A DNA stretch of 32,000 nucleotides from Candidatus Saccharimonadota bacterium (GTDB lineage: Bacteria > Patescibacteriota > Saccharimonadia > Saccharimonadales > Saccharimonadaceae), in assembly GCA_023898645.1 (NCBI GenBank), contig CP060232.1:660001-692000 (forward strand), read 5' to 3'. Below are positions 1-32,000 of this stretch, one piece after another. The notes under the pieces are model-generated. The model was not told where the DNA came from. It saw only the letters and a program-made list of their open reading frames with translations, and ran no database searches. How positions within the stretch are numbered: position 1 is the first letter of the stretch; every line of letters begins with the position of its first letter. The translations under genes and the position numbers were made by a program.

Positions 1-167
1 TTGTATACCGTACCTTGGATGTGCCATATGATTCTCCAATAATTTTCTATATTATCCTACCAGGTTAAATTATTTGCAAGCATAGAACTTAAAATAATCT
101 CCCTTGCCATCCATTACTCTAGTTATATGCTTGTGTTTTAAGGCAAATAGCTTTAGCATAATAAGGT

Positions 168-2492
168 ATGACTGGTGGAAAAAACAGTCCCGTTGGGAAG
201 GGTGTCCTGTATAAGGTTAGGCATGCCGTGCGACTGAATATTTCTGCCAAAATTCTCGTCTATTTTCTTTATATCGCGCTCGTACCCCTTATCTCTGTAA
301 GCTATGTACTCGTAAACAACGCCCGAGATCAGCTACTTAACGACGCAACCGTCAAGCAGCAAGTAGTAGCCAACGACCTGTCTCGACGCGTCGATAACTA
401 CCTGGCCAACGACATCAACATGCTAGCCTTTGAAGCCAGGCTGTCTTCCACACACACGCTCGACAACGACAGGTTAGACCAAAGTCTGTCTGCGCTGTTC
501 AACCAAAACGCCAGCCTACAACAAGTATCGATCCAAACGGCAGACGGTCGTCAGCGAACATTTACTTCTCAGAGCTCAGGCTTAATAAAAGTAACAGACA
601 GTAAGGTAGACCTAGTAAGCTCCGGCGCCCTGCAATTCATGGTGGGCAAGTCATATCTTATCTCTGTTGGTCGCGACGACAATAACAACCCGCAGATTGC
701 TGTCGGTCTTCCGATTCTCAAAACATACGGCGAACCAAGCAACAGCTTGTTTGCGTCGCCCGTAGGCACTACTGATAATGTCGCCGGAGCAATCATCGGC
801 TATTTCAATGTAAGCGATCTCTGGCAATCAGTAATCTCAACTACCGTTGGAAAGGGTGGTTACGCATACGTCGTCGATGGAAGCGGTAATTTAGTTACGC
901 ATCCAGACAAGAAATTCCTTGATACTCACAAAGATTTAGCCGAGACCGAGGCGGTCCATCAGTTCATTAACGGTAACGGGCGTACTACTCAAACCGTCTC
1001 TGAAACCGGTAAAGATGTCATTAGCACACCGGGCGGAACCACGACCGGATGGGCGGTCATCGTGGAAGAACCCGTTGAAAGTATCTACTCCGGTATAGAT
1101 TCGTTCATCAAACTATCTGCCACGACCGGCGTCATAGCCACTATTCTTACGGTCCTTGTAGGCCTCTTCTTTAGTAGGCAGCTTATTCGCCCCCTAAGAG
1201 AATTGTCTCTCGGAGCCAAGCGGTTGGGGCGTGGAGACTTTGACCAAAAAATCGAGATCCACACCAAAGACGAATTACAAGAACTGGCAGAAACGTTTAA
1301 CGCTATGGGTCAGGGTATTAAAAAATTAATTGGTGACCTAAAGACAAACAACCTTAAGCTAAAAATTGAACAAATCAAGCTCAACAACATCATCAGCAGC
1401 GTGAACGATGGCATCGTGGCCGTCAACAGTGATGGAGAAATCATCTCTATCAATCCTCCTGCCGCCGCCTTTGTTAATAAAAGTCCGAAGTCGCTCGAAG
1501 GTACGCTTATGGACGAACAATTTAATTGGGAACACGACGGCAACCGATTTACACCCGACCTAAAAAATGGCGGCATCTACCGCTATTCTGATCTTGTACT
1601 CAACAACGGGGAATCTGTAGTTTACTTAGACGTAATGGTCGCCGTACTCGATCACCAGGAAAGCGACGTTGCAGCCATCATAACCATCCACGACCAAACG
1701 GCAAGCCGCGAACTCAGCTTCATGAAATTAGACTTCGTCGCCATTGCTGCGCACGAATTGCGAACGCCACTGACCGTCATCAGAGGATACCTTGATCTAC
1801 TTAATACCACGGCAGTTAACGAACTAACTATTTATAATCTCGAAAACCTTCACAAAGCTATGGATGGCGCCGACCAACTACGCCAACTAATTAACAAACT
1901 ACTAAATATCGCTCGTATCGAACGTGGTGATATGGAAATATTTATTGAGAAACTAAACCTGACAAAACTTGTGAAAGAAAACGTAGAACAGCATAAATCG
2001 GTCGCAGCCCAGAAGGAACAATCATTAACTTACAATTGCGATACTCAGCGCTCTGTTTACGTGCCTGCCGATACTGCATCTATAGTGGAAGTAGTAAACA
2101 ACCTCATAGGTAACGCGCTCAAATATTCAGGCAAGGGCGGCAAGGTAGACGTTAACCTGACGATACACGACAAAGAAGTGCGCGTTGAAGTCTCAGACAA
2201 CGGACCAGGCGTGCCAGAAGAACTTCGCGATAGGCTATTTACGAAGTTTTATCGTGCCGAACGTAGCCTTATCACCGGCACGCGCGGCACTGGGCTAGGG
2301 CTTTTCATATCTAAGACAATCATCGAGTTACAGCATGGTACGATCGGCATAGAGCCAGACGAAGGTAAGGGCTCAATATTTTACTTCACTCTCCCAATTT
2401 ACGACCCCGTCAGAGATGACGACATGATAGCTAAGAAAACATCAGGAGGCATACGTGGCTGGTTTAAAAAACGTCCTAGTAGTCGAGGATGA
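168..2492 (+). CDS. Sensor histidine kinase (TM - periplasmic Cache-like domain - TM - HAMP - PAS - HisKA - HATPase_c)
   Basis: 774-aa ORF. It has two hydrophobic segments flanking a ~270-aa extracytoplasmic region with a Cache-like YAYVVDGSGNLVTHPD stretch. H-box is AAHELRTPLT, N-box NLIGNALKYS, G-boxes DNGPGV and GTGLGL. A CATAAT hexamer at 157-162 lies 5 nt before the ATG. Confidence 0.9.
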   Translation: MTGGKNSPVGKGVLYKVRHAVRLNISAKILVYFLYIALVPLISVSYVLVNNARDQLLNDATVKQQVVANDLSRRVDNYLANDINMLAFEARLSSTHTLDNDRLDQSLSALFNQNASLQQVSIQTADGRQRTFTSQSSGLIKVTDSKVDLVSSGALQFMVGKSYLISVGRDDNNNPQIAVGLPILKTYGEPSNSLFASPVGTTDNVAGAIIGYFNVSDLWQSVISTTVGKGGYAYVVDGSGNLVTHPDKKFLDTHKDLAETEAVHQFINGNGRTTQTVSETGKDVISTPGGTTTGWAVIVEEPVESIYSGIDSFIKLSATTGVIATILTVLVGLFFSRQLIRPLRELSLGAKRLGRGDFDQKIEIHTKDELQELAETFNAMGQGIKKLIGDLKTNNLKLKIEQIKLNNIISSVNDGIVAVNSDGEIISINPPAAAFVNKSPKSLEGTLMDEQFNWEHDGNRFTPDLKNGGIYRYSDLVLNNGESVVYLDVMVAVLDHQESDVAAIITIHDQTASRELSFMKLDFVAIAAHELRTPLTVIRGYLDLLNTTAVNELTIYNLENLHKAMDGADQLRQLINKLLNIARIERGDMEIFIEKLNLTKLVKENVEQHKSVAAQKEQSLTYNCDTQRSVYVPADTASIVEVVNNLIGNALKYSGKGGKVDVNLTIHDKEVRVEVSDNGPGVPEELRDRLFTKFYRAERSLITGTRGTGLGLFISKTIIELQHGTIGIEPDEGKGSIFYFTLPIYDPVRDDDMIAKKTSGGIRGWFKKRPSSRG

Positions 2493-2844
2493 CGCGTCAA
2501 TCCGAGACCTTTACAGAATGGCCCTCGCCAACAACGAATACGTCGTTGAAGTGGCAGACAGCGCCGATGAGTTTTATGCAAAACTCGAAAATTTTCACCC
2601 CGATTATATATTTTTGGACGTCATGCTACCGGGTACATCCGGGCTAGAAGTACTCAAAGAATTACGCACTAACCCGGCTTATGGATGTATGGACACGAAG
2701 ATCGTCGTGCTGACAAACCTAGCCCAACGAAGCGTCGCCGACAACGCCATGGATAACGGAGCCGATGGATTCATCATCAAAGCAGACGTCTTACCCAAAG
2801 ACTTGCCGAAAGTGATTGAATCGCTGGATGAAGATGATGAGTAA
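2455..2844 (+). CDS. Stand-alone receiver (CheY-like) response regulator with no output domain
   Basis: 129 aa. It has the VLVVEDD acidic pocket, the phospho-acceptor context IFLDVMLPG, and a conserved T/K region (VLTNL...IIKA). GTG start at 2455 follows AGGAGG (2444-2449) by 5 nt. It overlaps the kinase 3' end by 38 nt. Confidence 0.9.
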   Translation: MAGLKNVLVVEDDASIRDLYRMALANNEYVVEVADSADEFYAKLENFHPDYIFLDVMLPGTSGLEVLKELRTNPAYGCMDTKIVVLTNLAQRSVADNAMDNGADGFIIKADVLPKDLPKVIESLDEDDE

Positions 2845-2881
2845 TTAATAGAATGAGTAGAAGGATTTAAAGAGAGAAGAC

Positions 2882-4582
2882 ATGCGGAGTAGAATAATAT
2901 TCTTCAGCATTTTGGCAGTCAGCCTATTAGGGCTCTTCGTGCCAAGTGCTCCAGTTTCCGCAACTACCGTATCTGTCACAGCCACTTGTACAGTAAAGGT
3001 AACCTTTACCGCGACTGTACCAAGTAGTGTCGAACACGGCAAATACTTTACGGTAAGTAACATTACCGTCAGTCCAAAAAATAGCTACGGCTTAACCGTG
3101 ACGTCATCTGTTTTCAACATGTCAGCCACCAATACTTCTTCAAGTTCCTATAGCCAAAACTTTCTCTACACGTCGCCAAGTCCTACAACGGGTCACAGCA
3201 CTTACACGGCATATTACCCAAACTGGTCAATCAACGCCACTGGTGCCGTAGGCAGCTCGGTTGTTATCAAACTCGTAAGAACCGTTACGACCATACCCGG
3301 TTACGGCGGTAGTCCAGTCACATGTAATTTTACGCAAACGCTCGCCACAGTACCAATCGTAGCCCCCGCACCGACACCAACGCCGACGCCGACGCCCGCA
3401 CCGACACCAACGCCGACGCCGAATCCAACCCAAAACCCAACTCCGAATCCAACCCAGAATCCAACTCCGAATCCAACCCAGAATCCAACTCCAACTCCAA
3501 CCCCAACATCATCCTCGTCACCATCACCATCAACAGGAAGCGGCACCTCATCGGGCTCCTCTTCCGGGTCCTCATCAAGCTCATCCTCTGGCACAACTTC
3601 CAGTTCCGGATCATCCAAAACGACTACTAGTAGCAAAGGCACTTCCGGAAGTACGTCAAAGTCGAAAAACACTTCAGCGTCAAGCCAGCAAATCGATCAA
3701 AATGCAACCGTTGTACCACTAAACATCGAGATAAAAGATAGTTCCGGCAATTTAGTAAACGGCGCAGAAGTAACACTAGATGGATCACAAAAAATTACGA
3801 CCGATTCCAAGGGATTAGGAACGTTTTCTAATGTGCTGACAGGTAGTCACGTGTTACTTGTTTCATACAACGGCCAAACAACAAGCCATGATGTAACCCT
3901 AGGCGTAGATCATATCGGCGAGGTCGTAGCAGTTAAGCTTCCGGCAGTAAAACGACCACTCAATCTAGTAGCCGTTACCGTCGCCGTTGTTTCTGCCATC
4001 ATACTAATAACCGGCGGTACAATATTCATACTGAGACTTAAGCGTATGGCTAATGGCACACTAATCGTTGCTCCATCTACAGCCATACATGGCGTCATTG
4101 CTGGCTCAGTAGGCCAGAGCCCTGTAGGGCATACACTCAGGCCCGTACCTGCAATCTCAGTCTTCACACCACAACCAGTACCTGTTAACCCAGCCCCATG
4201 GGAACTGCCAAGGGCTTTAGCTGAGTCGCTCAATCAAGCCCAACCGACAACTCCCGTGCAGACCTCTACGGTTCCTCAGCCAGTTCAACAGGCTCAGCCG
4301 ACTCCAACAACGACAATACCGCAGCCAGCTCAGCCGACTCCAGCAACGACAATACCGCAGACAGCTCCAACAGTTCAACCGACTCAACCAACAACCGCAA
4401 CGGTGACGCCCAAGCCAAGTCTACCGGTTCAACCGGCTCAACCATTAAATACCGTCGTGACGCCCCTCCAAAGCAATCCCTCACCTGCAGCCAATCAGCC
4501 GCAAGTAAGTTCACAACAACCGCTGCAAGCACCTCCTGAAGTCACGCATACTGACAACGAACCTCAAAATGTAGTGATTTAG
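2882..4582 (+). CDS. Secreted, membrane-anchored surface protein with Pro/Thr and Ser-rich linkers, a CarboxypepD_reg-like beta-sandwich segment, one TM helix and a P/Q/T-rich C-terminal tail
   Basis: 566-aa ORF. Signal peptide is MRSRIIFFSILAVSLLGLFVPSAPVSA. It contains (PT)n and NPTQNPTP repeats and a long Ser/Gly/Thr tract. The segment VPLNIEIKDSSGNLVNGAEVTLDGSQKITTDSKGLGTFSNVLTGSHVLLVSYNG resembles carboxypeptidase-regulatory-like domains. TM helix is LVAVTVAVVSAIILITGGTIFIL. Confidence 0.75.
   Translation: MRSRIIFFSILAVSLLGLFVPSAPVSATTVSVTATCTVKVTFTATVPSSVEHGKYFTVSNITVSPKNSYGLTVTSSVFNMSATNTSSSSYSQNFLYTSPSPTTGHSTYTAYYPNWSINATGAVGSSVVIKLVRTVTTIPGYGGSPVTCNFTQTLATVPIVAPAPTPTPTPTPAPTPTPTPNPTQNPTPNPTQNPTPNPTQNPTPTPTPTSSSSPSPSTGSGTSSGSSSGSSSSSSSGTTSSSGSSKTTTSSKGTSGSTSKSKNTSASSQQIDQNATVVPLNIEIKDSSGNLVNGAEVTLDGSQKITTDSKGLGTFSNVLTGSHVLLVSYNGQTTSHDVTLGVDHIGEVVAVKLPAVKRPLNLVAVTVAVVSAIILITGGTIFILRLKRMANGTLIVAPSTAIHGVIAGSVGQSPVGHTLRPVPAISVFTPQPVPVNPAPWELPRALAESLNQAQPTTPVQTSTVPQPVQQAQPTPTTTIPQPAQPTPATTIPQTAPTVQPTQPTTATVTPKPSLPVQPAQPLNTVVTPLQSNPSPAANQPQVSSQQPLQAPPEVTHTDNEPQNVVI
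3368..3493 (+). repeat. In-frame tandem DNA repeats inside the surface-protein gene (about 2 x 30 bp, then 3 x 24 bp)
   Basis: gcaccgacaccaacgccgacgccg occurs twice with a 30-bp period. This is followed by three 24-bp units aatccaaccca[a/g]aa[c/t]ccaactcc[g/a], which encode NPTQNPTP. Confidence 0.85.
4292..4363 (+). repeat. 2 x 36-bp in-frame tandem repeat in the C-terminal tail of the surface protein
   Basis: gctcagccgactcca[a/g]caacgacaataccgcag[c/a]ca is repeated back to back. It encodes AQPTPTTTIPQP / AQPTPATTIPQT. Confidence 0.85.
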
Positions 4583-4652
4583 GAACTATAAATTGTTGGG
4601 CGCACTAAATAAAAGCAGAGCATAGACTCTATCTTTGTATATAAAATAAACA

Positions 4653-4673
4653 GCACCGTCGTTATGACGGTGC
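4653..4673. terminator. Hairpin terminator between convergent genes, mainly serving the minus-strand helicase
   Basis: 8-bp stem GCACCGTC / GACGGTGC with loop gttat. On the minus strand it is followed by tgtttatttta. On the plus strand only ggttt follows. Confidence 0.6.
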
Positions 4674-4698
4674 GGTTTACTATAACCATAAGATTATA

Positions 4699-5892
4699 TT
4701 ATTTTAGGATGAACGTCAGTGCTTTACCAGATTTACCAGCACGACCAGTTCGGCCTATGCGGTGCACATAATCGTCATACACTTTCGGTGGATCAAAGTT
4801 GATCACGTGCGAGACTCCCTGGATATCGATGCCGCGCGCAGCAACGTCAGTAGCAACAAGTACGTTTACTTCGTTGTTCTTAAAACTCCTCAAGGCTCGC
4901 TCACGTTGCGACTGAGACTTATTGCCATGAATCGCTACGGCCGGAAGATCACTGTTCGTCAAATTATCAGCAAGTCGCTGAACTCCGTATTTAGTCTCGC
5001 CAAACACGATAACTTTTTCAAACTCAGGCTGTTGCAAAAGTTCAGTCAAAAGCTCAATCTTGTGAGCCTTGTCGCGGGCATGCACGACATCTTGCTCAAT
5101 GTGATCGTTACTCTGGCCCTTAACAACAGACACTGTTACTGGACTACGCATGAACTCTTCAACGATCATTTTAACGTCTTTGGTCATGGTCGCACTGTAA
5201 CAGAATGTTTGACGGTCCTTTGAAAGTTCCTCTTCGATAGTTCGAATATCTTTCACAAAGCCCATGTCGCACATACGGTCAGCTTCGTCGAGTACAAATG
5301 TTGTCACGTTTTGCAGGCGCAAAACACGGCGATCGATTAGATCTTTAATACGACCTGGTGTACCGATGATAAGATGCGGCCCACGTTTAACCTGCTGAAT
5401 TTGCCTGCTAATGTTCGCCCCGCCCACTACTAGAGTAGAGAATAGTCGTTGACCAGCTGAAAAACGGCGGAACTCTTGGTCGATCTGCTGAGCCAACTCA
5501 CGCGTAGGCGCAAGTATAAGCACGCTTACAAGGCTAGGATCAGTCGACAATTTTTCGATGATTGGCAACAAGAATGCAGCCGTCTTACCCGTACCAGTAT
5601 TCGCAAGACCAATGATGTCCTGGCCGTTTAGGGCAGGCGGAATACACTGATCCTGAATAGGGGAAGGGTTAACAAAACCAAGATGCTCAAGAGTTGCAGT
5701 AGTGCGTGAGTTTAAACCGAAATCGGTAAACTTATGCGTTGGCACATACGGCACCTCTTCTGCAATTTCAACTGCCTTGTTAATGTAACGACTATAGGGG
5801 ATAGCCGATGTTTTAGATTGATATGAATTACGACGCTTATGCGGCGCAAAATTACTGCGGCGATTGCCGCTAAACCGGGAATTATAGTGCAT
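4699..5892 (-). CDS. DEAD-box ATP-dependent RNA helicase
   Basis: 397 aa with a complete motif set: Q motif (F...PSPIQ), I ANTGTGKTAAF, Ia PTRELA, Ib TPGR, II DEAD, III SAT, V ARGID, VI HRIGRTGRAG. AAAGG RBS lies 5 nt upstream of the ATG. Confidence 0.92.
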   Translation of the reverse strand: MHYNSRFSGNRRSNFAPHKRRNSYQSKTSAIPYSRYINKAVEIAEEVPYVPTHKFTDFGLNSRTTATLEHLGFVNPSPIQDQCIPPALNGQDIIGLANTGTGKTAAFLLPIIEKLSTDPSLVSVLILAPTRELAQQIDQEFRRFSAGQRLFSTLVVGGANISRQIQQVKRGPHLIIGTPGRIKDLIDRRVLRLQNVTTFVLDEADRMCDMGFVKDIRTIEEELSKDRQTFCYSATMTKDVKMIVEEFMRSPVTVSVVKGQSNDHIEQDVVHARDKAHKIELLTELLQQPEFEKVIVFGETKYGVQRLADNLTNSDLPAVAIHGNKSQSQRERALRSFKNNEVNVLVATDVAARGIDIQGVSHVINFDPPKVYDDYVHRIGRTGRAGKSGKALTFILK

Positions 5893-6108
5893 TAGATACC
5901 TTTCTTGTACGTTTATGCATGATGAACGACAAGATTATCTAGTAATGCAAGTATTCACCCAGTAGAGATTGTTCAACTACTATAGACATAGTTTAACATA
6001 AGTTTATTTGTTTTACAAGCCTAATGACTAGCTTTCTGCAATCCATCCGGCACGCCTCGCTCGTGCGTGTTATACTCCGTGCAGTCAACATAACCAGAAA
6101 GAGACACT

Positions 6109-6267
6109 GTGAATAATATCTGGACAGTAATACTTTTAGTCGTAGTCTGTGTTGTTGTCAGCTACTTCCTGAGCCAAATCTATGTACCGCTAGGATTATT
6201 AGGTTACGTCGGCGCACTTGGACTTATAGGCACATACCTTTTCAAAAGAAACCGACGCATACAATAG
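6109..6267 (+). CDS. Small (52 aa) two-helix membrane protein, hypothetical
   Basis: GTG-initiated ORF below the track cutoff: VNNIWTVILLVVVCVVVSYFLSQIYVPLGLLGYVGALGLIGTYLFKRNRRIQ. It is strongly hydrophobic with a basic C-terminus. A 10-bp-stem terminator follows at 6341-6374. No clear RBS. Confidence 0.4.
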   Translation: MNNIWTVILLVVVCVVVSYFLSQIYVPLGLLGYVGALGLIGTYLFKRNRRIQ

Positions 6268-6340
6268 ACTGCAAAGTTCATAGACGCGAACAGCTAGCTA
6301 CACTTCTCGGAAACCCATCAAAAGCGTAAACCTTATTCTT

Positions 6341-6374
6341 CTTATATGGCGCCAATCAGTGCCATATAAGTTTT
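6341..6374 (+). terminator. Rho-independent terminator
   Basis: Stem cttatatggc / gccatataag (10 bp), loop gccaatcagt, followed by tttt. Confidence 0.7.
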
Positions 6375-6458
6375 AATTAATATTTTTTATTTTTAGTAAA
6401 CTTTGTTATATTGTATACACAATAAATGTGAGTGGGCTCTAGTTTAAGGAGGGAATAC

Positions 6459-6899
6459 GTGTTAGTCATCAAAAAACGTTTAGCGCGTCGGAAGCTTATA
6501 TTATTTGGAGGAATCGCATCCCTTGCGATCATTGCTACCGCCGACACAACCATGCACTTGCAAGCCGCCGACTCATACATTCGACCGCATAGCTCACCAT
6601 CGCCAGTAAAAATCGAAAACACCAGACCGGTAACACAAAGTGTCGACACTAAACAGAGCAAGAAGCCTCAGGAATCAACTGCTCCCGCTACAAACGATAG
6701 CTCCGCTACACAGGTGAGCACCGCGCCAGCCGCACCTATCATCTCTGCACCCGCAAGTAGCACGACGCCCGCACCAGCACCAACCCCCGCATCGACCCCG
6801 ACGCCAACTCCAGTTTCGACTCCTTCACCATCGCCGACCGTTAATCCTACTTCTACACCGACATCTTATCCATCAACAGACCCAACGTATACGCCTTAG
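6459..6899 (+). CDS. N-terminally anchored or secreted Pro/Thr/Ser/Ala-rich protein, hypothetical
   Basis: I moved the start to GTG 6459, which lies 6 nt after AAGGAGG (6446-6452). The track start at 6432 would place that RBS inside the ORF. The protein has a basic N-terminus plus a hydrophobic helix LILFGGIASLAIIATA, then a low-complexity PT-rich tail. Confidence 0.65.
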   Translation: MLVIKKRLARRKLILFGGIASLAIIATADTTMHLQAADSYIRPHSSPSPVKIENTRPVTQSVDTKQSKKPQESTAPATNDSSATQVSTAPAAPIISAPASSTTPAPAPTPASTPTPTPVSTPSPSPTVNPTSTPTSYPSTDPTYTP

Positions 6900-6970
6900 T
6901 TGTCGAGTTCCAAACTGGCTCGTAAAAGTATAGACAGCCAGCGGTCAATCGTGTATAAGCATAAGTAGTT

Positions 6971-8311
6971 ATGTTAGATAAAATTCACGCAGCGCGAGTT
7001 TTAATGGGCGACAGTCTCGGCTTTCATATTATATTCGTACTGTTCGGATTAACTTTACCCATACTTGTTGTGTGGTTTGAGTGGATGAGTATTCGTCGCA
7101 AAGACACTCATCTAAAAAAGGTAGCCCATTTTTGGTCAAAAATCATGGCGCTTCTTGTCATTACCGGCGTTCTGTCAGGCACAGTTATCGCATTACAAAT
7201 GTCGTTAGTCTGGCCCGGCATCCTCAAATTCGGCGGGGAAGTAATCGGGCTGCCGTTCATGTTCGAGACATACGCTTTTATGATTGAAGCAGTGTTCCTA
7301 GGGCTCTACATGTTTACATGGGACAACAAAAAAGTGCCAGAGATGCTACATTGGTTTTTCGGAATCATGGTCGTCATAGGCAGCACCCTGAGCGCATACG
7401 CAATCACCAGCATTAACGGCTGGATGAACCTACCAACAGGCTTCGACATCGTTAATGGTAAGTTCCAAAATATCGACGTACTTGGCGCAATGTTTTCACA
7501 ATCAGCACTCGTGACATTCTTTCATTCGATGCCCGGATACTACGTTGCTGCGGGGCTATTCATAACCGGGCTATACGCATTTCGACTGTTCCGAGCTCGC
7601 TCATCGCAACTCAACACGGCAAAGTATAAACTTGACTACGCTATAGTGCAGAAACTGATGATATTTGTACTCATAGCATTTACCGGTTCTGCTATTACTG
7701 CGGATCTGACGGGTAAATATCTGGCAGCTCACGAACCAGTAAAGCTTGCCGCAATCGAGCTTGATTACAAAACTGGCACAAATGCACCACTAATCGTTGG
7801 CGGCGTCCCAGACGGCAAGGGCGATATCGCTGGACCGCATTTCATCATCCCCAACGCCCTGAGCATACTAGCCTGCAACTCACCAGACTGCACGGTGCAA
7901 GGCCTAGACAAAACCGAAGAGAAACTACAGCCACCGTTATTTGTCCATACATTCTTCGACATTAAAATGACTCTCATCACTATACTAGTCATCGTCATTC
8001 CACTCTATTTCGTCATCCGACGCTGGCGACCCGAGCTGTTAAAAAACAAACTGCTATTGTTAGGCTTTGTCGTAGTTAGCTGGTTCGGACTAGCAATCGT
8101 GGAACTTGGATGGATGATGACAGAAATTGGTCGCCAGCCGTGGGCTGTTCGCGGTTACGTCACGACAGCCGAAGCATTTACTAAAACGCACGACATAACG
8201 ACGTTCGGCTACTTATTCCCACTGGCGTACGCAGTATTGTTTACTGTCACCATAGCGGGAATTATAAAAATCGTACATGCAGAAAAGGCAAATAAGAAAG
8301 GGGTGCTGTAA
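6971..8311 (+). CDS. cydA: Cytochrome bd-type quinol oxidase subunit I (short Q-loop form)
   Basis: 446 aa and polytopic. His19 (GFHIIF), Glu99 (MFETYAF) and His185 (FFHSMPGY) sit at the positions of the E. coli CydA heme ligands and residues H19/E99/H186. The signature EIGRQPWAVRGY is present. Confidence 0.9.
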   Translation: MLDKIHAARVLMGDSLGFHIIFVLFGLTLPILVVWFEWMSIRRKDTHLKKVAHFWSKIMALLVITGVLSGTVIALQMSLVWPGILKFGGEVIGLPFMFETYAFMIEAVFLGLYMFTWDNKKVPEMLHWFFGIMVVIGSTLSAYAITSINGWMNLPTGFDIVNGKFQNIDVLGAMFSQSALVTFFHSMPGYYVAAGLFITGLYAFRLFRARSSQLNTAKYKLDYAIVQKLMIFVLIAFTGSAITADLTGKYLAAHEPVKLAAIELDYKTGTNAPLIVGGVPDGKGDIAGPHFIIPNALSILACNSPDCTVQGLDKTEEKLQPPLFVHTFFDIKMTLITILVIVIPLYFVIRRWRPELLKNKLLLLGFVVVSWFGLAIVELGWMMTEIGRQPWAVRGYVTTAEAFTKTHDITTFGYLFPLAYAVLFTVTIAGIIKIVHAEKANKKGVL

Positions 8312-8830
8312 ATGTTGTGGGCATACGTATTAATATATGCGCCGATTATTCTGTTTGTCGTCGCGTTTCTGTATGAAACATGGCTTAGCTTTGTGCGATT
8401 AAAATCTCCCAAAAAAGGACGCACCCACTACGTAGATGCCACCTGGGAAGTTACTCATACGTTACTCATCTTTGGAGTCGTGATGTTACTGATGCTTTTT
8501 ACCAAAAGTATCGATCGTATTTCCGACCTGATTTTTATCCCAACGTTCCTTGCCGCAAGCGCACTTGCCGTCAGGGCGGCTCTCTATATTTATATATTCT
8601 ACGTCAGAACTTCTAGCAAAATCTCGTGGGTTGACTGGCTGTTTGCGCTAAGTCACGTCGTGTCCGCACTACTACTCGTTGTTGTTGTACTGCAGGCAAG
8701 TTGGTTCCTACTAACACAGCATCCGGAAGCGAATCTACAGTTTATACCAGCATTCCTGCCTGGCTTGGCACTGGTGCTAGCAATTTGCGCACTGCCCATA
8801 TATAGTCTGTATTTCTCAAGGCGCACGTAG
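8312..8830 (+). CDS. 172-aa five-helix membrane protein translationally coupled to cydA; possible truncated CydB-like subunit
   Basis: Its ATG immediately follows the cydA TAA (ctgTAAATGttg). It has five predicted TM helices. ATWEVTHTLLIF resembles the CydB motif around P-x-W-[DE]-x-N-[QH]-V-W-L-I. It is only about half the length of canonical CydB. Confidence 0.6.
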   Translation: MLWAYVLIYAPIILFVVAFLYETWLSFVRLKSPKKGRTHYVDATWEVTHTLLIFGVVMLLMLFTKSIDRISDLIFIPTFLAASALAVRAALYIYIFYVRTSSKISWVDWLFALSHVVSALLLVVVVLQASWFLLTQHPEANLQFIPAFLPGLALVLAICALPIYSLYFSRRT

Positions 8831-8909
8831 TATCAGAAGCTTTACTAAGCCATTGATTTATTTTTAATCAAGGGATAAGATACTCAGTAAGTAAAACGGG
8901 AGATCGTTC

Positions 8910-9911
8910 ATGGAAAAGCCACCCAGAAACAATGACAATAACACGCCGAACACTCGAGGCGGGGGCGGCAACGGTAGGGATGATTACGAAAAGAGAATAC
9001 ATAGACTCTCTAAGGCGTCCGCAAAAAAATACAATAATCCCTTTGAGAATGTAGTCGTCGACTGGATAGACTGGGAAAGTCCAGACAACGCCATGGACCC
9101 TACTGACGAACGTTGGATACTAGGCCCAGAAGACAACCTAGGCGCTCACCCGTGGTACCAATCTCTACCAAAAGAGAGGCAAATCGAAGTAGGGCTTTAC
9201 CGTTTTGCACACACGGTTAAGGTTGGTTCTCAGTTCGAAGAGCTATTAGTCTCAGGCATCATGAATTTCAACCTAGGCTTACGAAACGGCAAAGAAGAAT
9301 TTCGCTACGCTATGCACGAAGCCACTGAAGAGACTCACCACATCCAGATGTTTCAGGAATTCGTGAACCTTAGCGAAGTCGATACTAAAGGCGCACCTGC
9401 GTGGTTTCGCAATATCTCGCCTTACTTGATGCCCACTGCAGGTAAACTACCTGTCGTCTTTTGGGCTACTATTCTGGCTGGCGAAGAGCCGATTGATCAC
9501 ATGCAAAAAGCAATCCTCCGACAGCACGAAAACCTTCATCCGCTACTTAAAAAAATCATGCAGGTCCACGTGGCCGAAGAGGCTCGGCACATCAGCTTCG
9601 CACATTCATATCTCGAACAGCACATCCCCAAGCTAACCCCCGCTCAACGCAAAGCGCTCTCCGTCGTCTTTCCTATGATTCTACGCATTGGCGCAAATGT
9701 TATGATGCGCCCCAGTGAAGAAGCTCTAAATGAAATGGGCATACCCAAAGACGTTGCCGACGAAGTATGGTGGGACTCTGAAAGTAGCAAAAAATATCTA
9801 CAGGAGCTATTTCCAGACGCTCGGAAACTCGCCGACAATCTAGGACTGCGAGGTCGCCTTGGTCGCGCCGCCTGGAAACTCATGGGCATAGACAGCCCCG
9901 ACGGCAAATAG
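8910..9911 (+). CDS. Ferritin-like diiron oxygenase of the AurF (p-aminobenzoate N-oxygenase-like) type
   Basis: 333 aa. Carboxylate/His ligand pattern: EELLVSG, EATEETHH (ExxH), AGEEPIDH, HVAEEARH (H-x3-E-x2-H, as in AurF). GGGAG RBS lies 7 nt upstream of the ATG. Confidence 0.6.
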   Translation: MEKPPRNNDNNTPNTRGGGGNGRDDYEKRIHRLSKASAKKYNNPFENVVVDWIDWESPDNAMDPTDERWILGPEDNLGAHPWYQSLPKERQIEVGLYRFAHTVKVGSQFEELLVSGIMNFNLGLRNGKEEFRYAMHEATEETHHIQMFQEFVNLSEVDTKGAPAWFRNISPYLMPTAGKLPVVFWATILAGEEPIDHMQKAILRQHENLHPLLKKIMQVHVAEEARHISFAHSYLEQHIPKLTPAQRKALSVVFPMILRIGANVMMRPSEEALNEMGIPKDVADEVWWDSESSKKYLQELFPDARKLADNLGLRGRLGRAAWKLMGIDSPDGK

Positions 9912-9921
9912 CTAAAACTAG

Positions 9922-9944
9922 TAAAAAATCCGTCAAACTGACGG
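9922..9944 (-). terminator. Terminator for the minus-strand nucleotidase gene, overlapping its stop codon
   Basis: Stem CCGTCA / TGACGG with a 3-nt loop. On the minus strand it is followed by attttttac. Confidence 0.55.
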
Positions 9945-10493
9945 GTCGTTAATCGCTTGAATGTCCATTAGATCGCGCACTACCCATAGATCGTGCCAGC
10001 CATACATGCGTGGGTGAGTAACACTACGATTATATGGCTGATCAAACATGACTGGCTGCCATATGCCACCGCTAATATGAGGATTGTCTTCTATAATGAC
10101 ACGCCCAAGCGCCTTTGATTTGTCAGTTGTAATGATGGCCTCTCTGGCAAAATCGTCGTCAAAGTGTTCGGCCAACCAGTCTCGTTTATCAGTTTCACAG
10201 CCTATAGAACCCTCCATAGGTGCCGAACATACATAGACGTTGCCGTTGTATTCGTCGCGCAGTCTATTAATGCTACGAACGGCACCAGTTATAACGTCGA
10301 GGTCTCTAAAGAAACCTTTGCTGCGCATAGCATTTAAGATTTTTTCTCTAGGTAGTCCAGAAAACCAATAGTCAACGACGTCTTCATGTGCCATTGAGTG
10401 TCCGTGATGATGTTCCATATAGTCAAAAAGCCCGCCCATCGTGTCAGCTATGACACCGTCCATGTCGATCAGAAGCGACTCCCTATTACTCAT
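9933..10493 (-). CDS. 5'(3')-deoxyribonucleotidase, NT5C/HAD family
   Basis: HAD motif I is LIDMDGVIAD, and the layout is NT5C-like. I moved the start to the ATG at 10493 (MSNRESLL...), which is preceded by GAGGG. The track start at 10532 adds 13 unlikely residues. Confidence 0.75.
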   Translation of the reverse strand: MSNRESLLIDMDGVIADTMGGLFDYMEHHHGHSMAHEDVVDYWFSGLPREKILNAMRSKGFFRDLDVITGAVRSINRLRDEYNGNVYVCSAPMEGSIGCETDKRDWLAEHFDDDFAREAIITTDKSKALGRVIIEDNPHISGGIWQPVMFDQPYNRSVTHPRMYGWHDLWVVRDLMDIQAINDPSV

Positions 10494-10586
10494 ACACAAC
10501 CCTCGATTAGCTTTTGCGTCTCGTGTACGCATATTCTACCACATATTTTCAACGACAAGACTTTTTTGGCTTAAACCTCGGAAATA

Positions 10587-10614
10587 TTGATTATTCTAAA
10601 AATTATATTATAGT
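10587..10614 (+). promoter_or_regulatory. Sigma70-like promoter for the 49-aa ORF
   Basis: TTGATT - 16 nt - TATAGT. The RBS AAGGAG and the ATG at 10660 lie downstream. Confidence 0.5.
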
Positions 10615-10659
10615 ATTAACATAAAGTCATACTCGGTGACTCGTACACAAGGAGTGAAG

Positions 10660-10809
10660 ATGGCTATTCGCGTAGAATGCCAAGACTGCACCTGGTTTGC
10701 CAGCAGCAGCCCTACCAATCCCTCAAGTTACGTCAAATTTGCAGCAAACGGGCACAGCAAAGCCTACAACCATACGTATGTCGTTTACGGTAGCGAAGAG
10801 GAAGAGTAG
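10660..10809 (+). CDS. Small (49 aa) Cys2/His2-containing acidic-tailed protein, hypothetical
   Basis: Sequence is MAIRVECQDCTWFASSSPTNPSSYVKFAANGHSKAYNHTYVVYGSEEEE. AAGGAG lies 5-6 nt before the ATG. It has its own promoter (10587-10614) and a clean terminator (10847-10875). It is below the track cutoff. Confidence 0.5.
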   Translation: MAIRVECQDCTWFASSSPTNPSSYVKFAANGHSKAYNHTYVVYGSEEEE

Positions 10810-10846
10810 ACACCACCATTTCAACAGCTTGCGTATAACGCAACAG

Positions 10847-10875
10847 CTCCGCGACTAAAATGTCGCGGAGTTTTT
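10847..10875 (+). terminator. Rho-independent terminator
   Basis: Stem ctccgcgac / gtcgcggag (9 bp), loop taaaat, then ttttt. Confidence 0.8.
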
Positions 10876-10918
10876 CATAGATGACTAAACACTATTAAAA
10901 CTATATAGTTATATCATT

Positions 10919-11359
10919 GTGATTAAACTCGCATACAAACCACGAAAATACTTATGGACCAAAATAGTGGTCAGCCTAATTGGGGCACTTCTTAGTGTGA
11001 TTTTGCACGAACTGTTTCACATAGTAATGCACTGGGGCCACATCACGCACGTCGTCTTTTTTCCCGCGCTCGGCACGTTAGTACAGATCGATGCGGCGCT
11101 ACCTCCAGGCTACGACCTAAACGGGGAAGAAATGGTGGCGTACTTTATCACTTTTCTGGTAATACTATTAACTTTCGCCATAGTCCTGAGGATCCACGAC
11201 AGTGAAGACAAGCGAAGCCCCAGCCAGATTATCTTTCCCGAAGACAGCGATATGCAAAATTTAAATCCCGAGGAATTATTAGACCTAGCAGAAAAGGCCG
11301 ACCCGGGACAAGTAGTCTTTACACCCAAGCAGTATAAAGCGAAAGAACCGCATAAATAA
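10919..11359 (+). CDS. Membrane protein with an HExxH motif (putative membrane-embedded zincin-like metalloprotease)
   Basis: 146 aa with a GTG start. HELFH lies at the end of the first TM helix (LSVILHELFHIVMHWGH), followed by two further hydrophobic helices. The family assignment is tentative. Confidence 0.5.
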   Translation: MIKLAYKPRKYLWTKIVVSLIGALLSVILHELFHIVMHWGHITHVVFFPALGTLVQIDAALPPGYDLNGEEMVAYFITFLVILLTFAIVLRIHDSEDKRSPSQIIFPEDSDMQNLNPEELLDLAEKADPGQVVFTPKQYKAKEPHK

Positions 11360-11434
11360 TTCGGTCTAGCAGGGCGGTTGCATTAACTTTTTGTACCGCT
11401 TATGCTTAAGCTAGCCCATTGCGGTTAATCTACT

Positions 11435-12286
11435 ATGAAAAAATCAACTCGTTTGCGTCGCATGAAACGACCGAAGCTACTACACACATACGCACTGTTT
11501 ATCGTACTCGGCTTTGCGTTGGTAGGGTATTTATATAAAAATACCGACCACGCAGCAGGTACGGGTCGGCTGGTCACGATTCATGACCGTGGCGTAGACA
11601 GAGTAATCTTGACTCATGTCGGTTCGGTTCAAGAGGCACTCAACGACGCGGGCATCGACGTAGACCCTCATGACGACGTAGAACCTGCGCTTAACAGCGA
11701 ACTACTTAGTACGGACTCCGCGGTAATCATCTACCGTGCACGACCAGTACTCATTAACGATGGGGCACTACACGAAAGAGTAGTCACACCAGCGCAATCA
11801 CCAAACGAAATCCTCGCCGCCGCAAATCTACCTAAAATCAGCGCCAAAGACAAGACGACACTCAAACAAGGAGATTTCGTAACCGAAGGTGCCATCACGG
11901 TGCTGACAATTAAACGTGCAGCCCAGCCACGTACCAACGGACCTATCGCCAACAAACCCACTCGATTTGCACTTACTAGATCAAAGGGCGCACAGTTATA
12001 TACAGACAGTAGCGGCGTGACACATCGTGAAACGTACTACGATTTGCCTATGAATATCGTTATATCGGCCTGCGGTCCCGGCGACTATACTATCAGATCA
12101 GACGGCGCCAAGATCGACAAAAACGGCTACGTACTTGTCGCGGCAGACTACGCTATCTACCCAAAATGCACTGTAGTCGAAACAAGCATGGGCCTTGGCA
12201 AAGTGTACGACACAGGCGGTTTCGTAGCCCGATACCCACACGGCTTCGACCTAGCAACCGACTGGACTAACTACAACGGAAGATAA
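11435..12286 (+). CDS. Membrane-anchored cell-wall protein with a DUF348-like N-terminal domain and a C-terminal 3D (MltA/YabE-like) domain
   Basis: 283 aa with an N-terminal anchor. The VTIHDRGVDRVILTHVGSVQEALNDAGIDV segment is typical of DUF348 in YabE/Rpf-type proteins. The C-terminus LVAADYAIYPKCTVVETSMGLGKVYDTGGFV...FDLATDW matches the three-Asp 3D domain pattern. Confidence 0.65.
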   Translation: MKKSTRLRRMKRPKLLHTYALFIVLGFALVGYLYKNTDHAAGTGRLVTIHDRGVDRVILTHVGSVQEALNDAGIDVDPHDDVEPALNSELLSTDSAVIIYRARPVLINDGALHERVVTPAQSPNEILAAANLPKISAKDKTTLKQGDFVTEGAITVLTIKRAAQPRTNGPIANKPTRFALTRSKGAQLYTDSSGVTHRETYYDLPMNIVISACGPGDYTIRSDGAKIDKNGYVLVAADYAIYPKCTVVETSMGLGKVYDTGGFVARYPHGFDLATDWTNYNGR

Positions 12287-12496
12287 GCTGTAATTACATA
12301 CCCCAAAAGATAAGCCTCGTTTTATTCTGTTAATGATTTAACTGAAAAAATTTATCAATACTCCTACAGTAATGTGTAGTTATCAGCCTGTTTGCCACAT
12401 TCGGCCGGCAAGTTGAAATCTTAACAAGAAAGGGGGGCTATTAAAGAAGAATCTTTGCTCATGAACTATGCGTTTAAAAACTAAGGAGGATTGAAA

Positions 12497-12799
12497 ATGA
12501 TTGGGAAATTAACAGGACTCGCCGTTGCAGGCGTTGCAGCCGCTGCTGTCGGACTAACAACCACGGGCAATAGTGCTTCGGCATTAGTAGTTGCCAATCC
12601 AGGATACGGCTATAACAACAATTATAGTTCTAGTTCTAGCTATAACTATTCGAGCAGTAGCAACATATCATACACTGCTTCGGTACAAGCAAATCCTTAC
12701 TACTATGGTGGCTATGGCTACGCCAACACGTGTGGTAACCTATACGGCGGTTACTACGGAGGCTATGGCCTTGGTTGTGGCACCAGACTTTACTACTAG
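12497..12799 (+). CDS. Small secreted Gly/Tyr/Ser/Asn-rich low-complexity protein
   Basis: I moved the start to the ATG at 12497, 6 nt after AAGGAGGA. The track TTG at 12491 abuts the RBS. Signal peptide ends in SASA-L. The mature part consists of GYGYNNNYSSSSSYNYSSSS...YYYGGYGY...GGYYGGYGLGCG and has two Cys. Confidence 0.65.
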   Translation: MIGKLTGLAVAGVAAAAVGLTTTGNSASALVVANPGYGYNNNYSSSSSYNYSSSSNISYTASVQANPYYYGGYGYANTCGNLYGGYYGGYGLGCGTRLYY

Positions 12800-12852
12800 T
12801 TAAAACAATAGAGAATAGTTGCGCCCCTCAACACTGCGCAACTTCCTTTCGT

Positions 12853-12884
12853 AAAAACCCCGCGACTACAGACGTGGGGTTTTA
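12853..12884 (+). terminator. Rho-independent terminator
   Basis: aaaaacccc gcg actacaga cgt ggggtttt. The G/C-rich stem is flanked by an A-run and a T-run. Confidence 0.65.
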
Positions 12885-13032
12885 CTATGTTCGATAAGAC
12901 AGGGGGTTTGTCGCAGCTTATGAACTTGCCGTTTTAATGTAAAAGTTATATAGTTTATACATCTTCGGGAATTTCAGAATTCGGAGAAGCACAAGGGGCC
13001 GACATGGCCCCCAAATATATGAAGGAGAAACC

Positions 13033-13410
13033 ATGGCAAATGGTACAGCAAGGAGCCTGTTTAGCGGGTCAAATGACGACATGGTCGTCTTGCCGCGAAT
13101 ACTCACGCTCCGACTCGGCAACTTTCTGTTCAATATTGAACGGATAGCCCTTCTACTACTAGCGTACGTCGCTGAATCACTCTGCGCCTCACATGGCCAC
13201 AACATCCTCGGTTCGGTTGCGTACGTCATATGGCTGGGACTTGTCGCCCTTATCATAGTAGACTTTGTCCGGACGTTTTTGTTGCACCTGCCACCAGTCG
13301 CTGGCGGGTTCAATGTCGACAAGGGTCATTTCGTACCAAAATGGTATGCCAGGCTGCTAGCCATAATCGGCCTCGTACTTGTCGCCATATCGGTCGTCGC
13401 ACTGTTCTAA
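13033..13410 (+). CDS. Hypothetical three-helix membrane protein
   Basis: 125 aa. AAGGAG lies 5 nt before the ATG, and a UUCG-loop terminator follows immediately. I prefer it over the overlapping minus-strand ORF 12918-13322, which has neither signal. Confidence 0.6.
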   Translation: MANGTARSLFSGSNDDMVVLPRILTLRLGNFLFNIERIALLLLAYVAESLCASHGHNILGSVAYVIWLGLVALIIVDFVRTFLLHLPPVAGGFNVDKGHFVPKWYARLLAIIGLVLVAISVVALF

Positions 13411-13419
13411 ACCTTCAAC

Positions 13420-13440
13420 ACCCCTCTTCGGAGGGGTTTT
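13420..13440 (+). terminator. Rho-independent terminator with a UUCG tetraloop
   Basis: Stem cccctc / gagggg, loop ttcg, then tttt. Confidence 0.8.
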
Positions 13441-13508
13441 CATTTGAGGCCATGTGTAAAAAGGGCAGACAAATATATATGACGATAGCAAGCACTACGT
13501 ATCATTTT

Positions 13509-13536
13509 TTGCATATTTTACAAATTACAATATAAT
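13509..13536 (+). promoter_or_regulatory. Sigma70-like promoter
   Basis: TTGCAT - 16 nt - TATAAT. GGAG (13549-13552) and the ATG at 13561 lie downstream. Confidence 0.55.
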
Positions 13537-13560
13537 AACCTTAATAACGGAGTGTTTGAG

Positions 13561-14253
13561 ATGAGCAATTTTGGCGGAATCGTTGGCATACAGGAAGGCC
13601 TTGAAGCGGGCCTAGTAATTGGCGGCTCGGCATCTAGCGAAGAAAATCACACAGGAAAAACAATTGGAATCGGACTAGCTGCGACTGGGGCTGGCGTTGC
13701 GCTCGGAAATCAGCTTGGCGAAGGGCTAATGGGACCTTTGGACACATACATCGGTAACGGCGGCGTAAGCTTTTTGCCAGCAGTTGCCATAGGCGGCCTT
13801 GTGCTATGGCACAACCGTCGAAAGCAACATTCGGTTCAACAAACAAAAACAGGCAATCGCCTAAAGCAAGCCATCAAAGATGTCCCTTACGCTGCGGTAG
13901 GTCTTTTCGCCGGATTTGAAGGCGCCGAAGCAGGTATACTCACCGCCACAACCAACACGAACTTATCGGTAGCAGAACTTATCACACTAGGCACCGCTGG
14001 CACCGCAATCTTAGCCTTTGGCGGGCTGAAAAAAGTCATAACAAAACGTCGATCACCAGAACAAGCAATTCTTTGGACTCGTGAAGTTGCTCTAGCTCCA
14101 GCAATTGCGATTGGTGCTATGGGAGCATCGGAGCTTACAACGACTGCACCAGGCGGCGTTGCCGTGGCGGCAGCTGGTACGGCGCTCCTTGCAACTGCTG
14201 CAGTGGATAATACAAAACGCATACGCGACAGCTTCCGTCGCAAAAAGTCATAA
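13561..14253 (+). CDS. Gly/Ala-rich (glycine-zipper-like) membrane protein with three similar modules
   Basis: I prefer the ATG at 13561 because the GTG at 13552 overlaps the GGAG RBS. The protein has three blocks of small-residue-rich hydrophobic segments. Each block ends in a basic patch: HNRRKQH, KKVITKRRS, KRIRDSFRRKKS. Confidence 0.6.
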   Translation: MSNFGGIVGIQEGLEAGLVIGGSASSEENHTGKTIGIGLAATGAGVALGNQLGEGLMGPLDTYIGNGGVSFLPAVAIGGLVLWHNRRKQHSVQQTKTGNRLKQAIKDVPYAAVGLFAGFEGAEAGILTATTNTNLSVAELITLGTAGTAILAFGGLKKVITKRRSPEQAILWTREVALAPAIAIGAMGASELTTTAPGGVAVAAAGTALLATAAVDNTKRIRDSFRRKKS

Positions 14254-14280
14254 AATCGTAATTCGACCACTCGTCGAACA

Positions 14281-14772
14281 ATGAAGTATACTGTCATTAT
14301 GTCAGAGAAAAACAACAACCCAGAAAACTCTTCATCTAGCGAAACCGAAATCGTACTTCTGAAGTCAGAGCTGGCAGAGCTTTTTCAAGCAAACGCCGAC
14401 CAAGCAGAACTATGGACTTCCGACGACCTAGAACTACCAACCGAGGTTGTTATAGCCGGAACATACCACGTGGTAGGCAAAAGCGAAGGACGTGACGTCG
14501 ACGTACAAATCAGGCAAAGAATCGACGAAAACGGAATGGACTACTTGATCGTCATAGGAAGTGCCGGTGACTATGCCTGGCGCCAAATCACAGACAAAGG
14601 CGCATGGTGCGCAGACAACGGCGAATTACCGATTACTGCAAAAGATACTGAGATTATACGACTACTCATACGACCCGGAACGACTAACTGGACCGCCGAA
14701 GAAGCAAAGCGCTGGGCAACGCTAGGCGGCATGTATGAACAAGCCGACATGCGGGCGCGCCGCAACAAGTAA
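14281..14772 (+). CDS. Hypothetical acidic cytoplasmic protein
   Basis: 163-aa ORF that starts 28 nt after the preceding gene, so it is probably co-transcribed. I recognise no motif. Confidence 0.5.
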   Translation: MKYTVIMSEKNNNPENSSSSETEIVLLKSELAELFQANADQAELWTSDDLELPTEVVIAGTYHVVGKSEGRDVDVQIRQRIDENGMDYLIVIGSAGDYAWRQITDKGAWCADNGELPITAKDTEIIRLLIRPGTTNWTAEEAKRWATLGGMYEQADMRARRNK

Positions 14773-14799
14773 ACACGAGCCGTTAGAGACGCTCGCGTA

Positions 14800-14828
14800 T
14801 TTACAAAATATTTATTATATGACATAAT
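14800..14828 (+). promoter_or_regulatory. Sigma70-like promoter
   Basis: TTTACA - 17 nt - CATAAT, upstream of AGGAG and the GTG at 14866. Confidence 0.55.
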
Positions 14829-14865
14829 TACAACATACCGCACCTTTCACAATTCAGGAGATATC

Positions 14866-15249
14866 GTGGACGCAGTCAGCCCGTCTTTACCATGGGGAGA
14901 CCTCATAGTCTTCGCATTTCAAATCGTCGGTTTTATGGCAGGCTCCCTGCTCGTGGCATTTGGCGTATTCTACGGCTCAATCGCACTTGCGGTAGGTACT
15001 ACCGCTTTTGCATTACGTTTCGGGCTAGAATCTGCGAAAATGGCCCGCAAAGCATTCATCGCCACCTACGTCCTCGTGCCGCCACTCATTGCTTTTTTAT
15101 GTCTGACAGCACTCGGACTAGCGTTCGTCATGTCTGTTATTTTTGCAGCAATAATATTTGTTGCGTCACTATCCATCGGGGTAGTACTCGCAGACAAGAC
15201 GCAAAGCATCTTAACAAGCACGAGCTCCAACAAAAGCTCCGGTCATTGA
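14866..15249 (+). CDS. Hypothetical four-helix membrane protein
   Basis: 127 aa. GTG start lies 6 nt after AGGAG. The protein is strongly hydrophobic, and a hairpin terminator overlaps the stop codon. The overlapping frame 14892-15287 is Arg-rich and was rejected. Confidence 0.6.
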   Translation: MDAVSPSLPWGDLIVFAFQIVGFMAGSLLVAFGVFYGSIALAVGTTAFALRFGLESAKMARKAFIATYVLVPPLIAFLCLTALGLAFVMSVIFAAIIFVASLSIGVVLADKTQSILTSTSSNKSSGH

Positions 15250-15268
15250 CCGGAGCTTTTTCCTTTTT
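15234..15268. terminator. Probable bidirectional terminator between convergent genes
   Basis: Inverted repeat agctccggtc / gaccggagct (10 bp) overlaps the TGA at 15247-15249. It is followed by ttttcctttttag, and an A-run lies upstream for the opposite strand. Confidence 0.7.
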
Positions 15269-15361
15269 AGCACTATTTGAGGTATAGCGATTTACATAGT
15301 TACAATAATCTACATTTTCTATCACAAACTTCTAGGATTATTCTACCTATACTTTTTGAAG

Positions 15362-15961
15362 TTAAATTGCCCGAATCGCTTCGCGGCCAATATCGCGCAT
15401 AAATTCCGCATGACGCGACGTGACGAGTTTTAAGTCAACATCAAACATCGTCGTCTCCTGATACCATCGAGCCAGGGGAGTATCACCGACGTTAATCACG
15501 CCTGCTTTTTCAAGCATATAATTCGCTAAGCTGAGCGTACCGCCTGTTTCGACATATTGATCAAAAACAACCGCTCGCATGCCCTTGGCTACTTTACTTA
15601 CTTCTTTGATTTCATTTTTTACCGTTCGCTTACTCGCCGAAAACATACTTGCTCGCTCGTCGAACGACAGTGACAAATCGCTATTTGCACGAATAGCAAA
15701 TAATTCCGGCGGTCGTTGACCGAGCTCTGAGTATGCACCCCTTATACTGTCGGCAATCGGCACGGCAGAGTTAGCCGTAAAAAACATTGCGTCGGGCTGC
15801 AAGGCTAAAAATTGGTGCAGGTAATGAGTAAAACTTTCGGAACCGACAGCCCTATCGGCGGGTTCCGCACCACCATGAAGCATACTCATCCGTACATCCG
15901 GATACGTATCGCTGCTCAGCCGCTCAGGAGCGGGGACTCTTTCGAATTCATGGGGTGACAT
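15362..15961 (-). CDS. Phosphoribosyltransferase-like protein
   Basis: 199 aa. AVVFDQYVETGGTLS fits the PRPP-binding loop pattern (hydrophobic x4 - D - x4 - TGGT) of type I PRTases. The substrate is unknown. Confidence 0.5.
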   Translation of the reverse strand: MSPHEFERVPAPERLSSDTYPDVRMSMLHGGAEPADRAVGSESFTHYLHQFLALQPDAMFFTANSAVPIADSIRGAYSELGQRPPELFAIRANSDLSLSFDERASMFSASKRTVKNEIKEVSKVAKGMRAVVFDQYVETGGTLSLANYMLEKAGVINVGDTPLARWYQETTMFDVDLKLVTSRHAEFMRDIGREAIRAI

Positions 15962-16140
15962 TGATATATATATTATATACTAATCGTACAATATGTCAAT
16001 GTAATGGACTGGTGCAGTTCAGTTACGGCAAACGGTCTTTCATACAAAATTGCACCCTAAAAAAGCACCAATGTAGCAAAGATTTGTGCGAACAATCAAG
16101 GATTTGTCATTTTTAGCAAAGAATACGTTAAAATCGTGTC

Positions 16141-16449
16141 ATGGATATACGCAAAATCACACCGTGCGTTGAATGCCCGCGCAACTGCAAACCAGCACGT
16201 TTCGACGAAAGCGATGCAGCAAAGGCAGCGTCATACTTGCTAGTAAAGGCTGTCGAAAAAGCTGGCGGCGACATTTCAAACGACGAAAAGCGCCAGGCAG
16301 ATGCCGACGAAATTCAGCGTAGTTGCGAAGCGCGATACACTGCTAAAAGAGCACTCGGCGCCATAGGTAGCTGTGGTACTAAAATAGGCGAGAGCAGCTG
16401 CGAATCGTGGCAGCTTGATGAATCACAAGCAGAAATCATCACGAAGTAG
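16141..16449 (+). CDS. Hypothetical Cys-containing acidic protein
   Basis: 102 aa with an N-terminal CVECPRNC. TAAAAT (16129-16134) lies 6 nt before the ATG and there is no RBS, a leaderless-type arrangement. Confidence 0.45.
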   Translation: MDIRKITPCVECPRNCKPARFDESDAAKAASYLLVKAVEKAGGDISNDEKRQADADEIQRSCEARYTAKRALGAIGSCGTKIGESSCESWQLDESQAEIITK

Positions 16450-16572
16450 ACACCCTGAATAGCATACATAGAGCAAACTAACTTTGTTTTTTTGTAATTT
16501 TTATGTTATTGTACTGCTACCATTTGAATCAAGTTTCAAATGTACCTTAAACACTACACTGGAAGGTGTGAG

Positions 16573-17238
16573 ATGAAAAAGAGACTGAGCCTACTGATGA
16601 CGTCTATTCTGGCCATGGCAACAGCCATTCTGCCTACAGGAATTGCTCACGCAGACGTCAACTGTCCGATCGCTCTGACATTCGACGACGGCCCAGGCCC
16701 GTACACCAATCAAATCGTCGACGCTCTCGCAGCACATGGCGCGGTGGCGACCTTTTTCATGGTCGGCACCATGGCACAATCATGGCCGGGCGCAGCATCG
16801 TATGTGGCAAGTCACGGGAACCAAATCGGCAATCACAGCGTCCGACATGACGATTTACTCGGCATGAGTGTCGACGCCGCTGCGGCAGATATCCGACAAG
16901 CTCAAGGCATGATTGCTGGTGTCACTGGCGTAACACCTCTTGTCATGCGGCCGCCATATGGCGACACCAGCGACGCAATTGTCGCCGCAGTAGGTATGCC
17001 CGAGATCTTGTGGTCGTACGATTCGCTAGACTACGCAACTCACAACACCGAGTCAACGTATAGTAACGTTACTGCAAATGCGCAGTGCGGAGGAATCGTA
17101 CTGATGCACGACATTCACTCCAGCACGGCTGCGGCGGTGTCTCGAATTCTCGACAACCTCCAGGCACGTGGTTTTTACATGGTGACTGTCCAAAACCTCA
17201 TCGGCATCCCGCCGGCAGGTAGGTATTTCCACCAGTAG
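16573..17238 (+). CDS. Secreted polysaccharide/peptidoglycan deacetylase (NodB homology, CE4)
   Basis: All five CE4 motifs are present: TFDDGP, GNHSVRHDD (H-S-x-x-H), RPPYG, SYDSLDY, IVLMHD. I moved the start to the ATG at 16573 (MKKRLSLLM..., a signal peptide ending in AHA), which is preceded by GGAAGGTG. Confidence 0.85.
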   Translation: MKKRLSLLMTSILAMATAILPTGIAHADVNCPIALTFDDGPGPYTNQIVDALAAHGAVATFFMVGTMAQSWPGAASYVASHGNQIGNHSVRHDDLLGMSVDAAAADIRQAQGMIAGVTGVTPLVMRPPYGDTSDAIVAAVGMPEILWSYDSLDYATHNTESTYSNVTANAQCGGIVLMHDIHSSTAAAVSRILDNLQARGFYMVTVQNLIGIPPAGRYFHQ

Positions 17239-17252
17239 GGCTTCGGCCCCAC

Positions 17253-17281
17253 AGCCCCGCTACGGCGGGGCTATTCTTTTT
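17253..17281 (+). terminator. Rho-independent terminator
   Basis: Stem agccccgc / gcggggct (8 bp), loop tacg, then attcttttt. Confidence 0.8.
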
Positions 17282-17317
17282 GGGCAAGGTCACTTTGCTA
17301 TAATTCCCATATACATC

Positions 17318-17476
17318 ATGCCTGCTTTTACTACATTTGCATTTCCTCACATACATCTCCCGCCAGAAGTTTTTGATTGGTTTTCGTCTCACTTTTGGGT
17401 TACGGTGACACTCATCCCCATGCTCATTGCTATCACAGTGGGGTACATCGTGCTAAGTAATCATTTGAAAGATTAA
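17318..17476 (+). CDS. Possible small (52 aa) single-helix membrane protein
   Basis: ORF below the track cutoff: MPAFTTFAFPHIHLPPEVFDWFSSHFWVTVTLIPMLIAITVGYIVLSNHLKD. An extended -10 TGCTATAAT (17296-17304) lies 13 nt upstream. No RBS. Confidence 0.3.
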   Translation: MPAFTTFAFPHIHLPPEVFDWFSSHFWVTVTLIPMLIAITVGYIVLSNHLKD

Positions 17477-17554
17477 TACGAACAAAGCTAGCTAACGCGT
17501 GTTCACGGTGGCCCCGCATTTGCTCTGTATCAATTAACCTTCTATACTCTAGAT

Positions 17555-18397
17555 ATGCTTAAGCAAAATCAAAAAGGTATAAGCTTGGTTAAGTTAGTCC
17601 TCATTTTCGTTGCTATCGTACTAACCGGCATGGCTGGTTTTTTCGTTTACGATCGCTTAAACCATCATAGTGGAGGCAGCATCGATTTATCTGCCGAGCA
17701 AGTCTCTTCGTTGCCAGACATTAGTTATTTCAAAGACCATAAATCCGACCAGTTCATAGTCGACATGAATCTGGTTCAAACCGGCTTCCCATTTAAGGGC
17801 AAACGGTCAGCCGCGCCGCATACCGGTGCGCACACCCAATTTGGCGACGACTACAAACGATGGCCACAAGGTGGCGCCTCGCCTAACAATTATCCACCTG
17901 TATATAGCCCGGTCGACGGCTACGTTTTTAACGTAAAGAGTCATTTTTCGGACTATTCAAAAAATCCCGTTGATCTATATGGCCTGCAGATTGCATTTGC
18001 CAAAAGTGACGGTAAGGCATGGTCGATCCTTTATAGTCTAGAACCATTCGTCAAAGAACCGTCACCTGGATTTTACGCGAAATTTATAGATGTCAAAGAG
18101 GGCCAGAAAGTACACAAAGGCCAAGTCATAGCCCATATGTACCTGTCAAAAGACAGCGGCGGCGGCCAAAACGAACACATTCACTTTCAGCTAAACAAAG
18201 ACGGCGACGGTCAGACTTATGCGCCCGCCATATTTACAAAATCAGTTGTCGACAGTTTCCATGATCACTGGGGATCGTTTGGCGTAGACGAGATCCACAA
18301 CGACCCACACGGCCCAAGATTCCCTGCCTGCATGGGATACAAATTATCTGCGGCAGAAAATCCATTTGGTACCGGCGCCGTTGACTGCTTAAACTAA
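17555..18397 (+). CDS. Membrane-anchored M23/LytM-like peptidase-domain protein
   Basis: 280 aa with an N-terminal TM anchor. The block VDGYVFNV...LQIAF...ILYSLEP...VKEGQKVHKGQVIAHMY...NEHIHFQL matches the M23 layout, ending in the HxH motif. The upstream HxxxD motif is not obvious. Confidence 0.55.
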   Translation: MLKQNQKGISLVKLVLIFVAIVLTGMAGFFVYDRLNHHSGGSIDLSAEQVSSLPDISYFKDHKSDQFIVDMNLVQTGFPFKGKRSAAPHTGAHTQFGDDYKRWPQGGASPNNYPPVYSPVDGYVFNVKSHFSDYSKNPVDLYGLQIAFAKSDGKAWSILYSLEPFVKEPSPGFYAKFIDVKEGQKVHKGQVIAHMYLSKDSGGGQNEHIHFQLNKDGDGQTYAPAIFTKSVVDSFHDHWGSFGVDEIHNDPHGPRFPACMGYKLSAAENPFGTGAVDCLN

Positions 18398-18461
18398 CAT
18401 ATTTCTGACAGACATAGTTCTTGCACTACCGTAACTCCGCCGTTGATTGATTGCAGAGTTT

Positions 18462-18962
18462 TTATTTCCTTAATATAAACTGCCCCTTGCTGGGGTATGG
18501 CAACGCTTCTTTGATTTTATCGGCAATTTTTTTTGGGTCGTCCACATCTGTAAATTCTAGCTCCTGACCAAGTGTCGGTATGTATATCACCACTGTACCC
18601 GTATTTAAAATCCTACTCAGCACGCCCTGATGCACCGTCACCGACTGAATGTTGTTATATGGATACGCTCTTTCCTGTTTCTGAAGGATTCCCGTGACGG
18701 TCACGACTTCACTCACTTTAATGATGTAGTATTCGCTAGACCACTTAAACCATAGATAAGCGAGTAGAGACAGCTGGCACATCAGTAGCAAAACCTGAAC
18801 AATTTGCGGCACACCCCGCCAGTCAACGCCATTCGACCTCTCTGCCACTTCCACCAATCCTGTTATAAAAAAATACACCAACTCTAAAAGAATCTCCAAA
18901 AGTATGAGTCTCATGATGAATAATTTGATACTTCTTCGAACAGTCTCTTCGGCTATTACCAT
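18462..18962 (-). CDS. Membrane protein with a bacterial PH (bPH_2/YdbT-like) domain
   Basis: 166 aa with two N-terminal TM helices. These are followed by YYIIKVSEVVTVTGILQKQERAYPYNNIQSVTVHQGVLSRILNTGTVVIYIP, which is typical of the bPH_2 fold. Confidence 0.55.
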   Translation of the reverse strand: MVIAEETVRRSIKLFIMRLILLEILLELVYFFITGLVEVAERSNGVDWRGVPQIVQVLLLMCQLSLLAYLWFKWSSEYYIIKVSEVVTVTGILQKQERAYPYNNIQSVTVHQGVLSRILNTGTVVIYIPTLGQELEFTDVDDPKKIADKIKEALPYPSKGQFILRK

Positions 18963-19054
18963 AATTTTATGTGATCTTTTTCAGAAATAATATTACATCC
19001 ACTTCTTTGTATTTTATGGCACTGGGCACATTAAGACTGTGAAAAATTAATCTA

Positions 19055-19107
19055 AGTATTTACTTAAAACAAAGAAGAGCCCGCCAGAAGGAGCGAACTC
19101 AACTTCA
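19055..19107 (-). terminator. Terminator for minus-strand gene 19120-19671
   Basis: Stem agcccgc / gcgggct. On the minus strand it is followed by cttctttgtttt. The loop is long (about 25 nt), so confidence is moderate. Confidence 0.45.
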
Positions 19108-19119
19108 TAGCGGGCTTAG

Positions 19120-19671
19120 TTACGGCACTCGACAAGCGCCATTACTCATGAGCGGCCTTAGGTCGACCGGCATGTTTGGGTCAGGATCCTTAATGATAGT
19201 TTCCTGCCTCTTGCCAGCGGCCGTCAACGCATTCTCGCAAGCCAGCACTTCGGCATTAGTACCCGATGGTTCTAGCCACAAATCTACATGATTTGCGCCA
19301 TGAGAACATGCACAAAGGTCTTCCATGACAAAGTAGCGCTGAAACCTCGGCACATATATACGAGTACCAGTAGGGTATACATCCGGATGTGCGGTGGCAA
19401 ATGTCTGCGGATCGTCATACGTACCGGTACCGCCAGCCCGCGCGTGCCTTGGCGCCGGCCCAGAGTAGGAGATTTTGCGAGAACCCGGAGGGTCATTGTC
19501 CGGTACGCTATAAAACGTCACCCAGCCAGACATCTCCGAGCCACCTGACGCACGTGCTACAGACGGCGTCCGCACTGCCCGCATAATCCCAAAAACTGCG
19601 CCGTATATGACAACGGCGACCAGTACGAATAGTATGGCAAACTTGCGTAGCACTTCTTTTCGTTGCGACAT
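19120..19671 (-). CDS. Anchored or secreted protein with a 3D/double-psi-beta-barrel-like C-terminal domain
   Basis: 183 aa with an N-terminal anchor. The segment YPTGTRIYVPRFQRYFVMEDLCACS...NHVDLWLE resembles the 3D/MltA-C pattern. It has several Cys. Confidence 0.45.
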   Translation of the reverse strand: MSQRKEVLRKFAILFVLVAVVIYGAVFGIMRAVRTPSVARASGGSEMSGWVTFYSVPDNDPPGSRKISYSGPAPRHARAGGTGTYDDPQTFATAHPDVYPTGTRIYVPRFQRYFVMEDLCACSHGANHVDLWLEPSGTNAEVLACENALTAAGKRQETIIKDPDPNMPVDLRPLMSNGACRVP

Positions 19672-19806
19672 TCATATCCTCTCAATTAGGGTACAGATGA
19701 ATGCTCACCTATAGTATGAATGAATTTTTCGGCCGATTCACCAAGTTATTTCACAATTACCACTATTCTAAGCTCATTTAGGGATGAGCAACGAAGCCCT
19801 GCTAAC

Positions 19807-19835
19807 TTGCTTATTTATATAATTTATGTTAAAAT
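19807..19835 (+). promoter_or_regulatory. Promoter driving a leaderless transcript for the 74-aa ORF
   Basis: TTGCTT - 17 nt - TGtTAAAAT (extended -10). The ATG at 19842 lies exactly 6 nt after the -10 hexamer. No RBS. Confidence 0.6.
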
Positions 19836-19841
19836 ATATTT

Positions 19842-20066
19842 ATGAAAGAAACGAACCCTCGTTTTACAGATCTAAATCTTCGTCACATTCAAGAATCCGG
19901 GCGAGCACTTGCCAAATTCCTTATCGTACACCCCGAGATTGATCCGAACTTTGTCGACGACATGACCGACGAACAAGAAGCAGACTGGCAGCAATTCAGT
20001 TCAGACCTTGCGATTACGCAAGACATCGAACGCTGCGAGCTAGATATCGAACTACGCGAGAAATAA
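19842..20066 (+). CDS. Hypothetical small acidic protein
   Basis: 74-aa ORF with a well-formed promoter positioned for a leaderless mRNA. Confidence 0.5.
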   Translation: MKETNPRFTDLNLRHIQESGRALAKFLIVHPEIDPNFVDDMTDEQEADWQQFSSDLAITQDIERCELDIELREK

Positions 20067-20101
20067 GGACTCAAAGCGGCCGTTCGTATACGCCCGTTCG
20101 A

Positions 20102-20929
20102 CTACCCCTCAACTGGATCGAGCGTGTAGCAGCCAGGCACGACATGTTTTGACTCATCATAAAGCTTGGTGTCGCCCCTGTATTCTTCCCATGCTTTGTA
20201 AAACGCCGTCAGATTTTTCCATACAGAATCCTTGATCGAATCATCTAGATAGTTAAACGGACATACGTGAGTAGGCGGGTTGCCTGCATGCAATATGCCG
20301 ATTTCGTATAGCCCAAAACCAGGGTGATACTGCGAATCATGCGTACTGACCTCGGCAATAACTTGTCCGGCCTTTACTTTGTCGCCGACTTTTACGAGCG
20401 GATTGATCACATGTTCGGTTTCGTATAGCCACTGGCTATCTTTGTTTGTGCCAACCTGTATTGAGTAGTCGTTGCTATACAACTTGGGCACGTCGACTAC
20501 AACACCGTCGACTAGCGAATGAACTTTGGTGCCCAGTGGCAATATAAATGTCGGCTGCGGATTCAAGCGACGCTGAGCCACGCTATTTGCTTCGGCCACT
20601 GCGCCATAGTCGAAAAAGATAACGTCTTTGTAGCCCTCGATATGCAGCTTGGTAAACACCATGTCACCAGCCTTACCGGTAGCGGGGTCATACTCGCCCA
20701 GATTAATACCGATACTTTTGAGCTTCAGCGGGGGAGTATCAGTACTTTCGGATTTGGCACTATCGCCAATAAGTCCACCGACAAAATTATTTGAGTTGCT
20801 GTTTTCGTCGGTAAGCAACGACACAAGCATATACCCGACAACACCAACAAGGGCGACAACCACCAGTCCGATGACTATAGGTACGACACTTCCGCGTTGA
20901 TTTGAGTAATTCGTATTCATGATAAACAC
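20102..20929 (-). CDS. Membrane-anchored M23/LytM-like domain protein, possibly non-catalytic
   Basis: 275 aa with an N-terminal TM anchor. The block VHSLVDGVVVDV...YSIQVG...WLYETEHV...VKVGDKVKAGQVIAEVS follows the M23 layout and parallels 17555-18397. The terminal HxH motif is missing. The start could be GTG 20929 or ATG 20920. Confidence 0.5.
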   Translation of the reverse strand: MFIMNTNYSNQRGSVVPIVIGLVVVALVGVVGYMLVSLLTDENSNSNNFVGGLIGDSAKSESTDTPPLKLKSIGINLGEYDPATGKAGDMVFTKLHIEGYKDVIFFDYGAVAEANSVAQRRLNPQPTFILPLGTKVHSLVDGVVVDVPKLYSNDYSIQVGTNKDSQWLYETEHVINPLVKVGDKVKAGQVIAEVSTHDSQYHPGFGLYEIGILHAGNPPTHVCPFNYLDDSIKDSVWKNLTAFYKAWEEYRGDTKLYDESKHVVPGCYTLDPVEG

Positions 20930-21095
20930 TATAGTTTAAAACATAAGCAAAACAAAATCTGCCTGCAAGAATATCCGACTCTTACCAAAAACAACTTTGC
21001 TTGTTTGGCATGCGTATGCTATAAATACCGTACCGTTACTAGCATCAACTGCTAGCGACACGACACCTATCCACCATCAGGAAAAGGATGTACAA

Positions 21096-21239
21096 ATGAT
21101 AAAATTTCTTGTCGCTGTGCTTTCTCTGCCCAAAACCCTGCTGACCTTGCTCGCTGACAGCATCCGCAACAGCGCGGGAGTCGAAGGAAGAGACGTCTTG
21201 CCAATCGACGTACTGGGCGACGAAAAAACCGACAAATAG
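21096..21239 (+). CDS. Possible small (47 aa) protein
   Basis: The ATG at 21096 lies 7 nt after AAGGA, and a terminator follows. The track start at 20997 has no signal in front of it. Confidence 0.3.
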   Translation: MIKFLVAVLSLPKTLLTLLADSIRNSAGVEGRDVLPIDVLGDEKTDK

Positions 21240-21263
21240 CTCCGCCCAAGTGGCCGGTTGAGC

Positions 21264-21299
21264 AAAAAAGCTCCCGGCACTAACCGCGGAGCTTTTTTT
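21264..21299. terminator. Bidirectional terminator between convergent genes
   Basis: aaaaaagctcc ... ggagctttttt. The stem agctcc / ggagct has an A-run on one side and a T-run on the other. It lies just downstream of the trxA stop on the minus strand. Confidence 0.7.
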
Positions 21300-21318
21300 A
21301 TTTGGCTGGGTACTAGAT

Positions 21319-21657
21319 CTATTTGGCTGCCGCAGCGGTCAGTTGTTCCCGTAGCGTCGACTCCGGTACCATGCCGATGATGTTGTCGACTTGTTTGCCG
21401 GCCTTGTACACTATCATGTTTGGGATGCTCTGCACTCCATGCTCCCCGGCAAGCGCGTTGTTGTCGGCAGACTCTTCAATGTTAACTTTTACCACATCTG
21501 TAGTGTCGTCGAGTTTATCTGCTAGTGAAATCAACGCCGGTGACATCGCACGGCATGGCGGGCACCAAGCAGCCCAAAAATCTACCAGTACGACTTTGTC
21601 GCTCTTTAGTACCTTCTCTTCAAATTCCTGTTTGGTCGTTGTGTTATATAAAGCCAT
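21319..21657 (-). CDS. trxA: Thioredoxin with a WCPPC active site
   Basis: 112 aa with thioredoxin-fold hallmarks: VLVDFWAAWCPPCR, VKVNIEE, IPNMIVYKAGK. TATACT lies 6 nt upstream of the ATG on the minus strand, with no RBS. Confidence 0.92.
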   Translation of the reverse strand: MALYNTTTKQEFEEKVLKSDKVVLVDFWAAWCPPCRAMSPALISLADKLDDTTDVVKVNIEESADNNALAGEHGVQSIPNMIVYKAGKQVDNIIGMVPESTLREQLTAAAAK

Positions 21658-21736
21658 ATACTTAGTATAGCGTATTTGCGCCGGCTGATTGCGGAGGTTG
21701 GTGACTATGCGTAAAATCGGAGTTTTCTTATCTGTT

Positions 21737-21751
21737 CAGGGTTAGACCCTG
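21737..21751. repeat. REP-like hairpin
   Basis: cagggt-tag-accctg. It abuts the 5' edge of 147-bp repeat copy A and is related to the AGGGTTAAACCCC motif family. Confidence 0.6.
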
Positions 21752-21752
21752 A

Positions 21753-21899
21753 ATCCATTCGCGCGAAGTCGAAGGGTGACATCTGCAGACACCGGAAAGT
21801 CGGGTGGCGGCGGGCAGTCATGAACCGAGGACTGTTTGAACCCGACAGTAGCGCCTGACGGCGTGAGTTTCGCAGGTTCTGATTGCTTGACGTCGCATG
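21753..21899 (+). repeat. 147-bp direct repeat, copy A (variant copy of the candidate RNA element)
   Basis: Identical to 23806-23952 except A at 21858 versus T at 23911. It is bracketed by REP-like hairpins at 21737-21751 and 21903-21918. Confidence 0.9.
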
Positions 21900-21902
21900 A
21901 GC

Positions 21903-22635
21903 TAAGGGTTAAACCCCAAGAAGTAAGAAATTATTGTATAGTTATCTTCCGTACAATTCCCGTTTGATACTGTCACGCTCGCGTTGCTCGTCTTCATAAT
22001 CTGACACAAACTCTTCGTAGACAGCACTAGATGAGAATAGTCCAAGAATCGATTTCGCATCAATCCAATCTCGGCAAATACCCATATAATCCTGATAGCT
22101 GCTATGCTCCCATGTCCTGTATTTCGAATGATTTAGGTGAATATACCGAGTAATATGCATCAGCTGAATATCATTCTCAATCCATACGGCCTTATAAGTT
22201 GATTCAAACAGCGAGCCGCGGCGCTTGTGTCGTTTATTGAAATATGCAGTATAGGCCGTGATGAGACTGGTCATAAAACGCGTGATGGCCGATTCATCGT
22301 CATATTGATAAAACAGCATATGGAAATGATTACCCATCAGACAATAAGCGATTAGATGAACGTCCGGGTAGAAGTGCTTAAACAATCTTCCGGTGTCGTC
22401 TTTGCCTTGCTCGGGCGACAAGTGGCGGGCGAGTAGATTCTCGAAATAATAACGATCCGCGTCGTCGATGAATATGTTACCCAGATTCCATCCACGGTTA
22501 TACACGTGATAATACGAGTTCGGAACAAACACCTTCACGACGTTTTTTGTTGGCATAAGTATACTATATACTAATTTACACCTTTTCGGGGTTTAACCCT
22601 TAAATCTTCGGGGTTTAACCCTTAAATCCCTTAAA
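21903..22635 (-). mobile_element. RAYT-type transposase unit: gene flanked by inverted REP-like motifs
   Basis: taagggttaaacccca (21903-21918) lies on one side. Two tandem inverted copies cggggtttaacccttaaat (22586-22604 and 22608-22626, 22-bp period) plus a partial copy lie on the other side of ORF 21942-22556. Confidence 0.6.
21942..22556 (-). CDS. REP-associated tyrosine transposase-like HUH (Y1, IS200-like) protein
   Basis: 204 aa. HUH motif is NHFHMLF and the catalytic-Tyr helix is ITRYIHLNH. Its size and the flanking palindromic motifs fit a RAYT rather than a canonical IS200 TnpA. There is no tnpB. Confidence 0.8.
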   Translation of the reverse strand: MPTKNVVKVFVPNSYYHVYNRGWNLGNIFIDDADRYYFENLLARHLSPEQGKDDTGRLFKHFYPDVHLIAYCLMGNHFHMLFYQYDDESAITRFMTSLITAYTAYFNKRHKRRGSLFESTYKAVWIENDIQLMHITRYIHLNHSKYRTWEHSSYQDYMGICRDWIDAKSILGLFSSSAVYEEFVSDYEDEQRERDSIKRELYGR

Positions 22636-22685
22636 TCCAGTAACTTTGATGGCGCAAAATCCCATTTTAAACAAATAACACCTGC

Positions 22686-22701
22686 AAGGGGTGAACCCTG
22701 G
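22686..22701. repeat. Degenerate REP-like motif
   Basis: aaggggtgaaccctgg. Its reverse complement ccagggttcacccctt resembles cagggttagaccctg. Confidence 0.4.
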
Positions 22702-22732
22702 AGCACACAACTCGTGATATTTCACGCATATG

Positions 22733-23269
22733 TTAATTGGGGGAAATAAACCTTACGATCATAATGGGATCAACGGGCCAAGAGGAAAGACTTATCATCA
22801 TTGCGATGGTTACTATCGCCACGACGCTTAGGAGGATTCCAATGATTCCCATCGCGTCATAAGAGTTAATCGAAGCTGCGATATTTGGGTGCTGATTATT
22901 ATAGCTATAGCCCCTTTGAGATAAATATACACACGCCGTAACGATACTAATAGCAGCGAAAACGCCCCCCAGCACAGCAAAACTAAATATGAAGCCAAGA
23001 ATACCCAAGACTAAAGTAGCAACAGAAAGACGCCGCATATTCAATGAAATCGAAGTCTTATCACCATGCGACATACCGCCATTTACCATTCTACGTCTTG
23101 ACTCAATGTATAGCGCAGCAACTAAACCCATTGTAATCACATTACCCGTATTCGCGCGCGGGTCAAGGACTAGACCCAGCAAGCACAAAAGACCAAGTAT
23201 AGATAGCCCAACAATGGTTCGTACGTTGAAAATTTTTTGTTTATTTTCTGGTTGCATCTTGCTATCCAT
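22733..23269 (-). CDS. Hypothetical polytopic membrane protein
   Basis: 178 aa with 4-5 hydrophobic helices. One is a small-residue-rich helix, GILGFIFSFAVLGGVFAAISIV. Confidence 0.55.
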   Translation of the reverse strand: MDSKMQPENKQKIFNVRTIVGLSILGLLCLLGLVLDPRANTGNVITMGLVAALYIESRRRMVNGGMSHGDKTSISLNMRRLSVATLVLGILGFIFSFAVLGGVFAAISIVTACVYLSQRGYSYNNQHPNIAASINSYDAMGIIGILLSVVAIVTIAMMISLSSWPVDPIMIVRFISPN

Positions 23270-23383
23270 CCTAATTTATCAATAAATAATATCAACGATA
23301 GTAGCACGTCGGTGTTAACCGGTATACACGCGTAGGTTACTCAGGGTTATAGGGCCAGGCCTGTAGATCGTCTGAAATTTAAT

Positions 23384-23408
23384 AGGGCGAGTCGCTTGGA
23401 CTCGCCCT
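23384..23408 (-). terminator. Hairpin 6 nt downstream of the stop of gene 23414-23653
   Basis: Stem agggcgagtc / gactcgccct (10 bp), loop gcttg. The trailing T-run on the minus strand (tattaaattt) is weak. Confidence 0.5.
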
Positions 23409-23413
23409 TGTCG

Positions 23414-23653
23414 TCAGGACTTTTTTGCACCCAGACGCTTGGACTTGTTGGTAGCCAGCAGGTACACAATTGGTACGAAACCAAACGTGTTGGTCGCAAG
23501 AATGACGATAAACCATCCGACTTCGTGCCGCACACTAGCAGCGCGCCACAGCGCCAAGCCCTTCCAGGTAAGATCCCAGATGACCACAACGAGGATTGCG
23601 AACCTCATCCATACGGAAAGACTGTCCAGATTACTTGCCCATGTCGTAAACAT
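23414..23653 (-). CDS. Small (79 aa) two-helix membrane protein
   Basis: I moved the start to the ATG at 23653, 8 nt after AAGGAG. The track GTG at 23662 is part of that RBS. The sequence has Trp-rich helices: MRFAILVVVIWDLTWKGLALW and GWFIVILATNTFGFVPIVYLL. Confidence 0.6.
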   Translation of the reverse strand: MFTTWASNLDSLSVWMRFAILVVVIWDLTWKGLALWRAASVRHEVGWFIVILATNTFGFVPIVYLLATNKSKRLGAKKS

Positions 23654-23805
23654 TGCCACCACTCCTTTTTATGATACTCATTGGCAAAATTATAATAGCA
23701 CGTAAAATATCGCTTTACACGGAATAACACGTACGAGTGATGAGCCTTGAGACCGTAAAAACAATCGTTTTATTATTTGGCTTTTAACACTGGTAATAAA
23801 ATATT

Positions 23806-23952
23806 ATCCATTCGCGCGAAGTCGAAGGGTGACATCTGCAGACACCGGAAAGTCGGGTGGCGGCGGGCAGTCATGAACCGAGGACTGTTTGAACCCGACA
23901 GTAGCGCCTGTCGGCGTGAGTTTCGCAGGTTCTGATTGCTTGACGTCGCATG
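23806..23952 (+). ncRNA. Candidate unclassified structured small RNA (147-bp repeat, copy B)
   Basis: A GC-rich island in AT-rich intergenic DNA. Helices: GTCGGG 23852-23857 / CCCGAC 23894-23899, CAGTC 23868-23872 / GACTG 23883-23887, CCGACAG 23895-23901 / CTGTCGG 23908-23914. The 5' and 3' ends can also pair (CCAT/ATGG, GCGA/TCGC, GTC/GAC). A plus-strand terminator follows. I recognised no known RNA family. Confidence 0.35.
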
Positions 23953-23957
23953 GCTTT

Positions 23958-23988
23958 ACCGCGTGGCGAAGCCGTCACGAGGTTTTTT
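23958..23988 (+). terminator. Hairpin plus T-run 5 nt after repeat copy B
   Basis: accgcgtg ... cacgaggt pairs at 7 of 8 positions. There is an inner GC-GAA-GC hairpin, then tttttt (23983-23988). A second AT-rich palindrome follows at about 23993-24018. Confidence 0.5.
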
Positions 23989-24055
23989 GCTTCGTTTTTT
24001 GCCGGCACAAAAAATGAAGGCGTTTTGGTACTTACGCAAAAAAGTACTAGAGTTA

Positions 24056-24083
24056 TTGACATTTCCCACTCCTTTGCTATACT
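24056..24083 (+). promoter_or_regulatory. Strong sigma70-like promoter of the rplJL operon
   Basis: TTGACA - 16 nt - TATACT, with TGc immediately upstream of the -10 (extended -10). Confidence 0.7.
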
Positions 24084-24089
24084 TCATAC

Positions 24090-24297
24090 AGCATTACACC
24101 AAAGACCGTAGCTGTCGCAAGACTTAATTCGCTACCGAGGCGTAAAACTACCACCATTGTTTTATCCACCCGAAAGGTCTTTGATTACAACTGCGAGTAT
24201 CAAAGACCTTCTTTTATTCTCAAAGTTGCAAGGACCTAACGGTGTAATGAATACCTTAACAACTCGGATCGAAAAATAATTAACCAAGGAGAATCTT
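24090..24297 (+). promoter_or_regulatory. rplJ 5' leader (L10-leader-like) with an attenuator hairpin at 24174-24218
   Basis: The UTR is about 200 nt. It contains a GTAGC...GCTAC helix enclosing a GTC-GCAA-GAC GNRA hairpin. A 12-bp stem aaggtctttgat / atcaaagacctt follows, then cttttatt. The RBS AAGGAG lies at 24286-24291. Confidence 0.55.
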
Positions 24298-24822
24298 ATG
24301 GCGATTTCAAAATCGAAAAAGAACGAATTGGTTGCTGAAGTTTCAGAATCTCTAGCGACGTCAAAGCTAACAGTTTTCGCAAAGTATGACGGCCTAAGTG
24401 TTGCAGACATGCAAGCACTTCGCGGTCAGGCTCGCGAAGCTGGCGTAACGATCAAGGTGGTCAAAAACCGCTTGGTCCGCGTAGCAATGAGCGCAAACGA
24501 TACGTACAAAAACACCGATACCGCCCTTCTAACTGGTCAATTGCTTTACGCAATGAGCAGCGAAGACGAGATCGCTCCTGCAAAAGTACTCGACGGCTTT
24601 GCCAAGACCAACCCGGCCTTGCAGTTCGTCGGTGCATTTGGCATGGAAGGTGAACTCATGGACGCAGCCGAAGTCACTGCTCTTGCTAGCTTGCCTAGCA
24701 AAAACGAGCTTGTTGGCCAAGTTGTATCTATGTTGCTATCACCAGTTAACGACGTCACAAACGCGCTTTCTGGCAACCTACACGCCCTATTGGACGGCGT
24801 AGAAGCCAAGGCTACTGCTTAA
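24298..24822 (+). CDS. rplJ: 50S ribosomal protein L10
   Basis: 174 aa. The N-terminal KSKKNELVAEV...LTVFAKYDGLSVADMQALRGQAREAGVTIKVVKNRL is typical of L10, and it lies immediately upstream of rplL. Confidence 0.95.
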   Translation: MAISKSKKNELVAEVSESLATSKLTVFAKYDGLSVADMQALRGQAREAGVTIKVVKNRLVRVAMSANDTYKNTDTALLTGQLLYAMSSEDEIAPAKVLDGFAKTNPALQFVGAFGMEGELMDAAEVTALASLPSKNELVGQVVSMLLSPVNDVTNALSGNLHALLDGVEAKATA

Positions 24823-24867
24823 CTTCAAGCAACCTACAATTAACTGAATTATAAAGGAGTCATAATC

Positions 24868-25245
24868 ATGGCTGATGTAAAGAAACTTGCTGAAGAACTG
24901 ACAAAATTGACAGTTCTCGAAGTAAACGAACTAAAAACTGTCCTTAAGGACGAATACGGCATCGAGCCTGCAGCTGCTGCTGTAGCTGTTGCTGCTGGCC
25001 CTGCTGCTGCAGCTGGTCCTGCCGAAGACGAAAAGAGCGAATACACTGTGAAACTAGCTGACGCTGGTGCGCAGAAAGTTGCTGTTATCAAGGCTGTTAA
25101 AGAAATCACTGGTCTTGGACTTGGTGAAGCTAAAGCTATCGTCGACAACGCTCCTAGCAACGTAGTTGAAAAGGTAAGCAAAGACGACGCTGACAACGCT
25201 AAGAAACTTCTTGAAGAAGCTGGCGCTTCTGTCGAACTCGTTTAA
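24868..25245 (+). CDS. rplL: 50S ribosomal protein L7/L12
   Basis: 125 aa. N-terminal dimerisation helix, Ala/Pro hinge ([18 protein letters not shown]), and C-terminal domain [34 protein letters not shown]. Confidence 0.96.
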
Positions 25246-25290
25246 TCGAGCCGACAGTTCACCAAAATCATTCGATCCGATTGTTATACG

Positions 25291-25324
25291 AAAACCGCTC
25301 CAACTCGGGGCGGTTTTCATTTTA
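25291..25324 (+). terminator. Rho-independent terminator after rplL
   Basis: Stem aaaaccgc / gcggtttt with a 10-11 nt loop, followed by ttttcatttt. Confidence 0.7.
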
Positions 25325-25340
25325 GACAAAGCACGTTACA

Positions 25341-25468
25341 ATGGAGCAAATGAGTAGCGTTTTCAGCATCATTGTGAGCCTCGTCCTCGTGCCATCGCAT
25401 GGCGCCGGTTGCTCATACCAATAGACAGTTAAACGACAACGAGCACCCGGCCACAAGCCGGGGTTTTT
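25341..25468 (+). promoter_or_regulatory. ilvBN leader: branched-chain-amino-acid-rich leader peptide plus antiterminator/terminator switch
   Basis: Leader ORF 25341-25424 (or from the ATG at 25350, 3 nt after GGAG) encodes [27 protein letters not shown]. Antiterminator: 25404-25414 pairs with 25441-25451 at 10 of 11 positions. Terminator: cccggc 25446-25451 / gccggg 25457-25462, then g + ttttt. The two pairings share 25446-25451. Confidence 0.7.
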
Positions 25469-25494
25469 CGTCAGAGAGGGTAGTAACAAATATC

Positions 25495-27198
25495 ATGACA
25501 GGCGCGGAAGCACTGATAAAGAGCCTCGAGCGATTGGGCGTCGAGTATATATTTGGCTATTCCGGCGGGGCTGCCATACCCATATTTGACGCAATCGTCA
25601 CCACCAAAACCAACATCAAGCTCATAGCCACCCGTCACGAACAAGGCGCCGCCCACATGGCCGACGGCTACGCACGCGCCAGCGGCAAACCGGGCGTTGT
25701 ACTGGTAACCAGCGGCCCCGGAGTTGGCAATATCATCACCGGGCTAATGACCGCGCACATGGACAGCGTGCCGATAATCATCATCAGCGGCCAGCAAATC
25801 ACGCCGATGCTCGGCCTGGACGCGTTTCAAGAAGCGGATACATTTAACCTGAGTATGCCAGTGGTCAAACACAACTACCTAGTGCTCAAAACCAACGATG
25901 TGCCTAGCGTGGTACACGAAGCATTTGAAATCGCATCGACCGGCAGGCCGGGGCCGGTGCTGATAGACATGCCAAAAGACGTCAGCTCCGGAAAATTTAC
26001 CGGCAAACTAACCGACGCTGCACCACTCGTGCGTAAAGAAGAAACAGCACAGTACAAAAAAGACGCCCAAAAAGTCGCAAAACTTATAGCAAACGCCAAG
26101 CGCCCTGTCGTACTGGCTGGTCACGGCGTGTTGATAGCTGGCGCCGAAGACGAGCTGTTAAAGGTAGCGACTCAGTTTGACATGCCTGTCACCACTACGC
26201 TTTTAGGCAAGGGCGCAATCGACGAAACGTACGAATTGTCGCTCGGCATGCTCGGTATGCACGGTACCGGTTACGCCAACAAAGCAATTGAAGAGTCGGA
26301 TCTCATAATAAACATCGGTTCGCGATTTGACGACCGGATAGTGGGCGATGTAGAAAGCTTCACGGCAAACACAACCATAGTGCACGTGGACGTAGACGAA
26401 GCCGAGCTAGGCAAAATGGTGATGCCGGACGTTGCCATACTAGCAGACGCAAAAGATTTCTTTAGTGCGCTACTCGCTACCAAGCAGGCGGCTACTCACG
26501 ACAAGTGGCACAAGCATCTGCAAACATACAAAGAGCAAATGCCACTAAGCTACGACGATAGCGACGGCCTGACCCAGCAGCACGTTATAGACGAAGCCAT
26601 GAAACAAACGAAAGGCGAGGCGATTGTAACCACGGACGTAGGCCAGCACCAAATGTGGGCTGCGCAGTTTTACCGCGTAAAGCACGCCAACCACTGGATC
26701 AGCTCTGGCGGAGCAGGCACTATGGGCTTTGGATTCCCAAGTGCACTTGGCGCACAATTTGCCGAACCAAAAAAGCAGGTGCTGACAATCGTGGGCGATG
26801 GCGGATTCCAAATGACACTGTACGAACTAGCAACGGCGGCGCTACATAAACTACCCGTAAAGATATTTGTGATGAACAATCACTACCTAGGCATGGTGCG
26901 CCAATGGCAAGAACTTTTTTATGACGAGCGCCTGAGCGGCGTCGACCTAGAAGGCAACCCGGACTTTGTAAAACTAGCCGAAAGCTACGGCGTAAAGGCA
27001 ATCAACATAGAGCAACCCGACGAAGTGGAGGCCAAGGTAGCCGAAGCACTCGCGTACAACGACGGCCCCGTGCTAATCAACTGCGAAGTTGCCAAGACGC
27101 ACAACGTCTACCCGATGATCCCAGCAGGCAGCGGCTATTCACATATGTTGCTCGGTCCGCCGACTACCAAACTAGAAGCACCAAAGGGGAGTACGTAA
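25495..27198 (+). CDS. ilvB: Acetolactate synthase (acetohydroxyacid synthase) large catalytic subunit, ThDP/FAD-dependent
   Basis: The 567 aa counted from the ATG at 25495 ([26 protein letters not shown]) give the typical AHAS N-terminus. ThDP motif is [15 protein letters not shown]...NN, and HGTGYANKA and RFDDR motifs are present. The track start at 25399 would run through the attenuator. Confidence 0.92.
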
Positions 27199-27199
27199 G

Positions 27200-27457
27200 A
27201 TGAAAAAAGATAGCGACCACACATACGTATTGACCCTGACCGTCCGCAACAATGCCGGCGTCTTGGTGCGTTGCGCGCAGATATTTAATCGGCGCGGGCA
27301 CAACATCGAGGCATTGCACGTTGCCGGTTCACCCGACTCGCCAAACTTGTCGCTCATGACAATTACGGCATTTGGCAAACCAGACGTGATCAAACTAATT
27401 ACACTGCAATTAAAAAAACTTGTAGACGTCGTAGACGTAAAAGAGTCCGAAAACTAA
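27200..27457 (+). CDS. ilvN: Acetolactate synthase small regulatory subunit (ACT domain only, short form)
   Basis: 85 aa. HTYVLTLTVRNNAGVLVRCAQIFNRRGHNIEAL is the canonical AHAS small-subunit ACT domain. It starts 1 nt after the ilvB stop. Confidence 0.85.
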   Translation: MKKDSDHTYVLTLTVRNNAGVLVRCAQIFNRRGHNIEALHVAGSPDSPNLSLMTITAFGKPDVIKLITLQLKKLVDVVDVKESEN

Positions 27458-27473
27458 CCAGACGTTTTTGGCT

Positions 27474-27518
27474 AAAAAATATGCCCGATTTTCCGTGGTA
27501 GTCACAGAAAATCGGGCA
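27474..27518 (-). terminator. Terminator of minus-strand gene 27524-28078, possibly bidirectional
   Basis: 12-bp stem tgcccgattttc / gaaaatcgggca. On the minus strand it is followed by atatttttt. Confidence 0.7.
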
Positions 27519-27523
27519 CGTAG

Positions 27524-28078
27524 CTACTTGGCAGTAGCGAGCCTCAGTGCGAGCTGAGCCGCCGAAACGGTACTTGTAAACGCCACGTATACACGGCCGT
27601 AGGTCGAATACTGACGCTTTTTGAAAACCGTGCGGCCGTTCTTGACCTCGGCTGCGTTGAAGCCAATCGCTACGGCACTGGTAATCGTAGACGTCGCGTC
27701 GACCTGCTCGTTATGCTCGGTAGCAAGTAGCGACTGGCCGTTTTCGGCTCGTCGCGTAAGCTCCATGCCGGCGGCATACAGGCTGACGCCCGCCATAGCA
27801 AGGCTGATCACATAACCGAAGTTGTCGCGAAACGTCAACGACTGGCTGTCTTTATACAGCAAGTTTCGTTGCCGAAGCAGCGTATTTGAAATGTGCAACG
27901 CACGGAACACACTCGCAACGGCATCGATAGTCAGGCTCAGCCCAGACTTTTCCTGCGTTGATTGCTTCATGTTGTCACGGAACTCTTGCAGCGAGAACTC
28001 GCGATAATTAACTCGCCCCATGTAAGAAGCTACCTCTCTATATGTACGTCTCGCGCTGTGCGAAATCTTATATACCAT
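27524..28078 (-). CDS. Hypothetical protein
   Basis: 184-aa ORF with a good terminator. It has one central hydrophobic segment (GYVISLAMAGVSLYAAG). I recognise no motif. Confidence 0.5.
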   Translation of the reverse strand: MVYKISHSARRTYREVASYMGRVNYREFSLQEFRDNMKQSTQEKSGLSLTIDAVASVFRALHISNTLLRQRNLLYKDSQSLTFRDNFGYVISLAMAGVSLYAAGMELTRRAENGQSLLATEHNEQVDATSTITSAVAIGFNAAEVKNGRTVFKKRQYSTYGRVYVAFTSTVSAAQLALRLATAK

Positions 28079-28172
28079 ACCATTTTTGTATACATGCTAC
28101 AACAAACGCCACGTTGGCCTCTCAAGAAAAAACCGCCCAAATTTAAGTAGTAGTTCAGGGTATAATGAACTC

Positions 28173-28802
28173 ATGAAGTCAAAAGACAGGGTCGTTATAT
28201 TTGGCGCCGCCGGCAAAGTCGGCAGCTTGCTAGTAGAGTACGCTCTGGCAGATGGTTACGCGGTGACGGCGTTCGTGCACCGTCATCATAATTTACCTAG
28301 TCATCCGAATTTAATAATTGCTAAGGGTGATGTGTATGACAAGTCCGAAGTACAAAAGGCGCTGCAAGACGCAGACGTAGTACTCAGTGCGCTCAGTAGC
28401 TGGGGCACACCGAAAAAAGACGTGCTGTCTGCCGCTATGGCGACCATCGTACCTACTATGAAAGAGCGAGGAATCGACAGGATTATATCGCTCACTGGTT
28501 CTGAGGCTAGGGCATCGGGCGACCGCCTAAGCATCATTCATAGGCTTGCGCACATAGGAATCGGCGTCGTAGGCGGCAAAGTACTCCGCGACGGCGAACG
28601 CCACATTAAATTGCTAGAACAAAGCGGGCTTGACTGGACCGTCGTACGATCACCAATTATGCGGTCGGGTTCGTCGCGACGATATACGTTGTCCTCAAAC
28701 CGGCCGTTGCCATGGGGTATCATTAACCGCCAAGCCGTAGCGCGGGCAATGGTCGACCAAATAGACACACCGCACAGGCCCAAGGCCGTATTTATACATT
28801 AG
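28173..28802 (+). CDS. NAD(P)-binding Rossmann-fold protein (NmrA/atypical SDR-like)
   Basis: I moved the start to the ATG at 28173, so the glycine-rich loop VVIFGAAGKVGS sits at the N-terminus as expected. TATAAT (28161-28166) lies 6 nt upstream, with no RBS. Confidence 0.75.
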   Translation: MKSKDRVVIFGAAGKVGSLLVEYALADGYAVTAFVHRHHNLPSHPNLIIAKGDVYDKSEVQKALQDADVVLSALSSWGTPKKDVLSAAMATIVPTMKERGIDRIISLTGSEARASGDRLSIIHRLAHIGIGVVGGKVLRDGERHIKLLEQSGLDWTVVRSPIMRSGSSRRYTLSSNRPLPWGIINRQAVARAMVDQIDTPHRPKAVFIH

Positions 28803-28830
28803 TCATTGCTTTTCGAATAAGTATCGACAA

Positions 28831-29292
28831 CTACATAGGGCCCGCGCCGTACGTGCCCGGCTTGGGCGTTCCTTGCGGCGGTTGCTCGTCGCCTGGAAGC
28901 AAAGGATTTCTAGAACCTAATAAAACGTCTATAAATTTGCGTGACGATTTAGGAAACCCGTAATCGTTGGGGCCCTGGGTGCCAGGAGCAAACAGCAGAA
29001 TGAGAAAGGTCACTAAATTGACGACTGGAACGAAGTGTAACAAAGCCAGCCAGCCAGTCTTGTTCATATCATGCCAGCGTCGAATAATCATGCCGAGTGA
29101 CGCTACTATGTTAAATGCACTCCACACGGCGCCAAAGAGGAAGAAAACAATATTTATCATAGAATGAATCGCGCCAGAATCATGTATAGCGATGATTGAA
29201 ATCACATATAAAATGATAGCGACCAGCATAGGAACGCCGAGGTATAAATTTCCTAATACGAAACCAGTTCGATTGAGTCTGCCTTTAAACAT
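28831..29292 (-). CDS. DUF805 (YhaH-like) inner-membrane protein with a Pro-rich C-terminal tail
   Basis: GRLNRTGFVLGNL...RRWHDMNKTGWLALL matches the DUF805 signature. I moved the start to the ATG at 29292 (MFKGRLNR). Confidence 0.7.
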   Translation of the reverse strand: MFKGRLNRTGFVLGNLYLGVPMLVAIILYVISIIAIHDSGAIHSMINIVFFLFGAVWSAFNIVASLGMIIRRWHDMNKTGWLALLHFVPVVNLVTFLILLFAPGTQGPNDYGFPKSSRKFIDVLLGSRNPLLPGDEQPPQGTPKPGTYGAGPM

Positions 29293-29401
29293 AACCGCAG
29301 TATAGCACAATGGCGCCTAGACGCTGACGCACTTTATGAATGTGGTAATGTTTCTATTTTATGGTATAGCATATTTTTGACAGGGGGAGTACAATCGAAT
29401 T

Positions 29402-29950
29402 ATGAAATCAATGGAGTTTTCAAGCTTTGCAAACGCAGAAAATGCGTGGACATACGACACGCCGTACGACCTGGCACGTAGACGAGAGATCTTAGAAAAT
29501 GACGGACGAGACAGCCGTCGATTTCAAGATATGGAAAACTATATAGACTACGTAAATAACAATATGCCCGACGACTACATGGTAGCAACGACCGTCGTTA
29601 AGCTAATCGAATACGATCCATATTCGACCCGCGTCAAGCCACCAACTAAACTAGCGTGGCTTTACCGACCCGACGAAAATGGCGTATTCACTCAATATAA
29701 ATGCGTTTCCAATCTGGCGAGCTTCGTAGGCGACAAACTCGATCTACAAGATGATGACGTATACGTAGTAAATACTCAGTACAACGTCGCAATTCAACCC
29801 AAGCCGAACAAAAGTGTCGATATGATAAACATAGTTCAAGGAGTAGGCGACAATAGCGGTCACAAGGCACTGAACAACTTCGAAAAAAAGGTTACCGACG
29901 TTCTGGGAAGCTACTCGTTGTCGAGTTATCAGCTTACGCGCAATTACTAG
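29402..29950 (+). CDS. Hypothetical protein
   Basis: 182-aa ORF. GGGGGAG lies about 12 nt upstream. I recognise no motif. Confidence 0.5.
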   Translation: MKSMEFSSFANAENAWTYDTPYDLARRREILENDGRDSRRFQDMENYIDYVNNNMPDDYMVATTVVKLIEYDPYSTRVKPPTKLAWLYRPDENGVFTQYKCVSNLASFVGDKLDLQDDDVYVVNTQYNVAIQPKPNKSVDMINIVQGVGDNSGHKALNNFEKKVTDVLGSYSLSSYQLTRNY

Positions 29951-30080
29951 CACGTCCTGCGATGGCATTTTTCATGACAGCGAGGGTATAGTTGACGCCA
30001 ATGAGCGCGCCCGAGAATTCTGGAAGCAAGAAATACGAAAGAACGTGGACGTACAACACGCCATATACACCATTCGTAGA

Positions 30081-30109
30081 TTGCTTTTTTGTTACATTTA
30101 TGCCATAAT
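30081..30109 (+). promoter_or_regulatory. Sigma70-like promoter
   Basis: TTGCTT - 17 nt - CATAAT, upstream of AGGAG (30151-30155) and the TTG start at 30162. Confidence 0.55.
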
Positions 30110-30161
30110 TTAGTTAGCCACAAAAGTGGTCGTAGCTTACACAAATAGGTAGGAGTGATTC

Positions 30162-30668
30162 TTGTCTAGTAACCAAGACTTCGTCTTGAAAATGCCGCCG
30201 AACCCAATGGTTCAGCGTATGTACATCGATCTGCCCGGGTTACAACCGTTTGTCATACCGTCACACACGGTTGCCGGCATCTTGTGGCTCGACAAAGCCA
30301 TGGGCATAGCAGACGATTGCGACTACGTGCTCGTCAGCCAGTCGCTTGCCGGTTGGCTAATGGTAGAGTGCGACGTGCTCGATCCGGCCATACAGGTTAC
30401 TCGAATGCTAGCAATGCTCGACGAAGGAATCAACGAGAAATCAACAGAAGATTTCATCGAGCTCATCTCAAACCCGTTCGCGATTCGCTTTTCAGACGAC
30501 GACTCCGTACCAAGCAATATACGTGGCGAAATCGTCTCGATTGCGGTCATGAAAGAGTCAGACATGGAAAACGAATATGCCGACAGCATCTTTGCTGTCA
30601 GCATGCACGCCGACGATTCATTCGTCGGCCCTACGCCAGCGTTCCAGCACGCCATGCAGGAGCCCTAG
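30162..30668 (+). CDS. Hypothetical acidic protein
   Basis: 168 aa. TTG start lies 6 nt after AGGAG. The overlapping Arg-rich frame 30284-30736 was rejected. Confidence 0.55.
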   Translation: MSSNQDFVLKMPPNPMVQRMYIDLPGLQPFVIPSHTVAGILWLDKAMGIADDCDYVLVSQSLAGWLMVECDVLDPAIQVTRMLAMLDEGINEKSTEDFIELISNPFAIRFSDDDSVPSNIRGEIVSIAVMKESDMENEYADSIFAVSMHADDSFVGPTPAFQHAMQEP

Positions 30669-30825
30669 GCACTACAACACCCGCATACTTTTATAACAGG
30701 TATGCGGGTTTTATATTGCAGACAAAAGGCTATTAATTTGCCTAATGAAAAAGTTTATTCCGTCGTTTCTACAACAATTTTTAAGTTTAAACTGTTATGG
30801 CTGTGGACAAAAATGAGCGAATAGA

Positions 30826-30854
30826 TTGACAGTGTTTGTATTGCCTGATATATA
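30826..30854 (+). promoter_or_regulatory. Strong sigma70-like promoter
   Basis: TTGACA - 17 nt - TATATA, with TGa just upstream (extended -10). The track start codon at 30826 is the TTG of this -35 box. Confidence 0.65.
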
Positions 30855-30897
30855 TAGATATGATATCACCACAAAAAACAGACAAGGAACTGCGAGC

Positions 30898-31413
30898 ATG
30901 TCTGACCTACCAGAGAAACAAGTAAAGAGACTAACATCCCTCATCCAAGAGGCAGAGACAAACTTGGCAGCAGCCAAGGAACTTTTAATTAGCATTATCG
31001 GTGAGGGCGGCGTTGTCCTCACACCTAAATCAAGTCAAGAAGACGTCACCGGCAAGGTAATCGAAGGTGTCTTCGACGGCCAAGTTATGGTCGGCCCTGA
31101 CGGCAAAAACTACCCAGTACCTGCAAACTATGCCAGCAAGTCCAAACTACTAGAAGGTGACGTTCTAAAGCTAACCATCGCCGACGATGGCAGCTTCATC
31201 TATAAGCAAATTGGTCCAATCGAGCGAAAGCAAGTCATCGGCACACTAACGCAGCACGATGGCGCCTACTACGTAGAAGTAAGTGGCCGAGAGTACCGCA
31301 TACTGCTTGCTAGTGTTACTTTCTTCCGTCTCCACGAAGGCGACCAAGTCACAATTATCGTGCCAGAAGACAGCACAGACGCCACATGGGCTGCTGTTGA
31401 AGCACCGCTGTAG
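30898..31413 (+). CDS. Hypothetical protein (N-terminal coiled-coil-like helix plus beta-rich C-terminal part)
   Basis: I moved the start to the ATG at 30898 (MSDLPEKQVKRL...), 9 nt after AAGGA and downstream of the promoter at 30826-30854. Confidence 0.6.
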   Translation: MSDLPEKQVKRLTSLIQEAETNLAAAKELLISIIGEGGVVLTPKSSQEDVTGKVIEGVFDGQVMVGPDGKNYPVPANYASKSKLLEGDVLKLTIADDGSFIYKQIGPIERKQVIGTLTQHDGAYYVEVSGREYRILLASVTFFRLHEGDQVTIIVPEDSTDATWAAVEAPL

Positions 31414-31507
31414 AAACCACAATCTTATTGCAGTAAAAAACAGACTTTTTTCAGACCGGTCGTGCTAAAGTATTTCAGTACGATCGCACTTTCGGACATA
31501 AGTAAGG

Positions 31508-31804
31508 ATGGGCAGTAACGTGCCTCTGGTAACGCTCCACTCCACTGGAAACAATTGGCGGACTTTCGAGTTTGAAGATTGTGGCAACATCACTACGATT
31601 GCAGATCGACTTTGCGAATCTTTGCAAGTTGAGTTTCACGCTGGCACTGTCACGGAACTGTACGTCTGTAAACCATACATTGCCATAAAATTCTCGCGCC
31701 TAATACCGAGCTGCTGGTCTGTAAGGGTCTTAGACATCATCCGAGACCACGTCAAAATACAACACAGAGAACGCAAGGATGTACTGTTGCGTATAGCAGA
31801 CTAG
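31508..31804 (+). CDS. Hypothetical protein
   Basis: 98-aa ORF followed by a good terminator. The RBS is weak (AAGG abuts the ATG). Confidence 0.45.
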   Translation: MGSNVPLVTLHSTGNNWRTFEFEDCGNITTIADRLCESLQVEFHAGTVTELYVCKPYIAIKFSRLIPSCWSVRVLDIIRDHVKIQHRERKDVLLRIAD

Positions 31805-31827
31805 CTACGTCCGTACACTTGATCGTA

Positions 31828-31867
31828 GACCCCCAACGCCATAAAACGTCGGGGGTCCTCTCTTTTT
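31828..31867 (+). terminator. Rho-independent terminator
   Basis: gaccccc a acg / cgt c gggggtc gives 10 bp with one mismatch. The loop is ccataaaa, followed by ctctcttttt. Confidence 0.7.
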
Positions 31868-32000
31868 ACAACGGTTTTAAGCAAGAAAACAGCGTACAAT
31901 ATGATGTATGCACATAGAGGGGGAGACAAGCGCACATACTGCGCTGTATCGAAAATACCGCAGTCGGTCACTTGATGAAGTGGTCGGACAAACACAGGTT

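Follow-up and report, generated by a model that had tools for sequence, protein, structure and literature searches.

The stretch of DNA analysed here (the window) is 32 kb long. Between trxA and the rplJ/rplL genes it holds a predicted RAYT-like nuclease gene surrounded by short palindromes, two membrane-protein genes, a pair of direct repeats and, at the right-hand end of the interval, a structured small-RNA gene followed by an L10 leader. The protein genes and the leader (Y1/HUH, trxA, two membrane ORFs, L10 leader and rplJ/rplL) were as the initial annotation had described them. The features, from left to right, are the following:

21319–21657, minus strand: trxA (thioredoxin; Pfam Thioredoxin, E 5.8e-26), the left neighbour, outside the element.
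21735–21756, plus strand: degenerate palindrome unit TTCAGGGTTAGACCCTGAATCC, adjoining the left edge of copy A and 73% identical to the 22-nt unit at 22585.
21753–21899, plus strand: copy A of the direct repeat, an RNA-gene fragment without recognisable promoter, conserved 3' box or terminator.
21903–21942, minus strand: 3' inverted end of the putative RAYT cassette, comprising the outer palindrome (21903–21917) and an inner arm of ~26 nt that includes the stop codon.
21942–22556, minus strand: RAYT-like Y1/HUH nuclease gene, 204 aa (Pfam Y1_Tnp, E 1.3e-7, above cutoff).
22563–22602, plus strand: 5' inverted end of the putative cassette, made up of the outer palindrome and an inner arm that overlaps the likely RAYT promoter.
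22585–22638, plus strand: tandem 22-nt palindrome units (22585–22606 and 22607–22628) and a partial third, CCTTAAATCC; a local stutter duplication.
22686–22700, plus strand: degenerate palindrome-like motif AAGGGGTGAACCCTG, one mismatch from GGGTTNAACCC; its status is uncertain because it folds no better than shuffles.
22733–23269, minus strand: 178-aa membrane ORF, a lineage-specific orphan with its own promoter-like site (23295–23268).
23414–23662, minus strand: DUF5652 small membrane protein gene (Pfam DUF5652, E 1.1e-18) with its own terminator-like site (23408–23384).
23806–23952, plus strand: copy B of the direct repeat, lying within the intact small-RNA gene and contiguous with the conserved 3' box and terminators.
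23826–24047, plus strand: intact structured small-RNA gene, one long irregular hairpin followed by terminator hairpins; the 5' end is tentative.
24056–24223, plus strand: rplJ promoter-like site (TTGACA-16-TATACT) and L10 leader (24081–24223); a separate transcription unit and the right neighbour.

The trxA product is identical to USN96115.1, and the L10 leader (RF00557) scored 56.7 bits against a gathering score of 44. The 178-aa ORF had no family match at the curated cutoffs of Pfam and NCBIfam, and a search of 5.8 billion proteins recovered its own cluster alone.

The direct repeat, initially reported as 147 bp with one differing base, was borne out by alignment: copy A and copy B are identical at 146/147 positions, their sole difference being A21858 versus T23911, and the similarity extends to 151 nt if a 1-nt indel is allowed. 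Copy A lies in antisense orientation between the co-directional RAYT and trxA genes. Independent assemblies reproduced the arrangement, confirming that it is not an assembly artefact: two ENA contigs (L100 and L101) cover the window from 23801 to 21563 at 99.9–100% identity, running through the entire copy A and both its flanks into trxA, and Logan k=31 contigs from several runs end exactly 30 nt inside all four repeat edges (21782, 21870, 23835 and 23923). Target-site duplications of transposons are short (2–15 bp) direct repeats, made on insertion and found immediately outside the element ends; we rejected such an origin for a repeat of 147 bp with one copy 1.9 kb off the cassette, past two unrelated genes.

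The 204-aa protein has more than 500 homologues at 58–82% identity, and an alignment of 21 sequences gave a mean column identity of 71%, with the NHFH (residues 76–79) and RYIHLN (137–142) motifs invariant. The top PDB fold match of its AF2 model (pLDDT 91.6) was 4er8_A, the E. coli RAYT-REP complex (E 7.4e-6 over 172 columns); the IS608 and ISDra2 TnpA proteins, of the same Y1 HUH fold, ranked below it (ranks 2–17). PDB sequence and profile searches with the protein returned no matches, and NCBIfam NF047646 (REP_Tyr_transpos) aligned to residues 66–145 only, at 30.3 bits, short of its cutoff of 80. Judged by its conserved HUH/Tyr motifs and its best fold match, the protein appears to be an intact RAYT-type nuclease, as initially proposed over an ordinary IS200 TnpA, and would belong at best to a distant branch of RAYTs. 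The gene has one copy in the 32-kb window, with no second seen, and the exact protein is recorded on one contig only. An IS200/IS605 insertion sequence was rejected on the protein's length of 204 aa, the 40-nt inverted ends and the lack of a second gene copy in the 32 kb.

The gene sits between inverted copies of the palindrome GGGGTTTAACCC, a layout that the initial annotation had recognised and that is conserved among relatives. When up to one mismatch was allowed, the motif GGGTTNAACCC occurred five times in the 32 kb (21739, 21906, 22589, 22611 and 22688), and all five copies were at the RAYT locus, to which it had indeed been said to be confined; shuffled sequences gave a mean of 0.58 and reached five in 0/100 cases. 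The 15-mer GGGGTTTAACCCTTA is inverted on the two sides of the gene (21903–21917 on the minus strand and 22588–22602 on the plus strand), and the inverted arms reach 40 nt (21903–21942 versus 22563–22602, 80% complementary). On these sequence features, the mobile-looking unit would be a RAYT cassette of ~0.7 kb with imperfect 40-bp inverted ends tipped by GGGGTTTAACCC. As DNA hairpins, the canonical palindromes are weak (–2.4 kcal/mol, 4-bp stem, no better than shuffles), and only the copy at 21737 folds well (8-bp hairpin, –7.2 kcal/mol, z –4.4). Palindromes bracket copy A on both sides at a distance of 1–3 nt, whereas the scan of the 32 kb with up to one mismatch found none at the edges of copy B, in agreement with what had first been noticed. 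The final 4 nt (ATCC) of the unit at 21735–21756 are common to the repeat start.

We found the RAYT cassette in eight relatives, in eight unrelated neighbourhoods, ending at its palindromes. Neither the 178-aa membrane ORF nor the DUF5652 gene was present at any of these eight RAYT loci. Thus, the two genes, initially viewed as cargo of a repeat-framed island, are not cargo, but resident genes that lie by chance between donor and copy. RAYTs have been described as low in copy number and conserved in a housekeeping-like manner (Bertels et al. 2017, PMC5581495); the present family is strongly conserved, with one copy in the window, and the position of its cassette differs in every relative.

In the relatives, the palindrome lies ~30 nt upstream of the start codon and is followed by TATATAAT. 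Palindromes are present on both sides of the RAYT gene in L096, L098, L099 and L134 (direct, not inverted, in L098), the exact motif occurs solely on the downstream side in L095 and L132, and L133 carries a different palindrome, GGGGTCTGACC, on both sides. Such a change of palindrome with RAYT lineage is as expected of a protein and its recognition site. Across ~119 kb of RAYT-bearing loci, all palindrome copies fall within ~210 bp of the RAYT gene, and ~900 kb of rplJ-region loci from 80 relatives contained one copy. In the sampled DNA (the window being 2.8% of the source genome), the palindrome appears to be local and not a classical dispersed REP, and a dispersed REP family was not borne out. 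The proteins P0019 and P0084 suggest two diverged RAYT paralogues in one genome.

The small-RNA gene measures ~190–230 nt on the plus strand and is sited just upstream of rplJ, 1.9 kb to the right of the RAYT cassette. Its predicted fold has an energy of –80.8 kcal/mol, with a z of –3.07 for the plus strand versus –0.5 for the minus strand. Homologues were found at L092:3316-3480, L011:11903-12066(-), L011:12097-12281 and L014:12139-12328(-), and the conserved boxes are UGUGACAUCUGCAGA, CGAGGACUGUUUGA, GAGUUYCGCAG and GAAGCCGUCACGAGGUUUU. In the alignment, paired cells amounted to 91.4%, versus 33–49% for slid controls, with 0/500 shuffles as good, and 31/49 pairs showed compensatory change. 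Rfam 15 gave no match over the RNA gene of the window up to an E of 10 (two hits at chance level, with E 0.76 and 4.6, fall in its 3' terminator region and beyond) and none over the homologues in relatives up to an E of 5; the neighbouring L10 leader is the one RNA here that Rfam recognises. The repeat is the 5' two-thirds of this previously undescribed structured small-RNA gene, which has no Rfam family.

An RNA covariance model gave 149 bits for copy B versus 61 bits for copy A, the low score of the latter being due to its missing 3' closing strand. By the model and the alignments, the 3' box and the terminators (terminator-like sites at 23962–24019) belong to copy B only; copy B is therefore the original and copy A a derived fragment, and copying ran from B to A. 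The lone substitution in copy A, A21858, disrupts a conserved helix pair in the apical hairpin. Copy A is most likely a non-functional fragment.

Given that copy A consists of transcribed sequence only, has no recognisable promoter and starts within ~25 nt of the expected transcription start of the RNA, it could be viewed as a retro-copy, i.e., a cDNA of the small RNA, internally primed, run off at the RNA 5' end and inserted at a break between the palindromes. We regard this as highly improbable: the ORFs of 40 aa or more between 20000 and 26000 include no recognised reverse transcriptase, the 3' edge of the copy falls within the RNA, where no priming feature stands out, and DNA-templated repair explains the junction microhomologies (see below) equally well. 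Two direct repeats of ~150 bp whose lone mismatch falls at an adenine of copy A also recall the template and variable repeats of diversity-generating retroelements, which are common in these bacteria. However, just one of many adenines differs, no protein gene has either copy in its 3' end, and the repeated sequence is a structured RNA gene with covariation; with no target gene and no reverse transcriptase nearby (ORFs in 20000–26000), this reading is effectively refuted and its probability negligible.

In other Saccharibacteria, the small-RNA gene is heavily diverged across most of its variable stems, whereas copies A and B are 99.3% identical, which argues that the duplicate arose within the present lineage; an older or foreign origin could have been obscured if A and B underwent gene conversion. 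For the same reason, of two options offered initially, a captured and duplicated host sequence fits best, and an insertion carrying a spare copy of its target fits less well. The identity of the copies also bears on the possibility of an integrated element, in which a 2,053-bp circle bearing the RAYT gene, the two membrane genes and the 5' part of the RNA gene recombined, homologously or site-specifically, with the chromosomal RNA gene, leaving the repeats as attachment-site-like scars and the membrane genes as cargo. As in tRNA-targeting islands, the segment is flanked by direct repeats, one of which restores an intact RNA gene; moreover, an orphan such as the 178-aa ORF is typical of accessory DNA, the rplJL surroundings vary among relatives, and de Bruijn topology alone is compatible with a chromosome plus a 2-kb circle. 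Yet the integrated arrangement is real, since L100 and L101 run through copy A and on into trxA, and, the RNA stems evolving fast, an imported copy should differ. Furthermore, an ancestral promoter is expected upstream of copy A, where instead a palindrome abuts the repeat edge, and palindromes at both edges of copy A are not predicted. No integrase or recombinase was found among the ORFs besides the Y1 nuclease, and the eight relatives have the RAYT cassette alone, ending at palindromes. We consider the circle improbable, and an integrative island with attachment-site repeats was rejected on the missing integrase, the absence of the enclosed genes from the eight RAYT loci and the edges at palindromes. 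The 147-bp direct repeat is a by-product, neither a target-site duplication nor an attachment-site pair. No empty site or ancestral copy-free state was recovered in the relatives, as the trxA and rplJ neighbourhoods are not conserved there, so the order of events is read from anatomy only.

At either end, copy A meets its flank ~7 nt outside a palindrome (ACCC followed by TGAATCC up to one junction, and ACCC followed by TTAGCTC up to the other), with 3–4 nt of microhomology (ATCC and GCT). By a rough estimate, assuming 5 palindromes per 32 kb, a random segment would have both ends within 7 nt of a palindrome with a probability of ~5e-6. The letters just before the two junctions differ (AATC versus GCTC) and thus give no sign of one sequence-specific cleavage site. 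Breakpoints at this distance recur, as stutter duplications break 6–8 nt outside the palindrome in four lineages: the window (immediately after ACCCTTAAATC, with the partial repeat CCTTAAATCC), L099 (a 117-bp tandem copy and the stutter TAACCCTTGCTAC), L134 (CCCTTATGA, present twice) and L133 (arrays of GGGGTCTGACCGTTTTATC). Capture of the RNA-gene fragment was a single event in one lineage, and in the eight relatives no other foreign sequence was seen to have been captured between palindromes.

Taken together, these results lead us to favour, as fairly probable, a reading in which the "framed island" is the scar of a local duplication: the palindromes were the site of a break, and the RNA gene close by was copied during its repair. 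A single-strand nick or break would have occurred at the palindromes, probably made by the RAYT; the E. coli RAYT cuts next to REP hairpins. Part of the RNA gene, a strong hairpin former, would then have been copied in the course of repair, by microhomology-primed template switching or by strand transfer. The piece copied would be the 147–151 bp internal to the RNA gene, without recognisable promoter, 3' box or terminator, and it would have ended up with the 3' palindrome of the RAYT cassette on one side and the second, degenerate palindrome on the other. The analysis itself shows the anatomy of the locus, the structure of the RNA, the direction in which copying ran and the recurrent breakpoints, whereas catalysis by the RAYT and the route of repair are inferred.

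The microhomology at both junctions (ATCC and GCT) would also suit a replication error with the RAYT as a mere neighbour, in which a fork stalls at the palindromes and the RNA-gene hairpin, and template switching copies the 147 bp. In single-stranded form, the copied DNA folds into a strong hairpin, slippage classically leaves tandem stutters, and hairpin-induced slippage without RAYT would leave the same scar. Nevertheless, the canonical palindrome, at –2.4 kcal/mol and folding no better than shuffles, would by itself be a poor fork barrier, the RAYT active site is intact and strongly conserved, and stutters at a fixed 6–8 nt from differing palindromes in four lineages suggest a positioned cut over generic slippage. 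We hold this account to be unlikely, and prefer repair of a break at the palindromes.

A broader proposal, which we deem unlikely when its parts are taken jointly, is that a RAYT has been caught building a new REPIN-like element, that copy A provides an antisense link, and that the small RNA is a new Saccharibacteria class with several paralogues per genome. If true, the RAYT would have joined two palindromes to a strongly hairpin-forming piece of host RNA gene, yielding a palindrome-spacer-palindrome unit that might later be mobilised. Read-through from the RAYT promoter would yield a 147-nt perfect antisense to the small RNA, thereby coupling RAYT expression to the level of the RNA, and the small RNA itself would define a new class of structured RNAs in Saccharibacteria, each genome having several paralogues.

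Like the E. coli RAYT (TnpA-REP, YafM; 4ER8), its best fold match, the protein is a single-domain HUH/Y1 nuclease whose gene is flanked by inverted copies of a presumed recognition palindrome, and it is likened to that RAYT also in the strong conservation of the Saccharibacteria-type homologues recovered. However, the two share only 12% sequence identity, the palindrome here is a near-perfect 12-mer where the REP of REP/BIME is an imperfect ~35-mer with a GTAG/CGTC tag, and the cassette is differently placed in each relative. The E. coli genome holds hundreds of REP copies, whereas no dispersed copies were found here in the sampled DNA.

With the REPIN-RAYT systems of Pseudomonas (Bertels & Rainey 2011; PMC5581495), the locus shares a RAYT flanked by palindromes and the two diverged RAYT paralogues seen in some genomes, and its palindrome-147 nt-palindrome arrangement formally resembles the REPIN doublet of two inverted palindromes and a spacer. 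REPINs, in contrast, enclose short spacers and number tens to hundreds in each genome, whereas here there is one instance, with no dispersal seen, and the spacer is a fragment of a host RNA gene. The flanking 16-mer occurs 57 and 140 times for RAYT groups 2 and 3, and 12 and 14 times for the low-abundance groups 1 and 4 (PMC5581495), to which the present system is nearer.

The Y1 HUH fold is shared with IS200/IS605 elements (IS608 and ISDra2 TnpA). TnpA of this family acts on single-stranded DNA hairpins and cleaves at a fixed distance from the hairpin foot, and cleavage of this type, if invoked here, would explain the junctions of copy A. IS200/IS605 elements insert 3' of a tetra- or pentanucleotide, their TnpA is ~130–155 aa long, their subterminal hairpins are not inverted and they occur in multiple identical copies, whereas the protein here has 204 aa with a C-terminal helical extension, between 40-bp inverted ends.

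Islands in tRNA, tmRNA and small-RNA genes likewise show a direct repeat derived from an RNA gene, one copy of the gene being intact and the other a displaced fragment. Such islands encode an integrase of the tyrosine or serine type, and the part of the gene that they duplicate is the one at their attachment site; here, by contrast, there is no integrase, the fragment has its edges at palindromes, and the RAYT of relatives occurs without the enclosed genes. Finally, IS91, ISCR and Helitrons likewise tie an HUH nuclease to the gain of adjacent host sequence. These are Y2 or Rep-helicase enzymes that capture contiguous DNA by terminator read-through, whereas the piece captured here came from 1.9 kb away and its donor was left intact.

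Consistent with the initial annotation, the two 147-nt copies of the direct repeat are near-identical, differing at a single base (A21858 vs T23911), and the interval that they frame lies between trxA, whose product is identical to USN96115.1, and the rplJ-rplL genes. The locus is arranged as follows:

trxA, left neighbour of the repeat locus
21753-21899, + strand, direct repeat, first copy (copy A)
21942-22556, - strand, Y1/HUH ORF of 204 aa (RAYT), between the repeat copies
22733-23269, - strand, membrane ORF of 178 aa, between the repeat copies
23414-23662, - strand, DUF5652 gene, between the repeat copies
23806-23952, + strand, direct repeat, second copy (copy B)
L10 leader and rplJ-rplL, right neighbours of the repeat locus

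An assembly artefact was ruled out by independent contigs, two ENA contigs fully spanning copy A with both its flanks at 99.9-100% identity. Moreover, in Logan contigs (k=31) from several runs, each of the four repeat edges appears as a stop exactly 30 nt inside, as expected of a true two-copy repeat. These ENA contigs (L100 and L101), although their assemblies bear different names, have ends that agree within 1-2 nt on both sides (window 23799-23801 and 21563-21564), one end lying 5 nt before copy B rather than k-1 nt inside it; these shared ends may reflect the same underlying reads or a strain-variant branch point. Rightward of copy B, runs SRR28385526-28 yield contigs (L082-L084) that encode the same L10 protein and carry 48-49 differences from window 23923-30822 (98.5-99.3% identity), indicating strain-level variation in the population; contigs of other runs are 100% identical to the window.

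The sequence around copy B folds on the plus strand at -80.8 kcal/mol (z -3.07), far better than shuffles, and on the minus strand no better than shuffles (z -0.5); terminator-like hairpins at 23962-24019 directly continue the repeat. Homologues were found in three further loci, from other Saccharibacteria, and we concluded that the repeated sequence is part of a free-standing structured small-RNA gene of ~190-230 nt:

23826-24047, + strand, intact small-RNA gene, structured, with covariation
L092:3316-3480, homologue between a membrane-protein gene and rlmH
L011:11903-12066, - strand, homologue after dnaB
L011:12097-12281, + strand, homologue after dnaB
L014:12139-12328, - strand, homologue after an ABC-transporter permease gene

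Because the gene has different neighbours from one genome to the next, a cis-regulatory role is less likely. In L011, two diverged copies stand back to back directly after dnaB, their 5' ends only 30 nt apart. This locus was the sole match of nhmmer with the small RNA alone, and a covariance model recovered more. The 19-nt 3' box, scanned against metagenomes, picked up L092 as a good homologue, L094 as a partial one and L093 by chance, and the same box had no match in viral sequences. At the partial match (L094:97-455, - strand), the 3' module (GAAGCCGTCACGAGGTTTT and two hairpins) sits behind wholly different upstream sequence in which the covariance model has no match; the module may be a cassette common to several RNAs.

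The homologues have in common the boxes UGUGACAUCUGCAGA, CGAGGACUGUUUGA, GAGUUYCGCAG and GAAGCCGUCACGAGGUUUU, and the family as a whole is marked by a conserved basal stem, the boxes CUGCAGA and CGAAGCC...GAGGUUU, and an apical domain that is variable or replaceable. Between the boxes, the sequence of the stems varies while their pairing is kept. RNAalifold detected compensatory changes in 17 of 50 pairs among three MAFFT-aligned copies. Six copies fitted to the covariance model, an alignment that favours the model's own structure, showed such changes in 31 of 49 pairs, with 91.4% of cells paired vs 33-49% with slid partners, and none of 500 shuffles reached the observed values. In the most diverged member, the basal stem GUGAC/GUCAC is exchanged for GGGGU/ACCCC.

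Neither in the window nor in the relatives did the RNA match Rfam 15, even at permissive thresholds; it is a candidate new family. SRP RNA, 6S RNA, retron ncRNA, TnpB/IscB guide RNAs and riboswitches were rejected by inspection, their hallmark motifs or partner genes being missing. Likewise, the conserved antisense peptide KNLVTASPRGK was dismissed as coding sequence, as it is the conserved 3' box translated and its frame differs among copies. For Saccharibacteria, a literature search for structured or non-coding RNA had nothing relevant among its top-ranked papers, and to our knowledge the non-coding RNAs of this group are almost unexplored. The repeat led to a structured RNA that covaries strongly and belongs to no Rfam family; of the findings at this locus, the RNA is probably the one that will last longer.

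Several features set the two copies apart. Copy B lies within the complete RNA gene, with AT-rich promoter-like sequence upstream and, downstream, the conserved 3' box TTTACCGCG...GAAGCCGTCACGAGG followed by the terminators. Copy A ends in ...GCATG, immediately short of this box; we found there no terminator and no recognisable promoter, the expected promoter place being occupied by one of the short palindromes associated with RAYT. Against the RNA model copy A scores 61 bits vs 149 bits for copy B, and its sole substitution disrupts one base pair in the apical hairpin (CGACAG/CUGUCG to CGACAG/CUGACG). Copy A is probably a non-functional scar, one that would be antisense on any read-through transcript from RAYT towards trxA. 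The copies are 99.3% identical, while the small RNAs of relatives diverge through most stems, so the duplicate was either born in this lineage or homogenised by gene conversion.

We next consider the protein encoded beside copy A. More than 500 proteins of ~204 aa are homologous to it at 58-82% identity; every named source is of Saccharibacteria type, and NHFH and RYIHLN are invariant in the 21 sequences aligned. Pfam Y1_Tnp matched above its cutoff (32 bits), NCBIfam REP_Tyr_transpos far under its own (30 bits vs 80), and sequence and profile searches of the PDB gave no matches. The sequence models being equivocal, only the fold comparison is informative for the protein class: the confident AlphaFold model (pLDDT 91.6) has as its best match the E. 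coli RAYT-REP complex 4er8 (E 7.4e-6, 172 columns), with the TnpA proteins of ISDra2 and IS608 ranked below. Together with the palindromes beside it, the protein forms a new and distant branch of the RAYT kind; we found no paper linking RAYTs with Saccharibacteria.

Eight relatives carry the RAYT gene in eight unrelated neighbourhoods, among them a tRNA and RHS-repeat gene, SHMT, ATP synthase, conjugation-type genes and a restriction system. In most, a ~26-nt inner arm and a palindrome lie on each side of the gene, and between-genome similarity stops at most a few bases beyond the palindrome; in two relatives' loci, L095 and L132, the exact motif is present on the downstream side only. At L095:400-660, the homologue lies just downstream of an apparent tRNA 3' end (…GAGTTCGAGCCTCGCCCCCGGAGCCA), the exact upstream palindrome is absent and an RHS-repeat protein gene is next. 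Since the cassette ends at palindromes in such varied surroundings, the unit is a ~0.7-kb RAYT cassette with 40-bp imperfect inverted ends, and the 178-aa ORF and DUF5652 gene fall outside it. The proposal that the enclosed membrane-protein genes are cargo was thus not borne out: these genes do not travel with RAYT in the eight relatives, and the 178-aa ORF is an orphan, a homologue search having found none and hence no context. Long direct repeats on either side of a transposase do not necessarily indicate a mobile island. Locus L133 of one relative has a homologue with 74% identity whose flanks carry another palindrome, GGGGTCTGACC (9860-10000 and 10616-10760), amplified with its ~26-nt inner arm into local tandem arrays. 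This suggests that protein and site co-vary, as expected if they co-evolve.

The junctions of copy A bear on how it arose. Read outward from the palindrome, the left junction is ACCC-TGAATCC|ATTCGCG and the right, on the other strand, ACCC-TTAGCTC|ATGCGAC, so both lie ~7 nt outside a palindrome. The left shows the microhomology ATCC, held by the tail of the palindrome unit (TTAAATCC in the tandem units) and by the RNA gene (TATTATCCATTCG); the right shows GCT. At an equal offset, four lineages share a hotspot of local duplication. In the window, tandem units of 22 nt lead into a partial CCTTAAATCC; L099:5616-5800 carries, 3' of the RAYT homologue, a 117-bp tandem duplication that spans the final ~70 bp of coding sequence together with the palindrome, and then a 13-nt stutter, TAACCCTTGCTAC; L134 has CCCTTATGA twice; and the arrays of L133 end in GTTTTATC. 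Such recurrence points to a palindrome-tied process that repeatedly breaks DNA 6-8 nt outside the palindrome.

HUH/Y1 enzymes of this fold (IS608, ISDra2, E. coli RAYT) cut single-stranded DNA a set distance away from a hairpin. Joining this to the recurrent breaks, we infer that RAYT made the break 6-8 nt outside the palindrome, whereupon repair would have copied the nearby hairpin-forming RNA gene via microhomology, yielding copy A. The RNA gene is indeed a strong hairpin as single-stranded DNA, and plain hairpin-induced template switching, without RAYT, would leave an identical scar. The locus thus gives a concrete, testable prediction of the cleavage position, ~7 nt outside the palindrome.

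The initial annotation had weighed captured host sequence against an inserted element. An integrated 2-kb element, its repeats resembling attachment sites, is disfavoured on several grounds: no integrase is present, the genes between the repeats do not accompany RAYT, the promoter was not left at copy A, the edges of the fragment coincide with palindromes, and copies A and B are almost the same sequence. A retro-copy of the small RNA is only a remote possibility, since the locus shows no reverse transcriptase, and the reading as a diversity-generating retroelement pair was rejected. The locus thus records a single event of host DNA being copied in exactly at the RAYT palindromes. The action of RAYTs in cells and the start of REP/REPIN populations are still poorly understood, and we know of no counterpart to a palindrome-bracketed host small-RNA gene fragment in the RAYT, REPIN or IS200 literature.

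An empty site was sought from both sides. No such site was found at the rplJ loci of 80 relatives (L10 58-87% identical), which upstream of rplJ have no trxA, DUF5652 gene, 178-aa ORF, RAYT or RNA gene, so the flanks are not syntenic. The window belongs to a Saccharibacteria (TM7) genome, and its L10 is at most 87% identical to that of Saccharibacteria MAGs. From trxA, homology with the nearest relative (L103-L106; ~90% protein and 86% DNA identity) is lost 20 nt upstream of the start codon, where DUF4342 stands instead. On the other side of rplJL, ~5.6 kb (window 25399-30800) separate rplL from the ORF at 30826-31413, whose homologue lies ~0.1-3 kb after rplL in most relatives. This segment codes for both acetolactate-synthase subunits (large and small), an NmrA-like protein, a DUF805 protein and unknowns, and has the look of an accessory insertion, which would place the rplJL operon in a variable region.

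Finally, we examined the palindromes themselves. As described initially, inverted copies (GGGGTTTAACCCTTA) stand either side of the RAYT ORF and the motif is confined to this locus within the 32 kb: GGGTTNAACCC, with at most one mismatch, occurs five times, all at RAYT, vs 0.58 expected. The canonical palindrome is a weak hairpin. Throughout ~119 kb of RAYT-bearing loci, every copy lies within ~210 bp of the RAYT gene, and ~900 kb of DNA from 80 other relatives contained one copy. This lone palindrome away from RAYT is at L011:357 (TAGGGTTTAACCCTA), in a 12.5-kb locus without RAYT. The 15-mer had 25 matches in viral sequences, which is chance level, with no RAYT nearby. In the sampled ~119 kb and ~900 kb, the palindrome is therefore not a literal repetitive extragenic palindrome. 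What emerges is an ultra-small genome with a RAYT-like nuclease that is conserved and whose palindromes multiply only locally; the dispersed REP population, a defining RAYT trait, is absent in the DNA sampled. Abundant flanking 16-mers are reported for RAYT groups 2 and 3 alone, other groups having few (Bertels et al., PMC5581495), and the Saccharibacteria family behaves like these low-abundance groups, unlike groups 2 and 3.

Follow-up and report, generated by a model that had tools for sequence, protein, structure and literature searches.

Copy B of a 147-nt direct repeat, together with its 3' flank (about 23783/23806-23988), may form a stand-alone, terminator-ended small-RNA gene on the plus strand, specific to this lineage of Saccharibacteria. 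We put this forward tentatively as the best explanation of the locus in the window (the whole 32,000-nt stretch of DNA that was analysed). The transcript would be ~150-205 nt long, with a weakly structured 5' part up to ~23845, followed by a 31-bp imperfect rod and a 48-nt apical domain with a 7-bp hairpin on top; a Rho-independent terminator would lie directly 3' of the rod. Copy A would have arisen recently by duplication of only the first 147 nt, and lies at the 3' end of a RAYT-type HUH unit. Transcription of the candidate RNA is predicted from the sequence. Terminator-ended bacterial sRNAs usually base-pair through an open part, and by analogy the open 5' part of the candidate may let it regulate by base pairing. 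The original prediction of an unclassified structured small RNA holds in its general idea and in its choice of the plus strand, but the switch between nested helices and a hairpin that it had proposed is replaced here by the 31-bp rod and the 7-bp hairpin. The features of the locus are listed in Table 1.

Table 1. Features of the repeat locus and its surroundings, in order of position in the window
Feature	Position	Strand	Comment
Diverged REP-like palindrome, core GGGTTAGACCC	21735-21756	+	last bases abut or overlap the first bases of copy A
Copy A, truncated duplicate	21753-21899	+	carries A21858, which breaks the 7-bp hairpin
Terminal inverted-repeat arm of the RAYT unit, palindrome GGGTTTAACCC	21903-21942	-	starts 3 nt past the end of copy A
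RAYT-like Y1 (HUH) transposase gene, 204 aa	21942-22556	-	between copies A and B
Other inverted-repeat arm with two tandem 22-nt REP units (22585-22606, 22607-22628)	22563-22628	+	
178-aa membrane protein gene	22733-23269	-	between copies A and B
DUF5652 gene, 79-82 aa	23414-23662	-	adjacent to and divergent from copy B
Sigma-70-like promoter, TTGAGA-18-TATTAT, 10/12 matches	23747-23776	+	consensus match only
Copy B of the repeat	23806-23952	+	5' and central part of the candidate RNA
Rod, 5' strand	23846-23879	+	minimum free energy fold, pair probabilities mostly at least 0.95
63-aa ORF, in protein records (NCBI, nr)	23871-24062	-	antisense to the 3' half of copy B and the terminators
Apical hairpin CCGACAG/CTGTCGG	23895-23914	+	perfect 7-bp stem, 6-nt loop; pair probability 0.95-0.97 in copy B
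Rod, 3' strand	23928-23961	+	pairs with the 5' strand; last 9 nt (23953-23961) outside the repeat
Intrinsic-terminator-like hairpin, 7 pairs (5 G-C) then T6	23962-23988	+	
Second terminator-like hairpin, T-rich tail	23990-24029 (hairpin to 24019)	+	directly ahead of the rplJ promoter
rplJ promoter TTGACA-16-TATACT and L10 leader (RF00557)	24056-24223	+	context, outside the element; promoter 24056-24083, leader 24081-24223

The two copies of the repeat are spaced 2053 nt apart and are 99% identical (146/147 positions), the sole difference being A21858 in copy A against T23911 in copy B. Copy B is located in a 635-nt spacer between the DUF5652 gene on the minus strand and rplJ. The GC content of the 147-nt block is 58.5%, as compared to 47% for the window and 37-40% for the flanking spacer, in agreement with its earlier description as a GC-rich block inside AT-rich intergenic DNA. 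No diverged further copies of the block were found within the window, which holds two copies in total. The duplication is genuine, as independent assemblies of the same strain in ENA and Logan reproduce it, either at 99.9-100% identity or by breaking k-1 nt into the repeat: the Logan contigs end exactly 30 nt inside it and a k141 ENA contig (L009) ends 140 nt inside. Two further ENA contigs run through copy A and all of the sequence separating the repeats, with 99.9-100% identity. In ENA, contigs L095 and L096, which stem from different samples, share ends at 21563/21564, the same point inside trxA, and at 23799-23801, 5-7 nt ahead of copy B. The repeat explains neither end, and the shared ends could reflect a strain-level junction polymorphism or an assembly effect.

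In the minimum free energy fold of the plus strand, the rod is formed by 16 G-C, 8 A-U and 7 G.U pairs, interrupted by two G/A oppositions and two single-base bulges; there are no A.C oppositions. The 48-nt apical domain caps the rod and contains the 7-bp hairpin. For the stretch 23843-23961, chosen post hoc once the minimum free energy fold of a longer stretch was known, the plus strand folds at -54.8 kcal/mol, as compared to -41.1 ± 4.2 kcal/mol for shuffles (z = -3.3, 0/150), and the minus strand has z = -0.5. Stability of one strand over the other, a mark of structured non-coding RNA, is thus seen in this post hoc window and argues for the small-RNA reading. With DNA parameters the same stretch gives z of just -1.6 (plus strand) and +0.2 (minus strand). 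A decaying DNA palindrome would be expected to show both G.U and A.C oppositions. The low DNA score and the seven G.U pairs with no A.C therefore point to a fold at the RNA level rather than the DNA level, with the qualification that the plus strand is rich in G+T, which by itself favours G.U pairing and is controlled in part by the shuffles. The 147-nt block taken alone has no extra stability over shuffles (z = -0.8 on the plus strand, -0.6 on the minus strand), and this, together with the post hoc choice of the folded stretch, weakens the small-RNA reading.

Beyond the repeat boundary the rod keeps its register for another 9 nt, and this extension adds -7.7 kcal/mol. Only 0.43% of random 9-mers drawn from the window equal that gain (p about 0.004), and the corresponding flank of copy A gives just -0.6 kcal/mol. 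Copy B and its flank therefore make a coherent, complete unit of which copy A is a truncated copy; as the RNA unit passes the 3' edge of the repeat, the 147-nt repeat itself is not the RNA. Copy A has neither the outer 3' strand of the rod nor the promoter-like site found upstream of copy B, and, as had been noted for the terminator, neither of the terminator-like hairpins is present there. Judged from these missing parts, copy A is most likely non-functional as an RNA gene.

The helix strings described in the original prediction are all present: GTCGGG (23852-57) with CCCGAC (23894-99), CAGTC (23868-72) with GACTG (23883-87), and CCGACAG (23895-901) with CTGTCGG (23908-14). The last pair, the 7-bp hairpin, forms with high probability in copy B, but its occurrence is within chance when taken alone, as 6.7% of dinucleotide shuffles contain a perfect hairpin of at least 7 bp. 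Helices of 6 bp likewise occur in the element in ordinary numbers as compared to shuffles (p = 0.15). The nested helices GTCGGG/CCCGAC and CAGTC/GACTG did not survive; their probability in the ensemble of 23806-23988 is about 0, and a fold in which they are enforced is 7.4 kcal/mol worse. They compete with the long rod and not only with the 7-bp hairpin, and a two-state switch is therefore unsupported. A riboswitch was rejected, given the 7.4 kcal/mol cost of the alternative fold and the fact that rplJ is served by a separate promoter and L10 leader, both kept in relatives that do not have the element. The single difference between the copies does break the 7-bp hairpin in copy A, as had been pointed out. 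It had also been taken as a compensatory-type clue, a term that does not fit one substitution breaking one pair in one of two near-identical copies; since the change merely breaks a pair, it is uninformative about the structure.

The hairpin and T6 terminator reported downstream on the plus strand was found again, directly after the rod. The sigma-70-like site upstream of copy B would imply a start near 23783 and an RNA of ~205 nt. Copy B thus has the layout of a terminator-ended sRNA gene, a 3' terminator with a promoter upstream on the same strand, both recognised by consensus match only. Promoter-like sites are in no excess here (7 found, 5.9 expected from shuffles), and this too counts against the small-RNA reading. 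The genes neighbouring upstream lie on the minus strand, and therefore there is no upstream plus-strand gene for the two terminators to end. The small-RNA reading gains from this, from the way in which the T6 terminator and the 10/12 promoter-like site bracket copy B while the rod outruns the repeat, from the absence of a coding signal and from the GC content (58.5% versus ~38%).

No family of Rfam 15 (4227 covariance models) was placed on the element at the gathering threshold or at E<=10, with queries of 2.5 kb and 196 nt, in line with the original prediction, which could not match the element to SRP, RNase P, tmRNA, 6S, tRNA or a set of riboswitch motifs. The best element scores at E<=10 are noise, far below threshold (RAGATH-28, 15 bits; sno_ncR3, 13 bits; isrO, 12 bits). 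The L10 leader is the single match at the gathering threshold in the window. ARAGORN found no tRNA or tmRNA. At the protein level, Pfam and NCBIfam gave no family in any open frame of the element, and tblastn with the upstream genes of relatives, run as a check for a coding relic, gave no similarity to it. A coding relic or pseudogene fragment was therefore rejected, as no frame showed protein similarity in these searches.

Relatives of the element were sought by sequence and by position. A DNA-pattern search gave 0 matches in GTDB species genomes (for which the pattern was verified on the window itself), JGI metagenomes and IMG/VR, and blastn gave none against phage, plasmid and E. coli genome records. 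Every other contig carrying the element is of the same strain (99.9-100% identity). Hundreds of homologs of the L10 protein (24298-24822) share 75-96% identity with it, and the named sources among those listed are all Saccharibacteria/Saccharimonadales. The element was not found in the L10 relatives L001-L004 and L098. In three of them (L001, L003 and L098) L10 is 86-90% identical to that of the window, and homology begins at the rplJ promoter, for L001 and L098 at 24055/24056 (the -35 box), for L003 by 24073. In all three, the promoter is closely preceded by the end of an ordinary gene, so the element is absent there. Everything upstream of 24055 differs between the window and these three relatives, and the region upstream of rplJ is therefore a hot spot for gene turnover. 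In L001 (~5806-5985) and L003 (~5801-5990) the L10 leader is separated from the rplJ Shine-Dalgarno by an additional ~130 nt of GC-rich sequence; the two inserts are unlike each other and unlike the 147-nt element, and the window (24255-24280) has no insert.

Loci anchored on TrxA in GTDB, mostly from unrelated phyla, included no carrier of the element, and a scan of JGI data anchored on DUF5652 found no relative. One TrxA relative, the Saccharibacteria genome UBA6664 (L011), has an MDR-NUDIX RNA motif (RF02918, 75.8 bits) at 6120-6178 on the minus strand. Four RAYT loci from three relatives (L091-L094) share the REP arms with the window, and the 147-nt block is absent from all four. The small-RNA reading is weakened by the lack of a homolog in the collections searched and by the rplJ and RAYT loci of relatives that do not have the element. 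The failure to find relatives is absence of evidence and not counter-evidence in a lineage that is thinly sampled.

A rival reading is a non-functional relic, in which foreign or degraded GC-rich DNA in a variable region was duplicated by a RAYT/REP-linked rearrangement, with fortuitous hairpins and rod. We regard this as unlikely, but as an explanation to be taken seriously. All that lies upstream of 24055 is lineage-specific with respect to the three relatives, and close relatives are lacking for the genes between the copies as well: the best relative of the DUF5652 protein found by protein search is 48% identical, and the members of the 90%-identity cluster of the 178-aa protein are all of the same strain. 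The ordinary stability of the 147-nt block alone, the 7-bp hairpin within chance and the lack of element homologs in the collections searched also fit a relic. It would not account for a rod that is stable on one strand and has G.U but no A.C oppositions, nor for its continuation in register into the unique flank. The well-formed terminator after the rod, with no upstream plus-strand gene to end, speaks against it as well, as does the lack of protein similarity in any frame.

The surroundings of copy A raise a different explanation, that the block is a DNA-level element, either a strand-specific single-stranded DNA hairpin or a small mobile cargo (MITE- or REPIN-like) handled by the neighbouring HUH (RAYT) enzyme. 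The RAYT-like protein scores 32 bits against Pfam Y1_Tnp, which passes the cut-off, and 30 bits against NCBIfam REP_Tyr_transpos, which does not. At E<=1e-10 there are 481 homologs, of which the 120 listed share 58-82% identity with it and have about the same length, and all those listed with a source name come from Saccharibacteria. The 40-nt inverted arms with GGGTTTAACCC that flank the gene are conserved beside RAYT homologs in relatives, and the gene neighbours differ at every locus examined (L091-L094). The gene looks like a widespread element in the phylum, single-copy mobile or domesticated. A literature search brought up no publication that connects RAYT with Saccharibacteria or Patescibacteria.

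REP-like palindromes border copy A on both sides at a distance of 0-3 nt, and all four palindromes of this kind in the window are clustered at this site; without copy A, the two bordering palindromes would make a REP doublet. We infer that copy A was copied from copy B into a REP site. The HUH enzyme possibly helped the insertion; alternatively, a 2053-bp circle may have integrated by a Campbell-type event, or a deletion may have followed a tandem duplication. The substrates of RAYT and IS200-type enzymes are folded single strands, and handling of the block by such an enzyme would explain the exact place of copy A between two REP palindromes. The rod, moreover, still forms on the plus strand with DNA parameters, but its z of just -1.6 is a weak DNA signal. 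Neither end of copy B has a REP palindrome, and the RAYT loci of relatives keep the REP arms but not the element. In one of these (L092) a REP-bracketed spacer, tested to see whether such spacers fold in general, is unstructured. As regards MITE-like features, the element ends pair weakly (CCAU.../...AUGG), pairing of the ends having been described in the original prediction; there are two copies in the window and none diverged, and neither a long terminal inverted repeat nor a target-site duplication is evident by eye at the element junctions. On balance a DNA-level element is improbable. Two further readings were rejected. The block is not a REP or REPIN, as it has no sequence in common with the 22-nt REP unit and is absent from the four RAYT loci of relatives; and the copies are not attL and attR of an integrated island, as the 1.9-kb segment codes only for the Y1 HUH protein and two small membrane proteins, with no tyrosine or serine integrase.

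The small-RNA reading and the RAYT unit could be joined if the HUH (RAYT-type) enzyme had picked up the initial 147 nt of a small-RNA gene of the host and inserted them exactly between its own REP sites. We consider this very improbable. Were it true, read-through from the RAYT gene on the minus strand would carry a target complementary to the copy B RNA at 146/147 positions, making a newly formed regulatory pair of sRNA and transposase, and the locus would be direct evidence that RAYT moves non-REP cargo.

The minus strand opposite the 3' half of copy B has a 63-aa ORF that might itself be the functional unit, perhaps a small toxin, with the plus-strand RNA of copy B as its 3'-overlapping antisense, as in TxpA/RatA. 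The ORF has a strong Shine-Dalgarno-like start (AAGGAG, 6 nt, then ATG) and a protein record in NCBI and nr, and it would converge on the candidate RNA with an overlap of ~118 nt. Its start lies inside the conserved rplJ promoter, however, and the frame crosses the terminator hairpins; the sole nearby minus-strand promoter-like site is weak (9/12) and located inside the L10 leader. Among 1.84 billion cluster representatives the ORF has no homolog but itself, its 90% cluster having one member, and for this reason it is probably spurious. Its hydrophobic stretch of ~8 residues is too short for a membrane helix. The convergence of a small ORF on an RNA with ~118 nt of 3' antisense overlap is shared with the TxpA/RatA and BsrG/SR4 type I pairs, but here the ORF has no homologs, no convincing transmembrane segment and no toxin-family match. 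A functional toxin ORF is accordingly a highly doubtful account of the locus.

A divergent member or fragment of a housekeeping RNA (6S, RNase P or SRP), missed by the Rfam models in a poorly sampled lineage, is scarcely credible: GGAAAGUC-GGG and GAACCCG resemble RNase P CR-I and CR-V, and the rod is loosely like 6S RNA in shape, but none of these families appears at E<=10 with the 196-nt query, and absence from the same loci of close relatives would be unexpected, though the gene could lie elsewhere in those genomes. An RNase P RNA fragment was rejected since there is no Rfam match and alignment to E. coli rnpB is within chance, the Smith-Waterman scores lying inside the shuffle distribution (97/500 for the full sequence, 22/500 for the 5' part, 126/500 for the 3' part). 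6S RNA (RF00013) was rejected as well, with nothing at E<=10 and an apical helix of only 7-9 bp, far too short for the 6S architecture. The candidate is in a similar size range to 6S RNA and has a long irregular closing helix, but in the candidate no large central bubble leads into a long terminal helix.

The preferred reading, a small-RNA gene made of copy B and its flank, has its closest likeness in terminator-ended trans-encoded sRNAs, recognised as orphan promoter-terminator pairs. Like these, the candidate is intergenic and would be ~150-205 nt long, with a stable GC-rich hairpin body, a Rho-independent terminator directly after it and a promoter-like site upstream. It differs in its 31-bp rod, unusually long for a base-pairing sRNA, and in having no homologs in the collections searched. 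The resemblance to REP/REPIN and RAYT systems is in the Y1/HUH gene flanked by inverted GGGTTTAACCC palindromes, with copy A exactly between two of them; the block is, however, unrelated in sequence to REP units, copy B ends without REP, the block is absent beside the RAYT genes of relatives, and there are two copies in the window, not many. If copy B is transcribed, a lineage-specific regulatory RNA would be added to Saccharibacteria, ultrasmall episymbionts for which, to our knowledge, almost no small RNAs have been described; none surfaced in our literature search. The element is carried by one strain only, and we regard it mainly as an annotation candidate that opens no long-standing question. 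The truncated copy between REP palindromes documents, on a small scale, how the neighbourhood of a RAYT gene rearranges in nature.

Two minor observations concern other parts of the window. Both trxA and the RAYT gene (21657-21675 and 22557-22575, minus strand) have a TATACT/TATAGT box 6-7 nt upstream of the ATG and no Shine-Dalgarno, an arrangement that suggests leaderless mRNAs. Periodic 12-nt repeats of the CCGACGCC type are located at 3360-3510 and 6763-6841, the first inside a large ORF (2882-4582), and probably encode low-complexity surface-protein repeats.
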